This document shows, piece after piece, positions 1 to 64,000 of a DNA stretch of 64,000 nt. Origin of the DNA: Aestuariivita sp. (lineage in GTDB: Bacteria > Pseudomonadota > Alphaproteobacteria > Rhodobacterales > Rhodobacteraceae); NCBI GenBank assembly GCA_026710045.1, contig JAPORU010000047.1, positions 455 to 64,454 on the forward strand. Reading direction: 5' to 3'. A model generated the notes under the pieces. The model did not search any database. It was not told the DNA's origin and saw only the letters and a list, made by a program, of their open reading frames with translations. How positions within the stretch are numbered: position 1 is the stretch's first letter; the number at the start of each line of letters is the position of its first letter. The translations under genes were made by a program, and so were the position numbers.

Positions 1-430
1 GGGGCAAGAGGGGGTCGAACGGGTCGTGCCGGATCTGTGTCCGGGAGCCACCGGCCGGTTGCATCGTGCGGTGGCATCGCAGGATTCCGATCGGCTGGGG
101 CGCGGTCGCTGTTTCTGTCCGGATACGACCGGGGCTTTACGGTGGTGGTTCTCAATCCGCGCCGCACAAGAGAAAGGCGCGTGACGGTGCTCCCGACTGC
201 TCCCGACTGTACCAAGGCGACCGGACAGCGGGCCAGGATTGACCAAGACTGACCGGGTCGATGCCCGCATCCGCGTCGCGTTCGGTGAGGCCTTTGGCGA
301 AGCCTTTCCGGATCTGAGTGCGACACCGCATGTGACAGAGGAGATCGATCCGCTGCGTGATCTCCTGGTGATGCGGGAGGCGCGGGTCCCGAAACGGGCC
401 GATCTCACGCTCCCCTCTGCACCGAACAAC
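1..430 (+). pseudogene. IS110-family transposase remnant, cut by the window edge and frameshifted
   Basis: The translation is split over at least two + frames. GFTVVVLNPRRTRE (ORF 37..252 frame) is followed by TKTDRVDARI...TEEIDPLRDLLVMREARV (ORF 239..628 frame). These match the conserved vvNP / AKTDriDA / LreLl-Rr-Lv blocks of IS110 transposases. A 10-bp tandem duplication lies at 188-207. GC is visibly higher than in the rest of the window. Confidence 0.5.
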
Positions 431-439
431 CGGAGCGGG

Positions 440-627
440 ACCGCGACGCCGACGTCGAGGCGACCATCCCGAGGGTGTTTACCCCATTGGACCCGCCGGT
501 CGACGCGCGGGAGACCGCGATCCCGAGCCGGATCCGACGCCTTTCCCGACAGAAGCGGTTCCATCCGCTCCCACATCGCATCCGTCAAGACGGTTCGATC
601 CGTGTTCCTGATTCGGCTCTCTCAATA
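440..627 (-). mobile_element. IS5-superfamily (IS427/IS1031-like, DUF4096-type) transposase N-terminal fragment with a probable element end
   Basis: Minus-strand translation starting near 603 reads TDRTVLTDAMWERMEPLLSGKASDP...PRVDRRV, the hallmark N-terminus of this transposase type, and then degenerates. The GC-rich block stops abruptly at about 627. Confidence 0.45.
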
Positions 628-857
628 ATGTCCGTCGCCTCTTTTCCGGGCGACTCTGAGAGTGAATGTAACAGAAATCCAGAAACGTTCAAGAGTAGAT
701 GTCAACGGGCCCTAGTCTGGAGAGAAAGGACGTTCCCGGGGATCTCGATATTCTTCTCATTCACCATCGGAAGCATCCAACCTCTCCAGCAAATCATGAT
801 GGCGATCGCCATTTCTGGATTGGATCCGCCAAGCGATCTGCGGGTGAATTTTGTCAG

Positions 858-1169
858 ATGAAGAAACGACAGGACGGATCTCCGATGACTACGATCCAGA
901 ATGATATTGAGCGGTTGAATTTTTTTCTTAAACCTCTCTCAATTGGAGACGCCCTAACACAAGCGCATTTTCACGAGAAATGGAAAAAGGAAGTGAATTT
1001 CGTCGTCATTTCCCGTTTCTTCACTGATACGGAAAAGGCGGCGATTGCGCAGGAGATCGCTGATACGCTCACTGCTGATTTGAACAATAGGATTGACCAT
1101 GTCTATAGCATGACTATCTCTGACATCCTATCCGGGCGTGGTCCGCAACCACTGGATATTGATGTATAA
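858..1169 (+). CDS. hypothetical protein
   Basis: Internal ATG of ORF 699..1169 (MKKRQDGSPMTTIQNDIERL...). I recognise no family. The upstream part of the ORF lies in junction sequence next to the IS remnants. Confidence 0.3.
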   Translation: MKKRQDGSPMTTIQNDIERLNFFLKPLSIGDALTQAHFHEKWKKEVNFVVISRFFTDTEKAAIAQEIADTLTADLNNRIDHVYSMTISDILSGRGPQPLDIDV

Positions 1170-1399
1170 ACAAAGCTCCATATGAATCCTGGAAGATTCT
1201 CTATGATCTGCTCTCTCTATAAACGGTTTCTTTTGTGTAGGAGAATCGATTGTAAGAATCGGGTATATCAAGGATATTGATCCTCGATCAAAATCGGTTT
1301 AGTCACAATGATGTGTATGTACGAGGTCTGCGCATGAGGAAAGAGCAGCGTGTTTGGATGTGTGCACCTGTCTGGTGGCGTTCCCTCTGTTAACACGGA

Positions 1400-2914
1400 T
1401 CAGAAATGACCATCTGAATTTGCTCTACTTCGAGTTATGGCGCGACGTTCGCGATAACCGGGTATGAGGACGAGCAGTACCGCAATCATCAACAGGCAGA
1501 GAGTCATCGGACGTTCCCAGATGAAGGAGACACCGTCATAGAGTTGCATGGAGCGGGAAAAGTTATCTTCCATCATGCCGCCGAGAATGAAACCGATCAG
1601 CAGTGGGGCAAGCGGGTAGTCTGCAAACTTTAGTGCTGTGGCACAGACTCCGAACCCGACCAGGATCAGCAATTCAGTAGCATTATTTTGCCCGATATAA
1701 GCTCCCATTAATGTAAAGAATAGAATGAACGGAATCAGGTAGTTGTGCGGTATTGTTAGAACCTTGGCAATATATGGAATGAGCGGCAGGTTTAGGATGA
1801 GCAACACGAAGTTGCCAATGAACATTGACATGATCACGGCCCAGAATATCTGTGGCGCATCAATCATGAGCCGTGGACCAGGGGTGACATTCAAAGCGAT
1901 CAGTGCGCCCAGCAGAATAGCCGTCGTTCCTGACCCCGGGATGCCAAGGGTTAAGAGAGGAACAAAAGAGCCGGTACACGCTGCGTTGTTGGCCGATTCA
2001 GGTGCTGCTAAACCTTTGACAGAGCCCTTACCAAATTCTTTTTTTTGCTCTTTGGGTGCGATGTTTCGCTCTACGGCGTAACCGAGGAAACTGGCGATCG
2101 TAGCACCAGCGCCCGGTAATACGCCGATGAAGAAACCCTGGACTGACTGCCGTCCGATGACCGGTGCAATAGCCTTCGCTTCACTCCTTGTAATCCGCAA
2201 GTCTTTAATTGCGCCATCATCTCCTTGAAGGTTCCTTGGTTTCAGAACGAGAAATAATGCCTCCGGAAGAGCAAACATCGCCATCGCAAGAGTGATAAAT
2301 CCAAAACCAGATTGCAGGTCCATGATCCCCATGGTGAAGCGTGGTAAGTTGAATAGAGCGCCTTCACCGACGGTCGCCATAATTAATCCGAGAAGTGTCA
2401 TGATGATCGCTTTCGCCACTTGGCCGGTGCCTGCGAAGGCTGCGATAGCCGACAGACCAACGACCATTAACGCAAAATATTCGGCTGAGTGAAAAAGGAG
2501 CGCGACGGAGGACAGTACTGGTGCGAAGATCATAAGTAATATGGCTCCGAGTGTGCCACCGGCGAAACTAGCAATAGCGGCAATCGTCAAAGCCTTTCCG
2601 GCTTTACCTTGTCTTGCCATGGGATACCCATCGAAACTTGATGCGACGGTACCGGCCACCCCGGGAGCATTAAGCAAAATAGATGATGTCGAACCTCCAA
2701 AAATGGCGCCATAGTAGACGCCGGCCAACAGGATCAAAGCGGCGGAGGGATCTCCCATGGAAAGAACCACCGGTATCATAATGGCAATGATTGACATCGG
2801 TCCAAGGCCGGGTAGCATGCCGATGAACGTCCCGATCAGGCATCCGGCAATGACCATCAAGAGATTTTGAACAGAAAATGCGGTCTGAAGGCCAATTAAA
2901 ATTCCTTCAAGCAT
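1400..2914 (-). CDS. tctA: tripartite tricarboxylate transporter large permease TctA
   Basis: Long polytopic membrane ORF typical of the TctA family. I trimmed the start to MLEGILIGLQ, which abuts the tctB stop. Gene order is tctC-tctB-tctA. Confidence 0.9.
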   Translation of the reverse strand: MLEGILIGLQTAFSVQNLLMVIAGCLIGTFIGMLPGLGPMSIIAIMIPVVLSMGDPSAALILLAGVYYGAIFGGSTSSILLNAPGVAGTVASSFDGYPMARQGKAGKALTIAAIASFAGGTLGAILLMIFAPVLSSVALLFHSAEYFALMVVGLSAIAAFAGTGQVAKAIIMTLLGLIMATVGEGALFNLPRFTMGIMDLQSGFGFITLAMAMFALPEALFLVLKPRNLQGDDGAIKDLRITRSEAKAIAPVIGRQSVQGFFIGVLPGAGATIASFLGYAVERNIAPKEQKKEFGKGSVKGLAAPESANNAACTGSFVPLLTLGIPGSGTTAILLGALIALNVTPGPRLMIDAPQIFWAVIMSMFIGNFVLLILNLPLIPYIAKVLTIPHNYLIPFILFFTLMGAYIGQNNATELLILVGFGVCATALKFADYPLAPLLIGFILGGMMEDNFSRSMQLYDGVSFIWERPMTLCLLMIAVLLVLIPGYRERRAITRSRANSDGHF

Positions 2915-2915
2915 G

Positions 2916-3413
2916 TCAGCTCCCTGAGAAACCCGGCAGCGGGCGCAAGTATATGCCAAGAATCTGCTGAATGAGATACCACACTAAGACAGTGGTGGTC
3001 AGGGATACGGGCACCATGATGTGCCATTTTCGTTCGCCCAGGATGAACGAACCGGCGATCAGAAAAGCTGTCGTTGAAAAAAGAAAACCGAAGGGCCGCA
3101 GACAAAGCGCATAGGTAATCATGAGTCCGAGTATCACCATTGCTTGGCCGAGGTGGTATTCGTGAAGCCGGCGGTAGTCGATGTCTTTTTCTTTTTGTTC
3201 GCTCCTCTCGACGCCAAGGAGGATAAAAAACAGAACAAGAATACTAACAGTCGAAAGAACTTTGGGAAATGAACTTGGCCAGACAGGATTTCGCCTCATG
3301 AAAGGTGCCAAATTAGCGTCCATGGTGAACCAAGCTGTATATCCGTAGACGAGACAGATGCCCAACATGATCAATGCTATCCATCTATCGAGCGCCAAAC
3401 TATCCCTTCCCAT
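2916..3413 (-). CDS. tctB: tripartite tricarboxylate transporter small permease TctB
   Basis: 165-aa hydrophobic protein with four predicted TM segments, located between tctC and tctA. Confidence 0.8.
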   Translation of the reverse strand: MGRDSLALDRWIALIMLGICLVYGYTAWFTMDANLAPFMRRNPVWPSSFPKVLSTVSILVLFFILLGVERSEQKEKDIDYRRLHEYHLGQAMVILGLMITYALCLRPFGFLFSTTAFLIAGSFILGERKWHIMVPVSLTTTVLVWYLIQQILGIYLRPLPGFSGS

Positions 3414-3470
3414 ATTGTGGGTGATGGATTTGGTAGGACGGTTTGCCGTCCTACCGAAAGATGTTGGAAT

Positions 3471-4451
3471 TTAAAGGAATCCGAGTTTTTTCATGAGATC
3501 ACCGATGATCTGTTCTTGATTCTCAAGGAAAGCTCTGAAGTCATCTCCTGAATTATGAATATTCACCCAACCGTTGCGCGCACGTACTTCTTCCCACTCC
3601 GGGGTATCATACATTTTTGCAAGGACCTCTTGATATTCTGTCACCTTGTCCTCAGGAAGATCCGGTGCACCAAAAAAGCTGCGCCAGTTGACAAAAGACA
3701 TGTTGATGCCTTGCTCTTTCATGGTCATTGCGTCAGGTGCTGCGTCGATACGCTTATCAGACGTGACGCCAATAATTTTTACCTCGCCTGCATTAGCCAG
3801 ATCCACAGCTTCCGAGAAACCGGTTGAAAGTGCCGCAATTTCGCCCGATAGTAAGGCGGCCATGGCATTGCCGCCGGCGTCATAGGGGACGTACTTTATG
3901 GCCAGTGCGTCTTTACCCGCAGCTTCCATCACCATAGAAGCTACGAGGTGATCCATCCCACCCGGTACCGAGCCACCGCCAATTGCGGTTTCTCTTGGAT
4001 CGGCATCAAAGGTCGAAACAAGATCAGCCATAGAATTGATGGGGCTGTCATTTCCGACCACGATTGCAGCATAATCCCCAATAGTTCCGGCAACCAGAGT
4101 GAGATCGCGAAAGTTGTGCGGAAACACCCCCGTAAGTGATCGAATGACAATGGGTGTCGAGTTTACCATCAGTGTGTCGTGGTTGCTTTCGGCATTTTCA
4201 ATGAGATAACCGATTGCCTTTCCGCCACCACCACCCGACTTATTCTCATAAGAAGCCGTACCGACTAGACCAGACCTGGTCAGTGCCTCACCTGTCCCAC
4301 GGGCTGTTCCGTCCCAGCCGCCACCGGCGCCACCGGGAATCAGAAAGTGGATGCTGTCGAGTACTTGGTGCCCGTCGGCGGACACGGGACCAGCAAGGCC
4401 AGTTGCAGCGACGATCGCAAGAAAGGTGCGACGTCCCAGATATGCATTCAT
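3471..4451 (-). CDS. tctC: Bug/TctC-family periplasmic substrate-binding protein
   Basis: 326 aa with a signal peptide. Contains the GGAGGGWD and SGGGGGKAIG motifs typical of TctC/Bug receptors. Confidence 0.9.
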   Translation of the reverse strand: MNAYLGRRTFLAIVAATGLAGPVSADGHQVLDSIHFLIPGGAGGGWDGTARGTGEALTRSGLVGTASYENKSGGGGGKAIGYLIENAESNHDTLMVNSTPIVIRSLTGVFPHNFRDLTLVAGTIGDYAAIVVGNDSPINSMADLVSTFDADPRETAIGGGSVPGGMDHLVASMVMEAAGKDALAIKYVPYDAGGNAMAALLSGEIAALSTGFSEAVDLANAGEVKIIGVTSDKRIDAAPDAMTMKEQGINMSFVNWRSFFGAPDLPEDKVTEYQEVLAKMYDTPEWEEVRARNGWVNIHNSGDDFRAFLENQEQIIGDLMKKLGFL

Positions 4452-4984
4452 AAGTTATTCCTTCAAATTTGATCGCTGGGAAATTGTCATACGTATATCA
4501 GTAATTGATTACGCGATTTTACCGCGACTATATTGTTTCGATCACTTTGCGTCTGTTCTTATAACTCAATAGCGAACAAGTATGCCAATATTTACTACCA
4601 ATTTGGGATAGCGTATATTGCGGTCTCAAATCACGTGAATTGTACGCGTTTGATTATCAACGTTTTACATAATTGCGGAATTGACTCAACAGTCGTTTGA
4701 TTGATGTTTCGGATGAAGGGTCAAACTTGTAAAGTCTTTTTTACACAAAAGAGACGTCTTGACTACGTTCAGCACACGTCCATTCAAATGTGACGATTTG
4801 TGTATCGGAAGTTCAGTCTCTACGACACTTTTGGCGAATAATTCTCAACGTTTTTATGATGTTGTCAGCAGGATAACAATGGGAACCATTTTTCTCACCG
4901 ATTCAACCGTGACGTACGCTACAACGCATATGGTGTGTTGAGAATCCTGGCCAGGTTTTCTGAATCCTCAAGGAAGAGGATTGG

Positions 4985-7204
4985 TTAGTGCGTCGTTGCC
5001 GTGATATCGCGTTGTGGGTGATTGCAGAGATTCGTATCCGTCAACCATTGATTTAATCGTGTCCACCGCCGCCGTACGGAAGCTCTACTGACCGAGATTC
5101 GAAGCGCTTTTTCCTGACCGATGAGAACAACGAGATTTTTGCCACGGGTAACCCCTGTATAGATCAAGTTGCGTTGTAGCATAGGGTAGTGCTGGGTCAT
5201 TATTGGGATGACGACTGCAGGATATTCGGATCCTTGACTTTTGTGAATTGTGATCGCGTAGGCGGGCACAAGTGAATCAAGTTCACCAAAGTTGTACTGG
5301 ACTTTTCGCTCATCAAATTTAATGGTGATCTCATCTTCATTTTGGTTAATATGTTCGACGAGTCCGATGTCGCCGTTAAAAACATCCTTTTCGTAATCGT
5401 TCTCAGTTTGCATAACTTTGTCGCCGTGTAAGAATGTCCATCCGAACTTCTCTATTCTGCTTCGTGCGTCTGGATTTAACACAGCTTGAAGTTCTTGGTT
5501 TAGAGAATACGCTCCAAGGACCCCTCGATTCATCGGGCAAAGTACTTGTATGTCCTTAGTGGGATTAAGTCCAAAGCGATCAGGTATGCGTCGTGTAATT
5601 ACTTCACGAAGTGTTTGAACAGTTTGCTGAGGTGTTTCTGAGGAGATGAAATAGAAATCGGTCAAGTGAGATTCTGATTGCAGGTCTGGCAATATTCCCG
5701 CGTTAATTTGATGTGCCGCCATAATAATTTTGCTCTCGGTTGCTTGACGGAAGACCTCCGTCAATCGAACGACACGCACTGTGCCAGATCGGATGATATC
5801 CGCTAAGACTTGGCCGGGTCCGACTGACGGCAATTGATCAATATCCCCAACAATGAAAAGCGCCGCTGTGCTTGGAATTGCTTCCAGCAACGATTTCATC
5901 AGTCGCACATCCACCATTGAACTCTCGTCGATGACCAGTAGGTCGCACTTTAGGGGTGAATGCGCATTCCGCATGAATTTGAACTCACTTGGATTAAATT
6001 CGAGAAGCCGGTGAATAGTCTTGGCCGTCATTCCTGTGGCTTCTGACATGCGTTTTGCGGCACGACCGGTGGGCGCGCAGAGCTTTATGCGGACAGACTT
6101 GGCGTTCAAAATGCGGAGTATTGCGTTCAAAATTGTTGTTTTTCCAACGCCTGGACCACCGGTAATAACCATTACCTTCGACTTTAGCGCATGACTTACG
6201 GCTTTTACTTGATTTTTTGCGAGGGAAATTCCAATTTTTCGTTCAACCCATGGCAATGCGTTGTCGGTATCAATGGGAGCCCAAGGCATCGTCCGAGTTT
6301 GAATGCGTCGAATATGATCCGCAATGGATTGCTCGGCCAGATAGAGTCCTGTCAAGAAAATGCATTCGGTGTCAGCGATGGTGTCAGCGGTAACCGTTTT
6401 ATTCAATAACTCAGCGTCTAAGGCGCTTTGAACCACGTCTTGCGGTAGATCCAGCAGCTCTTGGGAGAGCTTACACAGCGTCTCGCGCGGCAAGCCGCAA
6501 TGGCCATTTTTCATTGATTCATGAAGAGCAAATGATAGGCCGGCCCGGGCTCGAATCTTCGATGTTTTTTCGATACCAAATTTTTTGGCAATTGCGTCAG
6601 CCGTGCGAAATCCAATACCACGAATATCCCGTGTCATTCGGTAGGGGTTCTCGCTCATGACTTGAATTGCATCATTATGATATGTCTTGAAGATGCGAAC
6701 GGCGCGCGCGGTTCCGACACCGTGCTGGTGTAAGAATATCATAATTTCACGAATGGCCTTTTGATTGGCCCAAGCCTTTGTAATTTTCTTTGCGCGTATC
6801 GGGCCGATACCGTCAACGTCGCGTAGGCGCTCCGGGGCAGTTTCGATAATATCGAAGACATTTTTTCCGAACGTGTTGATCAGTTTTTGAGCATAAATTG
6901 GGCCAATACCATTGATCATCCCGGATTCGAGGTACTTTTGAATTCCTTCTACGCTTTCGGGGGCTGATGTTTTCAGGAAACGTGCCTTGAATTGCATTCC
7001 AAATTTTCCGTCGTCAAACCATTCCCCCGATGCTGTTATCCATTCTCCAACTGAGATCGACGCAACATGACCGACAATCGATACGAGGTTTCGATGTCCT
7101 CGGGCTTTGACGCGCAGGACACAGAAACCGTTTTCTGCGTTGTGAAACGTGACGTACTCGACTAGGCCTGAAACGACCTTCGTTGCAGCCTCATTCTCAT
7201 TCAT
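4985..7204 (-). CDS. recD2: RecD2-type SF1 ATP-dependent DNA helicase (RecD/TraA family)
   Basis: 739 aa. N-terminal OB/HhH region, Walker A VITGGPGVGKTT, and a LVIDESSMVD DExx-type box. The C-terminal YAITIHKSQGSEY motif is also present. Confidence 0.9.
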   Translation of the reverse strand: MNENEAATKVVSGLVEYVTFHNAENGFCVLRVKARGHRNLVSIVGHVASISVGEWITASGEWFDDGKFGMQFKARFLKTSAPESVEGIQKYLESGMINGIGPIYAQKLINTFGKNVFDIIETAPERLRDVDGIGPIRAKKITKAWANQKAIREIMIFLHQHGVGTARAVRIFKTYHNDAIQVMSENPYRMTRDIRGIGFRTADAIAKKFGIEKTSKIRARAGLSFALHESMKNGHCGLPRETLCKLSQELLDLPQDVVQSALDAELLNKTVTADTIADTECIFLTGLYLAEQSIADHIRRIQTRTMPWAPIDTDNALPWVERKIGISLAKNQVKAVSHALKSKVMVITGGPGVGKTTILNAILRILNAKSVRIKLCAPTGRAAKRMSEATGMTAKTIHRLLEFNPSEFKFMRNAHSPLKCDLLVIDESSMVDVRLMKSLLEAIPSTAALFIVGDIDQLPSVGPGQVLADIIRSGTVRVVRLTEVFRQATESKIIMAAHQINAGILPDLQSESHLTDFYFISSETPQQTVQTLREVITRRIPDRFGLNPTKDIQVLCPMNRGVLGAYSLNQELQAVLNPDARSRIEKFGWTFLHGDKVMQTENDYEKDVFNGDIGLVEHINQNEDEITIKFDERKVQYNFGELDSLVPAYAITIHKSQGSEYPAVVIPIMTQHYPMLQRNLIYTGVTRGKNLVVLIGQEKALRISVSRASVRRRWTRLNQWLTDTNLCNHPQRDITATTH

Positions 7205-7339
7205 GGTGACAGTGATCCTGAAGAGACATAGTTACGATATGCCATTTTGGAAATGTGTTCCTTCGAGAGAGTTTTGGAGATTGTACAATTTTAGCGTTCA
7301 TGGTCCAACTTGCTTTATGCTCAATTGAAAGACAGTGCT

Positions 7340-8719
7340 ATGGATTTTGTCTTCTATGATCTTGAAACGACGGGAGTTTCTCCAGCCTATGATCAACCGT
7401 TGCAGTTTGCGGCCATTCGGACGGACGAGAATTTTTTGGAACAAGAGCGTATCGAGCTTCGTTGCCAGTTAGCACCGCATATCTTGCCTTCACCGTATGC
7501 TCTAGCTGTGGTAGGCATATCCGTTGATCAACTTACCGATCCGAGTTTGCCGACACTCTTCGAGTTTGCTCAAGAATTGGCCGCGCTCATCAAACGATGG
7601 AAGCCGGCGGTTTGGACCGGCTACAATTCGATTCGTTTTGACGAAGAGATGCTGCGCCAAACATTTTATCAGAACTTATTGCCAGAATTGTTTGCAACGC
7701 AAATCGGTGGGAACCAGAGATTTGATATCATGACAGTTGTTCGTGCTGTGGCCGCACGAACGCGGGATCTTCTGTCATGGCCTTTGGATGAGTCTTGCAA
7801 TCCAATTTTTGCACTTGATAAACTTGCACCTAAGAATGGTATCGTTCATGCAACAGCGCATGATGCTCTCGGGGATGTGCAGGCAACATGTCAATTAGCT
7901 GAGAAGATTGCCAGAGGGAATCCAGAACTTTGGTACGAACTTCTTGAAAATAGTGATAAGAACAGAGTCCAGTCAAAACTGGATGGTTGTGCGCCATGTG
8001 ACCTTGTTTGGCGTTTTGAGAAAAAAATGCCAGAGATCGTGACCGGCTGTTATTGCGGTTCTTCAACCGACTATGCAAATCATGTTGCATTCTTCGATCT
8101 TCATGCTGGAAACCCAAGTGAATGGATTGAGAAGAACGTTCAAGAGCTTCTTGATGCTATCAATGATAAAACGTCAGTGATTCGTAGCTTTGCGATAAAT
8201 AAATGTCCTCCGCTGTTGCGGTCGATTGAGGTGACGGAGGAAACTCGGAGACGGGCGGCTGTAATTGAGAATGCTCCGGAATTTCAGACACGAATTGGAC
8301 ATGCTCTTGCGCAGCGGTTTGCGGAGGACTCAATGAATTCCACGAAGCCCGTCGAAAAGCAGATCTTTGATAAATTTCTGTCGGATCAAGATAAGAAGTT
8401 GTTGTGGAGGTTTCAGAGAAGTGACTGGACTGAAAGACGTATTATTCTACGACAACTGTCGGACCCGAGATTACAGCAAATCGGGCGTCGCCTTATTAGC
8501 TTTTACGGTTCTGAACATCTTACCCGCAAAGAAAGGGAACGTTATAGGATGTATCGTGAAGAGAAGTTCTTGGCACCCGAATCTGAAGAACGAGGATGGA
8601 TGACACTAGAGAGGGCTAAACGTGAATTATCTGAATTGAGTCAAAAATCAATAATTGAAGATTGCAGGAAGAACGAAATTGAAGGTTTTCTCGAGCATTG
8701 GGCGTCGCTCTCAGTATAA
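7340..8719 (+). CDS. sbcB: exodeoxyribonuclease I
   Basis: The DEDDh exonuclease N-terminus FVFYDLETTG...NSIRFDEEMLR...AHDALGDV plus an ExoI-type C-terminal domain. Start taken at the internal ATG (MDFVFYDLETTG). Confidence 0.85.
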   Translation: MDFVFYDLETTGVSPAYDQPLQFAAIRTDENFLEQERIELRCQLAPHILPSPYALAVVGISVDQLTDPSLPTLFEFAQELAALIKRWKPAVWTGYNSIRFDEEMLRQTFYQNLLPELFATQIGGNQRFDIMTVVRAVAARTRDLLSWPLDESCNPIFALDKLAPKNGIVHATAHDALGDVQATCQLAEKIARGNPELWYELLENSDKNRVQSKLDGCAPCDLVWRFEKKMPEIVTGCYCGSSTDYANHVAFFDLHAGNPSEWIEKNVQELLDAINDKTSVIRSFAINKCPPLLRSIEVTEETRRRAAVIENAPEFQTRIGHALAQRFAEDSMNSTKPVEKQIFDKFLSDQDKKLLWRFQRSDWTERRIILRQLSDPRLQQIGRRLISFYGSEHLTRKERERYRMYREEKFLAPESEERGWMTLERAKRELSELSQKSIIEDCRKNEIEGFLEHWASLSV

Positions 8720-8816
8720 TGGATTGGTGTATTACGCGTGGCATATTCAGAGTTGATTATAGCCATATAGTTGAGATCTGGCTCTATTTGACAGATTTCG
8801 AACAGTGTTGATTGTT

Positions 8817-9323
8817 TCAGGCCGCAGTGAGCAGGAGAATATTGGCCATTCCCCATAAGGTCATTTGAAAGTGTGTATTTTGAATACCTTCGTGTGTGTA
8901 CCAATAGCAAAAATAGTTTCCGATAATTAAAAACCCACTCCAAATTGATGAAAATGTGACGGCGCCAAGAAGAGCCAAGGTCTTGGCTTCAACCACGATG
9001 GATGGCCATATTATGGAGAGAGACAGGGCAATACATCCAGTCCAAAGGATCAAGCATGTAACGGCTTCGATCGAGACAGCGAAACTAAAGGCACATCTTT
9101 GGAGTGTGCGATTTGTGATCGCTCGGTTAGATACGCGGGCATATTCGTTCGGAAAATCCTTCTTAAGGAGGTTCATCGATAGCACTTGAGCTGTATAGAA
9201 TTCATTGTTCAATGGGTGACGAATATTATCGTAAACACCCGTTGTAAGCCATGCTGCGATGGAAGCTAGGGAGACAGTCTGTGCGATTAGAACCATCGAT
9301 TCAAACATTTTGCGCTTCCCCAA
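8817..9323 (-). CDS. small integral membrane protein (DUF2165-like)
   Basis: 168 aa with four hydrophobic segments. The resemblance to DUF2165 proteins is from memory only. Confidence 0.5.
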   Translation of the reverse strand: MGKRKMFESMVLIAQTVSLASIAAWLTTGVYDNIRHPLNNEFYTAQVLSMNLLKKDFPNEYARVSNRAITNRTLQRCAFSFAVSIEAVTCLILWTGCIALSLSIIWPSIVVEAKTLALLGAVTFSSIWSGFLIIGNYFCYWYTHEGIQNTHFQMTLWGMANILLLTAA

Positions 9324-9335
9324 AATGTCTTCGGA

Positions 9336-9361
9336 AGGGGCCGATGTTGTTAACGGCCCCT
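9336..9361 (-). terminator. stem-loop downstream of the substrate-binding protein gene
   Basis: A perfect 8-bp GC-rich stem, AGGGGCCG (9336-9343) pairing with CGGCCCCT (9354-9361), with a 10-nt loop. It lies between the stop at 9378 and the next gene. The U-tract is weak. Confidence 0.4.
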
Positions 9362-9377
9362 CTTATGTTCGATGAAA

Positions 9378-11045
9378 TTACGTCCAGGCAAGTTTTGCGG
9401 GATGAATCTCAAAGCTAATGTGATGGGCGCCACCCAAGAGATTGTCCTTTGTGTGGTTTGATAGCGTACGCCAATACGGCTGGATTGTAACCGCATCATC
9501 TTGCAGGATTTTTTGACCTCTGGCCATGACTTCACGCCGTTTTTCAACATCCGCGATTGCAGATGCCTCCTCGAGGACTTTGTCGAATTCGGGGTTTGAA
9601 TAACCAAACTCGTTCCATGCTTCACCGCTTCGGTAGGCGAGGCCCCAGATTTGAATCCCGAGAGGGCGGTGGTTCCAGTTTGTGCAACTGAAGGGATACT
9701 TTGCCCAGTCATTCCAGAAGGTGGAGCCGGGTAAGATTGTACGTTTCACAGTGAAACCGGCATCGCGCAATTGTGCAGCGACCGCGTCTGTGGAGTCTTT
9801 TCGATATGCGTCATCAATCGAAATAATTTCAAATTCATGATCCGTCATACCTGCTTCATCCAAGAGTGCTTTGGCGGCGCTTGGATCGACGGTCTGAGGC
9901 GGCAATTCGGCATATTCCGGATGCATGGGACCGACATGATGATTTTCGGCTGGAATGCCACGACCGCCGAGGCCAAGTTCGAGCACGACGGCGTTGTCGA
10001 CTGCCATTTGAATGGCCTTACGTACACGAACATCCGCATAAGGTTTCTCGCCGTTCACCTCGGCTAATTGATTGGTGCGAACAACGATGGTGGCTCCGCT
10101 GGCGACGTCGTGTTGTGTCCATCCGTCTTGTGCGGTAATGATGTCGATAAAGTCTCCATCAACCGAGTAGAGCATATCAATTTCATCTGCCTCCGCCGCT
10201 GCTACCCAAGCGGATGGGTCGGTGCCAAAATCGATATATTCAATCCTGTCCATCCAGGCACCGTTGCCTTCATTCCACCATGTGTGCTCTTCGTTACGAA
10301 CCAGAGTACCTTTGACGCCGACTTCAAGGTTTTCAGGTAGGTAAGGACCTGTTCCGATTGGATTAGACAGCATATCGTCAGGGTTATGTGACGCATGTAC
10401 GATTGCTGCCGGATAGTCAGCCATTCCCGCGATTAAAGCAATTTCTGGGGTTTGCGCGTAAAGACGTATCGTATATGTGTCGACGATTTCAATGGCGCCA
10501 TCAACCGCTTTTTTGGTATTCGAGTCAATGAGGGCTGCCATACGTCCAGCCATGGAATTACCTTCGACGTCCTGATCGCACCAGCCTGTTATGTTGCGAG
10601 CGACGTCTTCGGCGGTAAAATCATCGCCGTTATTCCATTTTACACCTTCGCGTACGTTAAGAGTGTAAACCGTTGCATCGTCGTTGATTTCCCAACTTTC
10701 CAACAGGCTTGGTATAAAAGTGGTACCATCGCGACTAATCTCGACAAGATATTCCAACCAGCCACGTGTATAGTTGGCGATCTGGGACCAGTCATATGTG
10801 CGCGGGTCTTTCAGCGCCCGTACTTCTTGCTGGATGCGAACCGTTCCGCCCATCTTATGACCATCCGCCATTGCTGGTGTTGGCGCGGTTAATCCGAGCA
10901 TCGCGTACGCCGTTGTGGCCGATGCACCGAATGCGGAGGCTGTCGCAAGAAATTCACGGCGACTGACTGGATTGTCACCAATTTTTGCAGCACTGTCAAC
11001 AAGTGCGGCTGGTAGCGGTTTTCCCGTTCGGGTATAAAATTTCAT
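9378..11045 (-). CDS. ABC transporter substrate-binding protein, family 5 (peptide/nickel/opine type), Tat-exported
   Basis: 555 aa. Twin-arginine signal [16 protein letters not shown] and overall SBP_bac_5 character. Confidence 0.85.
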
Positions 11046-11491
11046 GAAGTTAAATCCTCATTTGCATAATGGAGGCAAGAGGCTACGTCTCCTACCTCCT
11101 AATTGTATCGCGGATACTTTCTTCAGGCTTTACCGTCCGTGTCGTATCAAACAAAACTCCCCCAACTTATTTATCCGTTTAAAATACGCCAAATGAAGTT
11201 CACGACGTAGAAAATTTACAGGAGTTTCAGAGTATCTCTTCTATGCCAGTCAGTTCAGAAGTGCAAGCTGGTCTTATTGAGGTTGCTATCGATGATAGCA
11301 ATGGAAATGTATCGTTCGCCGCCATTTTTTGAATTTTATCTTAAGGTCGGTTTGGTTCACTCCCGGTCCGTGTCTGCTTATCCAGGGAATCATAGAGCCG
11401 TCTGTCGTTGGAGCGAACTGCGTGGTAATCGATCAGAAGGTTACGATTTCAATGATATCCGGTTGATATCGGAAGGCAGAATTGACGTGAG

Positions 11492-12190
11492 TTAGTTCGG
11501 TTGGCCAAGAAATGTCTCTAAGAAATTGTGAAACCAACGTGCTTGTTTTGCATCATGAACCTGCATGAGATTATCTTGTGTGATTTTATCTTGTGCGCCT
11601 GTCTTGCCGAAATTTTCATCCGAGTTCTCTTGCCATCTTCGAAACCCTTCGATGGTCACCTCTGGATGAAATTGAAAACCGTAAGTGTTGTGTCCAATTT
11701 GAAAAGCTTGATTTTCGTAGGCCTCTGAACGGGCGAGATGTATGGCCTCGTCGGGTAGGTCGAAAGTGTGGAAATGGTATTGGCTTACGCACAACGAGTC
11801 CAGTATAAAGTTCGGGTCGACCCCGGTCGAGGTAAGTTCATAATATCCAAATTCATAATATTCTGGATCAAGTGGACCGACCCATTTACCGTAATGGTGC
11901 GCAATCATCTGTGCCCCTTGGCACAGGCCCAACGTTGGCAGGCCGGTTTCAAGTGCTGCGTCAAGCCAGCGATATTCGTCCTTCAGAAACGGATAAATTT
12001 TTGTATCAAAAGCAGGATAAGGTCCTCCGTAAATCACGGTTGCGGCAATGTCCTCTGTGATTTCTGGTATTGCGTCACCAGCAAAGGGTTTTCGGATATC
12101 CGCTATGAAGCCCGTTTTGGTGATGTAATTTACCACGCGATCGTCGTTTGGAGTATGGCTGTGACGTATCAGAACAACACGGTTTCCCAT
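11492..12190 (-). CDS. class I glutamine amidotransferase-like protein (GuaA N-terminal-like)
   Basis: 232 aa. Nucleophile elbow LGLCQGAQMI and the later FQFHPE histidine motif. Confidence 0.8.
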   Translation of the reverse strand: MGNRVVLIRHSHTPNDDRVVNYITKTGFIADIRKPFAGDAIPEITEDIAATVIYGGPYPAFDTKIYPFLKDEYRWLDAALETGLPTLGLCQGAQMIAHHYGKWVGPLDPEYYEFGYYELTSTGVDPNFILDSLCVSQYHFHTFDLPDEAIHLARSEAYENQAFQIGHNTYGFQFHPEVTIEGFRRWQENSDENFGKTGAQDKITQDNLMQVHDAKQARWFHNFLETFLGQPN

Positions 12191-12319
12191 CGCCTGTCCT
12201 ATATTACATGAATGTTCATTGAATTCGGTTGTGTGCCGTTGACAGATGTATCGCTGATATTTTCAAAGAAGTCAAAGACAGGCAAGAGAGTCATTTTTGG
12301 AGTGAAATTGGAGTCTATC

Positions 12320-12715
12320 ATGAAATCGCTTAATCCAGACACGATCCATCCACCTTTTGCCCGATATTCACACGGAATTGAAATGCCTCCCGGTAAGCGT
12401 CTTGTCCGTACTTCGGGTCAACTGGGTCTTGCGGCTGATGGAATAGTGCCGAGTGATTCCTTTGCACAAGCACAAATATGTTTTGAGAATATCGACTTCA
12501 TTTTGGCAGAAGCTCGAATGGCAAGGGCAGATATCTTCCACGTTTCGGCCTATGTAACGGACCGTGCTCATATGACTGGCTATATGCAAGCACGTGATAT
12601 ATATTTTCAGAAGCGTTCAGACAAAGATCTGCCATCTTCGACACTCGTTATTGTGTGCGGTTTCACGCGTCCGGAATTCAAGGTTGAGGTTGAGGTGTGG
12701 GCCTGTGGTGAGTAA
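12320..12715 (+). CDS. RidA/YjgF/L-PSP family protein
   Basis: Internal ATG MKSLNPDTIHPPFARYSHGIE. C-terminal VEVEVWA is typical of the family. Confidence 0.8.
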   Translation: MKSLNPDTIHPPFARYSHGIEMPPGKRLVRTSGQLGLAADGIVPSDSFAQAQICFENIDFILAEARMARADIFHVSAYVTDRAHMTGYMQARDIYFQKRSDKDLPSSTLVIVCGFTRPEFKVEVEVWACGE

Positions 12716-12849
12716 GCACAGTCGTCAATGTCCGTCACAGCGTTATCGACATTGTCTATAGATTGTTGTGATATCCAGATGATCCTTGGACGCGATAGGA
12801 TCGGATTTTCGGATCGTGCCTTGGTTGCGGGAGTATTTTGTGTGTAAAT

Positions 12850-13527
12850 TCAAGACGAGAGAGGAGTCATTTTTGTGGGATATATGTTGCGACTTGTTTT
12901 AATCGGCTTTTCAGGGTAGGCTGTTTGAAAGGCGGTATGACGGTCACAAGCGTGAACAGCTGATAAAATTTTGCCTAAGTCATCGATTTTAACGTTCCAT
13001 CTTCGTGCGTTGTAAATTTGCGGTACGAGGCAGAGATCGACCAAGCTGGGTGACGGTCCACAAGCATATGGTCCCTCGGAATAGTTCGACAACATTTTTT
13101 CGACGGCTTCGAGGCCGGGTCGCATGAATCGCTGCATCCATCGGCCACGTGACTCTTCGGTCCCGGTGATTTCGACGGCAAACTCAGCGACTTGAAGATT
13201 GCATACAGGATGAATTTCCATTGCGATTGCGTAGGCCAAGGCTCTTACTTTTGCCTGGGCGATCGGTGACTTTGGCAGGAATTTGAGCCCCCGGGTTGCA
13301 TCAAGATACTCAATGATTGCAAGCGATTGCGTGATCGTATGCCCGTCGATTTCGAGAACGGGTACCAAACCTTGTGGGTTGCGCCCGAGATGATCCGGTA
13401 ATCTATTCTGTTTTGACAGCAAATCAACTTGGACAGATGTATAGCGAATCTCAGCCAAGTTTAACGCAATTCGACAACGATAGCTCGCGGAGGAACGCCA
13501 ATAATCATGGAGAATGGCTTCAGTCAT
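12850..13527 (-). CDS. maiA: maleylacetoacetate isomerase (zeta-class GST)
   Basis: The DYWRSSASYRCRIALNL...GLVPVLEIDG...QSLAIIEYLD signature of GST-zeta. Located in the homogentisate cluster. Confidence 0.85.
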   Translation of the reverse strand: MTEAILHDYWRSSASYRCRIALNLAEIRYTSVQVDLLSKQNRLPDHLGRNPQGLVPVLEIDGHTITQSLAIIEYLDATRGLKFLPKSPIAQAKVRALAYAIAMEIHPVCNLQVAEFAVEITGTEESRGRWMQRFMRPGLEAVEKMLSNYSEGPYACGPSPSLVDLCLVPQIYNARRWNVKIDDLGKILSAVHACDRHTAFQTAYPEKPIKTSRNIYPTKMTPLSS

Positions 13528-13717
13528 TTGGGTGGGTCTGGGCTGTGTTCAAGATGTCTTTGATTTTTTCGAAGTCGCCAATGACATTCGCCATTAACAA
13601 TATGATACGGGCGTTGAGGGCGTGGCTATCTTTTTCAGAAAGACCATTATGTGCGTCCATTAGTGCATCGTAGAATTCGTCTTGATTCGGGCTGAGTTGG
13701 TCGGGGAATAGTGTCAT
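13520..13717 (-). CDS. DUF2783-like mini-protein (65 aa)
   Basis: EFYDALMDAHNGLSEKDSHALNARIILLMAN. It overlaps the maiA start by 8 nt and begins 8 nt after the monooxygenase stop. Confidence 0.6.
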   Translation of the reverse strand: MTLFPDQLSPNQDEFYDALMDAHNGLSEKDSHALNARIILLMANVIGDFEKIKDILNTAQTHPND

Positions 13718-13725
13718 AGAAACTC

Positions 13726-15336
13726 CTATCGGGAAAGGCCTTTCGCACGTTGGAGGGCGGCTTCAATCTTTGCGGAATCCGGATCGGTAAATGTTGCACA
13801 AATATGTCCATCAGGTCGAAAGAGGTAGGCAATTTTGGTCCCATATCTCTGAGTTGCCATTGATTGTCGTGCTGAGTAACATGGATAATCCACTGTTGCT
13901 TGATCGATACCGATGCGTTGGATTCCGTTGATGCGAGGAAGAGCAATATCGCCGAATCCTACGAGTGTGAACTGATCTTGAACGTGCTCGATCATCCACG
14001 ATTCGGCGCCGTCTTTTGTGAGTGGTGCATCGATGGCGCTTGATCCAATTGGAATGTGCGCGGATATTCCCGGAGTTTGTAAGTCAAACCCTGCTAAAGA
14101 ACATGGAACGGAGAGACGTCCAGAATTGATCAATTTTTGAGCAAACAGATGATTTCGCGCTAATCGCAGAGTTTCTGTACGAAAGAGCGCTTCGATTGGT
14201 GACTTGGGAGTCATGAAGTTTGTTGCGCGGGATGAATTCAGGATGTTTTCGGCGGATCCATACGAGCGCTCTTCGTTGTAGCTTTCAATCAGGTGTGCGG
14301 GGGCCTCCCCTTTTATGACCGCCGAGAGTTTCCATCCCAGATTATCGATATCTTGAATGCCACCATTACCGCCGCGTGCCCCAAAAGGGGACACGACGTG
14401 CGCGCTGTCACCCGCAAATATTATGCGTCCGTGTACAAATCGGTCTAATTTAGCACACTGAAACTTGTAGATACTTGCCCAATCCAATCGAAAAGGCTTG
14501 TTTTCGACGATGGCTCTTACGCGCGTTTCGATAGTGTCTCTTTCTGCCTCGATGCTGATGTCAGCATCGACATCGAGCTGGAGATCGATTCGGTAAATGT
14601 TGTCTGGCTGCATGTGGAGGAGAGCGGACTTTCCGGTATGAAACGGCGGGTCGAACCAAAACCAACGTTCAGGATCAGCCCTTTTATCAAAGGGACCCTC
14701 TTCCATTTCAATGTCGGCAATCAGGAATTGCTCTTCAAATGACTGTCCTTCAAACGTGAGTCCCATGCGTTCACGTGTAGTTGATCTGGCACCGTCACAG
14801 GCGATGTACCAGTCCGCTTCCAATGCATACTCTCCATCGGGAGTATGTACCGTCAGCTGAACGCAGTTATTTTCTTGATGATGGTCAATGACTCGATGCT
14901 TAAACCTGAGATCGACGAGCGCCGGAAACTCCATCGCTCGATGGATGAGGTACTCTTCGACATAATATTGTTGTATGTTTATGAAAGCGGGATATTTATG
15001 CCCATCTTCTGGCAACAGGTTAAAGGAGTAGATCTCCCTTTCTCTGTGAAATTGCCGCCCAATTTTCCATGTTATTCCCTTTGCGAGCAAGCGTTCTCCC
15101 ACTCCAAGCCGATCGAATATTTCCAGAGTGCGTTTGGCCCAGCAGATGGCGCGCGAACCAACGGACACAACATTATTTTCATCAAGTACAATCGACTTTA
15201 TACCGTGAAGTGCCAAGTCAATTGCCATCGACAGGCCAACCGGTCCGGCTCCAACAATGACAACCGGATGTCTTTCCTTTGGTTTTGTGTGACTCTGCGG
15301 CGGCTTATACGGGTATTCTGTGTATTCATATGCCAT
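13726..15336 (-). CDS. FAD-dependent aromatic-ring monooxygenase (MhpA/PheA-TfdB class)
   Basis: 536 aa. The GxGxxG motif VVIVGAGPVGLSMAIDL, the DG motif ACDGARS, and GRIIFAGDSAH. Confidence 0.85.
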   Translation of the reverse strand: MAYEYTEYPYKPPQSHTKPKERHPVVIVGAGPVGLSMAIDLALHGIKSIVLDENNVVSVGSRAICWAKRTLEIFDRLGVGERLLAKGITWKIGRQFHREREIYSFNLLPEDGHKYPAFINIQQYYVEEYLIHRAMEFPALVDLRFKHRVIDHHQENNCVQLTVHTPDGEYALEADWYIACDGARSTTRERMGLTFEGQSFEEQFLIADIEMEEGPFDKRADPERWFWFDPPFHTGKSALLHMQPDNIYRIDLQLDVDADISIEAERDTIETRVRAIVENKPFRLDWASIYKFQCAKLDRFVHGRIIFAGDSAHVVSPFGARGGNGGIQDIDNLGWKLSAVIKGEAPAHLIESYNEERSYGSAENILNSSRATNFMTPKSPIEALFRTETLRLARNHLFAQKLINSGRLSVPCSLAGFDLQTPGISAHIPIGSSAIDAPLTKDGAESWMIEHVQDQFTLVGFGDIALPRINGIQRIGIDQATVDYPCYSARQSMATQRYGTKIAYLFRPDGHICATFTDPDSAKIEAALQRAKGLSR

Positions 15337-15734
15337 TGGTGCTTCCTAGACTTCTCAACTTGGTACCGGCTTCAAGACAGGTACCGAAGAAGACAAGGCG
15401 GGCCATTCCCAGAATTTCAAATGCCGCATGGTGGAACGGAAGATCACGATACGTGATGTCAAATCGATTATTCCCAAAACCGCGTTGAGCATAAGAGCTT
15501 GAATGATCTTATCCTATTTGTCCGTCTTGCGTCCGATGTCTCCTGCGTTTCATTGATATGGAATGGGACAAGATTACGATCATCGCAGAGAACGATGTAC
15601 CTGCCATGTATTCTCGTTTTCATAACTTTTAGAATGTGAGATTGAAGTTTCTCATTGACTTCCGTTGAATCCGTCGTTCATGGAGCAGGATGGTCAATGA
15701 AGCAGGTTGCGTCGTTTCCGGATAGGGACGTGTG

Positions 15735-16685
15735 TCAGCCCTGCAGATCGGTCCACATCTCCATATCCCGTTGGGCTGTCCAAATTTTTGGCGTGTCAAT
15801 ACCGCGTGCTTCGTCAAATGCGCGCGCGACATTGAAGGGCAGGCAATGCTCATAGATTGCGTAGTCTTTGAATTTTGGATCACAGATGTTTCGGCAGGCG
15901 TCCCAAGCATCTTTGAGTGTCCCGCCACGCGCGGCGACCTGTGCCACAGATTGGAATGTGGTGGTGACAAAACTTCGCGTATTCGTTATTGCATTCGATA
16001 CAGCTTCCGACCCAACCAAGGCGTCACCGCGTCCCGGCGCTATTGCCTCTGGATTGAATTGATTGATCGCTTCTAGAGTGTGGGTCCAGTCATTAAAGTG
16101 GCCATCACCACAGTAGCAGGCTGACTGAAATTCTACGATATCTCCTGTAAACATGACGTTTTGATCGGGCACATAGACGACGGCATCCCCGGCAGTGTGA
16201 GCGCGTCCCAAATGCATGATGTCGATTTTCCTCTTACCCAGATAAACGGTCATTCGATTGCGAAAGGTTGTCGTCGGGTAGGTCAAGCCCGGGATGCTCT
16301 CGTGCCCCTCAAACAGTCGCGGGAAGCGCTGAAACTCGCTTTCCCAATCTTCTTGGCCGCGTTCTATGACCATGCTCCGTGCAACGTCGGACATGATGAT
16401 TTGTTTGGCTTGATACGCTGATGCACCAAGGACTCTTACGGCATGATAATGCGTCAATACCAAATGGGTAATTGGTTTGTCGGTGACTTGTCGGACATTT
16501 TGAATGACCTTTTGCGCCAGTTGCGGTGTGGCTTGTGCTTCGACGATCATCACTGCATCGTCACCGATAATTACTCCAGAGTTTGGGTCACCTTCAGCTG
16601 TAAATGCATAGAGTCCGGTTCCAATTTCTGTGAAACTAATCGTTTTCTGATCGGTGTCGTCATGAGATGCAAAGGAAAGGGTCAT
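15735..16685 (-). CDS. MBL-fold metallo-hydrolase family protein
   Basis: Start trimmed to MTLSFASHDD. MBL-like LVLTHYHAVRVLG and HLGRAHTAGDAVVYVPD...FTGD. The first motif is non-canonical: HxHxVR instead of HxHxDH. Confidence 0.7.
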   Translation of the reverse strand: MTLSFASHDDTDQKTISFTEIGTGLYAFTAEGDPNSGVIIGDDAVMIVEAQATPQLAQKVIQNVRQVTDKPITHLVLTHYHAVRVLGASAYQAKQIIMSDVARSMVIERGQEDWESEFQRFPRLFEGHESIPGLTYPTTTFRNRMTVYLGKRKIDIMHLGRAHTAGDAVVYVPDQNVMFTGDIVEFQSACYCGDGHFNDWTHTLEAINQFNPEAIAPGRGDALVGSEAVSNAITNTRSFVTTTFQSVAQVAARGGTLKDAWDACRNICDPKFKDYAIYEHCLPFNVARAFDEARGIDTPKIWTAQRDMEMWTDLQG

Positions 16686-17661
16686 TTTTTTGAGAATTAT
16701 GAGTTTCGTGTATGACAATGAGCGTAAATGCTTTTGATGATGGGCAACGATATGACGGACTTGTAAGACATTCCTAAACACTCGAATTTAAAAACGCTTG
16801 AGATCAGACGCTCAATCAGTGCAATTGTCATGGCGCCAACACAGTATCATATTTGTCTTTTGATGTCAGACATTTATTGATCGGGAAGTGATCCATTGAA
16901 CGGATCTCGACCGACGCTTTTAGGATTCTGTGTCTTGTGGTTGGTTGTGATATGGCGTTGCCGTCCTCGCACCGTACTGTGTCCAAAATCCAAATGCGCC
17001 ACCGAATGGGTGAGCGACCACGCCCGTTGGCGATAAATTGCCCGTTCTATGAAACACTACCTTATATTCTTAAACAATAACTTCAAGGTGTCAAACCAGC
17101 GATTTTTTCAAAGCGATAGAGGCTTCAAAGCGACGTGGGTCAGACAGGATGGAGATTCGACTCCGGTTGATCTGTTTCTCAATTGGTAAGGTTGTGCCGA
17201 TATCAGGAATGTTGCTGCTCCCACTTCGTGTCGTTTAAACATCTTGGATGTCAATTTGTGGATGTCTTCTGTTTATTTTTCTAAGAGCTTGAATCATAAT
17301 ACTTCATATTGTGGTATATTCAGAAAAAACCCGAATAAAACGCAATATAATGTAGGTTGGCCTGAATTTTAAGTCCGGTTCCAAGATTGATTTCAAAGTT
17401 CGCTGCTTGTTTTACTCTCGAAAGAGATAACGGGTTCAGTTTTTTCGAACATATTTGAGGTTTGTTCACTATCTCGGTGTTTCCCAATTACCCGGATTTA
17501 TGCTGGTTTTGTGGTGTGTTCGATTGTTCGAAAGAACCGGTGATGCTCAGTGTCTAATTTTTTGCACTGTAATATGTGGATTCTGCTTGAAAGGCCTTAC
17601 TGAAGTGTCTGGTGCACAACCTGTGGTGCGTTGTTTCGCAATAATTTGGTGCAGGTTGTCG

Positions 17662-18912
17662 CTAAAGCCAGGCTGGTTCTGCAGGCTGAATTGTTCCGGT
17701 GCATTCTCCGAAACCAATGCGATACCCATCACCTTGAGCGTGGCCACGAATGGTTACCGTGTCCCCATCTTCCAGAAAGGTACGTTTGATGCCGGATGGT
17801 AACATGAGCGGTTCCTCCCCTCCCCAGGTTAACTCGAGAAGACACCCTCTTTCGTTCTTGTTTGGACCTGAAATGGTTCCAGAACCCAGTAGATCTCCGG
17901 CGACCGCTGAACAACCGGAACTTGTAAGATGTGCAATTTGCTGGGCACTGGAAAAGTACATTTCCTTGAAGTTGGTCTGTGTGATTGTTGTTGCAGGTGC
18001 ATCGTCTGCCGCGAGATCAACGGATAGGTTGACATCATAGAACATAGGACCGTTGTCCTTGAGATGGGGAAACAGCTCGACTTCACGCGGTGGCGCATCC
18101 ACTCTGAATGGTTCGAGAGCTTCTTTCGTAATGATCCAAGGAGACAGTGACGTTGCAACTGCTTTTGACAAGAACGGTCCGAGAGGTTGATATTCCCACG
18201 CCTGTATGTCGCGCGCGGACCAGTCGTTCAGAAGTGTATATCCGAAGATTAACTCGTCTGCTTCCTTGACAGACACCCGAGATGGGGTGCCACGTCCGAC
18301 AATCGTGCCCATTTCGAGTTCAAAGTCGAATCGCGATGACGGTTCATAGACGGGACTTTCAGAGGAGGAGTGTTTGATCTGACCCCACGGACGTACAATG
18401 GGAGTCGTTGAATGCACGATTGAGGATCGTCGACCGCAATATCCAATAGGCATATAAAGCCAGTTCGGTGGAAGGGCCTTTCCCTCACCGCGAAAAATTC
18501 GACCGACATTTTCGGCGTGGTTTCGACCGGAATAGAAATCACTATATTCATTGATAGAGAAGGGTATGTGCAACTCAACTTCTGAAACGGGTTTCAGAAG
18601 TGGTTTGACGTGTTCTTTCTGTGTTGCATCGATTTTTAAGAGTTCGGTCACTTGATCGCGGACGTCTGTCCAGCAATGCATGTCCCTTTGGATCACCTTT
18701 GTCCAATCGCCTTCATTAAGCAGAAGTTCATCGCTTATCTTGAGAAGTGCGGATTCTTCGAGCGCAGTGGCGTTCAGGACAAAATCGCCAATCCCGATAC
18801 CGCAAGACATTTTTCCACCCGGAGTTTTGAATGAGCAATAGGGTAAATTGTTTAACGGAAACGGATGATTGGCTGTATTGGCCGATTCGACCCAACTGTA
18901 CTTTAACGGCAT
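17662..18912 (-). CDS. fahA: fumarylacetoacetase
   Basis: Start trimmed to MPLKYSWVES.NHPFPLNNLPY. FAH N- and C-terminal domain character, immediately downstream of hmgA. Confidence 0.9.
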   Translation of the reverse strand: MPLKYSWVESANTANHPFPLNNLPYCSFKTPGGKMSCGIGIGDFVLNATALEESALLKISDELLLNEGDWTKVIQRDMHCWTDVRDQVTELLKIDATQKEHVKPLLKPVSEVELHIPFSINEYSDFYSGRNHAENVGRIFRGEGKALPPNWLYMPIGYCGRRSSIVHSTTPIVRPWGQIKHSSSESPVYEPSSRFDFELEMGTIVGRGTPSRVSVKEADELIFGYTLLNDWSARDIQAWEYQPLGPFLSKAVATSLSPWIITKEALEPFRVDAPPREVELFPHLKDNGPMFYDVNLSVDLAADDAPATTITQTNFKEMYFSSAQQIAHLTSSGCSAVAGDLLGSGTISGPNKNERGCLLELTWGGEEPLMLPSGIKRTFLEDGDTVTIRGHAQGDGYRIGFGECTGTIQPAEPAWL

Positions 18913-18974
18913 GCGTACACTCCAAGCGGCTGACGTTCTGAACGATCGGTAACGTTCTCTGAGGACTTGATCGA

Positions 18975-20336
18975 TTATTTCTTTCCCGGCGTTCCATCGA
19001 ACTTCTTGTCGATGTCTGACCAGCATTCAACATAGTTGTCTTGCAGGGGAGCTTCGGTCGCTGCAAATTCGGTGAGATGTTGTGGAAAGCGCGTTTCAAA
19101 CATGAAACTCATTGTGTTGTCGAGTTTTTCGGGTTTGAGATCCGTGTTTGAGGCCTTGTCAAATGCCGTCTTGTCCGGTCCATGTGGCAACATCATGTTA
19201 TGCAGGGATAGACCACCTGGTATGAACCCATCTGGTTTTGCGTCATATTGACCGTAAATGTTGCCCATGAGTTCGGACATGATGTTCTTATGGTACCAAG
19301 GCGGTCGGAAGGTATCTTCCATCACAATCCATCGTTCACGAAACAGAACAAAATCGATATTCGCGGTACCCGAGATTCCTGAAGGTGCGGACAGAACCGT
19401 GAATATTGAGGGATCCGGATGGTCAAAGAGGATGGCGCCAACGGGACAGTAATTTCTTAAGTCATATTTTGTTGGCGCATAATTTCCATGCCAGGCGACG
19501 ACATCAAGTGGGGAATGATCGATTGTGGTTTCATGGAATTGTCCGCACCACTTTACGGTCACTTTGCATGGTGTATCGTTCTCTTCAAAAGCGGCAACAG
19601 GTGATTTGAAATCACGTCTGTTGGCTAAGCAATTGGCGCCAATTGGTCCGCGGCTGGGGAGCTCGAATTTCTGGCCGTAATTCTCACAAACAAAACCACG
19701 TGCCGGACCATCAATTAAGTCAACGCGATAAACGAGTCCACGAGGGACGATGGCAATTTCCTTTGGTTCGAGATCCATAATTCCAAGTTCTGTTGCAAAT
19801 CGTAGGCGTCCCTGCTGCGGAACGACGAGGAGTTCGCTGTCGGCCGAATAGAAATATTCATCCCGCATGGACTCGGTTACGAGATAAATATGTGAAGCCA
19901 TTCCAATTTGGGTGTTCACATCACCGGCTGTCGTCATTGTCCTCATTCCCGTTAGCCACGTGCTGGACGTGTCCTCTGTGCCTACGGGATTCCACCTGTA
20001 TTGGCCGAGTGAAATGAGGTCCGGGTTTATGTTTGGCGCCGATTTCCAGTATGGGCAATCAGTCTTTCGGAAGTGGCTGGTGTGTTTCACGGACGGTCGG
20101 ATGCGATAGCACCAAGTCCGTTCGTTTTGATGGCTGGGGGCCGTGAAGGCTGTCCCGGAGAGTTGTTCTCCGTAGAGGCCATAATTGCATTTTTGTGGAG
20201 AATTCCGACCTTGTGGCAAGGCTCCGGGGAGTGCTTCTGTTTCAAAGTCGTTTCCAAATCCAGGCATATATCCGTTGGACAGTCCCGTTATTGGCTGGGA
20301 TGAAGCAAATGAGGGTGATTCGGAAATACGGTTCAT
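18975..20336 (-). CDS. hmgA: homogentisate 1,2-dioxygenase
   Basis: 453 aa. [42 protein letters not shown] is the classic HmgA N-terminus. Confidence 0.95.
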
Positions 20337-20637
20337 AATTTTTTGATTGGTTCCTTGCGCGTGTTGGTTATGTTGGCAAGATGGGAGTCAGCCTGGGAAA
20401 TTCTCTTATCATGTCAGAAAACTAGCAAAAATATTTTGATAAGTCAAATATATTCGTACGGGAATCGCTCCGATGCGTGTCTTTTCATCCAATGATACAG
20501 CTATGAACGTCTGACTGAATCGCGTGCGGCACATCAAGATTCAAGATTTTTGCATGTGCGGTTTATGGATGATGTGGAGTGCCATTATCCAAATTGGTCA
20601 GGAGATCCGGATGTGTGTGCTTTCGCATATATTACTT

Positions 20638-21735
20638 TTATTGCATGTTGTCGGTCGCCGAAGGGCATTGATACATTGGAGTTAGGGTTGGGCTTCTCCG
20701 GAACGTTTCCGAAATCGGCACTGCAACTGCGTCAAGTCTGCTGCCATCTGGTCCTTGAACCTGGCGTGCATAAAGGCCCCGCGCTTTTGCTTGTTCGGAA
20801 TCGACGGCTTCGCTCAGGGTGCGGACTACGCTGACACATGCGTCAATATTGGCAAATTTTTCGCTCCAGTATTCAGAAGATTGAGCCTGAACCACCGACC
20901 GAATTTCCTGTTGTGTCGCGTCCAATTGAACCCCGGCGGTTTCGCAAAATGCGACCCAGAATTTCTCTTCGATTGCTCCGACTGCCAGAAAACGGCCGTC
21001 GCTGGTCGGATAAAGGTCATACCTGGGACAGCCACCGGTCAGCATTTCGCCTCTCGGTGAAGGGTCTGAGTTGGTCGCCTGTCGCCTGGCTTGAGCCTGA
21101 AGCAGCAGCATGGCCGTTCCATCGGACATGGCGATGTCAAGATGTGCCCCCTTCCCGGTTTTTTCTCGTTGCAGAACAGCCAGCAAAATATTGACGACAG
21201 CGGATAGGGATCCGCCGGCAATATCGGCAGCCAGGGCTGGGGGTACGCTGGGGGTATCGATGGTTCCGGGCGACAAGGCCAGTAGTCCTGACTCGGCTTG
21301 ATAATTCAGATCATGGCCAGCACGGGATCGATTTGGACCATTCTGCCCGTAACCGGTGATCGAGCAATAGATCAGGGATGGGAATAAAGGGTGTAAGTCC
21401 GCGTAGCCAAGTCCCAGTCTATCCATAACGCCCGGACGAAACCCTTCGACCAGGATGTCAGCCGTTTCGATAAGGGATTTCAACTCTTCAATGTGGGCTG
21501 GGTTCTTTAAATCTGTTGCAAAACCTTTCTTGCCCGCTGACAATACAATGTGTTCGGCATTCACACCGTCAACATATGGAGGAAGCTTCGCCATCGGATC
21601 GCCGTCCGGGCGAGTGATACGAATGACTTCGGCCCCCGCTTCTTGCAGAATGAGAGTGGCGAGAGGGCCGGGGATCAGCGAAGAGAAATCAACAATTTTG
21701 ATGCCTGTGAGGGGTTGGTGAGATTCAGAATTCAT
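20638..21735 (-). CDS. family III CoA-transferase (CaiB/BaiF/alpha-methylacyl-CoA racemase-like)
   Basis: LTGIKIVDFSSLIPGPLATLILQEAGAEVIRI at the N-terminus. Start taken at the internal ATG (MNSESHQP). Confidence 0.85.
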   Translation of the reverse strand: MNSESHQPLTGIKIVDFSSLIPGPLATLILQEAGAEVIRITRPDGDPMAKLPPYVDGVNAEHIVLSAGKKGFATDLKNPAHIEELKSLIETADILVEGFRPGVMDRLGLGYADLHPLFPSLIYCSITGYGQNGPNRSRAGHDLNYQAESGLLALSPGTIDTPSVPPALAADIAGGSLSAVVNILLAVLQREKTGKGAHLDIAMSDGTAMLLLQAQARRQATNSDPSPRGEMLTGGCPRYDLYPTSDGRFLAVGAIEEKFWVAFCETAGVQLDATQQEIRSVVQAQSSEYWSEKFANIDACVSVVRTLSEAVDSEQAKARGLYARQVQGPDGSRLDAVAVPISETFRRSPTLTPMYQCPSATDNMQ

Positions 21736-21975
21736 GAAGTGTGAGTTTCCTTGTCTGTCCAATACCTGTCCAACGTAAAAAAAGTGGTTGCAACAGTTTA
21801 AAATCTGCGTATCTTGATCGTCTTTAGACGTCTTTCGTTGGGCAGCAGTTGAGTGCTCTATGCTCTATGCTCTATGATTATATATTTGAACACACCTTAA
21901 TGAATAACATATTCACCGTGGCCGGATTCGCTCCAATTTTGGTGGGATTGGGCCTTCAATAAGTTGAGTTGAACA

Positions 21976-22176
21976 ATGGCCGTCCAACAGAACAAGGTTT
22001 CAAAGTCACGTCGCAATCAAAGACGCGCCCATGACTGGATTCGGGGCATCCATTTTATGGAATGTCCGAATTGTGGTGAGCCGAAGCGTCCGCATCATGT
22101 GTGCGGGGCGTGCGGTTATTATAACGGATTCGAAGTTGTATCAAGTGATGACGGCTATGAAGTCGACGAAGACTAG
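21976..22176 (+). CDS. rpmF: 50S ribosomal protein L32
   Basis: MAVQQNKVSKSRRNQRRAH...CPNCGEPKRPHHVCGACGYY. Confidence 0.95.
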   Translation: MAVQQNKVSKSRRNQRRAHDWIRGIHFMECPNCGEPKRPHHVCGACGYYNGFEVVSSDDGYEVDED

Positions 22177-22209
22177 GCGAAATTGGCGAGTCGTGCATAC
22201 GCATGCAGG

Positions 22210-23286
22210 ATGACCACCTCGACAAAAACACAGGCAAAATCGACTGATGTCTTGATTTCGGTTGATGCCATGGGCGGTGATGCTGGTCCTGCGGCGGTTG
22301 TTGCGGGAATGGCACGTTCTGCACAAAAAAATCCCAACATTGCATTTATTCTTCACGGTCCGACAGATGTCCTGCGTCCGCTTGTTACGCGACGGAAGAC
22401 GCTTATGAATCGTGTAGAGTTTCAGGATGCTCAAGATGTTGTTCTTATGCAGGACCGACCGGCGCATGTGTTGCGTAACGGCAAAGGGACATCTATGTGG
22501 TCGGCCATTGACGCAGTACGTGAAGGCAGAGCGACGGTTGCTGTCTCTTGCGGAAATACCGGAGCCTTGATGGCATTGAGTATGATCGGTCTGAAGAAAC
22601 TCAAGGGTATCAACCGGCCTGCACTTGCGATTTTATTTCCTTCACGAAATCCTCAGGGATTTAATGTTATGCTTGATGCCGGAGCTGATGTGCGTGCGGA
22701 TGCTCAAGATTTACTGCAATATGCGATTATGGGTTCATCTTACGCACGCAATGGCCTGCTGTTGCGGCGTCCGCGTATCGGGCTTTTGAATGTCGGTACG
22801 GAACAGCATAAGGGCCATGCAGAGTTAAAGGAGGCGAATGAACTCATTCGTTCCTTTGCTGATAAAGCCGATTTTGATTTTGTGGGTTTTGTTGAGGGTG
22901 GGGATATACCGGGCGACACGTGTGATGTGATTGTAACTGATGGATTTACCGGAAATGTCGCGATCAAGACGGGTGAGGGTACCGCAACTTTGATTGGTGA
23001 TTTGCTTCAAGATGCCTTTCGCTATACGCCCTTATCGCGTTTGGCTTCATTGTTATCGTTGACATCGCTTCGGAGGTTGCAAAAGCGAATTGATCCACGG
23101 CGCGTAAACGGAGGTGTGTTTCTTGGATTGGCCGGAACGGTCGTTAAATCGCATGGCTCTTCGGATGCAACAGGCGTATCTGCTGCTGTAAAGTTGGCCT
23201 TTCAGCTTGCACAATCAGGGTTTTCTGAACGACTTTCGGCACGGGTGGCAGCCGTTGCGGAATATGCTTCAGATAGTGAGACATAG
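22210..23286 (+). CDS. plsX: phosphate acyltransferase PlsX
   Basis: ISVDAMGGDAGP...SCGNTGALMA...TDGFTGNVAIKT. Start at the internal ATG. Confidence 0.9.
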   Translation: MTTSTKTQAKSTDVLISVDAMGGDAGPAAVVAGMARSAQKNPNIAFILHGPTDVLRPLVTRRKTLMNRVEFQDAQDVVLMQDRPAHVLRNGKGTSMWSAIDAVREGRATVAVSCGNTGALMALSMIGLKKLKGINRPALAILFPSRNPQGFNVMLDAGADVRADAQDLLQYAIMGSSYARNGLLLRRPRIGLLNVGTEQHKGHAELKEANELIRSFADKADFDFVGFVEGGDIPGDTCDVIVTDGFTGNVAIKTGEGTATLIGDLLQDAFRYTPLSRLASLLSLTSLRRLQKRIDPRRVNGGVFLGLAGTVVKSHGSSDATGVSAAVKLAFQLAQSGFSERLSARVAAVAEYASDSET

Positions 23287-23334
23287 CGGTTGGTTCGGGA
23301 ATGACATACTCTAAGGTTTAAGGACGTATCGTTC

Positions 23335-24306
23335 ATGACATGTCGTGCAGTGGTGATTGGGGTTGGTCATTATCTTCCGGAGAGGGTGGTCCCAAACTCT
23401 GAATTGGAATCAATTCTTGATACAACCGATGAATGGATACGGGCACGTTCTGGAATAGAGCAACGGTATTTTGCGGCCGAAGGCGAAACAACATCCAGTA
23501 TGGCTGCTGCCGCTGCAAGAGAGGCCTTACGGTCCGCAAACCTTGTTGGTGATGACATCGATGCCATCATTTTGGCGACGTCGACGGCAGACTTAACGTT
23601 TCCATCGGCTGCGACGATGGTGCAGTCGGCCATCAATATGACGCATGGTTTTTCTTTTGACATCCAAGCCGTCTGTGCTGGCTTCGTTTACGCTCTGTCA
23701 AACGCCAATGCGCTGATCGTATCTGGACAGGCGCAGCGTATATTAGTTATTGGATCTGAGACATTTTCAAAAATAATTGATCCAAGTGATCGTTCGACAT
23801 ATGTGCTCTTTGGTGATGGAGCGGGCGCTTTGATCCTGGAACGACAGGAAGGTCACGGGACCTCGGCGGATCGTGGAATTTTGTCTGTGGACTTGCATTC
23901 TGATGGTCGTCTTCGTGACTTGCTGTACGTTGATGGTGGTGTGTCGACACAAACAACTGGATATCTGCGCATGCAAGGCCATCAGGTTTTTCGCCATGCC
24001 ATTGAAAAGTTGGCGGATACGGCGGTTAATGCGTTGACCAAGGCGAAGCTATCATCTTATGATGTTGATTGGATTGTGCCCCATCAGGCTAACATTCGCA
24101 TTATTCAAGGAACGGCTCGAAAACTGGATTTACCAATGGACAAGGTTGTCGTTACGGTACAGGATCATGGAAATACGTCGGCGGCCTCAATCCCTCTGGC
24201 GCTTTCGGTTGGTGTGAGCCGCGGGCAAATTGAACAAGGTCATGTGTTGGTGGCCGAGGCTATCGGTGGTGGTCTTGCTTGGGGATCTGTTGTACTACGT
24301 TGGTAA
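23335..24306 (+). CDS. fabH: 3-oxoacyl-ACP synthase III
   Basis: 323 aa. Active-site context FDIQAVCAGFVYAL, plus PHQANIRII and GNTSAASIPLAL. Confidence 0.95.
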   Translation: MTCRAVVIGVGHYLPERVVPNSELESILDTTDEWIRARSGIEQRYFAAEGETTSSMAAAAAREALRSANLVGDDIDAIILATSTADLTFPSAATMVQSAINMTHGFSFDIQAVCAGFVYALSNANALIVSGQAQRILVIGSETFSKIIDPSDRSTYVLFGDGAGALILERQEGHGTSADRGILSVDLHSDGRLRDLLYVDGGVSTQTTGYLRMQGHQVFRHAIEKLADTAVNALTKAKLSSYDVDWIVPHQANIRIIQGTARKLDLPMDKVVVTVQDHGNTSAASIPLALSVGVSRGQIEQGHVLVAEAIGGGLAWGSVVLRW

Positions 24307-24343
24307 ACGGGTTGATGTACCATAAAAGAAAAATGAGGTTGTA

Positions 24344-24700
24344 TTGAAAACAACGGCACCGCATATCAAGGGTGATCATCCGGAAGGCGATTCTCGGCAG
24401 AAGACGTCTGTGACACGGCTGGATCTTGCTGCACGAATTCGAGATGAAACCAGATTGCCGCTGAAGGAGTGTTCCACGATCGTTGATTCGATCCTCTGGC
24501 ATATCGAAAATGCGTTGGTTCGAGGAGAGGTCGTCAAGATATCATCTTTTGGAACGTTTCGGCTTCGTGACAAAGCTGGTCGCGCCGGTCGAAATCCTGC
24601 AACTGGGTCTCACGCACATATTGAGCCACGTCGAGTGATTACGTTTCATCCTTCACGCAAGGTTCGCGCTCGCGTCAACGAAGGTCAGTGTGAGAAATAA
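24344..24700 (+). CDS. ihfA: integration host factor subunit alpha
   Basis: The HU/IHF fold motifs [23 protein letters not shown]...ITFHPS. TTG start with a GAGG sequence 7 nt upstream. Confidence 0.9.
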
Positions 24701-24714
24701 GGACAAAGAGAGAT

Positions 24715-25629
24715 TTGGCAGCCCGTTCTGTGTCAAAATCGGCCGAGGCGTTTCGCACCATACGGGAAGTCTCGGAGTGGTTGGGCCTTGAGACCCATGT
24801 TCTTCGCTTTTGGGAGAGCAAGTTTCCGCAAGTGCGACCGGTTCGACTCGCGGGGGAGCGGCGCTATTATCGCGTGAAAGATATGTTGATCTTGGGCGGA
24901 ATAAAGAAGCTGTTGCGTGAAGACGGAATGACGATCAAGGGAGTTCAGAATCTCATCAAAAATCGTGGTGTTCAATATGTCGTGGATCTTGCACCTTCGC
25001 TTGATAGTGATGTATCATTGGACTATGCCGTGAGAGACGGGAGAGGGGAAGATGCCGACGTCCAAGATCATTCTTCACCGAGTCTTTGCTCTGAGACCTT
25101 ACAGCACGATGCGGACACTGAGGCTGGTCTGAGCGAACTGCGGCAAGGATCATTCGACGATTTATTTGTTGCAAAAGGATCATTCTCCGAATTGGAGAAT
25201 CCGAAATCAGAGGATGATCCAGCGAATCTTGGTTCCGATATCATCGACATTGAGCAGGCCGAGAAGTACGATCGCGCCGATATAGAAGAGAACGAACTGG
25301 ACAGCGGTGTTGATGAAACGGTTGAAGCGACATATAATCTTTCTGAAACGGTGACGGGCGAGGGAGAGTCAATCGATAAATCCACTTTCGAGATCGAATC
25401 GGGCCGGGACATTACAGACGGTGTGATGGCCCCGGAGGCCAGCGATAGCACATTTGAAGCTGAGGCTGGTTTCGAGCATGTGACGATCCCGGCAGTCGTG
25501 GATACGCAAGGACTTATTTCTGGGCTGACCCAACTCGACGTTCTCTCGCGAAAGCAGAGTCGAGAACTGACTCCGTTGATCGGAAAACTCGCTGTTTTAC
25601 GCAATGAGCTGGAAGAGCGTCCTGAATGA
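24715..25629 (+). CDS. MerR-family transcriptional regulator with a long acidic C-terminal extension
   Basis: The [33 protein letters not shown]. Its position downstream of ihfA is conserved in Alphaproteobacteria. The C-terminal half is low-complexity and D/E/S-rich. Confidence 0.85.
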
Positions 25630-25750
25630 GTTGGACATTTTGTTGACGTATTTGCTCAAAAGTTTAATGGGTTTGTGTGCATCTTCATATTTCAGTCTCT
25701 CATTGTTGCTTGTTCTCGTGAGCAATCTACGGTAACGTATGTGCTTCAGT

Positions 25751-25827
25751 CGGGCTATGGCGCAGCCTGGTAGCGCGTCCGTCTGGGGGACGGAAGGTCG
25801 CAGGTTCAAGTCCTGCTAGCCCGACCA
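25751..25827 (+). tRNA. tRNA-Pro (anticodon GGG)
   Basis: Hand-folded 77-nt cloverleaf. Acceptor stem CGGGCTA/TAGCCCG, D stem GCGC/GCGC, anticodon stem TCCGT/ACGGA with loop CTGGGGG. T stem is GCAGG/CCTGC with loop TTCAAGT, the discriminator is A, and CCA is encoded. Confidence 0.95.
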
Positions 25828-25875
25828 CATTATTCGCCCCGTATCGTACTCAATGAATTTAGTTGGAAAGAGGGA

Positions 25876-26955
25876 ATGGGAGGGGTTTATTCCAATCAAC
25901 AAATTCAGACCTTTATTGATGAAGGTTGGCTGGTAGTTGATCATGCTATCACGTTGGATCAGATTCAGCCGGCTAGTCTTGATCTGCGGCTTGGTGACAT
26001 TGCTTATCGAATGCGTGCCTCATTCTTGCCAGGTAAGGACCAACCGGTCATGGACCGTTTGGCTAACTTCACGATGCACAGTATCGACTTGTCTGCGGGT
26101 GCCGTTCTGGAGAAGGGATGTGTTTATCTGGTTCCGTTGCAGGAGAGGCTTGCACTGCCTCCGTCAATCGATGCCATTACCAATGCCAAGAGTTCAACGG
26201 GACGGCTTGATATATTAACGCGCACGATTGTTGATGGCGGGACAGAATTTGATCGTATTCCTGCGGGATATTGTGGGCCCCTGTATGCTGAGATCTGCCC
26301 ACGCTCATTTTCGGTGCTGGTGCGACCGGGACTTCTCTTAAATCAGATTCGATTCCGAAACGGGCCTTCTACTCTGAATGACCAGGAGTTGCAGGAGCTG
26401 CACGAGCGAACACCGCTCTTGGATGTTGATACCGTTATTCATCAAGGCATCGGATTTTCGGTTGATCTTGCACCGCAGGCTCCAATGTTGGTGGGTTTTC
26501 GTGCTAAACCCCATACAGCCGTCATCGACCTCGCACGCGTTGGCCATTACGAGGTTTCGGATTATTGGGAGCCCGTGCACAGTCAGAACGGACAAGTCAT
26601 TTTGGACCCGGGAGCCTTTTATATCCTGGTTAGCAAGGAATCGGTTAATATTCCTCCTGAATATGCCGCGGAAATGGCTCCGTATCTTGCGATGGTGGGA
26701 GAATTTCGTGTTCATTATGCGGGTTTTTTTGATCCTGGTTTTGGTCACGATAGATCGGGCGGCCGCGGTTCCCGCGCTGTGTTGGAGGTGCGTTGTCACG
26801 AAGTTCCATTTGTATTGAACGATGGCCAGGTTGTTGGACGGCTTGTTTATGAGCGCATGGCTCACGTTCCGACCTTGCTCTACGGTTCTGAAATTGCTTC
26901 AAATTACCAAGGTCAGGGATTAAAATTGTCCAAGCATTTCAAGGCGTTTGAGTGA
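25876..26955 (+). CDS. 2'-deoxycytidine 5'-triphosphate deaminase, long DCD-family form
   Basis: 359 aa. N-terminal IQPASLDLRLG and an overall duplicated dUTPase-like architecture as in long-form dCTP deaminases. Confidence 0.75.
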   Translation: MGGVYSNQQIQTFIDEGWLVVDHAITLDQIQPASLDLRLGDIAYRMRASFLPGKDQPVMDRLANFTMHSIDLSAGAVLEKGCVYLVPLQERLALPPSIDAITNAKSSTGRLDILTRTIVDGGTEFDRIPAGYCGPLYAEICPRSFSVLVRPGLLLNQIRFRNGPSTLNDQELQELHERTPLLDVDTVIHQGIGFSVDLAPQAPMLVGFRAKPHTAVIDLARVGHYEVSDYWEPVHSQNGQVILDPGAFYILVSKESVNIPPEYAAEMAPYLAMVGEFRVHYAGFFDPGFGHDRSGGRGSRAVLEVRCHEVPFVLNDGQVVGRLVYERMAHVPTLLYGSEIASNYQGQGLKLSKHFKAFE

Positions 26956-27314
26956 CAATAAGTAGGTTTAGATGCGTTTGAACAATCGAGGTGACAATTA
27001 AGGTGTTTTGGAATGTCCAGCGTTTACCATCTACTGACGTGGCACTGATTGGTCCCCACGTCTATTTTCTTGACTGATTTGAAGAACTGGCTTGGTTGAA
27101 TGAACAGAATTTGAGAAATGCCGTTGAGTATTTGTCATAAGCGTCTTGCGGGAATTTCACGTCAGCTAGTCATTCAATATTCTCTTATGAAGGATAATCA
27201 AAGCGAGGAGATCTGATCCATAACGTATCAAGAGTTCGGGCCAATGTTTCGTCATGACAATAACGTGATTCGATCCGACGCATCCGTTTTGAGAGTTGTG
27301 AACACAACTTACAC

Positions 27315-27719
27315 TTAGCCCTTTTGCCGAATGTAAGCTGTGGCTTCGATTTCGATGAGGGCTTCGTTCTCGACAAAATCTTTGATGATCAGCATCGACA
27401 TGGCCGGGAAATGTTTCCGGAAGATACTTTGATAGGTCTTGCCGATCTCATGCTGTTTGGCCAGGTATTCTGTCTTGTCTTTTATGAACCAGGTAAGACG
27501 CCCAATATCCGTGACATCTCCACCGGCAGCATGGACAACTTCGACAATATTGGTGAGCGCTTGCTTCATTTGGGGGATGAAGCCACCCTCTACGAATCGC
27601 TTCTCCTTGTCCCAGCCAATCTGCCCGCTGATATGGAGCGTGCCGTCCTCCATCAGCATGCCATTGGCATATCCAAGCGCGGGAGCCCAGCCTTCGGGGT
27701 GAATGGTCTTTGGATACAT
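27315..27719 (-). CDS. RidA/YjgF family protein
   Basis: 134 aa. ISGQIGWD...ALTNIVEVVHAAGG...EIEATAYI. Confidence 0.8.
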   Translation of the reverse strand: MYPKTIHPEGWAPALGYANGMLMEDGTLHISGQIGWDKEKRFVEGGFIPQMKQALTNIVEVVHAAGGDVTDIGRLTWFIKDKTEYLAKQHEIGKTYQSIFRKHFPAMSMLIIKDFVENEALIEIEATAYIRQKG

Positions 27720-28021
27720 TGTCAGGTCTCCACGAGTGTATTCGTTCTATCCTGCACGAGACACAAGCTTTATAGTGGGTTGTGCTGTGTGATGGTGACA
27801 CGCGTTTGAGGCGCTGTCGATGGTCAGCAAATTGTAGGTGACATAGCGACCGATATCCACACCGTTCAGAATATGCATCTTAATCAAAGGTCGTAGTTGC
27901 AGAGGACCGGGTAAAGTTCAGAGTAGGTTTCTCCGGGTTAACTTCATCAGTCATCTTAAAGACTTCTCCAGTGCCACATCGGATATGGACAAGTGGGGCT
28001 GTCATTTGAGTTTCTCTTGAT

Positions 28022-29209
28022 TCAGGTGACACGGGATTTGGTTTGGTATTTTGGATCCCGCCAGAGCTCGTCATGGATCACTTCTTCGATGATATTGATG
28101 GCGGCCATGACGTCAGCCCTGTCGATATAAAGAGGCGTAAAACCAAAACGCATGATATTCGGCGCACGGAAATCGCCGATCACGCCCCGATCGATCAAGG
28201 CTTGCATGGCTGCGTATCCATGCTCAAAAGTGAATGAAACCTGTGACCCACGCTGGTCTGCATTGCGCGGAGAGGCGAGTGTCAGTTGCGGGCAACGGGA
28301 CTCGATTTCCTGTATGAAGGCTTCACACAATGCCACTGTGGAGGTGCGCAACTCTTCCATGTCGACGCCTTTCCAAACATTGAGTGCGGCGTCCAGAATC
28401 GACAACTGGATAATCGGCGGTGTGCCGATGCGCAGACGTTCGGTGGACATGGCTGGTCGATAGCCAATCTCCATCGCAAAAGGTGCCTCATGACCCAACC
28501 AGCCGGCAAGGGCCGGCTCGGTTGACGCGATGATATCGGGACGTGCGTAGATAAATGCGGGTGCACCCGGACCGCCATTGAGATATTTATAGGTGCATCC
28601 GACCGCGAACTCGGTATTCGAACCGATCAGATTGACCGGTATGGCCCCGGCGGAATGCGCGAGATCCCAGATCATCACCGCACCCGCCGCATGGGCCTTT
28701 GCTGTTATTGCCGCCATGTCGTGCATCCGACCCGAGCGGTAATCGACCTGCGTTAGCATCACGACGGCTACATTGTCTGTGATCTCCTGCGCCACATCTT
28801 CTGGTGTAGGGACGCGCAGTTCATAGTCTTTGTCTACGGTGCTGATCAGCCCTGTTGCCATATAAAGATCGGTAGGAAAGTTGCCATTGTCCGAAAGGAT
28901 GACTCGGCGCTCTGGGCGCATCTTGAGAGCCGCCGCCAGTGCTTGATAGACTTTGATCGACAGGGTGTCCCCAGTGGCCACGGATCCCGCCGGTGCGCCG
29001 ATCAATCCTGCGATCCGGTCGCCTACGCGCGTTGGAAGCGACATCCAATCTGCCGTGTTCCATGCCTTGATGAGCTCGCTACCCCATTCCCGTGTGATAA
29101 CATCCTCAGCCCGAGCTGCTGCGCCTTTGGGTAAAGGTCCCAGCGAATTGCCGTTGAGATAGATCACCCCTTCGGGTAGATCAAATAATGCTTTACGCGG
29201 TAGGGTCAT
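28022..29209 (-). CDS. kynU: kynureninase
   Basis: 395 aa PLP enzyme. YLNGNSLGP...WDLAHSAG...CTYKYLNGGPGAPAF. Confidence 0.9.
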   Translation of the reverse strand: MTLPRKALFDLPEGVIYLNGNSLGPLPKGAAARAEDVITREWGSELIKAWNTADWMSLPTRVGDRIAGLIGAPAGSVATGDTLSIKVYQALAAALKMRPERRVILSDNGNFPTDLYMATGLISTVDKDYELRVPTPEDVAQEITDNVAVVMLTQVDYRSGRMHDMAAITAKAHAAGAVMIWDLAHSAGAIPVNLIGSNTEFAVGCTYKYLNGGPGAPAFIYARPDIIASTEPALAGWLGHEAPFAMEIGYRPAMSTERLRIGTPPIIQLSILDAALNVWKGVDMEELRTSTVALCEAFIQEIESRCPQLTLASPRNADQRGSQVSFTFEHGYAAMQALIDRGVIGDFRAPNIMRFGFTPLYIDRADVMAAINIIEEVIHDELWRDPKYQTKSRVT

Positions 29210-30045
29210 AGCTCACCTCTCAGGTACCAGAGTTCAGGAAAGAGCTCGACGTCCAGCATGCGCCGGAGATACGACACACCCTCTGTGCCGCCGGTTCCGC
29301 GCTTAAAGCCGATCACGCGCTCTACAGTTGTGACGTGGTTGAAGCGCCAGCGACGGAAGTAATCCTCGAGGTCCACCAGCTTTTCACCCAGCTCGTAGAG
29401 CGACCAGTAGACATCGATGTTTTTATAAACGGTCTTCCATCGGGCCTGAATGTTCGGTACCGCTGTATGTGGGCTGTCGAGCTGCGGTGTAGGTACGTCA
29501 TTCTCGTGGCCGTCTACCGTGCGGAACAGGTGGCGCACCACTTCGTCGTAAAAGCTTGGTTGCGTCAGTTCTTTCAACAGCATCGCGTGAACCTCAGGCA
29601 CATGGACATGTGGCCGCAGCATGTTCGGGTTGCGGTTGCCCAGAATATATTCGATCATTCGGTATTGATATGACTGAAAACCCGAAGATTGCCCCAGCGC
29701 CTTGCGGAACGTGGTATAATCTGCAGGCGTCATGGTGCGCAACACGTCCCATTGGTTGTTTAGCTGTTCAAAGATGCGGCTGACACGGGCCAGCATCTTG
29801 AACATGGTTGCCGTGTCACCTGATTTTAGCGCGTCGCGCGCGGCACCTAATTCGTGCAGAATCAGTTTCATCCACAATTCGGACGTCTGGTGCTGAATGA
29901 TGAACAGGAGTTCATCGTGGGCCGTGCTGAGCATCTGCTGAGCATTGAGAACTGGCGAAAGATGGAGATAATCGCTGTAGGACATGACGTCCTTGAGATC
30001 CATCTTGGCACCGCCGGTTCCGGGATTGTCGACCGATGTGCTCAT
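29206..30045 (-). CDS. kynA: tryptophan 2,3-dioxygenase
   Basis: 279 aa. YSDYLHL...HDELLFIIQHQTSELWMKL...GTGGTEGVSYLR. A 4-nt overlap with kynU. Confidence 0.9.
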   Translation of the reverse strand: MSTSVDNPGTGGAKMDLKDVMSYSDYLHLSPVLNAQQMLSTAHDELLFIIQHQTSELWMKLILHELGAARDALKSGDTATMFKMLARVSRIFEQLNNQWDVLRTMTPADYTTFRKALGQSSGFQSYQYRMIEYILGNRNPNMLRPHVHVPEVHAMLLKELTQPSFYDEVVRHLFRTVDGHENDVPTPQLDSPHTAVPNIQARWKTVYKNIDVYWSLYELGEKLVDLEDYFRRWRFNHVTTVERVIGFKRGTGGTEGVSYLRRMLDVELFPELWYLRGEL

Positions 30046-31661
30046 GACGACGTTTCCCGGAGTTTGAAACGTTGGATCTTGCCGCTTTCGGTTTTTGGCA
30101 AAGTCTTTGCGAAGACCACTGAGCGGGGATACTTGTATGGGGCGATGGTCGTCTTGACGTGATCCTGCAGATGCTTGATCAAGGCATCGGAAGGGACCGC
30201 GTTTATATCCAATACGACATGTGCCTCGACAATAGTGCCACGCTCTTCATCCGACGTGCCGATTACTGCGCATTCCGCGACCGCCTCATGGGCAAGCAGC
30301 GCCGCTTCGACTTCCGGTCCGGCGATGTTGTAACCTCCTGAAACGATCATATCGTCGTTACGAGCCGCAAAGTGGAAATAGCCTTCGTTATCTTGGCTGA
30401 AGGCATCACCGGAGATATTCCAGCCGGCTTGAACGTATTCCATCTGACGCTCGGCGTGCAGATATCGGCAGCCGGTAGGCCCTCGGATGGCGAGTCGTCC
30501 AACTTCGCCTCGTGGTAGTTCTGCGCCATCGGGGCCGATCACCTTGGCCTCGTACCCGGTCACGGGTTTGCCTGTGCAGGCGGGCTTATGATCTTCAAAT
30601 CGGTTGGTAATGAAAATGTGCAGCATCTCGGTAGCGCCGATTCCATCCAACATGGGCTTGTCGGTTTTCTGTTGCCATTCGTCATAGACAGGTGCCGGCA
30701 AAGTTTCACCTGCTGAGACGGCAGCGCGGAGGGAAGAGAGGTCTGCGCCTTCATCCATGGCTCGAAGCATGGCTCGATACGCGGTGGGCGATGTGAAGCA
30801 GACGGTTGCCTTATAGGTTTCAATGATCTCAATGATGTTTGGCGGAGAGGCATTTTCCAAAAGCGTCGCTGTGGCCCCGAAACGCAAAGGGAAGATCGCG
30901 AGTCCACCGAGCCCGAAGGTGAAGGCCAAGGGTGGAGAGCCGATGAACACATCGTCTGGCTGTACGTTGAGTACTTCCTTCGCGTAGCCGTCCGCGATGA
31001 TCAACAGGTCGCGGTGGAAGTGCATGGTCGCCTTGGGGTTGCCGGTTGAGCCTGAGGTAAATCCGATCAAGGCGACATCGTCCTGGGCCGTTGGAATGGA
31101 TTCAAACTGAACGGGTTTGGTCAATGCCAGTCGGTCAAGTTCAGCATCATGGTTGGCGGTGCCGTCAAAGCCGACGACGGTTTTCAGATGTGCGCTGTTC
31201 TTGGCGCAGGCAATCATCTCGTCCATCAGCCGGGTATCGCACAAGGCATGTGTGATTTCGGCTTTCTCGACGTATTTGGCAAGCTCGCTGACGCGTAACA
31301 TCGGCATGGTGTTTACCACTGCCGCGCCGACCTTGGTCGCTGCCAGCCAGCACGCCACCATGGCTGGGTTGTTGGCGGAGCGGATCAGCACACGATTGCC
31401 TGGCCGCACACCCAGGTCTTCAACCAGCGCATGGGCCAAACGGTTGGTCCAGTCGGTCAGTTCCTTGTAGGTGCGTCGCCGCCCGTTACCGATCAGCGCC
31501 GTGTGATCGCCAAAGCCTTTAGCGACCATTGTGTCGGTCAATTCACGAGCCGCATTGAGACGATCCGGATAGTTGAACCCCTCCAGTAACAGATCCGGCC
31601 ATTGTTCTATCGGGGGGAGATGGTCGCGTGTAAAGGTGTCACTATGTGCTGATGGTTTCAT
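30042..31661 (-). CDS. aryl-CoA ligase, most like 2-aminobenzoate(anthranilate)-CoA / benzoate-CoA ligase
   Basis: 539 aa. AMP-binding motifs FTSGSTGNPKA and SGDAFSQDNEGYFHF...GKIQRFKLR. The N-terminus TFTRDHLPPIEQWPDLL is typical of aromatic acid-CoA ligases. The specific assignment rests on operon context. Confidence 0.75.
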   Translation of the reverse strand: MKPSAHSDTFTRDHLPPIEQWPDLLLEGFNYPDRLNAARELTDTMVAKGFGDHTALIGNGRRRTYKELTDWTNRLAHALVEDLGVRPGNRVLIRSANNPAMVACWLAATKVGAAVVNTMPMLRVSELAKYVEKAEITHALCDTRLMDEMIACAKNSAHLKTVVGFDGTANHDAELDRLALTKPVQFESIPTAQDDVALIGFTSGSTGNPKATMHFHRDLLIIADGYAKEVLNVQPDDVFIGSPPLAFTFGLGGLAIFPLRFGATATLLENASPPNIIEIIETYKATVCFTSPTAYRAMLRAMDEGADLSSLRAAVSAGETLPAPVYDEWQQKTDKPMLDGIGATEMLHIFITNRFEDHKPACTGKPVTGYEAKVIGPDGAELPRGEVGRLAIRGPTGCRYLHAERQMEYVQAGWNISGDAFSQDNEGYFHFAARNDDMIVSGGYNIAGPEVEAALLAHEAVAECAVIGTSDEERGTIVEAHVVLDINAVPSDALIKHLQDHVKTTIAPYKYPRSVVFAKTLPKTESGKIQRFKLRETSS

Positions 31662-32817
31662 GTTTTTCTCTTTGATGTGTTGCGAGCGTCTGACGCGCGA
31701 TCACCACACGCTGGACATCTGAAGCGCCTTCGTAAATGCGCAAGGCCCTGACTTCGCGGTAAAGTCTTTCGACGGTTTCACCTGTCTTTACCCCGTCCCC
31801 GCCGTGCAATTGCACGGCTTTGTCGATTACCTGGTGCGCTTGGTCGGTGGCGAAGAGCTTTGCCATTGCCGCCTCGCGGGTAATGCGCGGTGTACCATTG
31901 TCCTTTGCCCAGGCGGCGCGGTAGACAAGAAGCGCGCTGGCATCGACAGTCAGTGCCATGTCTGCGACATGCCCTTGTACTAACTGTCGATCCGCAAGGG
32001 CCGTGCCTTGAATCTGACGTGTGGTGACGCGCGTTAAAACTTCATCAAGTGCCCTGCGCGCAAAACCTACAGCCGCCGCTCCCACCGTCGAGCGGAACAC
32101 ATCGAGAACCGACATGGCAATTCTAAACCCTTGTCCTGGTGCGCCGATCATGGCCGTTACGGGCACATGGACCTCGTTGAACGTCAGCGTCGCTAGCGGG
32201 TGCGGTGCGATGGTTTCCAGGCGTTCTGTAATCTCAAGACCCGGTGTGTCGGCAGGTACGATGAAGGCTGACATACCCTTTGCGCCCGACGCTTCACCGG
32301 TCCGTGCAAATACTGTGTACATATCCGCAATACCGCCGTTCGAGATCCAGGTTTTCTTGCCGTGCAGCACATAATGTCTGCCGTTCCGTGTAGCACTCAT
32401 CGTGTTGGCCGCCACATCCGAGCCACAGCCAGGCTCGGTGAGGGCGAAGGCCGAAATGGCCTTTCCTGCGCGCGTTAACGGTAACCACTCTGCCTTTTGC
32501 TCTGGTGAACCAAACAGGGAAATTGCTCCTGTGCCCAGACCTTGCATAGCAAAGGCGAAATCGGCCAGCCCGTCGTACCGGGCCAAGATTTCCCGGATCA
32601 GGCAGAGCGTGCGCACATCGAGTGTTCCCTCTTCTGCCCCAGAATGTATGGCAAAACCGGCCTCGCCGAGTATGGTAACGAATTGACGACACGCGGCGTC
32701 GGTATCGGAATGATCCACGGCGCTTAGGCTTGCGGCAGACCATGCGTCTAGTTCTGCTGCTAAATTGCGGTGTTTCTCTTCGAAAAAGGGCCAGGTGAGA
32801 AAGCTCTGATCCATCAT
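31642..32817 (-). CDS. acyl-CoA dehydrogenase family protein
   Basis: 391 aa. FALTEPGCGSD...KTWISNG...RIYEGASDVQ. Confidence 0.9.
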   Translation of the reverse strand: MMDQSFLTWPFFEEKHRNLAAELDAWSAASLSAVDHSDTDAACRQFVTILGEAGFAIHSGAEEGTLDVRTLCLIREILARYDGLADFAFAMQGLGTGAISLFGSPEQKAEWLPLTRAGKAISAFALTEPGCGSDVAANTMSATRNGRHYVLHGKKTWISNGGIADMYTVFARTGEASGAKGMSAFIVPADTPGLEITERLETIAPHPLATLTFNEVHVPVTAMIGAPGQGFRIAMSVLDVFRSTVGAAAVGFARRALDEVLTRVTTRQIQGTALADRQLVQGHVADMALTVDASALLVYRAAWAKDNGTPRITREAAMAKLFATDQAHQVIDKAVQLHGGDGVKTGETVERLYREVRALRIYEGASDVQRVVIARQTLATHQREKHETIST

Positions 32818-33629
32818 TAATCGCCTTCGAATACAGGTCGCTCTTTGGCAACAAAAGCGTGGTAGGCGCGGTGGAAGTCCCGCCCTTGCATACAGATCGC
32901 CTGTGCTTGTGCCTCGGCCTCAATGGCCTGATCGATACTCATCGACCATTCTTGTGCTAGCATCGTTTTTGTCATCATGTTGGCCCAGGTCGGCCCATCC
33001 GCAATACGTTTCGCCAGGCCTAGGGCTGTTTCTGTCAGCTGTTCCATTGATACAGTCTGGTTGAAATACCCCCATGCCACGCCTTCCTCGGCACTCATGG
33101 ACCGCCCTAAATAGAGCAGTTCTGCCGCGCGCCCCTGGCCAATAATCCGGGGCAGGATTGCACAGGCGCCCATATCGCAACCTGCCAGGCCTACTCGGTT
33201 AAACAGGAAAGACGTCTTCGCTTCAGGTGTGGCAATCCGTAGATCAGATGCCATTGAAATGATCGCACCTGCACCGGCACAAACGCCGTCAACGGCGGCA
33301 ATGATCGGTTTGCCGCAATTTACCATTGCTTTAACCAGATCACCGGTCATGCGTGTGAAGGTCAGAAGCTCTTTCATGCTCATTCTGGTCAGCGGTCCGA
33401 TGATGTCATGCACATCACCTCCGGACGAGAAGTTACCCCCGTTCGATGCAAAAACCACGGCCTTTACGCTATCGGCATAACGCAGATCGCGAAACCAATC
33501 CCGGAGTTCGGCATAACTCTCAAAGGTTAGAGGGTTTTTCCGTTCCGGCCTGTCCAATGAGACCGTCGCGATTCCATCTTCGATCTTGCACAAGAAGTGC
33601 TGTACGTCAGTTCGCATTTTTTTTCTCAT
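32817..33629 (-). CDS. enoyl-CoA hydratase/isomerase (crotonase) family protein
   Basis: 270 aa. [11 protein letters not shown]...[10 protein letters not shown]...[16 protein letters not shown]. Confidence 0.9.
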
Positions 33630-34089
33630 CGTTCAGGGTTTCATTCATTCGGTCCAGCCGCGCCATCATGTCCTTGATGTCATTTTCATCAAGCTTGCCG
33701 AGGATCTCATCAATCCATGCTTCATGTGCTGTGGAATGCGCGGCAAACATGTTGCATCCCTTCGCTGTCAGACGCACCAATTGAGCGCGGCGGTCCCCCG
33801 GAACCGCAACACGTAATGCCAAGTCTTCCTCGGTGAGTTTGTCAACGATTCCGGTAACGTTGCCACCTGAAACCCTCAATAGTTTGGAGATCTCGCCCAT
33901 CTTCAATCCGTCGGGTGCCCGAGATAACGCCGACATCACGTCAAAGCGTGGAAGTGTCCAATCGTGGTCGTTTCTGAATCTGCGTCGGATTTCATCTTCG
34001 ATCAGGCTGCTTGCTTTCAATAGTTTCAGCCAGAGTCGCAAGCGTTTCTTTGAGAGTGGCTGAGTGGCCTGATTCGGCTTGGGGATCAT
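33607..34089 (-). CDS. MarR-family transcriptional regulator
   Basis: 160 aa. Winged-[13 protein letters not shown]...[22 protein letters not shown]...[10 protein letters not shown]. Embedded in the operon, overlapping both neighbouring genes. Confidence 0.85.
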
Positions 34090-34829
34090 ATTTCGCCTCC
34101 TGAAACACTCAATGCATGTCCATTAACAGACCGAGCGATTTCGGAGCAGAGCCAAAGTACAGTGCCCGCGATTTCGTCGGTTTGAATAAATCTTTTTTGT
34201 GGGTTTTTTGCGTAGAGGGCTGCGCGGGCCTTGTCTTCGGACATACCGGTCTTTTCGATAATGTTGGCGATGGAGCGTTCCAACATTGAGGTTTCAATAA
34301 AGCTGGGGCAGATTGTATTGACGGTAATACCGGTGGCGGCAAGTTCCAGCGACAGTGCGCGAGTGAGACCAATGACACCGTGTTTTGACGCGCAATAGGC
34401 CGAGACATAGGGATAGCCTTTCAGGCCTGCTGTTGACGCAATGGCAATCAAACGACCCCAAGCTGCGGCCTTCATGTCCGCTAAAGCCGCTTGCCAGACA
34501 TTCACAACGCCAATGAGGTTTACGGCTAGCATTGCCTGCAGTTGGCTGGTTGCCATTTGAGCGAAGGGGACACTGTCTGCTATTCCTGCATTCGCAATGA
34601 CCACCGAGATTGGCCCCTGTTGTGAGCGCGCCGCGTTAAACGCTTCAACCACGGCGCCTGCATCTGTCACATCGCACAATTGATAGGGCAGGTTTTGCGC
34701 TTGTAACGGTTCTTCGTGACGTCCTATAATTGTGACCCGTGCTTCGGCCTTGGCAAGCGTCCGCGCGGTCTCTGCACCGACTCCCGTGCCGCCACCGGTC
34801 ACAATGATATGTTTGCCGGATAGGGTCAT
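34086..34829 (-). CDS. SDR-family oxidoreductase (3-hydroxyacyl-CoA dehydrogenase-like)
   Basis: 247 aa. TGGGTGVG Rossmann motif and the YCASKHG catalytic motif. Confidence 0.85.
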
Positions 34830-37117
34830 ATTTGGATTGTCTCTATCTCGCGGTCAGCCAGACGCCAGGCCTGATCGCGGCCCGCTTCGTACGGCTTGGC
34901 CCAATCAGCTTGTCGATCTCCAATCTTTACGCCTTGGTGAAGGGTCCAGTAAGGATCGGCCAGATGCGGACGCCCCACGGCGACCAGATCGGCGCGACCG
35001 GCCATCAGGATTGAATTGGCGTGATCTGCGTCGTAGATATTGCCTACCGTCATGGTTTTGACGCCTGCGTCATTTCGGATACGGTCACTGAACGGCGTCT
35101 GGAACATACGACCATAGACGGGTTTGGCATCGGTCGTGGTTTGCCCGGCGGACACGTCAATGAGATCTGCACCGGCATCGGTGAATGCGCGCGCAATTTT
35201 CACCGCCTCTTCGGGTGTAACACCTGCGTTTCCTACCCAGTCGCTGGCCGAGATGCGCACTGACATGGGTTTGGCCTTGGGCCAAACAGCGCGCATGGCC
35301 TGAAATACCTCCAGCGGATAACGCATCCGGTTTTCCAGGCTGCCACCGAATTCATCCTGACGGGTGTTGGATACCGGGGAGATAAAGCTGGAGATTAAAT
35401 AGCCATGTGCCGCGTGCAGTTCAATCATGTCAAAGCCCGCGTGGTCGGCCATATGGACAGATGCGACAAATTGGTTGCGGACCTCGTCCATCTCGGTCCG
35501 CGTGATTTCGTGCGGGGTCGCGTTGTCTACGGACCAGGGGATGCTTGATGCGCTCACAAGAGTCCAGTTCCCTGCAGCGAGTGGCTTGTCCATTCCCTCC
35601 CAACCGATATTGGTGGAGCCTTTGCGGCCCGAATGTCCGATCTGGCAGCAGATCTTGGCGTCTGTAAACTCATGCACGAAATTGGTTAACCGCTTCCAAC
35701 TCGCCTTATGCTCGGGTGCATAAAGACCCGGACAACCTAGTGTGATCCGGCCCTCGGCTGAGACACAGGTCATCTCGGTATACACCAATCCTGCACCGCC
35801 TTTAGCGCGTTCGCCATAATGGCACAGGTGCCAATCGTTTGGGATACCGTCCTTGGCTAGGTATTGTGCCATGGGTGAAACTACGATCCGATTCTTCAGT
35901 TTAAGGTCCCGAAGCTTTAATGGCACGAACATGGGTGCGCGAACCGGCGCATTTGCGGACATTCCCGCCTGATTCATGAACCACCGCTCGGCGTTTTCCA
36001 TCCAGTCTGGATCGCGTAGCCGTAGGTTTTCATGGCTGATCCTCTGTGAGCGTGTCAGCATCGCGTAATTCAATTGCACTGAGTCGAACCGCAGGTAGCG
36101 CTCTACCTGTTCGAACCATTCCAGCGAGTTGCGAGCCGCCGATTGCAAGCGTAGTACTTCGAGCCGACGCTCCGCTTGATACCGGGTGAAGGCTATATTC
36201 AGGCTGTCTTCGATGTGAATGTATTTGGCCAGCGCAATGGCGCATTCCATGGCAAGTTTGGTGCCGGAGCCAATCGAAAAATGTGCCGTGGCCGAGGCAT
36301 CCCCAAGCAGAACCACGTTCTCGTGATGCCAGGTTTCACACAACACCCGTGGAAAGCGAAGCCAAGCGGAGCCACGGATGTGGTTGGCGTTGGTCATTAA
36401 AGAATGCCCTCCGAGGTGATCTTCGAAGATTTTCTCGCAAACCGCAATGCTTTCTTGCTGGGACATGTCGGCAAAGCCGAACCTGTCAAAGGTTTCCTGT
36501 GCGCATTCCACGATGAACGTTGCGGTGTCGTCATCGAATTGATAGGCGTGGACCCAGACCCAGCCATGCTCCGTCTCTTCGAAGATGAAGGTAAAGGCAT
36601 TGTCGAATTTCTGGTGTGTTCCGAGCCAAACAAACTGGCACAACCGCTGATCGATACTGGGTCGGAAGCGATCTGCGTAGAGCATGCGCGTCTTGGAATT
36701 TAGACCGTCGCTGCCCACCACCACGTCAAAGCTGTGGCGATATATTTCGGCACTCTCGGCTTCCGTCTCAAACCGGAGTTCGACACCCAATTCACGCGCC
36801 CTGTCTTGTAACAGCAAAAGCAGTTTTCTGCGCCCGATTCCGCAGAAACCATGCCCTGACGAGATGTGTGTTTCGCCTCGGTAATGCAGAGTGATATTAT
36901 CCCAATAGGCAAAGTTGTCGCCAATAGCCTTGGCCGAGACGGGGTCATTATTTGTAAGGTTACTGAGCGTCTCGTCCGACAAAACAACGCCCCAGCCAAA
37001 AGTGTCGTCACAGCGGTTGCGCTCGATGACGACTACCTCGACTGTCGGATCGCGTAGCTTCATTGATATCGCAAAGTAGAGCCCCGCAGGGCCGCCGCCT
37101 AAACACGCAATTTGCAT
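34826..37117 (-). CDS. bifunctional FAD monooxygenase / OYE-type NADH:flavin reductase (2-aminobenzoyl-CoA monooxygenase-reductase / salicylyl-CoA 5-hydroxylase family)
   Basis: Start trimmed to [20 protein letters not shown] (GxGxxG). The N-terminal half is a flavin monooxygenase. The C-terminal half is old-yellow-enzyme-like ([11 protein letters not shown]...[14 protein letters not shown]). Confidence 0.8.
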
Positions 37118-37197
37118 CGCGGTCTCCCAATCGGTTGCTATCCAAGAGTTGCAGCAATTGATAGTGATTCTGATATGTCTAGAAGAGTCGCTTAAAT

Positions 37198-37213
37198 ATT
37201 TCAAGCTTGAAAT
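37198..37213. promoter_or_regulatory. perfect 16-bp palindrome, candidate MarR operator
   Basis: ATTTCAAGCTTGAAAT is self-complementary. It lies about 85 bp upstream of the inferred start of the first gene of the minus-strand operon that encodes a MarR regulator. Confidence 0.3.
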
Positions 37214-38082
37214 CTTGATGTATTATCTATCAGCGGAGGAATCGAGCGATTCGGGTGATTGTTCGGCGATGTTCGTGTAAGAATCCCAGGCGATGTATCC
37301 GATCTTTGTCTCTGGGATTGTCGGGCCGCGTCGGACGTATCTGCCAAAGTCTGCCTGCAGTGAATTCATATGTTGCTTTGGTTTGACAGAGTCTGATTGC
37401 GGGTCAGATTCAGGGTCGACGATTCCCGTACGATCAGGTTTGGTGGGCGATACAAGCTGGTCGGTGCCAAGAGTTGGATTTTCAACTGTATGATCACCGA
37501 TGTGTTTATGATGCGGGTCAAATCTGAAGGATAAGATTGAGGGTGTTAATATCGACGGCACGTTTTCTTCCAGGCGTCGATCATTGGTATGATGCAGATG
37601 GATGAGGTCTTTGTACGTGGTGAAAAAATGTCGAATATTGAGGGTCGTGCCAGGATTATTAGCTGTTTGAATTGGATTGATTTCGGCATCAACCGGGGCG
37701 TCATCGGTGCGCTATCCGTATCTATACGATCGATTGCAGTCTGTTCGGCAAGACGCTTGCTACACTTCAGCTTTTGAGAACGATCTGGTTGACGTGCAGA
37801 TTGAGATATCACAAGGTCTGTTTGCGTTTCTGTGGCAGGGACGGATGACGGGCGCGTATAAAAAACTTTGTTACATTGATCAGCTTGGTTGCGTGTAATG
37901 ATTGTGGCAAGGTGCTGAGAGTCGAACGTCAGGCCTGCGGCATGTACGGTGGGAACGGAGTGTTCAATGAGTATGGGTGTTCAGCACGTCATGAACCTTG
38001 AGATCGTGAACAGTTTTGAGTGTATGCATGATATCTATATGCCGACCCTTGGTCGCGGGATTATGGGCATGCAGGTGTTTCG

Positions 38083-38901
38083 GTGAGCAATGTGGTGGGG
38101 ATCGATTGGGAAGACGCTTTCACCAATGTCGATTACATTCCGGATGGTCGGCGTTATCCGGATAGGTGGGCTGAGCGTGCGGCGGCGTTTCGGGCGAATT
38201 GGGACGGACTGCTGGATCTCGTCTATGGTGAGCACCCGCGCGAACGGTTCGACCTGTTCTTTCCAAAAGGGAAGCCTAAAGGCCTTATTGTGATCGTTCA
38301 CGGTGGCTACTGGATTGCTTTCGATAAAAACAGTTGGTCTGATCTCGGGGCTGGCCCCTTGTCGCTCGGTTGGAGCGTTGCTTTGCCTAGCTACACGTTA
38401 GCCCCGGCGGTATCGATCCCGGAGATTACTGAACAGATTGGGCGCGCTATTAGCGTCATGGCTGCGAAGATCGACGGCCCGATCCGCCTGATTGGTCATT
38501 CGGCGGGTGGTCATCTGGTAGCTCGAATGGCATGCGATACCGGGCCATTGTCGAATGCGATCTCTCGACGTCTTAAAAGAGTGGTCTCGGTCAGTGGTCT
38601 TCATGACCTTCGTCCTTTGCTCAATCACAGTATGAATGACAAGCTGCGTCTAACCGAGGCCACCGCCGCAAAGGAAAGTGTCGTGTTGTCCAAGCCGTTA
38701 GCTGGGGTGGACGTTACGGCTTGGGTGGGGGCCCGGGAGCGGCCCGAATTTCTTCGTCAGTCTGCCTTGCTTGCTGAGGCCTGGGGTCGTATCGGAGCGA
38801 ACATCCGTGTTGTAGTCGACCCGTATCGGCACCATTTCGACGTGATCGATGGGCTCAAAGATCCAAACCACCCTTTATGCCAAAGTCTCGCAGGAGAATA
38901 A
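38083..38901 (+). CDS. alpha/beta-hydrolase arylformamidase (kynurenine formamidase, AFMID/Bna7 type)
   Basis: 272 aa. HGGYW oxyanion motif, GHSAGGHL nucleophile elbow and a C-terminal HHFDVIDGL histidine motif. Divergent from the kyn/abm operon. GTG start. Confidence 0.7.
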   Translation: MSNVVGIDWEDAFTNVDYIPDGRRYPDRWAERAAAFRANWDGLLDLVYGEHPRERFDLFFPKGKPKGLIVIVHGGYWIAFDKNSWSDLGAGPLSLGWSVALPSYTLAPAVSIPEITEQIGRAISVMAAKIDGPIRLIGHSAGGHLVARMACDTGPLSNAISRRLKRVVSVSGLHDLRPLLNHSMNDKLRLTEATAAKESVVLSKPLAGVDVTAWVGARERPEFLRQSALLAEAWGRIGANIRVVVDPYRHHFDVIDGLKDPNHPLCQSLAGE

Positions 38902-38902
38902 G

Positions 38903-39420
38903 ATGGTTGTGAATCGGACGTGCGATGCACCGTCGCTATCGTGACGATCGACAATTCGCCCATGAACGTGACGACCTCTGTCGCAGTGCGCAAGGGCTCC
39001 GGGATTTGATGGATCAGATCGAAACCGACAGTACCCGTAAGGTCGTTGTCCTGATCTGCATCGGTCAAATTTTTTTGTAAGGGCTGACATCAAGGAATTC
39101 GGCCGAACACCGGTCGCGCCGTATCAACCGAAATGTGCGTAGGGGATCGGCGATGTGTAAAGCCTTGGGTTGTCGTCATTCATGACACCGATTTGCGCGG
39201 TGGTTTGGAAACGGCTATGGATTGCCGCCATCGGATCGTTGACACAGATGCAAACGCTTGATCGTCGAAAGTGAAGTTCGAATGATAAGCCGAGAACGGC
39301 TTTCTTCCATTTTTTGACGCATCATAAGGGCGGAGGATGACGTCAAGGTATGTTCAGGACAGCTTGATGTGAACGATAGCCTGCACATGCTGAACAACCC
39401 TGATGAAGGATAACATGTGT
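38903..39420 (+). pseudogene. decayed enoyl-CoA hydratase (crotonase/FadB N-terminal-like) pseudogene
   Basis: Crotonase blocks are readable across three frames, separated by stops. They are VAIVTIDNSPMNV, LRDLMDQIETDSTRKVVVLICIGQIF(stop), ADIKEFGRTPVAPYQP and KPWVVVIHDTDLRGGLETAMDCRHRIV(stop). The end coordinate is approximate. Confidence 0.7.
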
Positions 39421-39616
39421 GCTCTTTTCTGTTCAAGGATTTGGGCTTGGAAGCCAATACCGAATGAGAGCCGGTTCCCATATCGTGTCAAGCGTCCTCA
39501 TTACCCTTCTCGTGGTCCACATGTTTGTTCTTCGCTGAACGGTCGCTCGCGTGTATCCGAATTCAACATGGTTTGATGTTTCTATAACACGTGAGCGACG
39601 TGTTTTCGGCCCGTTC

Positions 39617-40360
39617 TTACTGGACGGTTTTTTGATCAAGTGTTTTGTCACAAAGCTTGTTAATTGCCGTATGAAGTAAAACGGTAAGAATGGCGAGCGT
39701 GAGGAGTGCCGCGAACATAAGGTCTGTTTTCGCGCGTCCATTTGCTAACAGCATTAGATACCCGAGACCGCGTGACGCTCCCACCCATTCGCCAATGATG
39801 GCGCCAATGGGAGCATACACAGCGGCCAATCGCAGGCCCGAAGCAAACCCGGGTTTGGCTGCGGGAATTCGGATATGCCACATGATTCGCGTTGGTGATG
39901 CGCCCATGATACGCGCTAAGTTTAGCCATTCCGGGTTGGTTCGCATGAGTGCATCAAAAAAAGATGATGTAATTGGGAAATAGATAATTATGAGCGCCAT
40001 GAATATCTTTGAACTCAATCCATATCCGAGCCATAGGGTCAAAATTGGCGCTAAAGCGAACACTGGGATGGCTTGACTGAATACCAGCATCGGTCTTACC
40101 AATGTCCGTGCCATCGGTGAGGCCGCTAAGACAATGGCCGATAGACCTCCCAGAAGGGCGCCAAAGGCTAAGCCAAGCAAGACTTCAATCATGGTGATCG
40201 ACGCATGTTCAGCCAGCAAGGCCCGGCTTGTCCAGATTGTTTCTGCAACGAGGGTGGGGGGTGGCAAAATGAAGCGCGGAACATCAGAGATAACTATGAT
40301 GCTTTGCCAGAATGCGAGACCGACAAGAGTGGCCGCAATTGCGCCTTTCCAGCCACTCAT
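39617..40360 (-). CDS. ABC transporter permease (NitT/TauT family, ThiX-like)
   Basis: 247 aa with six TM segments and a binding-protein-dependent transport signature region. Confidence 0.85.
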   Translation of the reverse strand: MSGWKGAIAATLVGLAFWQSIIVISDVPRFILPPPTLVAETIWTSRALLAEHASITMIEVLLGLAFGALLGGLSAIVLAASPMARTLVRPMLVFSQAIPVFALAPILTLWLGYGLSSKIFMALIIIYFPITSSFFDALMRTNPEWLNLARIMGASPTRIMWHIRIPAAKPGFASGLRLAAVYAPIGAIIGEWVGASRGLGYLMLLANGRAKTDLMFAALLTLAILTVLLHTAINKLCDKTLDQKTVQ

Positions 40361-40550
40361 GATATCACTATTGGAGTGTTGCCGTGGGACAAAATGGAGA
40401 GCAATCGGACTCGTGTAACGTCAACTGTGAGCAAATGGCATTTCGGTGTACTCTTCAAGCTCGCACAAAGGATTATAAAGGTATGGAGTGGTTCTTTGGA
40501 GGAAAGTCGATGTGAAGGTCCCGTGATGTTGCGGCAGGCGGGTACAAAAA

Positions 40551-41288
40551 TCATGTTCCAGATCTCAACTCTTTGAGCAGTTCTGCTTGGCTTTTCATAA
40601 CCTCATGATCATCGATGGATCGTGGTATCGATCCAGATGGAGATTTTATTTTTTGTAAACCATGTTTTCGCATAATAAAGATGTTTTGTCCGAGTCGGGC
40701 CGCTTCACCTGGATCGTGGGTTACAAGAAGTACGGTACAGCCGGAGAGAACAGACGTTGTTAATTCTTGCATGTTTGCACGGGTTACCGCATCAAGCGCA
40801 GAGAAGGGTTCATCCAGAAGTACGATGGGACAATCTTCCATGAGCGTGCGGGCAAGAGCCGCACGCTGACGTTGTCCACCAGAAAGGGCATGGGGTTTTT
40901 TCTTGCCATGGTCGCGCAAACCAACGCGCTTGAGCACATCGGAAACTTTGTCGACATCGGGCTTCTCGCCTCTCAGGCGTGATCCAATTGAGACATTGTC
41001 CGATGTTGACAGCCACGGAAGAAGGAGATCATCTTGCGCCATCAACGCAATGTGACGTGGCTCTGATCTTAATTGACCGTGAAAATCTATTCCTTCTCGG
41101 AGCCCCGCAAATAACTTTAGGATTGTTGACTTTCCAACACCACTCGCTCCAAGAAGGCAGGTCCATTCGCCATGCGGCAAATCGAGGTGTACTCCATCAA
41201 AGATCAAAGATCCGTCAATTGACGCGGATCCTGATAGCTGCATCATACGTGCATAATTCTTCATTGAAATTCGTGACACATTCATCAT
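40551..41288 (-). CDS. ABC transporter ATP-binding protein (ThiZ-like)
   Basis: Walker A GASGVGKST, signature LSGGQRQR, Walker B IVLLDEP. Confidence 0.9.
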   Translation of the reverse strand: MMNVSRISMKNYARMMQLSGSASIDGSLIFDGVHLDLPHGEWTCLLGASGVGKSTILKLFAGLREGIDFHGQLRSEPRHIALMAQDDLLLPWLSTSDNVSIGSRLRGEKPDVDKVSDVLKRVGLRDHGKKKPHALSGGQRQRAALARTLMEDCPIVLLDEPFSALDAVTRANMQELTTSVLSGCTVLLVTHDPGEAARLGQNIFIMRKHGLQKIKSPSGSIPRSIDDHEVMKSQAELLKELRSGT

Positions 41289-41428
41289 CTCAGTGCATGT
41301 CTTGAGATCGATTTCATAACCGGGAGCACGGCCCTTTCAGGGATGGTGACTTAAGTGGATAGGACCGATAGCCGCTCGTCGAGAATGGATGGGTTGAGTA
41401 CAGGCTCAAATTTTTGTGCAATGTGGAT

Positions 41429-42364
41429 TTAATCTTCTCCGAGATCGATCGCCAATTTCGAGACGGGTCGATGACCCTCGACAAGCCCTGCGTCAGACAT
41501 GAAATCCTCAAACCGGGAATAACGTCCCTTGTCCAGAGCGGCTGGACGTAGCGCAAAGCGGGGCAGGGTATCGATCCAAGCCTTTGCATTGAGTTCATCG
41601 TCGAGTTCGGGTGAATAATTCCGGAATATGTTCCAGCTAGCATCCGGGTTGTTGACAATATATTGGGTGGCCAACTCTGTTGCGCGCAGAAAGCGCCGAA
41701 TAGCATCCGTGTTCATGCGATCCGTGTTCGCGACATAAATCAACTCGTCATAGGTTGGTACGCCTTCTTCTTCTACATAGAAACAGCGCCCCTCAATTCC
41801 CTCTATCTCCATCTGGTTCAGTTCAAAATTGCGAAAGGCGCCGATGACGGCATCGACTTGTCCTGACATTAACGCGGGTGATAACGAGAAATTGACATTG
41901 ACCAATTCAATCTCGTTCAACTGTACCCCATGTCGTTGCAGCATCGTCGTGAGTAGAGCTTCTTCCACGCCGGCTACAGAAAAACCGATCTTGCGTCCTT
42001 TCAGCTGGCTCAGTGAATTGATGGGACCTTCTTTCAAGACAAGAAGGCAATTGAGCGGCGATGCAATCAGAGTTCCAACCCGTATAAGCGGCAGTCCTTC
42101 GGCAACTTGAAGGTGCTGGGATTGTTGATAACTGACGGCTAAGTCCCCGCTTCCGGCCGCGACTAGCTTGGGCGGGGCAGATGGATCAGCGGGTGGAATG
42201 ATCTCGACTAATAGATTTTGATCGGCAAAATAACCTTGCTCCTCTGCGATAATGATCGGCGCGTGATTTGGGTTTACGAACCAGTCAAGTAAAAGGGTAA
42301 GTTTGTCCTGTGCGGTCGCGGGAGTTGCGAGTAGGAGCATGATGGGAATAATGAAGTAACGCAT
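41429..42364 (-). CDS. NMT1/THI5-like ABC substrate-binding protein (ThiY-like, pyrimidine-precursor uptake)
   Basis: Start trimmed to MRYFIIPIMLLLATPATA (signal peptide). LLLDWFVNPNHAPIIIAEEQGYF is typical of NMT1/THI5-like SBPs. Confidence 0.75.
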   Translation of the reverse strand: MRYFIIPIMLLLATPATAQDKLTLLLDWFVNPNHAPIIIAEEQGYFADQNLLVEIIPPADPSAPPKLVAAGSGDLAVSYQQSQHLQVAEGLPLIRVGTLIASPLNCLLVLKEGPINSLSQLKGRKIGFSVAGVEEALLTTMLQRHGVQLNEIELVNVNFSLSPALMSGQVDAVIGAFRNFELNQMEIEGIEGRCFYVEEEGVPTYDELIYVANTDRMNTDAIRRFLRATELATQYIVNNPDASWNIFRNYSPELDDELNAKAWIDTLPRFALRPAALDKGRYSRFEDFMSDAGLVEGHRPVSKLAIDLGED

Positions 42365-42528
42365 GAGCGTGTCCTTTATGTTTTTTTGGTGATCTCTTTG
42401 GCTTTGCTGAGAAGCGGTGTTATAGAGTGTTCTGGTCGACTTTTGGGCTGGATGAATCACAGAGAGAATGTCTGGTCAGTAAGCGATGGCTTAACGTATC
42501 ATTGGATTGTGCCAACACGCGGAGGGTC

Positions 42529-43344
42529 TCAGAATGTCACATGTGAGTCGTCCCAACGTTCGGTCCAGATGTTATGAAAGTGGTGAATGGGTCCAAAGCC
42601 TTTTCCTACAGAAAGTTTGTCACTCTGTCGGATGGCCTGATGCAACCAATGATGCGACGTTTCCACGGCCTGCGTAAGTGTCCAGCCCTTGGCTAATCCG
42701 GCGGCGATCGCCGAAGAATAACTGCATCCGGTTCCATGGGTGTTGCAGGTATTGATTCTGGGTGTTTCGAGTTTGAGCCGTGTCTTGGTGTCCACAAGAA
42801 AATCTGAGCAGATTGCCTCCTTACCGTGACCGCCCTTCATTAAAATTGCCTTTGGCCCCAAGGCCATTAGGCCCGTGGCGCGGTCAAACATATTTCCGTT
42901 TGCATGACCAAGAAGTGTATTTGCTTCTGGAATATTTGGAGTCAGCAAATCCGCCCTCGGCAATAGATTGTCTCGCAGTGCATCTATGGCGTGGTCATCT
43001 AACAACGTGGCACCTGACTTAGCGACAATGACCGGATCAAGAACAATCGGACCGGAATAACCTTGCAGTGTTTTCGCAACGGTTTTGACAATTGATGATG
43101 ATCCCAACATTCCAATTTTGATTGCATCAATCAAAATGTCATCGAGAACAGCTTCAATCTGTGCCTGAATTGTCGTGTTTGGGATGAGATGGATGTCTGT
43201 CACCGATTGTGTGTTTTGTGCTGTTACGGCTGTAATGACGGAACATCCGTAGACACCCAGGGCGCTAAAAGTTTTAAGATCGGCTTGAATACCGGCTCCG
43301 CCGCCGGAATCGGATCCTGCTATGGTGAGTACCCGATAGATCAT
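42529..43344 (-). CDS. thiD: hydroxymethylpyrimidine/phosphomethylpyrimidine kinase
   Basis: Start trimmed to MIYRVLTIAGSDSGGGAGIQADLKT. The 39-codon N-terminal extension in the ORF track overlaps the riboswitch. Confidence 0.9.
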   Translation of the reverse strand: MIYRVLTIAGSDSGGGAGIQADLKTFSALGVYGCSVITAVTAQNTQSVTDIHLIPNTTIQAQIEAVLDDILIDAIKIGMLGSSSIVKTVAKTLQGYSGPIVLDPVIVAKSGATLLDDHAIDALRDNLLPRADLLTPNIPEANTLLGHANGNMFDRATGLMALGPKAILMKGGHGKEAICSDFLVDTKTRLKLETPRINTCNTHGTGCSYSSAIAAGLAKGWTLTQAVETSHHWLHQAIRQSDKLSVGKGFGPIHHFHNIWTERWDDSHVTF

Positions 43345-43404
43345 TATGTGTTGGCAAAGCCGTGACATCGAATGCATGTACACGGGTAAAAAGATGGAAA
43401 AAGT

Positions 43405-43500
43405 TGTGAAAACACCTGTTTCCTCCGCCGGTTCGAGCCGGATCAGGTTCAATGGGTTCACGCTGTGCGTATCTCAGCCCAATAGGGCTCCCCAACAGTT
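43405..43500 (-). promoter_or_regulatory. TPP (THI-box) riboswitch
   Basis: The minus strand reads GGGGAGCCCUAUUGGGCUGAGAUACGCACAGCGUGAACCCAUUGAACCUGAUCCGGCUCGAACCGGCGGAGGAAACAGG. This contains the conserved CUGAGA, ACCC..GAACCUGAUC and CCGGCG.AGGAA elements, directly upstream of thiD. Confidence 0.85.
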
Positions 43501-43571
43501 ATGTCATGATATAAGGACTATGATTGGACGATGTCAATAGGGTACTCATCAGTAATTTGATTTTGAGCGTG

Positions 43572-44030
43572 TCATTCCAGGAAGTCACCGGGATTGACGC
43601 GGCCGATGTTACCTAAGAGTTGACGTAAGAAACCTTGATTTGAAACCGAGCTCTCGGTGACACGTTGTGTAAGCAAAATCTCCCGTCCATCCGTTAAGTC
43701 ATAGGTCTCTATATTGCTCAAAACACCCTTTTCATCAAAGTTGATGGCGACGAGAGTTCGTTCGACGACTTCAGGTGCTTGATAGCCGAGGTGACGTACG
43801 CTCGACCGCATGTAATAGACTGCGCTCTTGTCAAGAATATCGGAAAAGGTCGCGGATCCTAAACGCGCTTCAATGCTATCACGGGTATCGACGCCAACGA
43901 CCAATTCTGCCAATTCTTCTTCACTGGGCACATATCCGTGATTTCGGTACTGTGACGTGCAGGCGACCAGACTGATGGCAGCTATGATTGTGCACGTGAA
44001 CAGAGCGTAAAAATTCAGGTATCGGGTCAA
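43572..44030 (-). CDS. bamE: outer membrane protein assembly factor BamE (SmpA/OmlA lipoprotein)
   Basis: 152 aa. Lipobox SLVAC followed by HGYVPSEEELAELVVGVDTRDSIEARLGS. Confidence 0.8.
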   Translation of the reverse strand: MTRYLNFYALFTCTIIAAISLVACTSQYRNHGYVPSEEELAELVVGVDTRDSIEARLGSATFSDILDKSAVYYMRSSVRHLGYQAPEVVERTLVAINFDEKGVLSNIETYDLTDGREILLTQRVTESSVSNQGFLRQLLGNIGRVNPGDFLE

Positions 44031-44119
44031 TTTTCCAACTGCACTTTTTTATATTTCAGTTGACTGAGGGGTTTAGTATAGAGTTTACGCCGTTGCTTCA
44101 AGAATGAAACGAGGTCTTC

Positions 44120-44665
44120 ATGTCGTCTCAATCACCGAATTCATTCAAAGTCGTCGAATTATCGCAAAATCGGGTTACAGACTTTCATCTTGAACCTTCA
44201 CGTGACGTACTGGATACTCTGGCAACGGATTTAGGTCTGACGACACTTAGAAAAGTGTGCTTTAAAGGGAAAATTCAGGCGCATGATCAAACCGATTGGA
44301 AGGTCAAGGGATGTATTACAGCACACGTTGTGCAACCATGCGTTGCAACTCTTGAACCGGTCATCACGTGGGTCGAGACATGTGTCGAACGACGCTATGT
44401 TGCAGACTTTGAACATCCGACCGGGGCCGAAATTGAAATGTCTGAGCAGGATGATACAATTGAACCGATTGGTGAGGAGATCAATCTTTGTAGTATCATG
44501 TTTGAGTCGTTGGCACTTGCCATTCCGACCTATCCTCGCCGCACAAACATTGACTTGGTCAACATGACCGTGACGGAACCTGAAAGAGAACCTCTAACCG
44601 ACGCGGACATGCACCCTTTCGCTAAGTTAGCGGACATGAGAAATGCGATGCGAGAGAAGAGTTAG
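44120..44665 (+). CDS. YceD/DUF177 family protein
   Basis: 181 aa. An acidic protein with the CV..LEPV core and a C-terminal PFAKLADM tail, divergent from bamE as in many Alphaproteobacteria. Confidence 0.7.
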   Translation: MSSQSPNSFKVVELSQNRVTDFHLEPSRDVLDTLATDLGLTTLRKVCFKGKIQAHDQTDWKVKGCITAHVVQPCVATLEPVITWVETCVERRYVADFEHPTGAEIEMSEQDDTIEPIGEEINLCSIMFESLALAIPTYPRRTNIDLVNMTVTEPEREPLTDADMHPFAKLADMRNAMREKS

Positions 44666-45091
44666 TATCTCTGTCGGCGATGTATATGTCCAGCCGGGCT
44701 GGTTCCTCCTCTCTTCTGCCTTCCCTGCAGGTGATCAAGAGTAAGCTAACGAGGAACATCGCATATTTACCAAGAGCAGAGAGCTCATCCGGTTTCTTCA
44801 AAGGGTTGTTGTATTCAACGGGCGGTCCGACAGAATGGGCGCGTTTTTGATTGAGGGACCCGCGTTATTCCGAGATCCGATGATGTCGATTCGAAAGGGA
44901 TTGGAAAACGATGTCGAAATCGCTATGAAGTTTTACGTACGACATAGACATTTACGCGTTTGACAGAATCTTGGGTTTCTTGAGGTATCTGAGTGCATAC
45001 TCTAATAATGGTAGCCCTTGATTGGCGCATGTAACTTCGATAAGTCGTCCCATCATTGTCACCGTGGAGACACGATTCCTTTACTTCTGCC

Positions 45092-45873
45092 ATGAATTTG
45101 ATTCCATGTTTTGTCCTTTCCCTGCCGGACTGCTTGGACCGGCGGAGCACGATTTCCGGGTCGCTTCGTGACATCGACCTTTCATTCGAGTTCTTTGATG
45201 CGGTGGATGGTCGCAATGGTCTGGATGACGACTCGGAACGACAGATTGACCGCGAGGCGGCAAGACGCGCCGGTGCGCATATGTCCGATGCAGAATTTGC
45301 ATGTGCGCTGTCACACATCAATATCTACCGCAAGATCATTGCCGACGCGATCCCCTATACTCTGATTCTAGAGGATGATGTTACGGTTGATCCATCCCTG
45401 ATCGATTTTCTTTCGGGGAAACATTATCAGGATGCGGACCTTACCCAGATTTATAGCAGTCCTAAAGGCTGTTATGTTCGAAGGGGGGGGGTAAACAGCT
45501 TCAGGGTGGGTACAGATCGTATGTGCGTCCTCCGCAGATCCCATGTCGTGGCGCCTGTGGCTATGTAATTTCATACGAAGCGGCGCATCACCTCGTCGCA
45601 CATGCCGTTCCGGTTCGGCAAGTCGCAGATTGGCCCGATTGTCTGCAAAGTCTGATTGCACAACAAAGATGCCGCGTGGTCTATCCAACGCTTGTTCGGC
45701 ATCCAAGACGAGGGGATGCGGAGTGGACATCCGTGATCGACACCGGTGGCCGAAAATCCAAGAAGGAAAGTCGGCGGTTTCTCGGTGTCTATATTCCGCC
45801 GTTCCGTAAAGTCATCCGAAGTTACCGACGTGGTTGGCGCAAGCTAATCTACAAACGCCTTCCCCGGCAATAG
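45092..45873 (+). pseudogene. family-25 LPS/LOS glycosyltransferase, frameshifted at a G9 tract (phase-OFF or sequencing artefact)
   Basis: The N-terminal part (ORF 45056..45568 frame) has the GT25 signature MNLIPCFVLSLPDCLDRR...SFEFFDAVDG. The C-terminal part (ORF 45523..45873 frame) is colinear with the downstream paralog, including RRFLGVYIPPFRK..SYRR. The two frames join exactly at G9 (45483-45491), and one extra G gives an uninterrupted protein of about 260 aa. Confidence 0.8.
45483..45491 (+). repeat. poly-G (G9) homopolymer inside GT25 copy 1
   Basis: Counted directly: aaGGGGGGGGGtaaac. Confidence 0.95.
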
Positions 45874-45915
45874 GCCCATGACACAGCGATCGGACAGCGG
45901 AAAGGTCGACTTAAT

Positions 45916-46683
45916 ATGATACCGACCTTTGTCATTTCCCTTTCCGACTACGAAGATCGGCGTCGCAGCATTGCCAGTCATCTCAATCAGTTGGGGATTT
46001 CCTTTGAGTTCTGGGATGCGGTTGATGGGCGGAATGGCTTGCCTACCATGTATGAACGTCAGATTGATCGTCAGGCGGCCAAAAAGGCCGGGCGGGCTCT
46101 GTCCGATACGGAATATGCATGCGCCTTATCGCATATTACTCTTTATCGTCGAATCGTTGCGGATCGGATCCCTTACGCCCTGATCTTTGAAGACGATGCG
46201 CTTCCTCTTCCTTCACTCCTTGATTTTCTTGCGGGGAAACATTGGGGGGGGGCGGACATAATCCAGCTATGGACAAGAAGAAGGACTTTTGTCAGACGGC
46301 GCGGTGCGAGGAAACTTTTCGCCGATCATGTATCGTATCTTGCTGCGCCGCGCATGAAAAGTCCCAGCACGGTGGCCTATACAGTTTCCTTATCGGCCGC
46401 CAGGACCATTGTCGACGAGGCACTTCCTGTTGACAAGGAAGCCGACTGGCCCTCCTGTGTTGATGATCTCATAAAGAAAAGGCAATTCCGCTGCATTTAT
46501 CCGCCGCTTGTTTGTCATCAATCCGTCGAAGGGTACTGCGAATCATCCATTGTCAGTGCGTCGAGCAGTATCGGCAACAAGGACAAGCGGAGGTTCCTTG
46601 GTGTCTATATCCCATCCTTTCGTAAGATGCTGCAATCTTATCGTCGGGCTCCTCTTAAATTGTTGTGCAAACGCCTTCCTTAG
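45916..46683 (+). CDS. family-25 LPS/LOS glycosyltransferase (intact, in frame through a G9 tract)
   Basis: 255 aa. MIPTFVISLSDYEDRRRSI...SFEFWDAVDGRNG is the GT25 (LgtB/LgtE/Lic2-type) signature. Roughly half the residues are identical to the restored upstream copy. Confidence 0.85.
   Translation: MIPTFVISLSDYEDRRRSIASHLNQLGISFEFWDAVDGRNGLPTMYERQIDRQAAKKAGRALSDTEYACALSHITLYRRIVADRIPYALIFEDDALPLPSLLDFLAGKHWGGADIIQLWTRRRTFVRRRGARKLFADHVSYLAAPRMKSPSTVAYTVSLSAARTIVDEALPVDKEADWPSCVDDLIKKRQFRCIYPPLVCHQSVEGYCESSIVSASSSIGNKDKRRFLGVYIPSFRKMLQSYRRAPLKLLCKRLP
46244..46252 (+). repeat. poly-G (G9) homopolymer inside GT25 copy 2
   Basis: Counted directly: cattGGGGGGGGGcggac, encoding H-W-G-G-A. Confidence 0.95.
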
Positions 46684-46967
46684 TCAAAGCGAGTTTACGT
46701 TATATCAAGTGGAGTCCGTCCCCGCGGATCATTTGATCCGGCTTTATCGGATAGACACCACCTCAACAACGGATTTCAGGCCGTCGTTTTCCGAATTTCC
46801 TTAAGGAATATCTAAAGAGGCCAATTAAGGTTGAAATTGATGTGTGAGAAAATGCGATCAGATCAAAGAGCTTCTCATGGGCCGACGCCAACGTACCCGC
46901 GTTCTAACATATTTTCAAAATGATAGCGAATTATCGCGGAGCCCAGGTGCCATGGTAGATCAGGAAA

Positions 46968-48227
46968 CTAAATGTGTCCGGCATCGTTGAACTGAACGCG
47001 TACATGTCTTTTTTTCCCGGCGCTTAATTTCAGGGGTGAATCATAGGAATCGATATCCAACATATGGCCTGTATTCGTAATTAGGTGATCGTTGATCCGG
47101 GCACCTCCGTCGTGAATGAGGCGTCTAGCCTCTTTTCCAGATGTCGCGAGACCCGATCGAACAAATATTTGCGCAATAGAAATTGGCAATTCTCGAATAG
47201 AAATTGAGATTGTTGGCATTGCATCGCCCAAGCCACCGCACTCAAATATGTCACGTGCGGTCTCCGCTGCAGCTTGAGCGGCTGTGTCTCCATGGCACAA
47301 TCGTGTAACTTCGTTGGCCAGAGTGATTTTAGCCGTATTGATCTCGGTGTCCTTTAGCGCTGCCAAACGATTACACTCGTCAATTGATAATTCGGTAAAC
47401 AGCTTTAGAAACCGACCAACATCGGCATCGCCCACATTGCGCCAGTATTGCCAGAAATCATAGGGGCTGAGCATGTCGGCATTCAGCCAGACGGCGCCTC
47501 CAACAGTTTTCCCCATTTTTTTCCCGTCGGATGTTGTCAGCAGCGGAGACGTAATGCCAAAGATATTCTGCATCAAGACACGGCGCGTTAAGTCGATTCC
47601 GTTGACAATGTTGCCCCATTGGTCGCTTCCACCAAATTGCAGTCGGCATCCATAGCGGCGGTTTAACTCGAGAAAATCATAAGCCTGAAGGAGCATATAG
47701 TTGAATTCCAGGAAGGACAGTGATTGCGCACGATCGAGTCGAGACTTGACGCTCTCAAAACTGAGCATCCGATTAACACTGAAGTGACGACCAAAGTCAT
47801 TCAAGAAGTCGAGGTAATTCAGATCGTTGAGCCATTCCGAATTATCCAGCATCAAGGCATCACTGTTTCCGTTCCCGTACTGCAGGTAATTTGAGAATAC
47901 GGATTTTATTCCGATAATATTGGCCGTAATGTCTTCAGTTGAAAGCACCGGGCGTTCATCGGCACGAAAAGATGGGTCGCCAATTCGTGTTGTACCGCCG
48001 CCCATAAGCGTAATCGGTTTATGTCCTGTTTTTTGTAGCCATCGCAGCATCATGATTTGCGTAAGTGAGCCGATATGAAGTGATTTGGCGGTTGCGTCAA
48101 AGCCGACATAGCCGATCATCATTTCTGAGCGGAGGGCCTCATCAAGTTCTTCAATATCGGTGCAATCCGCTAGAAACCCGCGTTGTATCAATACGGCAAG
48201 AAAATCTGATTTCGGATGGTAGTCCAT
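46968..48227 (-). CDS. tyrS: tyrosine--tRNA ligase
   Basis: 419 aa. A HIGS (HIGH-type) motif, a KMGKT (KMSKS-type) motif and a C-terminal S4-like domain. Confidence 0.95.
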
Positions 48228-48290
48228 GTTTTGGCCTCGAAAAAATTTATTGTGTCTTCTACAGGCAGTTTAGGGATAAAGGAAGAGATC

Positions 48291-49394
48291 ATGAATTCTC
48301 CAATAACCCGTTCAGGATCAGTCCGATCACTTGGTACTATGAGTGGTACGTCCTTGGATGGTATTGACGCGGCTATTTTAGAGACGGATGGGCATCAGAT
48401 CTTTCGGTTTGGCAAGAAGCGTTATCGTCCTTACAACGCAGATGAGCGCCGTATTTTGCGCGCCGGACTGGATCATTGGCAGGGGGCTGCAGTTATTCAG
48501 GCAGAGAATGTTGTCAATCGGGCGCATGCCGAGCTCCTAGCGGAGTTTCATGATTTTGAATTGGTGGGATTTCATGGTCAGACGCTGGCGCATGAACCGC
48601 GGGGGCGCGGAACATTGCAAGCGGGTGATGGAAAAGCGCTTGCGGATTCAGTCGGTACACCTGTTGTCTGGGATTTTCGTTCTGAAGATATAGTACGGGG
48701 AGGAGAGGGTGCCCCGCTCGCGCCATTTTTTCATTTTGCGTGCAGTAAGTGGATCGGTGTTACGAAACCTGTGTGCTTTCTTAATCTCGGTGGCGTTGGG
48801 AATGTGACCTATGTCAATCCACAATGTGATCGTCCGGAGCGTGATGAAGCCTTGCTGGCCTTTGATACAGGTCCTGCGAATGCGCTGATTGACGATCTCA
48901 TGCAGATCCGACAGGGTCTGACAATGGATAAGCACGGATGTCTTGCCAAGACTGGAAAGGTGAATACAGATATTGTTGACGCCTTTGGTAAGCATCCGTA
49001 CTTTGACCGCAAGCCGCCTAAGTCATTGGATCGAAATGACTTTCCAGAAATGCTTGAACTTGTGTCGAGAGAAACAGATGCAGACGCGGCGGCAACTTTA
49101 ACGGCTTTGTCTGTTGCGAGTATTGTTCGAGGACTGGAGCATTTACCATCTTTGGTTTCTCATATTTTAGTCACCGGCGGTGGGCGCAAGAATTCGGAAT
49201 TGATGCACAAACTGAGAGAGTCCTGTTCTTTCCCGGTCGACTCTGTTGAGTCGGTGGGGCTTGATGGTGATATGCTCGAGGCACAAGCGTTTGCATACCT
49301 TGCAGTGAGAGTCATGAAGGGTTTGGCAACAAGCGGGCCGTCAACGACGGGAGTTTCGGTCCCTGTTTCGGGCGGTATTGTGAGTAGACCATAG
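48291..49394 (+). CDS. anmK: anhydro-N-acetylmuramic acid kinase
   Basis: [14 protein letters not shown] at the N-terminus. Start at the internal ATG. Divergent from tyrS. Confidence 0.9.
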
Positions 49395-50009
49395 AGGCAC
49401 TACCAGTATCGTTTTGAATCCGTGCGACCAGTTCATATGGGCCTCAATGATTTTGCGGAAGGTGTTCTTTGAACGGTGATACGCTTGGCTTGACGCCACC
49501 TATTCCGCCATCTGCAACAGATTGCATCGTTAGGTCTGTCATTCGCGTCGTCTCTAAAGCACTTCATAACAGACCGAGTTCAGTGGACGATGCCGAATCC
49601 ATCTCCATTATGCAGCGCACACAAGGACCCCAAACGGACTCTTCTCTTCTAGTCGGCAATGGATGCGTTTGTGATTCCATCGTTCCCACATGAGCCTTTA
49701 CGTTGTCTTTCATGATGACGACGGAATGTTGCCTCAGTGGTTAATGAGGGGTGTCATAACGGAATTATATTTCTGTCGAGAGTCCTGCGTTTTGACATTT
49801 TGAGATCCGTGATTGCACGCGACAGAGCACAAAAGATCATATCTCCTTTCCTTTCGTGCGATCATAATGCGGCCACCCTAAAATTGCTGGACTCTGATTG
49901 AGAACATGTGGGGGAATCAGGCGTACATATGTTGACTTTCGTTGAATGTGATATGTTGCAAATGCGGCATTGTTCGATCAGTTTAAAAAATTGTGGTGCA
50001 TGATAGGTT

Positions 50010-51179
50010 TTAAGTGAAAGACGACGCAAACTCACAAAGAGTGTGCAGAGCCGCTCCGAAGCGCTCGTCTTCAACAGTCATTGCCACGCGGACATGACCT
50101 GCTGCCGCAAAACCAAAACTCTCTCCCGGCATGACTGCGATATGATGGGTGTCAAGGAGACGCTGAGCAAATTCATTACCCGATAATTGGGTCGCACGAA
50201 TATCGAGCATCAGATACATTGCGCCGTCGGATGGAATCGCGGTGATTGTTTGTTGAGCATTGAGAATGTCCCATGCGAGCTGGCGACGCCGATCAAAGGG
50301 TGCAGCGATCTCTCTTTCGAGTGTGGAGCCCTGGTCGAGCGCAAACGCTGCGGCAAGCTGAACAAATCCGGGAACCCCATAGGTGGTGTGTGTTGTGAGG
50401 TTGATCATTCGGCTGATTGCTTCTTTTGGGCCGATAACCCATCCACAGCGAAATCCTGTCATCGCGTGACTTTTTGACATCGAACCGATCACCAGAGTTC
50501 GTTCTCTCATGTCGGGTAGAGAGCGCGGTGAAAGATGATGTCCTCTCCAAATTTGAGTGTCGTAGACTTCGTCTGAGATCAACCAGAGGTCATGGGCTTT
50601 GGCAACCTCGGAAATCATCATCAACGTTGATGAGTCATAAACGGTTCCTGTTGGATTATTGGGCGAGTTGATCAGGAGTGATGTGGCTCCAATGGCGTTG
50701 GTCTCCAGCTCTTCGCGACGTGGACGAAACGCATCCCGTGAACGTGTTATGATAGGTTGGGCGACCGCTCCGACTGCACGGATTGTTCCGGGGTAGGTCG
50801 GATAATATGGATCGACAAAGAGCGCTGTGTCACCTTCGTCGCATACCGCGTGATGAACAGCAAATAACGCGGCCTGACCACCGGCTGTAATCAATACATT
50901 GTCATATGATGTTTCAATGCCGGTTCGCTCTGTCAATCGACGTGCGACGCGTTCGCGCAGTGCTGGAACGCCGGGAATGGCTGCGTATCCGGTGTTGCCG
51001 TCCTTCGCGGCCGTGTTCATGGCATCAAGAATGATGTTCGGTGTGGGAATGTCGTGTTGCCCGATTGTCAGATTTATAACGTCCTGTCCGGAATCAATCA
51101 TTTCGCGTACGCGAAAATAGATTCCCCAACCCCCATCTGAATCGGTTGTCAAATGTCGAATACGATGAGAAAGTTCCAT
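50010..51179 (-). CDS. PLP-dependent aminotransferase, class I/II (aspartate/aromatic type)
   Basis: 389 aa. The lysine motif SMSKSHAMTGFRCGW and NSPNNPTG. Confidence 0.85.
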   Translation of the reverse strand: MELSHRIRHLTTDSDGGWGIYFRVREMIDSGQDVINLTIGQHDIPTPNIILDAMNTAAKDGNTGYAAIPGVPALRERVARRLTERTGIETSYDNVLITAGGQAALFAVHHAVCDEGDTALFVDPYYPTYPGTIRAVGAVAQPIITRSRDAFRPRREELETNAIGATSLLINSPNNPTGTVYDSSTLMMISEVAKAHDLWLISDEVYDTQIWRGHHLSPRSLPDMRERTLVIGSMSKSHAMTGFRCGWVIGPKEAISRMINLTTHTTYGVPGFVQLAAAFALDQGSTLEREIAAPFDRRRQLAWDILNAQQTITAIPSDGAMYLMLDIRATQLSGNEFAQRLLDTHHIAVMPGESFGFAAAGHVRVAMTVEDERFGAALHTLCEFASSFT

Positions 51180-51386
51180 GGCTCACATTGTCTAAGTTGA
51201 CGTTTACTATTGAAGATGTGCACGATAATCTCTTGTCAAGGTCGCAGGATTTGTGTAGCAGACACGTATGATCAATCGGTTAAGCATCATTAGTGCATGT
51301 ATTCACTGCTGAATTCTCAGCGGTCCGGTTTACATTTTTCTCCAAAATTAGACACTAAAGGCCCGCTGTAACTGGGAGTCGTTCTA

Positions 51387-52781
51387 TTGGTTACGATCAC
51401 GTTCACGAACTCAAAATCGGGCAAAGAAGAAATATTTGAACCCATTAATCCACAGAATGTCCGATTATATGTCTGTGGACCGACCGTCTATGATCGGGCT
51501 CATCTGGGAAATGCGAGGCCTGTCGTTGTTTTCGATATTCTCTATCGCCTCTTACAGCATGTTTTTGGAAAGCAAAATGTCTCTTATGCACGAAATATTA
51601 CGGATATCGATGACAAGATAATTGAGCGGGCCGGTATCGAAAATGTTGCAATTGATGTGTTGACGCGTACGACGCATCGTTGGTTCCGTGACGACATGGC
51701 TGAACTTGGAGTCGATTATCGAGATGACCCGCGATTCTTTGAACCGCGTGCCACCGAGTATATTGATGAAATGTTGAGAATGATTACAGGTCTGATTGCG
51801 CAAGGACATGCCTATGAGGCGGAGCGTCATGTCTTGTTTTCGGTTGAGAGTTATTCAGACTATGGGTGTTTTTCTGGCCGTTCAGTGGAGGATATGATCG
51901 CAGGGTCTCGGGTCGAGGTGGCACCGTACAAGAAAAATCCGATGGATTTTGTGCTGTGGAAGCCGTCGGCAGATGATCAACCTGGTTGGGAAAGCCCGTG
52001 GGGTTTCGGGCGTCCGGGATGGCACATCGAGTGCTCTGCAATGTCACATGCGCTCCTTGGAGAGTCGTTTGATATTCACGGTGGTGGCGCTGATTTGAAA
52101 TTCCCGCACCATGAGAATGAGATTGCACAAAGCAAATGTTTTTCTCCGAACAGTGACTTTGCCCGTTACTGGTTGCACAACGAGATGTTGCAGGTCGATG
52201 GCAAGAAAATGGCAAAGTCTGTTGGCAACTTCTTTACGGTTCGGGATCTTTTGGATCAGTCGATCCCCGGTGAAGTGATTCGTTTTGTCTTGATGTCAAC
52301 GCATTACCGTAAACCCATGGATTGGACTCAAAAGAAGATACGGGATGCGCGAACCATTCTTCGAAAATGGCATGACATGACGATGGATGTTTCGGCGGGC
52401 ACTCCACCTCACGCCATTGTGGAGGCGCTCGCGAGTGACTTGAATACAGCGGCGGCGCTGGCCGAACTCCATCGGCTTGCCTCCGAGGGTGATGTTCAAG
52501 GGTTAAAGTCGGGGGCTGATTTTCTTGGATTGTTGCAGTCTGGGAGTGACGGCTGGTTGAATGCAGATCCTGAGAATGTTGATTCAAGGCTCGTGGAGAA
52601 AGTAGAGTATTGGATTAATCGACGTGCTGCGGCGCGCGCGGACAAGAACTACTCAAGGGCTGATGAAATTCGTGCAAATTTGGCTTCGATCGGAATCATG
52701 ATCACGGATTCTCCGAATGGTACGACCTGGGAGCAGGATCTGGAACACGAACATTTGGGAAACTGGGAGATGTTGGAATGA
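51387..52781 (+). CDS. cysS: cysteine--tRNA ligase
   Basis: 464 aa. CGPTVYDRAHLGNAR (HIGH region), WHIECS and KMAKS. TTG start. Confidence 0.95.
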   Translation: MVTITFTNSKSGKEEIFEPINPQNVRLYVCGPTVYDRAHLGNARPVVVFDILYRLLQHVFGKQNVSYARNITDIDDKIIERAGIENVAIDVLTRTTHRWFRDDMAELGVDYRDDPRFFEPRATEYIDEMLRMITGLIAQGHAYEAERHVLFSVESYSDYGCFSGRSVEDMIAGSRVEVAPYKKNPMDFVLWKPSADDQPGWESPWGFGRPGWHIECSAMSHALLGESFDIHGGGADLKFPHHENEIAQSKCFSPNSDFARYWLHNEMLQVDGKKMAKSVGNFFTVRDLLDQSIPGEVIRFVLMSTHYRKPMDWTQKKIRDARTILRKWHDMTMDVSAGTPPHAIVEALASDLNTAAALAELHRLASEGDVQGLKSGADFLGLLQSGSDGWLNADPENVDSRLVEKVEYWINRRAAARADKNYSRADEIRANLASIGIMITDSPNGTTWEQDLEHEHLGNWEMLE

Positions 52782-52942
52782 TCGGCGTGGCATCTGTTTT
52801 CCAAATGCAACGGTTGTATTATCGCGGTGACGTTTGAGAGATTGATTTATCTGTCTCTTGCAGCAAGGAGACTTGATGCGATCATTGCGCCTTTGTGCGG
52901 CTATCCGCATCGATTACTTAGGTTTTGATGGAGTGGCATCGG

Positions 52943-54562
52943 ATGTCCCAAGAAGAACTTTTCTTTTTTGATACCACTTTACGGGACGGTCAGCAGACGC
53001 AAGGTGTTCAGTTTTCGACGGACGACAAGTTAACGATCGCGGCGGCTCTCGATCAACTCGGGATTGATTATATCGAAGGGGGTTGGCCCGGCGCGAATCC
53101 GACGGACAGCGCATTTTTTGATGTTGTGCCTAAAATGAGTTCAAGACTCACGGCCTTCGGAATGACACGACGCAGTGGTCGTTCGGTCGAAAATGACGAG
53201 GTGTTGAGTGCTGTTATGAACGCAGGTACAGGCGTTGTGTGTTTAGTCGGTAAGGCGCATGTCTTTCACGTTGCGGAGGCTCTTGGTATTCTCAATGAAC
53301 AGAATATTGAGAATATTGACGCATCGATTGCGCATGTGGTGGCTCAAGGACGTGAGGCCATTTTTGACGCCGAGCATTTCTTTGATGGATACAAGGTTGA
53401 TGCGGGCTACGCCATAGAATGTCTGAAGGCGGCGCTTGGAGCCGGTGCGCGTTGGGTTGTTCTCTGTGATACAAATGGCGGTACATTGCCGAATGAGGTT
53501 TCGACAATCGTGAAGGAAGTGGTCGAGTACGGTATACCGGGTCGGTGTCTGGGTATCCACACACACAATGACCTGGAAACTGCGGTGGCAAACAGTCTTG
53601 CAGCCGTGAACGCGGGTGCACGACAGGTTCAGGGAACGTTAAACGGGTTGGGCGAGCGTTGCGGGAACGCAAATCTTACTTCGCTTATTCCGACTATTCT
53701 TCTTAAGGAGCCCTACAAGACAAAATTTAAGACGAATATTGTCCCTGAGGGTTTGCAGAGTTTGACACGCATTAGCCGCCTTTTGGATGATATCTTGAAT
53801 CGTGTACCGGTCAAGCAGGCCCCGTATGTTGGTGCGTCGGCTTTTGCTCACAAGGCGGGATTGCATGCCAGCGCGATTGTAAAGAACCCGGCAACCTATG
53901 AACATGTGGATCCTCACTTGGTCGGGAACAGTCGCGTCATCTTGATGTCGAATCAGGCGGGTCGATCAAATTTGAGGAGACGACTCGCGGAAGCGGGTTT
54001 GAATGTTGCAACCGATGATCCGTCACTTGGACGTATTCTTGACTTGATAAAGGCACGCGAAGCGGAAGGTTATACATATGATATTGCGCAAGGATCCTTC
54101 GAGTTGCTCGCACGACGAGAACTTGGGAGGTTACCCGACTTCTTTCGGATTGATCGTTATCGGGTAACGGTTGAGCGACGTGAGGATAAGTTAAATCGAA
54201 TGATCAGTTTGAGTGAGGCTGTGGTGGTCGTGGAAGTTGATGGCCAAAAAAAATTATCGGTAAGTGATTCGATTGATGATGTTGGTGATGATCGCGGCCC
54301 GGTGAACGCCCTCGCGAAAGCACTGGCCAAAGATCTTGGAAGATATTCCGAGAATATCGATGATATGCGGCTCGTTGATTACAAGGTTCGAATAACGCAG
54401 GGAGGTACAGAAGCTGTGACCCGAGTCATTATTGACAGTGAAGATAGCCAAGGTCGGCGATGGTCTACTGTTGGAGTTTCGGCTAATATCGTTGATGCGT
54501 CGTTCGAGGCGTTGTTGGATGCGGTTCGTTGGAAGCTTGTGCATGATCAGATCGCTGCGTGA
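52943..54562 (+). CDS. cimA: citramalate synthase / 2-isopropylmalate synthase family (CimA-like)
   Basis: FFFDTTLRDGQQ...HTHNDLETAVANSLAAV plus a C-terminal LeuA-dimer regulatory domain. Start at the ATG preceded by GGAG. Confidence 0.8.
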   Translation: MSQEELFFFDTTLRDGQQTQGVQFSTDDKLTIAAALDQLGIDYIEGGWPGANPTDSAFFDVVPKMSSRLTAFGMTRRSGRSVENDEVLSAVMNAGTGVVCLVGKAHVFHVAEALGILNEQNIENIDASIAHVVAQGREAIFDAEHFFDGYKVDAGYAIECLKAALGAGARWVVLCDTNGGTLPNEVSTIVKEVVEYGIPGRCLGIHTHNDLETAVANSLAAVNAGARQVQGTLNGLGERCGNANLTSLIPTILLKEPYKTKFKTNIVPEGLQSLTRISRLLDDILNRVPVKQAPYVGASAFAHKAGLHASAIVKNPATYEHVDPHLVGNSRVILMSNQAGRSNLRRRLAEAGLNVATDDPSLGRILDLIKAREAEGYTYDIAQGSFELLARRELGRLPDFFRIDRYRVTVERREDKLNRMISLSEAVVVVEVDGQKKLSVSDSIDDVGDDRGPVNALAKALAKDLGRYSENIDDMRLVDYKVRITQGGTEAVTRVIIDSEDSQGRRWSTVGVSANIVDASFEALLDAVRWKLVHDQIAA

Positions 54563-54732
54563 TGGTTTGATGATGTAACAAAGTGAACATATTCAATTCG
54601 TCATATTATTTGGAGGTTGAAATTGTCGGGTACACAATTTAGGGTTGGTATCCTATAGAGATTGTGGCAGTACCCATTTTCTTTCGAGGAAAAAGCGGTT
54701 GACGACCAATATATTGCCGGAGGGGAACAGGA

Positions 54733-55200
54733 ATGCGATGTCCATTTTGTGCACATAAAGATACGCAAGTGAAAGATTCACGGCCGGCTGATAATCGTGG
54801 AGCGATTCGCAGACGTAGATACTGCCCCGCATGTGGTGGACGATTTACCACTTACGAACGTGTTCAACTGAGAGATTTGGTGGTTGTGAAGTCGTCGAAT
54901 AGACGGGAGCAGTTCGATCGTGACAAGCTTGACCGATCGATTCGCTTATCTTTGCAAAAGCGCCCGATTGATCCCGACCGTATTGATCAGTTGACGTCCG
55001 GTATTGTTCGGCGCCTTGAAAGTCTGGGTGACATGGATATTCCCTCGAATAAAATTGGTGAGATTGTGATGGAAGCCTTGGCACGGATTGATACGGTTGC
55101 TTATGTGCGGTTTGCCAGTGTCTACAAGAACTTTCAAGCTGCGGGCGATTTTGAAGATTTTATTCATGAATTGCGACCAACCGAGCCTGTTGATTCTTGA
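54733..55200 (+). CDS. nrdR: transcriptional repressor NrdR
   Basis: [17 protein letters not shown]...[12 protein letters not shown] zinc ribbon plus an ATP-cone domain. Confidence 0.95.
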
Positions 55201-55203
55201 TAT

Positions 55204-56310
55204 TTGATGAGTGCCGCCGCTGATACAAGGTGGATGCGGCTTGCTCTTGCTCTAGGACGTCGCAATCAAGGCCGTTGTTGGCCTAATCCTGCCGTTGGTT
55301 GTGTCATTGTCCAAGATAACCGCGTTGTTGGACGGGGTTGGACGCAGGTAGGAGGACGCCCACACGCTGAAACGGAAGCACTTCGCCAGGCAGGCAGGGC
55401 TGCGGTTGGGGCAACGGCCTATGTGACCCTTGAGCCGTGTTCTCATGTTGGTAAGACGCCCCCTTGTACCAATCAATTGTTGTTGGCTGGAATAAAGCGT
55501 GTTGTTGCGTCGATTGCGGATTGCGACTCGCGTGTGGCAGGAAGAGGCTTCGAAGCATTGCGTGTTGCGGGAATCGATGTGACGACCGGTGTGTGCGAAA
55601 CGGAGGCGCGACGTGATCATAACGGTTTCTTTCTGAAGACAGAGCAACTGCGACCGCACGTAACATTGAAGTTTGCGTCGAGTTTCGATGGACGGACTGC
55701 AACGGCGACAGGTGAAAGTAAATGGATTACGCAACCGCTCGCCCGTCGATTTGTGCATGCGATGCGCGCACGTCATGATGCGGTGATGGTTGGAGGAGGT
55801 ACCGCTCGAATAGATGACCCTTGCTTAACAGTTCGAAATCTCGGAGTTCAACATCAACCCATTCGAATCATCGTCTCTCGCCAGATTGATGTGCCGCTGT
55901 TCGGTCAACTTGCCCGCACAGCGCGAGATGTACCTGTTTGGATGATGCACGGCAAAGATGTCGATCCTCAGCGCCGAACGGCGTGGAAGGAGGTTGGGGC
56001 CGAACTGATTCAATGTGAACAACGCGACTCGCAACTTTGCCCTTTAAACCTATTGAATGCGCTTGCAAAAAGGGGAATAACGCGAGTGCTTTGCGAAGGA
56101 GGACAGTCGTTAGCTGCTTCGCTACTGGCAGTTGACCTTGTCGATGAGATTGTTGGATTTTTTTCTGGATTGGCGATTGGTTCAGAAGGATTGCCTTCCA
56201 TTGGAAGAATGCACACGCAATGTCTCGAAGATGCGTGTCGGTTTAGTCTGTACGATGTCAGTACATTTGGAGAAGATGTGATGTGTAAGTGGGTGCGACG
56301 GAATGGGTAA
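55204..56310 (+). CDS. ribD: bifunctional riboflavin biosynthesis deaminase/reductase RibD
   Basis: The deaminase zinc motifs HAETEAL and TLEPCSHVGKTPPC, plus a C-terminal reductase domain. The start could be the ATG at 55207. Confidence 0.95.
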   Translation: MMSAAADTRWMRLALALGRRNQGRCWPNPAVGCVIVQDNRVVGRGWTQVGGRPHAETEALRQAGRAAVGATAYVTLEPCSHVGKTPPCTNQLLLAGIKRVVASIADCDSRVAGRGFEALRVAGIDVTTGVCETEARRDHNGFFLKTEQLRPHVTLKFASSFDGRTATATGESKWITQPLARRFVHAMRARHDAVMVGGGTARIDDPCLTVRNLGVQHQPIRIIVSRQIDVPLFGQLARTARDVPVWMMHGKDVDPQRRTAWKEVGAELIQCEQRDSQLCPLNLLNALAKRGITRVLCEGGQSLAASLLAVDLVDEIVGFFSGLAIGSEGLPSIGRMHTQCLEDACRFSLYDVSTFGEDVMCKWVRRNG

Positions 56311-56513
56311 ATCATCCAGTTCTTGACCCGGGCCCACGCGTTCACACTTGAATGATGAGTTTGAATAGGGGGTGTCTTCTATTGCACCGGTTTCCTCTTT
56401 GTATGATGTCTTGTGTCGAATAAGAAATCGTGCGTTGGAATTATCGCGATGAGTTGAACGAGAGGATTGATTGGGATAACGGGATGAAAGATCAAGCAAA
56501 CAGGAGTTGCTGA

Positions 56514-57101
56514 GTGTTCACAGGGATTATCGCCGATATTGGTACGGTCATTGGAATCGAGCGCAATGGTGACATGTGCGTGCGCATTGCGACGCATTTC
56601 GAAACGGATCGTATTGATATTGGTTCGTCTATTGCCTCCGATGGCGTCTGTCTGACCGTGGTCGAGACTGGCCAGGATTGGTACGCGGTTCAAGTCAGCG
56701 GCGAAACAATTTCCAAAACGAATCTATCACAGTGGACGGTGGGAAAGCGTGTCAATCTTGAGAAATCTTTGCGTGTTGGTGATGAACTGGGCGGACATAT
56801 TGTTTCCGGACATGTTGACGGTGTTGCGGAGGTCATGTCGGTCAAAACCTTAGGTGATAGCACCGGAATTGACTTCAAGGCACCCGAGTCGTTGGCAAAA
56901 TTTATTGCTCCAAAAGGATCGATTGCATTGAACGGCACATCACTCACGGTCAATGATGTTTATGGAGCGACTTTTGGAATTAATGTCATTCCACACACCA
57001 AAGAGGTCACAACGTGGAGTGATGTGGCGTGTGGAGAGATGGTGAACTTGGAAATTGATACCTTGGCACGCTACGTTGCGCGGTTAGCGGAATCAATGTG
57101 A
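56514..57101 (+). CDS. ribE: riboflavin synthase
   Basis: MFTGIIADIG at the N-terminus and an internal duplication (GDSIALNGTSLTV-like). GTG start with AGGAG upstream. Confidence 0.95.
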   Translation: MFTGIIADIGTVIGIERNGDMCVRIATHFETDRIDIGSSIASDGVCLTVVETGQDWYAVQVSGETISKTNLSQWTVGKRVNLEKSLRVGDELGGHIVSGHVDGVAEVMSVKTLGDSTGIDFKAPESLAKFIAPKGSIALNGTSLTVNDVYGATFGINVIPHTKEVTTWSDVACGEMVNLEIDTLARYVARLAESM

Positions 57102-57234
57102 ATATATTTTGTGGACAAGCGGTAACATCGATTGAGTGATTGAACGGGTATACTTCCGTTTGCAAGGGTCTCAGTTTTGAAAGATTGCACCATCATTATC
57201 ATACAGATTCGGGTTGTAATGGAAAAGCAAGAGA

Positions 57235-58356
57235 ATGAGTTCGAACGTTGCAAGAGTTGAGGCCCGTGATTGGACGGACGCCATTTCGACGGTTGAAGAG
57301 ATCATTAACGAAGCCCGTAACGGGCGAATGTATGTTCTTGTCGATCATGAAGAACGTGAGAACGAGGGTGATCTCGTAATCCCGGCACAGATGGCAACTC
57401 CAGAGGTTATAAACTTTATGGCGACTCATGGTCGGGGTCTGATTTGCCTGAGTTTGACAGGAGAGCGCATTGATGCCTTGGGTCTTGATCTTATGGCCTG
57501 CAACAATTCTTCTCGGCATGAGACGGCGTTTACCGTTTCAATTGAGGCCAGAGAGGGTGTAACAACCGGAATTTCCGCGCATGATCGGGCCCGCACGGTT
57601 GCGGTTGCTATTGACTCAACGAAAGGGTCTCAGGATATTGCCACCCCTGGGCATATTTTTCCGTTACGGGCGCGTGATGGTGGAGTTTTGGTGCGAGCGG
57701 GTCATACGGAAGCCGCGATTGACATCAGTCGTCTCGCGGGACTGAATCCTTCCGGTGTCATTTGTGAGATCATGAATGAAGATGGTACGATGGCCCGTCT
57801 TCCAGATTTGGTTGCATTTGCACAGTATCATGGATTGAAGATTGGCACAATCAGTGATCTGATCGCATATCGACGCAAACATGACAATTTGGTACGTATG
57901 AAAAAGGAAGAAATGATTGCCTCCGATTTTGGCGGAGAGTGGAAGATGCAAATTTATACTGATGAAACTCAAGGAGCCGAACATATCGTATTAATCAAAG
58001 GAGATGTGGAAACGGATGAGCCCGTTCTTGTGCGGATGCATGCATTAGATCCCATGCTTGATTTGGTTGGGATTGGTGGAGCGGGGCGCTCAGATGGATT
58101 CAGGGATGCAATGGAAATTATTGCTTCAGCCGGACGTGGCGTGCTTGTTCTTTTGCGCGATATCAATATGAAAATTATGGCAAAAAATGAAGTGTCGCCG
58201 CATACTCTGAGAAAGTATGGCTTGGGTGCAGAAATTTTGACATCACTTGGATTATCCCGTCTCATTTTGTTGTCGGACAGTCCACAACCGAATGTAGTTG
58301 GGCTGGAGGCGTATGGCTTAGAGATTGTTGGTACGCAACGAATACATGCGAAATAG
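57235..58356 (+). CDS. ribBA: 3,4-dihydroxy-2-butanone-4-phosphate synthase with a GTP cyclohydrolase II-like C-terminal domain
   Basis: 373 aa. [17 protein letters not shown] is the DHBP synthase signature. Confidence 0.9.
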
Positions 58357-58359
58357 CCT

Positions 58360-58887
58360 ATGTCGGTATCGCAAACTGTGAACCCGTTGCTGCGACCAAG
58401 TTTCGATAAGGAGTGGAAACTTCTTCTTGTGGTTGCTTCGTTCTACAAGGACATTGCGGATAAACTTGTCGAGGGTGCTCAATTGGAGCTTGAATCGGCC
58501 GGGGCAATACACGACGTGCTCGAAGTGCCGGGTGCGCTGGAAGTGCCAACAGCGATCTCCATAGCGGATCGTTGCTCAGATTTTGATGGATATGTGGCGC
58601 TCGGATGTGTCATCCGGGGGGAAACCACTCATTATGAAACTGTTTGCGATAATTCGAACCGCGCCATCCAACTCCTGGGGCTGCAGGGTTTGTGTATCGG
58701 TAACGGTATTTTAACGGTTGAAAATCATGGACAAGCTGAAGTGCGTGCGGACCCAAAAGGTCACAATAAAGGGGGTGCCGCCGCGATTGCGGCATTGCAT
58801 CTGATTTCTGTTGCGCAGCAATTACAGACGAAGAATGAAGAGATTGGCTTTAAGCCAACGGGAACGGTTGGTCCTCTGGATGGGTAG
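58360..58887 (+). CDS. ribH: 6,7-dimethyl-8-ribityllumazine synthase
   Basis: 175 aa. EVPGALEVP...LGCVIRGETTHYE. Confidence 0.95.
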   Translation: MSVSQTVNPLLRPSFDKEWKLLLVVASFYKDIADKLVEGAQLELESAGAIHDVLEVPGALEVPTAISIADRCSDFDGYVALGCVIRGETTHYETVCDNSNRAIQLLGLQGLCIGNGILTVENHGQAEVRADPKGHNKGGAAAIAALHLISVAQQLQTKNEEIGFKPTGTVGPLDG

Positions 58888-58903
58888 ATCAGATCAGCTA
58901 GGG

Positions 58904-59383
58904 ATGATCGGTGATGCTGTGCATAAACCGAGTCATTACTCGAGAAAGCGATCTGTCGCCCGTTTATATGCTGTTCAAGCTTTGTTTCAGATGGAGGCCA
59001 GCGGACAGTCCTCGGACACTGTCATCCAAGAGTTCTTGAGCTATCGCATCGGTGAACGCATTAATGATCACGAAATGATGAAGGGTGACGTTCAGTTATT
59101 TTCCAAGCTTGTGGAAGATGCTGTCAATTTGCAGGCGCTGATTGATCAAATGACCGAGCGTACTTTGGTTAAAAAGTGGCCAATTTCGCGCATTGATCCA
59201 ACGGTACGGAACCTTTTTCGAGCGGCGGGAGCGGAATTCATGAGAGGGGATACGCCACCGAAGGTCGTTATCGATGAATTTGTCGACGTTGCACGCGCTT
59301 TTTTTCCCGAAGGACCGGAACCAAAACTTGTCAATGCCGTATTGGATCGTATGGCGCGTGAATTTCATCCCAAAGATTTTTGA
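58904..59383 (+). CDS. nusB: transcription antitermination factor NusB
   Basis: ARLYAVQALFQME and the C-terminal NAVLDRMARE. The start is uncertain; 58880 is an alternative that overlaps the ribH stop. Confidence 0.85.
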   Translation: MIGDAVHKPSHYSRKRSVARLYAVQALFQMEASGQSSDTVIQEFLSYRIGERINDHEMMKGDVQLFSKLVEDAVNLQALIDQMTERTLVKKWPISRIDPTVRNLFRAAGAEFMRGDTPPKVVIDEFVDVARAFFPEGPEPKLVNAVLDRMAREFHPKDF

Positions 59384-59520
59384 CGCCCGTGTTGGCGTAT
59401 GATGTGGCTGTTCCTTTTTGGGTGAAGAGTTATGACTGAATCTTATCTGTGTTTACTTTTTGCCGTTTGAACAACTTGATATTTTGTAAGGACTTTGACC
59501 TTTGTAGGTCTTGGGTCTGG

Positions 59521-60747
59521 TCAGTATGTAGGTGCTCCACCTTCAAAAATGTTTTCTTCGGAATAGCTGCATGGATCTTCTTGCATTTGCAGATGCAGTT
59601 CGTCGCCGTTATAGGGATGGGCCCGTGCGAGTTCTTCGTCGAAGTCAATCCCTAAACCCGGTAATTTTGACGGTACAATGAAGCCATCTTCGACACGTAG
59701 CGTTCCTTTGATCAGTTTGTCGTGAAAGTGTGTTTCGATTGTTTCGCACATAAGGATGTTCGGTATCGTTATTGCGAGTTGAATGTTGGCTGCCCATTCG
59801 ACTGGACCGGCATAGAGATGCGGGGCTATTTGTGCGTTGTAAACTTCGGCTAATGCGGCGATTTTTCTGCCCTCCCATATTCCACCTGCTCGACCAAGCG
59901 CGGGTTGTAGTATGGTCGCGGCGCCTGTTCTAAGAGCATGTGCGAATTCACCTTTCGTGGTGAGTCGTTCCCCCGTTGCGATAGGAATGCGAACCGAACG
60001 CGCAACAACGGCCATCGCGTCGATGGCATCGGGTGAAACGGGTTCTTCAAACCAGAGAGGTGCGTAGGGCTCAAGCGCCTGCCCCAATCGGATTGCACCG
60101 GCGGCTGTAAATTGTCCATGTGTGCCAAAGAGAATATCGGCTTTGTCGCCCACGGCTTCTCGAATGGAGCGACAAAACGCCACGGATCGACGAATGTCGG
60201 ACATTGCCGGCATATGACCACCCCGGACCGTGTAAGGTCCTGCTGGGTCAAATTTTAGGGCTGTGTAGCCACGCTTGACGAATGCGGATGCTGTCTCAGC
60301 GGCTAATTCTGGAGATATCCAGAACTCCGAGATATTCTGATGCGGGAGTGGATAGAGATAGCTGTAGGCTCGAATTGTATCGTTTATTGTTCCGCCGATG
60401 AGGGCATGAATGGGGCAGTCATGATCCTTTCCCAAGATATCCCAGCAAGCAATCTCAAGACCGGACCAAGCCCCTATCACTGTCAGGTCGGGACGTTGTG
60501 TAAATCCGCTCGAGTAGACACGGCGGAACATCAACTCAATATTCTGGGGATTCTCGTCGGCCATGTGGCGTTCGAAGATATCTTGGATGACGTGCGTCAT
60601 AGCGTTCGGACCAATTGAGGACGCATAGCACTCTCCCCATCCGATGACCCCGGTATTTGTTTCTAATTTGACGAATATCCAGTAGCGTCCTCCCCAGCCT
60701 GGAGTTGGTGGCGCCGTAACGATTATGTCGAGGTTTTGAAGTTTCAT
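59521..60747 (-). CDS. enolase-superfamily enzyme (mandelate racemase/muconate lactonizing family, acid-sugar dehydratase-like)
   Basis: MKLQNLDIIVTAPP...GWGE at the N-terminus and an MR/MLE C-terminal barrel. Start trimmed to the ATG six codons inside the TTG-initiated ORF. Confidence 0.8.
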   Translation of the reverse strand: MKLQNLDIIVTAPPTPGWGGRYWIFVKLETNTGVIGWGECYASSIGPNAMTHVIQDIFERHMADENPQNIELMFRRVYSSGFTQRPDLTVIGAWSGLEIACWDILGKDHDCPIHALIGGTINDTIRAYSYLYPLPHQNISEFWISPELAAETASAFVKRGYTALKFDPAGPYTVRGGHMPAMSDIRRSVAFCRSIREAVGDKADILFGTHGQFTAAGAIRLGQALEPYAPLWFEEPVSPDAIDAMAVVARSVRIPIATGERLTTKGEFAHALRTGAATILQPALGRAGGIWEGRKIAALAEVYNAQIAPHLYAGPVEWAANIQLAITIPNILMCETIETHFHDKLIKGTLRVEDGFIVPSKLPGLGIDFDEELARAHPYNGDELHLQMQEDPCSYSEENIFEGGAPTY

Positions 60748-60774
60748 GCCGTTGGTGTCGTTCAATTGTTGTTT

Positions 60775-61335
60775 TTAGCGTTGCGTTTCGTGCCGATATC
60801 ACATGCGGTGGTAAGATCAGTGATCATCGCGTGAAGGGATTCTGTTCCCTTAGATGACCGCACCAATCGTGTGAGCGCTGTGGGCGTTCCTTACCGGGGG
60901 TGCGTGCGCTTTTGCGTCGTCTTCGTCGCGGATGTCTGTTTCTTCAGCGGCTTATCACGGGCCTTCATCGCCGTTGAATTCCGTAACCGATGCCCAGGCA
61001 ACCGTATCCGCATACGCCCTTGAATCATGGCTTTATGCATCTGCTTGGGTAACGATGTCTTCGCAAACTAAACAAGCGTCCGCAAAAACGTTTATTCACT
61101 GGGAATAGCCGACACACATTCCCAGCCACAGAGACGACACAAGGCAGGGTCACACTGCAACCGATCAATCAAGTCTCGGGTTGTGGGCATATCCCCTATC
61201 GCCTTGGCGATAAAAGAACGCGCTAAGGCATATCCGTCTTTATGGCGCGTCCTTGCCGGTGGCGGTCACGGCGAAAAAACGTTTCCGCCGGTTGCAGATC
61301 AAGAGCGGCGACAACGCGTTGGCATGTCATTCAAG
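60775..61335 (-). pseudogene. 3'-truncated DDE transposase remnant (IS4/IS5 superfamily, PF05598-type N-terminal region)
   Basis: Minus-strand translation reads GYALARSFIAKAIGDMPTTRDLIDRLQCDPALCRLCGWECVSAIPSE(stop)TF...FAKTSLPKQMHKAMIQ...RNSTAMKARDKPLKK...ACDIGTKRNAK. It has at least three in-frame stops and an upstream frameshift. It ends before any DDE catalytic core, right at the 5' end of the enolase-superfamily gene. Confidence 0.7.
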
Positions 61336-61636
61336 GGGCTGAGCTCTGTGCTCGACGTGGAAAGGAATTCCACTTGAAATCGATTCCAGATATGTGATAT
61401 GCAGGGGCGATACGAGTTTGTCGTGTATTCCTCTATATGTTGTTGTTTCTTTTTTCATATATGAAGAAATACCGCATGTCTATTTTGTCTTTCAGAAAAT
61501 ACCCAAAAAAGGGGAAAATCCGCTTAAATGCAGTGTTTTGCAAGTGCCTCATAACATTAACAGCGTCATCAAGCGGATATACAGGCTTGTTGATAATACT
61601 CATTAACACACTTTCGATATCTGTGAGAAACTATAT

Positions 61637-62173
61637 ATGATGTGGAAAAATATGATGTGGAAAACAAGAAAAATTATAGCGCTGTTGATTTTTCTGACTG
61701 TGCCTGGAACATTCCCGATTGTCGCTCATTCTGCAGGATGTTTCGATTCGGTCTTTCTTGGACAGTATGTACTTGGTAATTGGAACGGACCAGGTCCGAA
61801 TTCGGACTCTGAACGTTGGGAGGTTGGCGGAATTGTCGGAACAAACGAAAGTTTCGCGACAAAAAAGGAACTTCGAGTGCACATGAAAGAAATGGTCGAG
61901 CAATGTTCGGTGAAAGGAGCCCAAATAATTGCGGATGCGGAACGACATATGATGGCCCGAAAAGATACAGCGGTTGCCCGCTTTGAAGAATGGTGCAATG
62001 ATCCGATATTCTGTCCGGCAATCATGGACATTTCGATTAACTACGAACGCAATCAGATTGATAAAGAAATTGAACGGATGAAGACATGGTATGGCGGAAA
62101 TATCAAAAAGTGCAAAAAGAATTTTAGAGACGCATTCAGGGAAATCAGTAAGCTTTTGTGTTCAACGAATTGA
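61637..62173 (+). CDS. hypothetical secreted cysteine-containing protein
   Basis: 178 aa. A signal-peptide-like KIIALLIFLTVPGTFPIVAHSAG. I recognise no family. It sits in visibly AT-rich DNA next to the IS remnant. Confidence 0.5.
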   Translation: MMWKNMMWKTRKIIALLIFLTVPGTFPIVAHSAGCFDSVFLGQYVLGNWNGPGPNSDSERWEVGGIVGTNESFATKKELRVHMKEMVEQCSVKGAQIIADAERHMMARKDTAVARFEEWCNDPIFCPAIMDISINYERNQIDKEIERMKTWYGGNIKKCKKNFRDAFREISKLLCSTN

Positions 62174-62543
62174 CCTTTGTCGCAGTCTGCGTGGTAATCG
62201 CATCGTTACTTATGCAATTACACCTGCAAAAATGATTAAGAATTTTATTGACGTTTTTTCAGGATTGGATTTCACTGTTTCTTGAATGTTGAAGACGTCC
62301 ATCCCGAGAGGGCGAATGAAATTCGTTTCTCAAGCGCCGGCACCGACATCGCAGTCAACGGCGTGGTAGAAATTCTACCCATGACACGAGAGCGGTCTCC
62401 GTTGCTGTTAAAGTGAAGATGAAGATCATATTCACCACCGGTCTTATGGTTCAGATGAAGAACGGCTAGGTCTTTCCCGGCCTTTATAGTGGCAATATTT
62501 ATAGACTTAATCACCTTTTTGAAGGACGTATGTCGAACGGGAA

Positions 62544-63341
62544 TTGATGATGATACGACGCTATGAATGGTCTGCCTTTCGTTCGAATGAGTTTCGTGAA
62601 GCGGATCCTGAGCGAACGATTGCGGTCTTGCCAACCGCTGCCATTGAGCAACACGGGCCTCATCTTCCCGTGGGGACCGATATGTATATTGCTCAAGGAA
62701 TGTTGGATGAACTGTGCCGGCAATGTCCTGATGATGTCGATATACGCATTCTTCCGGTTCAATCGATTGGCAAATCCAATGAGCATATTCATGCGTGCGG
62801 AACGTTGAGTTTGACAGCGCAGACCGCTTTGGCTGCGTGGATCGATATTGGTCATTCGATCGCACGAGCGGGTTTGAGGAAAGTTGTTATTGTCAATTCT
62901 CATGGCGGTAATTTGTCGACGATTGACATCTTGGTACGTGAGTTGCGTGTTCGATTCGAGATGTTCGCTGTTAAATGCCAGTGGGGTTCCTTCGGTTATC
63001 CGGATGGTTTGTTTTCGGAACAAGAGAAAATCTACGGAATTCACGGAGGAGATTTTGAGACATCTCTCATGCTTGCCTTTCAGCCTCATACGGTTGATAT
63101 GATGTCGGCACGAGACTTTCGTTCAAGTGCGGAAACGGCTGCAATTGCCCCGACGGGTTCGATAAGTTACGGGTGGGTTGCATCGGATCTTGGCCCAGAC
63201 GGTGTTGTTGGCGAGGCGCATTTGGCAACAGCCGAGAAAGGGCGGGCGGTTTGTTCCCATCAAGTTGCTGGTTTTGTCGACCTGCTGCGCAAGGTTCGCG
63301 ATGAAAATCCATCTTGGCAATCGCCGGGTAGTAGAATGTGA
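62544..63341 (+). CDS. creatininase-family amidohydrolase
   Basis: 265 aa. LPTAAIEQHGPHLPVGTD...VIVNSHGGN...GIHGGDFETS, the PF02633 signature. Confidence 0.85.
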   Translation: MMMIRRYEWSAFRSNEFREADPERTIAVLPTAAIEQHGPHLPVGTDMYIAQGMLDELCRQCPDDVDIRILPVQSIGKSNEHIHACGTLSLTAQTALAAWIDIGHSIARAGLRKVVIVNSHGGNLSTIDILVRELRVRFEMFAVKCQWGSFGYPDGLFSEQEKIYGIHGGDFETSLMLAFQPHTVDMMSARDFRSSAETAAIAPTGSISYGWVASDLGPDGVVGEAHLATAEKGRAVCSHQVAGFVDLLRKVRDENPSWQSPGSRM

Positions 63342-63393
63342 AATTCGGGAGCGAACGTCGCGTCAATCCTGCAGAAAATTTTAATTTGTTCAG

Positions 63394-64000
63394 TTACGAT
63401 ACCTCGAATGATGTCCACTTTAGATCGCCGATGTAGCGCCAAGCGAGTTGTCCTTCATCATTCATAATAATGAGATGAAGCCAACTGTTGTCAAATAAAG
63501 CGCGTATGTCCGGATGGCGTTGCAAAATATCTGTTATTGCAGAGCGCGGAGCTTCAATAATGACGGTTAATCGAAGTGCGTCATGATAGAAGTTTTCTCC
63601 ATCATGCACAGATTGTAATGGTAAGCCAGGTTTTAGGTTTCCACCATTGCCTTCTAAGACACCGATCCCACCAGTCACATTGTGAAGTAATTTATTTCCG
63701 CCTCCAAAAATATCTGGGGCGACGGTAGAGCCATAGTACTGTAAGCTGATCCAGCTCGCCACGACGACTGGCGCTGTGAGAATCAATTCAAGAACGGAAA
63801 ATCCATCGTCGGCTTTCCAGTCGTAACTGTGCAAGAAGCATTGTCCATCAAGTGTGGCCCCGTCTGTCCGGCTTCGCGGAGCGGCAATGAAGGCGCGACA
63901 CCCCGCCAGTCCCCACTCTGGACGCAATTCTGCCCAGTCGTTGGCACGTCTTATGACATCGTTTTCTTGGGTCGCTCGAGGTAAATGGGTTGCCCGTTCA
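63394..64000 (-). CDS. dabA: DUF2309/DabA family protein (inorganic-carbon transporter subunit), C-terminal part only
   Basis: [17 protein letters not shown]...FLHSYDW...[16 protein letters not shown]...[25 protein letters not shown]. The frame stays open to the window edge (...[14 protein letters not shown]), so the gene is truncated by the window. Confidence 0.85.

What the first reader, a model, noticed from the sequence alone, without database searches (positions are those of the whole stretch)
28022..38901. Single overlap-coupled operon joining tryptophan-to-anthranilate enzymes with a CoA-dependent 2-aminobenzoyl-CoA pathway
Eight minus-strand genes are linked by 1-23 nt overlaps. In transcription order they are the fused FAD-monooxygenase/OYE-reductase, SDR, MarR, crotonase, acyl-CoA dehydrogenase, aryl-CoA ligase, kynA and kynU. 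An AFMID-type arylformamidase is transcribed divergently at 38083.

The monooxygenase-reductase fusion, the aromatic CoA ligase, the beta-oxidation-like enzymes and the MarR regulator together match the architecture of the hybrid aerobic 2-aminobenzoate (abm) pathway described in Azoarcus evansii. The related salicylyl-CoA 5-hydroxylase system of Streptomyces has a similar fusion protein.

In the best-known bacterial kynurenine pathways, anthranilate is instead handled by anthranilate dioxygenase to give catechol. Placing kynA-kynU inside the CoA-pathway operon predicts a complete Trp to formylkynurenine to kynurenine to anthranilate to 2-aminobenzoyl-CoA route under one MarR-controlled transcript.

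The steps after the non-aromatic CoA product are poorly resolved biochemically. The SDR, crotonase and ACAD here are direct candidates for them, and no thiolase is encoded in the operon. By eye this block also looks more GC-rich than its flanks.
Basis: partly seen in the sequence, partly recalled or inferred. Interest (0 to 1): 0.6.

Follow-up and report, generated by a model that had tools for sequence, protein, structure and literature searches.

The report
Tryptophan-to-anthraniloyl-CoA degradation operon
A sponge-associated marine bacterium carries an acquired gene block that most likely burns tryptophan via anthranilate and its CoA ester. The same block is widespread in its family and sits on a plasmid of a cultured relative, so it is a useful but not surprising variant of a known pathway.

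Summary
Eight minus-strand genes (28022-37117) overlap by 1-23 nt in the stated order, and the block is more GC-rich than the genome (0.552 against 0.499).

- The core fus-SDR-MarR-crotonase-ACAD-ligase(+Rid) is conserved in about 70 Rhodobacteraceae genera.
- kynA/kynU have joined it in at least six different arrangements (17 of 71 genera), and also in other families and another class.
- kynA and the fusion gene co-occur (64/71 against 29/130 genera).
- The ligase's closest solved relative is an anthranilate-CoA ligase.
- The genome has no KynB and no anthranilate dioxygenase.

New points:
- The same operon lies on a Sagittula stellata E-37 plasmid (73-89% amino-acid identity).
- A 16-bp palindrome upstream is a conserved operator.
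- The divergent hydrolase falls in the one clade of the "HaHSL lipase" family that holds every kynA/abm-linked copy. It is a candidate bacterial serine-type kynurenine formamidase.
- The cluster's Rid lacks the canonical Arg, and its crotonase lacks both catalytic Glu. Both traits are conserved.
- The "spacer" and the stretch after the hydrolase are decayed ACAD and FadB-like genes, and a thioesterase is missing. This is a reduced copy of the cluster.

Transcription and all enzyme activities are untested. Interest is moderate.

The parts
27315..27719 (-). Rid-family protein lacking the canonical Arg (FPAM instead of FPAR). Candidate deaminase for the enamine/imine CoA intermediate.
   Evidence: It scores below the RidA cut-off (54.7 against 106 bits). 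Alignment to UK114/RidA shows Met at the Arg position. All 53 cluster Rid homologues have Met there. A Rid homologue lies in the cluster in most of the 70 loci. It is 76% identical to the Sagittula cluster Rid.
27720..28021 (.). 302-nt gap between kynU and Rid, where relatives carry a thioesterase gene. No remnant is detectable here.
   Evidence: Sagittula has kynU>thioesterase>RidA. A thioesterase homologue is present in about 45 of 74 loci. tblastn finds none in the window gap.
28022..29209 (-). kynU, kynureninase (PLP-dependent): kynurenine to anthranilate plus alanine.
   Evidence: TIGR01814 281 bits, above the 246 cut-off. 418 bits, full length, to P. fluorescens kynureninase 1qz9, with the CTYKYLNGGPG lysine motif conserved.
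29206..30045 (-). kynA, tryptophan 2,3-dioxygenase (haem).
   Evidence: TIGR03036 380.8 bits, just under the 390.7 cut-off. 340 bits, full length, to Cupriavidus TDO 2nox. The IIQHQTSELW, YxxFR, WRFxH and GFKRGTGG motifs are conserved.
30042..31661 (-). Aryl-CoA ligase, probable anthranilate (2-aminobenzoate)-CoA ligase.
   Evidence: TIGR02262 benzoate-CoA ligase family, 360 bits against a 375 cut-off. The best solved relative is anthranilate-CoA ligase 4wv3 (294 bits), ahead of benzoate-CoA ligases (245-250 bits).
31642..32817 (-). Acyl-CoA dehydrogenase of the conserved core.
   Evidence: All three ACAD Pfam domains are present. The nearest named families are acryloyl-CoA reductase, cyclohexane-1-carbonyl-CoA DH and glutaryl-CoA DH, all far below cut-off. 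It is conserved next to the crotonase in about 65 loci.
32817..33629 (-). Crotonase-superfamily protein (PRK08258 type) lacking both canonical hydratase glutamates. Candidate ring-acting enzyme.
   Evidence: NF006107 471 bits, above the 330 cut-off. The next named hits are the PaaG isomerase and the alternative oxepin-CoA hydrolase. The best solved relatives are 3g64 and then PaaG 4fzw_C. The motifs GAGAI..MASD and FLF[TN][11 protein letters not shown] are conserved in all orthologues.
33607..34089 (-). MarR-family regulator embedded in the operon.
   Evidence: Pfam MarR_2/MarR. It holds the same position in about 65 loci.
34086..34829 (-). Short-chain dehydrogenase/reductase.
   Evidence: adh_short 170 bits. 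It lies after the fusion gene in most loci. It is mosaic: 46% identity in L031 where neighbouring genes are 85-88% identical.
34826..37117 (-). FAD monooxygenase::old-yellow-enzyme reductase fusion, probable 2-aminobenzoyl-CoA monooxygenase/reductase.
   Evidence: NF006101 1263 bits, above the 1078 cut-off. The N half resembles VioD and the C half resembles OYE. Homologues at 77-86% identity are named anthraniloyl-CoA monooxygenase by JGI and salicylyl-CoA 5-hydroxylase by NCBI.
37198..37213 (.). 16-bp perfect palindrome ATTTCAAGCTTGAAAT, the probable MarR operator in the promoter region.
   Evidence: It lies at -96 to -81 from the fusion ATG. At -58 to -108 in 69 related loci it matches exactly in 12, with <=2 mismatches in 37 and with <=3 in 51. 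It is present in the Sagittula fus|ACAD intergenic region.
37239..38083 (+). Pseudogene of a second acyl-CoA dehydrogenase: 5'-truncated, read in three frames, ending at the hydrolase start.
   Evidence: tblastx colinear with L013. tblastn with the L013 and Sagittula ACAD2 covers residues ~108-412 in frames 3, 1 and 2. GC is 0.476. The intact gene lies divergent from fus in L013, L025, L030, L034 and Sagittula; in L055 an ACAD2 homologue lies about 6 kb downstream of fus on the same strand.
38083..38901 (+). Alpha/beta-hydrolase (HGGYW and GHSAGG motifs), candidate serine-type kynurenine (aryl) formamidase.
   Evidence: NF058665 368 bits, above the 320 cut-off. PDB hits are 2pbl (248 bits) and Drosophila KFase 4e11 (E = 1.3e-12). 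It falls in the 30-member clade that holds all 21 kynA/abm-linked copies (100/99 support). KynB is absent from the genome.
38932..39255 (+). Weak remnant of the N-terminal crotonase part of a FadB/FadJ-like gene.
   Evidence: tblastn with the L013 and Sagittula FadB-like proteins gives 30-34% identity over about 110 residues. Other strains carry a 1-nt insertion at 39158.

Best explanation
The block at about 27.3-39.3 kb is a horizontally acquired catabolic island for tryptophan. It joins the kynurenine pathway's anthranilate branch to the CoA-dependent ('hybrid', abm-type) aerobic anthranilate pathway.

Proposed route:
1. KynA oxidises Trp to N-formylkynurenine.
2. The divergent alpha/beta-hydrolase removes the formyl group. 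The genome has no KynB.
3. KynU releases anthranilate and alanine.
4. The ligase makes 2-aminobenzoyl-CoA.
5. The FAD-monooxygenase::OYE fusion hydroxylates and reduces the ring to 2-amino-5-oxocyclohex-1-ene-1-carbonyl-CoA.
6. The Arg-less Rid, the Glu-less crotonase, the SDR and the ACAD process this non-aromatic thioester. The likely chemistry is hydrolytic deamination, hydrolytic ring opening and one beta-oxidation-like round.

The embedded MarR probably represses the promoter by binding the conserved palindrome at -96 to -81. That palindrome sits in what is, in relatives, a shared divergent promoter region.

What is shown here: gene identities, operon architecture, conservation, co-occurrence, the operator footprint, and purifying selection.
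What is inferred: all substrates, the order of the lower steps, regulation and co-transcription.

This copy is reduced. A second ACAD and a FadB-like gene are pseudogenes, and a thioesterase is missing.
For: Architecture and families.

Conservation: the core order fus>sdr>marR>ech>acad>lig(+rid) is conserved in about 65-70 of the sampled genera.

Linkage to kyn genes:
- kynA lies within 7 kb of the fusion gene in 17 of 71 fusion-positive genera, in at least six arrangements.
- The linkage also occurs outside the family, in G239, G542, G482, G546 and G517.
- Co-occurrence counts are: both 64, fusion only 7, kynA only 29, neither 101.

Enzymes:
- The ligase is closest to anthranilate-CoA ligase 4wv3.
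- KynA and KynU align full length to solved enzymes with key motifs conserved.

Alternatives absent: no KynB in any of 76 genomes, although 69 have kynA. No AntA-type anthranilate dioxygenase in this genome.

Hydrolase: it is homologous to a solved KFase. Copies lie directly beside kynA in G121, G155, G151, G157, G046, G098 and G144. All linked copies form one clade.

Operator: conserved across loci of about 50-68% GC.

Rid and crotonase: their active-site departures are conserved.

Acquisition: GC/GC3 shift. The same-genus genome G035 lacks the fusion, kynA and the hydrolase, and synteny ends after dcd. The same block lies in a different context in G186 and on a Sagittula plasmid.

Maintenance: of the 27 listed strain substitutions scored in kynU/kynA/ligase, 21 are synonymous and 6 are not.

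Literature: Arthrobacter Rue61a degrades anthranilate only via the CoA route, and C7H7NO3- and C7H8O4-CoA esters were detected in it (PMC3534580).
Against: - No expression or enzyme data exist for this organism. The available runs are DNA-like.
- NCBI names the fusion family 'salicylyl-CoA 5-hydroxylase'.
- The ligase and kynA both score slightly below their curated cut-offs.
- The hydrolase family is found in about 157 of 201 genera, many of them without kynA. It therefore has other roles as well, and its only characterised member was assayed on artificial esters (PMC6921082).
- Three accessory genes present in relatives are dead or missing here, so the lower pathway may be incomplete or may rely on housekeeping enzymes.
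- The GC shift is moderate (z about +1.3).
- The statement that the crotonase lacks the two catalytic Glu rests on my recollection of the rat enoyl-CoA hydratase motifs.
Confidence: 0.78

Rival explanations
1. The cluster degrades salicylate (or another ortho-substituted benzoate) through salicylyl-CoA and gentisyl-CoA, as in the Streptomyces sdg system. On this reading kynA/kynU are neighbours with a separate role.
For: The NCBIfam NF006101 equivalog is named 'bifunctional salicylyl-CoA 5-hydroxylase/oxidoreductase', and the protein scores 1263 bits against it. The ligase belongs to the broad benzoate-CoA ligase family.
Against: kynA/kynU are translationally coupled to the ligase (4-nt overlaps). 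They have been recruited to the cluster independently in many arrangements and lineages. The fusion and kynA co-occur strongly. No gentisate 1,2-dioxygenase lies in the block, and there is no thioesterase in the window. A conserved Rid-family protein makes sense for an amino substituent but not for a hydroxyl. The ligase is closest to a solved anthranilate-CoA ligase.
Confidence: 0.06
2. The island is a decaying, non-functional remnant in this sponge-associated genome.
For: A second ACAD and a FadB-like gene are pseudogenes, and the thioesterase present in relatives is absent. The host is a sponge-associated bacterium of 3.4 Mb.
Against: All nine core genes, the hydrolase and the Rid gene are intact and full length against their profiles and the Sagittula orthologues. 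The operator is a perfect palindrome. Listed strain differences are mostly synonymous, 21 against 6. Most family members (about 64 of 70 loci) also lack ACAD2 and FadB-like genes next to the cluster, so these genes are accessory.
Confidence: 0.08
3. The divergent hydrolase is a general esterase, or an aryl-acylamidase acting on N-formyl- or N-acetyl-anthranilate. On this reading it is not the kynurenine formamidase, and deformylation is done by another enzyme or spontaneously.
For: The family is present in many kynA-less genomes. HaHSL hydrolyses short p-nitrophenyl esters. In G044 a clade-K copy sits in an abm cluster although the genome has no kynA.
Against: All 21 kynA/abm-linked copies fall in one clade, separate from the 40 never-linked copies. 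Seven copies lie directly beside kynA on the same strand, including in genomes without the fusion gene. No KynB occurs in any of the 76 genomes. The protein is homologous to Drosophila KFase.
Confidence: 0.25

Closest known systems
abm clusters of Azoarcus (Aromatoleum) evansii for aerobic 2-aminobenzoate metabolism (Schuhle et al. 2001, J Bacteriol 183:5268). The paper was not held here, so its content is cited from my own knowledge and from reviews PMC8388817 and PMC4539516.
   Same: Shared parts are the monooxygenase::OYE fusion, a benzoate-CoA-ligase-family aryl-CoA ligase, three beta-oxidation-type enzymes, a MarR regulator and a YjgF/Rid-type protein. Both are organised as an operon.
   Different: This cluster has no ABC substrate-binding protein gene. 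kynA and kynU are fused onto the 3' end. A serine-type formamidase candidate is encoded divergently. The host is an alphaproteobacterium. Direct sequence comparison with AbmA/AbmG was not possible.
Plasmid-borne cluster of Sagittula stellata E-37 (NZ_CP155731.1, locus tags ABFK29_RS23595-23650).
   Same: Gene order is identical: fus>SDR>MarR>ECH>ACAD>ligase>kynA>kynU>...>Rid, at 73-89% amino-acid identity. The operator is the same.
   Different: Sagittula keeps an intact divergent ACAD plus FadB-like pair and a thioesterase between kynU and Rid. It has no hydrolase next to the cluster. The window's copy is chromosomal-looking and reduced.
Anthranilate CoA-thioester pathway of Arthrobacter sp. 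Rue61a, on pAL1 and the chromosome (PMC3534580).
   Same: [quoted passage not shown] It is the only anthranilate route in that organism. CoA esters consistent with hydroxylated and deaminated ring intermediates were observed.
   Different: It is fed by quinaldine degradation, not by kynA/kynU. It uses PaaX-type regulators. The host is an actinobacterium. I recorded no window-to-Arthrobacter identity: the Arthrobacter plasmid hits were counted but not listed, and the listed actinobacterial plasmid hits (Rhodococcus, Streptomyces) are 48-49% identical to the window's fusion.
Bacterial kynurenine pathway, anthranilate branch: kynA-kynB-kynU of Pseudomonas, Cupriavidus and Bacillus.
   Same: KynA and KynU are orthologous (340 bits to 2nox, 418 bits to 1qz9).
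   Different: There is no KynB. Anthranilate is not passed to an AntABC dioxygenase and catechol but to a CoA ligase.
Eukaryotic serine kynurenine formamidases (Drosophila KFase 4e11, yeast Bna7, mouse AFMID).
   Same: Alpha/beta-hydrolase fold, an HGGYW-type oxyanion motif, a GHSAG nucleophile elbow, and significant sequence similarity.
   Different: The window's protein is bacterial and belongs to the NF058665 'HaHSL' family, which is annotated as a lipase. Its activity on N-formylkynurenine is untested. The literature treats this enzyme type as eukaryotic (PMC4243253).

Membership tests
abm-type 2-aminobenzoyl-CoA pathway cluster | Single polypeptide fusing an FAD aromatic monooxygenase with an OYE-type FMN reductase (about 85 kDa) | tested here: met
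   763 aa. PF01494 plus PF00724. NF006101 1263 bits, above the 1078 cut-off. N half resembles VioD, C half resembles OYE.
abm-type 2-aminobenzoyl-CoA pathway cluster | Aryl-CoA ligase of the benzoate-CoA ligase family that activates anthranilate | tested here: inconclusive
   TIGR02262 360 bits, below the 375 cut-off. The closest solved relative is anthranilate-CoA ligase 4wv3. Substrate preference cannot be tested in silico.
abm-type 2-aminobenzoyl-CoA pathway cluster | Beta-oxidation-type enzymes (crotonase, ACAD, hydroxyacyl-CoA/SDR dehydrogenase) in the same operon | tested here: met
   Conserved order in about 65 loci.
abm-type 2-aminobenzoyl-CoA pathway cluster | MarR-type regulator and a YjgF/Rid-type protein in the cluster | tested here: met
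   MarR. The Rid gene lies 302 nt downstream on the same strand and is conserved in related clusters.
abm-type 2-aminobenzoyl-CoA pathway cluster | ABC-transporter substrate-binding protein gene in the cluster (A. evansii; from my own knowledge) | tested here: not met
   None lies between 27315 and 39255. The nearby NitT/TauT-type ABC genes run with thiD.
abm-type 2-aminobenzoyl-CoA pathway cluster | Orthology to the characterised AbmA/AbmG sequences | not tested
   The sequences were not retrievable with these tools, and the source paper was not held.
sdg salicylyl-CoA/gentisyl-CoA pathway (Streptomyces sp. WA46) | Gentisyl-CoA thioesterase and gentisate 1,2-dioxygenase encoded with the hydroxylase and ligase | tested here: not met
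   No cupin or gentisate dioxygenase and no thioesterase lie in the block.
Bacterial kynurenine pathway (kynA, kynB, kynU) | Haem tryptophan 2,3-dioxygenase with the distal and proximal His and the substrate Arg/Tyr | tested here: met
   340 bits to 2nox over the full length. The motifs carrying these residues are conserved (residue roles from my own knowledge). TIGR03036 scores 380.8 bits, 10 bits under the cut-off.
Bacterial kynurenine pathway (kynA, kynB, kynU) | PLP-dependent kynureninase | tested here: met
   TIGR01814 is above its cut-off. 418 bits to 1qz9.
Bacterial kynurenine pathway (kynA, kynB, kynU) | Metal-dependent cyclase-fold formamidase KynB | tested here: not met
   TIGR03035 gives no hit at E <= 1e-10 in the window's genome, and none above the cut-off in 76 genomes.
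Serine-type kynurenine formamidase (AFMID/Bna7/Drosophila KFase) | Alpha/beta-hydrolase with an HGG(Y/A)W oxyanion motif and a GxSxG nucleophile, and detectable homology to a solved KFase | tested here: met
   VHGGYW and GHSAGGH are in the translation. 4e11 matches at E = 1.3e-12.
Serine-type kynurenine formamidase (AFMID/Bna7/Drosophila KFase) | Hydrolysis of N-formylkynurenine | not testable with these tools
   Only context evidence is available: adjacency to kynA and clade structure.
Canonical RidA (2-iminoacid deaminase) | Conserved Arg (E. coli R105 / UK114 R107) that binds the substrate carboxylate | tested here: not met
   FPAM replaces FPAR. Met occupies this position in all 53 cluster homologues. 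TIGR00004 scores 54.7 bits, below the 106 cut-off.
Canonical enoyl-CoA hydratase | Two catalytic glutamates (rat ECH E144 and E164; from my own knowledge) | tested here: not met
   The corresponding motifs read GAGAI(I)SMASD and [15 protein letters not shown], and are conserved in all orthologues. The alignment to rat ECH was made by eye from memory.

The most novel reading that the evidence does not exclude
The unresolved lower half of the 2-aminobenzoyl-CoA pathway may run without a thiolase. On this reading the Arg-less Rid hydrolyses the enamine/imine of 2-amino-5-oxocyclohex-1-ene-1-carbonyl-CoA to ammonia and 2,5-dioxocyclohexane-1-carbonyl-CoA. The Glu-less, PaaG-like crotonase then opens that beta-keto ring hydrolytically, in a BadI-like retro-Dieckmann reaction, to a 4-oxopimeloyl-CoA-type product. 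The ACAD and SDR would finish the job. Upstream, clade K of the 'HaHSL lipase' family would be the true bacterial serine-type kynurenine formamidase, replacing KynB throughout Rhodobacteraceae.
Probability: 0.2. Interest if true: 0.65.

Novelty: new variant of a known kind. Interest (0 to 1): 0.4.

Why it matters
The CoA-dependent aerobic anthranilate pathway has been known since the early 1990s, but its steps beyond the first non-aromatic thioester have never been worked out.

This analysis shows that, in a large marine bacterial family, the pathway is the usual partner of tryptophan cleavage. It defines a small conserved gene set for the missing steps: an Arg-less Rid, a Glu-less crotonase, an SDR and an ACAD, with or without a thioesterase. 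It gives a conserved operator for the MarR regulator. It also points to a cultured strain, Sagittula stellata E-37, that carries the same operon on a plasmid, where all of this can be tested.

The analysis further suggests that a protein family annotated as 'hormone-sensitive lipase' includes a clade of bacterial serine-type kynurenine formamidases, an enzyme type that the literature treats as eukaryotic.

For the sponge symbiont itself, the island indicates use of host- or community-derived tryptophan as a source of carbon and nitrogen.

Tried and rejected
1. Direct comparison with AbmA/AbmG and SdgC/SdgA. The sequences could not be fetched, and Schuhle et al. 2001 (PMC95408) is not held. I used family models, solved structures and genome context instead.
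2. RNA evidence for co-transcription. The runs that hold the sequence are DNA-like sponge (meta)genomes, and the RNA-labelled runs hold none of it.
3. A precise 'empty site' in the same-genus genome G035. Synteny (plsX-fabH-merR-dcd) ends after dcd, and the right flank is not nearby. Absence is shown, but exact island borders are not.
4. Rfam scan of the block, including the 965-nt 'spacer': no hits.
5. The spacer as a repeat or mobile element: it has no other copy in the genome. It proved to be a dead ACAD gene.
6. The homology is on the plus strand.
7. Promoter and terminator scans inside the operon: not above shuffled expectation, so uninformative.
8. The first hydrolase tree contained seven sequences translated in the wrong frame. 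I corrected this and rebuilt the tree.
9. Literature searches coupling kynureninase or kynurenine with (2-aminobenzoyl|anthraniloyl)-CoA monooxygenase, Roseobacter or Sagittula found only PQS biosynthesis papers.

Full report
OBSERVATION

Using longest-ORF starts, successive genes overlap by 4, 4, 20, 1, 23, 4 and 4 nt.

Pfam and NCBIfam identify them as follows:
- kynureninase: TIGR01814, 281 bits, above cut-off
- tryptophan 2,3-dioxygenase: TIGR03036, 380.8 bits, 10 bits under cut-off
- benzoate-CoA-ligase-family ligase: 360 against 375 bits
- an acyl-CoA dehydrogenase
- a PRK08258-type crotonase: 471 bits
- MarR
- an SDR
- a 763-aa FAD-monooxygenase::OYE fusion: NF006101, 1263 bits

KynA aligns full length to Cupriavidus TDO, and KynU to Pseudomonas kynureninase. 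The haem-ligand and PLP-lysine motifs are conserved.

The block's GC is 0.552 against 0.499 for the 3.43-Mb genome. The GC3 of its genes lies at the 65th-97th percentile of genome ORFs, whereas flanking genes lie at the 4th-64th. The compositional impression is therefore correct but moderate.

An independent assembly from another sample covers 25798-41000 in one contig, with 112 mostly transition differences and the same flanks. Of the 27 listed substitutions scored in kynU, kynA and the ligase, 21 are synonymous. The genes are therefore real and under purifying selection.

WHAT ORGANISM AND HOW COMMON

Homologues of the fusion at 77-86% identity come from Rhodobacteraceae/Roseobacteraceae (Mameliella, Sagittula, Primorskyibacter, Roseobacter), with Roseibium and Hoeflea at about 78-79%. 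JGI names them anthraniloyl-CoA monooxygenase and NCBI names them salicylyl-CoA 5-hydroxylase. The runs that hold the sequence are sponge metagenomes.

In a sample of one genome per genus of the family, 71 of 201 carry a full-length fusion above the curated cut-off. The same-genus genome G035 does not.

I fetched 20 kb around all of these fusion genes and mapped the window's proteins onto them. The order fus>SDR>MarR>crotonase>ACAD>ligase is conserved in about 65 loci. A Rid-family gene is nearly always part of the cluster. It lies between the ACAD and the ligase, after the ligase, or divergently upstream.

KYN GENES

kynA lies within 7 kb of the fusion gene in 17 of the 71 genera, in at least six different arrangements:
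- ligase>kynA>kynU>Rid, as in the window
- ligase>kynU>kynA
- ACAD>kynA>ligase
- Rid>kynA>kynU
- divergent hyd-kynA
- divergent kynA-kynU

The linkage recurs outside the family, in five genomes of four other families, two of them in another class.

Where the genes are unlinked they still co-occur. The counts are: fusion and kynA together 64, fusion only 7, kynA only 29, neither 101.

Other evidence points the same way:
- The ligase's closest solved relative is an anthranilate-CoA ligase (294 bits) and not a benzoate-CoA ligase (about 250 bits).
- A conserved Rid protein is in the cluster.
- No gentisate genes are present.
- The genome has no AntA-type anthranilate dioxygenase.

Anthranilate is therefore by far the best-supported substrate, and the 'salicylyl-CoA' name appears to be a labelling matter.

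THE FORMAMIDASE

None of the 76 genomes examined has a KynB above cut-off, although 69 have kynA. The window's genome has no hit at all.

The divergent ORF 38083-38901 scores above cut-off for NF058665, 'HaHSL family hormone-sensitive lipase'. Its best solved relatives are an uncharacterised Ruegeria esterase (2pbl) and, at E = 1.3e-12, Drosophila kynurenine formamidase.

The HaHSL paper assayed only artificial esters and does not mention formamidase activity. The literature treats serine-type KFases as eukaryotic and KynB as the bacterial enzyme.

The family is broader than kynA, occurring in about 157 of 201 genera. Even so, copies lie directly beside kynA on the same strand in G121, G155, G151, G157, G046, G098 and G144. 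Copies lie within about 3 kb in G080, G022, G037, G116, G003 and G176. Several of these genomes have kynA unlinked to the fusion gene or lack the fusion gene altogether.

A maximum-likelihood tree of 70 family members splits into two clades with 100/99 support. One clade of 30 contains all 21 kynA- or abm-linked copies, including the window's. The other clade of 40 contains none.

I therefore regard the window's protein as a good candidate for a bacterial serine-type kynurenine (aryl) formamidase, at about 0.65. A related aryl-acylamidase role is the main alternative.

REGULATION

The 16-bp perfect palindrome ATTTCAAGCTTGAAAT (37198-37213) lies at -96 to -81 from the fusion ATG.

It recurs at -58 to -108 in 69 related loci whose GC ranges from about 50% to 68%. 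It matches exactly in 12, with <=2 mismatches in 37, and with <=3 in 51. It is also present in the Sagittula intergenic region. The chance expectation for <=2 mismatches in 350 nt is about 1e-4 per locus.

This is a strong phylogenetic footprint. The MarR protein encoded inside the operon is the obvious binder, but that is an inference. In relatives the palindrome sits in a roughly 110-145-nt divergent promoter region, so it may control both directions.

THE 'SPACER' AND THE REDUCED STATE OF THIS COPY

The 965 nt between the fusion gene and the hydrolase have low GC (0.476), no Rfam match and no other copy in the genome.

They show colinear translated similarity, in three frames on the plus strand, to a second acyl-CoA dehydrogenase. 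In L013, L025, L030, L034 and Sagittula that gene lies divergently next to the fusion gene, and L055 has a homologue about 6 kb downstream of fus. The similarity covers residues ~108-412 and ends exactly at the hydrolase start.

The stretch 38932-39255 keeps a weak remnant of the crotonase N-terminus of a FadB/FadJ-like gene. That gene follows the ACAD in those relatives.

Relatives also carry a thioesterase between kynU and Rid, or elsewhere in the cluster (about 45 of 74 loci). The window's 302-nt kynU-Rid gap has no detectable remnant of one.

The sponge-associated genome therefore holds a reduced version of the island: core genes intact, three accessory genes lost.

ORIGIN

G035 (same genus) shares plsX-fabH-merR-dcd and then loses synteny. 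It lacks the fusion, kynA and the hydrolase.

The nearest relative of the block, in G186, has the same ten genes (hyd<|fus...kynU>Rid) at 66-88% identity except the SDR (46%), with GC 0.57 and unrelated flanks.

Sagittula stellata E-37 carries the operon on a 183-kb plasmid at 73-89% identity.

Together with the GC/GC3 shift, this supports horizontal acquisition. The direction and date of the transfer are not determined.

LOWER PATHWAY (INFERENCE)

Two conserved departures from canonical enzymes stand out.

First, the Rid protein has Met where RidA/UK114 has the Arg that binds the substrate carboxylate. This holds for all 53 cluster Rid homologues. That fits a substrate without a free alpha-carboxylate, such as the enamine/imine CoA thioester made by the fusion enzyme.

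Second, the crotonase lacks both hydratase glutamates and keeps an invariant Asp in 'GCDMGA'. The motif positions come from my own knowledge of rat ECH. Its nearest characterised relatives are the ring-acting PaaG isomerase and an oxepin-CoA hydrolase type.

A coherent but unproven scheme has three steps:
1. Rid-assisted hydrolytic deamination to 2,5-dioxocyclohexane-1-carbonyl-CoA. A C7H8O4-CoA ester was seen only in anthranilate-grown Arthrobacter (PMC3534580).
2. Hydrolytic ring opening by the crotonase. BadI is the precedent (from my own knowledge).
3. One beta-oxidation-like round by the ACAD and the SDR.

This scheme would explain why the cluster encodes no thiolase.

COMPARISON WITH THE KNOWN AND NOVELTY

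The gene set matches the A. evansii abm clusters in the fusion, ligase, three beta-oxidation-type enzymes, MarR and a YjgF/Rid protein. It lacks their ABC binding protein.

I could not compare sequences with AbmA/AbmG directly. Membership therefore rests on family models and context.

The held literature links kynurenine with anthraniloyl-CoA only in PQS biosynthesis. Earlier notes of this scan report kyn plus 2-aminobenzoyl-CoA clusters in other phyla. They are unchecked, but they agree with my survey that the coupling is general.

I class this as a new variant of a known kind. It is an abm-type cluster extended by kynA/kynU and a serine-type formamidase candidate. It is widespread in sequenced genomes, already auto-annotated gene by gene, but apparently not described as a pathway unit.

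A specialist would find the coupling logical rather than surprising. The value lies in the sharply defined candidate set for the unresolved steps, the operator, the formamidase clade, and a cultured strain in which to test them.

VERDICT

Confidence in the overall function is about 0.78. Interest is 0.4.

Noticed in passing
window 38083-38901; loci L079-L138: NCBIfam NF058665 ('HaHSL family hormone-sensitive lipase') covers two well-separated clades (100/99 support). One holds every kynA/abm-linked copy. The other is never linked and also occurs in kynA-less genomes. The family name rests on p-nitrophenyl-ester assays of one member.
   Followed up: yes
L071-L074 (G111, G114, G189, G022): A second subfamily of monooxygenase::OYE fusions is about 46% identical to the window's and scores about 1000 bits, below the NF006101 cut-off. 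Its neighbours differ from the abm set. In L072 it is flanked by a clade-K hydrolase and a thioesterase homologue. Its substrate is unknown.
   Followed up: partly
window 34086-34829; L031 9364-9999: The SDR gene is mosaic among otherwise colinear clusters. It is 46% identical in L031, where neighbouring genes are 85-88% identical, but 75-79% identical in L025 and Sagittula. This suggests gene replacement inside the operon.
   Followed up: no
window 29209: In other sponge-derived strains a T>C change turns the kynU start ATG into GTG. The same change is synonymous in the overlapping kynA reading frame.
   Followed up: partly
window 25749-25827: Short contigs at about 180-1900x depth, and contig breaks in all four runs, mark a short high-copy repeat between the MerR-like gene and dcd.
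   Followed up: no
window 39158: Strains X2, X3 and X5 carry a 1-nt insertion here, inside the FadB-like remnant. This fits a region that is non-coding.
   Followed up: no
L139 (Sagittula stellata E-37 plasmid NZ_CP155731.1) 3098-7550: Next to the intact divergent ACAD/FadB-like pair lie a cytochrome P450, a glutamine amidotransferase, a glutamine-synthetase-family protein and an AraC regulator. This gene set resembles gamma-glutamylation-type arylamine catabolic modules. It is possibly another aromatic-amine module on the same plasmid.
   Followed up: no
window 39617-43344: The NitT/TauT-type ABC transporter genes to the right of the island run with thiD. These genes are not part of the catabolic island.
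   Followed up: no

Follow-up and report, generated by a model that had tools for sequence, protein, structure and literature searches.

Adjacent GT25 glycosyltransferase genes with intragenic G9 tracts: probable phase-variable contingency loci in an uncultured sponge-associated member of the Rhodobacteraceae

The sequence analyzed here (the window) is a stretch of 64,000 bases with 49.8% G+C, taken from an NCBI metagenome-assembled genome (MAG) labelled Aestuariivita sp. (Rhodobacteraceae; sample SAMN13943197, run SRR10996935). It contains two adjacent, paralogous genes for family 25 glycosyltransferases (GT25), each with a run of nine G inside its coding sequence. They are preceded by thiD, bamE, and yceD and followed by tyrS and anmK. 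The features of the pair are, in order:

44666-45091, forward strand: intergenic region between yceD (YceD = 44120-44665) and copy 1, presumed to be the promoter region of the pair
45092-45568, forward strand: GT25 copy 1, N-terminal frame as read with G9, giving a truncated product of 158 aa (OFF); PF01755, E = 1.9e-25; NCBI MCY4300781.1
45483-45491, forward strand: G9 tract 1, at about codons 131-133 of copy 1; G10 or G7 would be in frame
45492-45873, forward strand: the C-terminal 127 codons of copy 1, in the +1 frame and open until a stop codon at 45871-45873; read only with G10 or G7
45874-45915, forward strand: spacer of 42 bp between the copies, with a 36-bp palindromic insertion in a conspecific contig
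45916-46683, forward strand: GT25 copy 2, an intact ORF of 255 aa at G9 (ON); PF01755, with an AlphaFold2 model
46244-46252, forward strand: G9 tract 2, at codons W110-G111-G112 of copy 2; the product is truncated at G8 or G10

A scan of 44600-47000 for promoters and terminators yielded nothing above the shuffle background, a promoter-like match at 44980-45009 included.

Both proteins match the Pfam family PF01755 (Glyco_transf_25) with E-values of ~2e-25 and scores of ~90 bits, against a curated cutoff of 24, which confirms the family proposed in an earlier note on this sequence; the alignment covers only the N-terminal ~105 residues of each. No NCBIfam family or equivalog matches either protein. 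The AlphaFold2 model of copy 2, from a 50-sequence alignment, has a pLDDT of 90.6 and a pTM of 0.87, and its best 18 fold matches in the PDB are all GT25 enzymes (E ~1e-10 to 1e-11, probability 1.0). A DXD-type motif is found at E92-D93-D94, with E92 and D94 invariant and D93 present in at least 90% of 50 homologues. Copy 2 is accordingly modelled as a GT-A fold enzyme with a putative DXD-type motif for metal and nucleotide-sugar binding. In their C-terminal halves, proteins of the subfamily formed by these genes and their closer relatives share a conserved ADWP motif and a basic tail (RRFLGVYIPPFR..YRRAP.KL..KRL).

The two tracts stand out from the rest of the window. In a scan of all 64 kb no other G or C run reached 7, and the earlier note, by eye, had likewise found none as long as nine; the next longest are three runs of G6, and the longest C run is 5. 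Counts fall about five-fold with each additional base (552 runs of G3, 88 of G4, 18 of G5, and 3 of G6), a decay that predicts ~0.02 G9 runs per 64 kb where two are found, both in paralogous coding sequence spanning 1.55 kb. Tandem Repeats Finder detected no further simple sequence repeat (SSR) of note in the window. The tracts are also at non-homologous codons: in an alignment of the two copies, the R-G-G(-G) of copy 1 (residues ~130-133) corresponds to RRRGAR in copy 2, and the W110-G-G of copy 2 faces YQD in copy 1.

Translation at different tract lengths places the frameshift of copy 1 exactly at its tract, with copy 2 in frame at G9. With G9, copy 1 terminates at 45568; addition of one G, or removal of two, opens the frame to 45873. 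The 260-aa product predicted for G10 is colinear with copy 2, with 48% identity over 256 residues and a single gap. Repeat number therefore sets the reading frame, copy 1 specifying 158 aa at G9 or 260 aa at G10, and copy 2 255 aa at G9. In each of these respects (position of the tracts, site of the frameshift, and colinearity restored by G10) the earlier description holds. The NCBI entries MCY4300781.1 and MCY4300782.1 together represent one gene; such genes are annotated in MAGs as truncated or hypothetical fragments, so that surveys of functional potential miscount them.

The G10 form of copy 1 has a counterpart in the databases. A protein of 260 aa (P0138), identical to the predicted product, falls into the same 90%-identity cluster as the truncated one. 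It is encoded at a locus designated L172, where the gene order is that of the window: NMT1, thiD, bamE, yceD, GT25, GT25, tyrS, anmK. Aligned base by base, L172 and window positions 39093-49946 are 99.58% identical over 10.85 kb, with 41 SNPs. The indels are one additional G in each tract, a single-base indel at window position 39159, and the 36-bp palindromic insertion in the spacer (GTCGACTCCTTCTTGAAGGAGTCGAC, at L172 6832-6857). The copy 1 tract is G10 (6392-6401), and so is that of copy 2 (7190-7199), whose gene is called as 172 aa; the states are thus ON for copy 1 and OFF for copy 2, opposite to those in the window. The tract-length polymorphism that the earlier note suggested looking for at orthologous loci of related strains is therefore present within the species, as G10/G10 against G9/G9.

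Further tract-bearing genes are found elsewhere in this species. L172 and a second locus, L173, lie on one 2.58-Mb contig (ENA ERZ25067984, ctg17498_16x_l), on which a third GT25 gene (P0139, L173 8001-8819; G9, ON) is ~69 kb from the pair. Its neighbors include genes for a lipid A acyltransferase, an NAD-dependent epimerase, an FkbM-type methyltransferase, WaaA (PF04413), a GT8 glycosyltransferase, and a Kdo/WaaP-family kinase, so that the third GT25 gene and the adjoining FkbM-type gene are within an LPS-core locus. L003, a 1.18-kb contig from a different sample in the same series, matches this region at 99.66% identity but has G8 (OFF) in the third GT25 gene in place of G9, and C9 in place of C8 in the methyltransferase gene beside it. 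A JGI fragment (P0140) carries an in-frame G6 allele of the third GT25 gene. At L173 14949-15461, a G8 tract interrupts a further gene, for which G9 would restore a protein of 293 aa; as this gene has no Pfam hit, its assignment to the FkbM type is by motif only. Among the G8/G9 tracts of the third GT25 gene and the two FkbM-type genes, two vary in length between samples. P0005, which was considered as a copy 1 orthologue, proved by synteny to be an orthologue of the third paralogue beside waaA.

The same trait extends to other members of the GT25 subfamily, which is found mainly in uncultured marine MAGs, several of them named as sponge-associated, and is expanded, with several GT25 paralogues per genome. 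A 63%-identical relative of copy 2 (L086) is out of frame (OFF), with a C9 run at codons 3-5; at L174, 99.97% identical to L086 over 6.8 kb with differences confined to the tract region, the run is C8 and the gene ON. These two contigs, of near-equal length (34,953 and 34,921), may come from the same reads or sample, in which case the C8/C9 difference would be within-sample heterogeneity or assembler behavior. Two assemblies of another organism (L170 and L171) have G9 in the 5' extension of a 72%-identical GT25 gene (OFF), of which a JGI variant (P0141) has G5 and is ON; also at this locus are a GT2-like gene with G10 and an FkbM methyltransferase gene split at G9. Intragenic tracts are found in subfamily genes of other MAGs as well (C19 in L005, G15 in L019, G9 in L022, and G8 in both L036 and L044), and L033, from a Paracoccaceae MAG, has G9 at the codon homologous to the copy 2 tract. 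A second GT25 gene in L019 is split by G17. Alleles among paralogues and orthologues include G5/G9, G6/G8/G9, and C8/C9, and length differences between near-identical genomes are seen for window/L172, L003/L173, L086/L174, and L170/P0141.

Tracts are concentrated in these genes. In a scan of subfamily loci, run with an alignment pruned to 10 sequences, 21.9 kb of non-redundant subfamily genes contained 10 G or C tracts of at least 8, compared to 5 in 219 kb of their flanks, a 20-fold enrichment (binomial p = 7.5e-8). Distant GT25 genes (at most 40% identity) on metagenome contigs served as the negative control for tract frequency; among the matches listed, these had a single tract in 77 kb. 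The over-representation of SSRs is thus evident at two scales, within the window, where the two tracts alone among G and C runs reach 7, and in the subfamily, as an excess over flanking DNA.

Taken together, these observations make it quite probable that the tandem GT25 genes are SSR-driven contingency loci, switched ON and OFF by slipped-strand events. Many of the alleles are OFF (window copy 1, those at L003, L086, and L170, the FkbM genes, and the second GT25 of L019), and these could alternatively represent irreversible decay, in which a host-restricted symbiont is turning redundant paralogues into pseudogenes by one-way losses, the tracts being no more than hot spots of mutation. Redundancy is plausible in so expanded a family, and the L022 gene, although it has a G9, is frameshifted elsewhere, at a run of A9. 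One-way losses do not account well, however, for OFF/ON and ON/OFF states in two populations of one species, nor for in-frame alleles 3 nt apart (G6 and G9). The downstream 127 codons of copy 1 have dN/dS values of ~0.20-0.23 and 74-76% amino-acid identity to intact relatives, with similar values for the upstream half; this is the signature of purifying selection on the part of the gene now out of frame, as read from codon substitutions. With no stop codon in the corrected frame and dN/dS ~0.2 beyond the tract, copy 1 is not an old pseudogene. The 20-fold enrichment, at many independent codons and in genomes that otherwise avoid G and C runs, also fits selected mutability and not purging of tracts. 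We consider decay unlikely.

Sequencing or assembly error, with copy 1 of the window in truth G10 or the G10/G10 of the other assembly miscalled, is a considerably weaker candidate. Homopolymers of 9-10 are error-prone, in long reads especially. The L172/L173 contig appears to be a long-read assembly, judging by its name (ctg17498_16x_l) and its size of 2.58 Mb, and at 16x coverage its G10 call could be a homopolymer error. The short-read contigs L003 and L023 end 8-45 nt from tracts, a sign that assemblers struggle there; another contig, L085, was set aside as probably error-ridden, with 3x coverage and two additional frameshifts. Against miscalling, G9/G9 recurs in three assemblies of the short-read data, the ENA re-assembly and the Logan assembly of SRR10996935 both being 100% identical to the window. 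The ENA label "ROBB21" presumably stands for Robbins et al. (PMC8163846), a sponge-microbiome study based on Illumina sequencing. For copy 1, the G10 of the long-read contig is exactly the length that leaves the frame intact, where random error would equally have produced G8; the other homopolymers of at least 5 in the aligned stretch, 24 in all, are identical in the window and L172. Short-read assemblies differ among themselves too, in both directions (L003/P0140, L170/P0141, L086/L174), and restoring the frame of the OFF alleles takes +1 in some cases and -1 in others, so that one systematic bias in calling does not explain them. Error as the general explanation is therefore very improbable.

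In endosymbionts, long A/T runs are an established site of slippage by RNA polymerase. On G9, too, slippage in transcription or a +1/-1 frameshift of the ribosome might yield some full-length copy 1 protein, with the tract tuning its level, as the intact downstream frame of copy 1 would allow; but no feature of the sequence, the outcome of the terminator scan included, lends this specific support, the length polymorphism observed in DNA suffices for the data, and we rate it the most remote of the alternatives, although it is compatible with switching at a contingency locus and does not exclude it.

If the pair does form contingency loci, slipped-strand mispairing during replication would presumably add or remove a G in a tract, and so put the C-terminal half of the enzyme, with the ADWP motif and the basic tail, out of frame (OFF) or back into it (ON). 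The sampled population would then be copy 1 OFF/copy 2 ON, and another natural population of the same species copy 1 ON/copy 2 OFF. Such switching may be reversible and of high frequency. In combination, the pair, the third GT25 gene, and the two FkbM-type genes would probably give rise to a range of variants of a surface glycan, for which the LPS core or lipooligosaccharide (LOS) is the likeliest candidate. The earlier note had proposed an LPS/LOS locus, and this stands in part: the enzyme family and the position of the third paralogue beside waaA argue for it, but the pair itself is between yceD and tyrS and not in an LPS cluster. With housekeeping genes on either side, the assignment to LPS depends on the family and on the context of the third paralogue. 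The selective agent may be phage or recognition by the sponge host.

A broader reading is possible, although we would put it forward only tentatively. The GT25 subfamily may be horizontally mobile across phyla (it is found in Rhodobacteraceae/Paracoccaceae, Nitrospirales, and Poriferihabitaceae), carried in one genome by an IS1595-family element that is actively transposing, with homopolymer switches having evolved repeatedly. Near the window pair there is no trace of IS1595-type terminal inverted repeats. Were this reading true, sponge-associated bacteria would have converged, across the community, on stochastic variation of their LPS-core glycoforms, presumably as an escape from phage or from recognition by sponge phagocytes, and contingency loci would be a hallmark of marine mutualists and not only of animal pathogens.

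For the contingency-locus reading of the pair itself, the interest lies in the setting. Contingency loci have been worked out nearly entirely in culturable animal pathogens, and here reciprocal ON/OFF states have been caught in natural populations of an uncultured, sponge-associated member of the Rhodobacteraceae, with the tract trait recurring in a GT25 subfamily common to unrelated uncultured marine bacteria, several of them named as sponge-associated. No earlier description of phase variation or SSRs in Rhodobacteraceae, Roseobacter, or sponge symbionts came up in a search of the literature, and SSR contingency loci appear to be undescribed so far in Rhodobacteraceae and in sponge symbionts. 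Switchable decoration of the LPS core is a candidate means by which symbionts could escape a filter-feeding host and phage, and this hypothesis of symbiont surface variation can be tested with existing metagenomic reads.

Phase-variable glycosyltransferase genes of several kinds are available for comparison. One of the same enzyme family is lic2A of Haemophilus influenzae, a GT25 LOS galactosyltransferase gene that is phase variable via an intragenic repeat; there the repeat is a 5' tetranucleotide, (CAAT)n, and here a mid-gene homopolymer. The lgt locus of Neisseria also has GT25 members, lgtB and lgtE, but these are not known to be its tract-bearing genes. In N. gonorrhoeae and N. meningitidis this locus resembles the present one in its adjacent paralogous LOS transferase genes, intragenic poly-G (in lgtA, lgtC, and lgtD) that shifts the frame as its length changes, and combinatorial glycoforms (PMC2192423). 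It differs in belonging to human pathogens, and in being embedded among LPS/LOS genes; the window pair is between housekeeping genes, in an uncultured marine sponge-associated member of the Rhodobacteraceae known from sequence alone.

The phasome of Campylobacter, with poly-G tracts in genes for LOS, capsule, and flagellar glycosylation, is similar in having many G8-G11 tracts, mostly in glycosyltransferase and methyltransferase genes for surface glycans, with states that differ among near-identical strains (PMC6321876). Phylum, lifestyle, and GC content are different, and the present loci are represented by metagenome assemblies only. Homopolymeric tracts have been proposed earlier as a general prokaryotic device (PMC2831843). 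Within the Alphaproteobacteria, SSR contingency loci have already been described, for the adhesin gene badE of Bartonella (PMC11466379), so that the statement of the earlier note, which knew of no description in alphaproteobacterial genomes with this gene content, has to be narrowed; it appears to hold for the Rhodobacteraceae and for sponge symbionts, for which the search found none. Like the GT25 genes, badE undergoes mononucleotide SSR frameshifts, and natural isolates of this alphaproteobacterium differ in whether it is ON or OFF, but it encodes a trimeric autotransporter adhesin and not a glycosyltransferase, and its switching has been shown experimentally in animal passage.

At the level of the enzymes, the solved GT25 structures 8xc8/8xlz (a bacterial beta-1,4-galactosyltransferase), 9evj (human COLGALT1), and 9crz (Mimivirus R655) are both the best sequence-profile matches (E = 2e-16) and fold matches. 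The GT-A fold and the DXD-type motif are common to all, but identities are only ~20% and TM-scores 0.5-0.65, and sugar specificity is not transferable from these enzymes to the present ones. What sets the subfamily apart from the solved GT25s is its distinctive C-terminal half with the basic tail.

FkbM-family methyltransferase genes with tracts of G8-G9 are found both at the locus of the conspecific contig that holds the third GT25 gene (L173), one of them in the LPS-core cluster, and in a related organism (L170), and whether they are ON or split varies with the assembly:

L173 6896-7648, minus strand, tract-bearing FkbM-family methyltransferase gene
L173 14949-15461, FkbM-type gene, placed in the family by motif only, with no match in a Pfam search
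L170 5372-6297, tract-bearing FkbM-family methyltransferase gene

The methyltransferases of these two loci are probably part of the same phase-variable glycan system as the GT25 genes. A further cluster of tracts is present in a Rhodobacter sp. MAG (L019), where a GT25 gene with a G15 tract and a second GT25 split at G17 adjoin a lipoprotein gene that has a G10 tract (3352-3361) close to its 5' end:

L019 2319-3401, minus strand, TbpB_B_D-type surface lipoprotein gene (Pfam score 27 bits, cutoff 26)

Short-read contigs end 8-45 nt from homopolymer tracts (position 1-17 of L003, at the third-GT25 locus, and L023 6008-6061), and the Logan contig matching the window (L002, which starts at window 45271) ends within the first GT25 gene, 212 nt upstream of that gene's G9. 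These breaks may reflect disruption of assembly graphs by tract-length heterogeneity.

In the conspecific contig, the spacer between the two syntenic GT25 genes (L172 6820-6859, compared with window 45874-45915) has a 36-bp insertion that includes the perfect palindrome GTCGACTCCTTCTTGAAGGAGTCGAC. The insertion may uncouple the two genes, either as a hairpin terminator or as a small mobile repeat. Three other features, all in the window, are ordinary:

43403-43504, minus strand, TPP riboswitch upstream of thiD, NMT1 and ABC transporter genes
1752-1879, plus strand, match to the Cis8 (Ruegeria) sRNA (Rfam)
25751-25827, plus strand, tRNA-Pro(GGG)

A block of co-oriented minus-strand ORFs at 28001-36000 has a G+C content of 0.55-0.57, compared with about 0.49 elsewhere in the window.

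The GT25 gene in Nitrospira sp. SB0677_bin_15 (L022), of which P0051 is an intact relative, is open across a G9 tract and frameshifted at an A9 run near its 3' end (about 4672-4680). The 3.1-Mb genome of Paracoccaceae MAG OZ244066.1 has at least six diverged paralogues of the subfamily at separate sites (loci L021, L029, L031, L032, and L033), 44-51% identical to the window genes, which points to a strong expansion of the family in this lineage of uncultured marine bacteria.

In the Nitrospirales MAG OY763007.1, a full-length GT25 gene of the same subfamily as the window pair is the passenger of an insertion sequence:

L006 2369-4781, 2.4-kb IS1595-family element (also in L007-L018, L020, and L028)

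There are at least 16 copies, with 99.96-100% mutual identity; the element has 22-nt terminal inverted repeats and a transposase matching Pfam DDE_Tnp_IS1595 (E = 2.5e-47), and most of the copies examined are flanked by 8-bp target-site duplications. Its GT25 passenger suggests a route by which the subfamily moves between phyla. An actively transposing insertion sequence with a glycosyltransferase as passenger is unusual.
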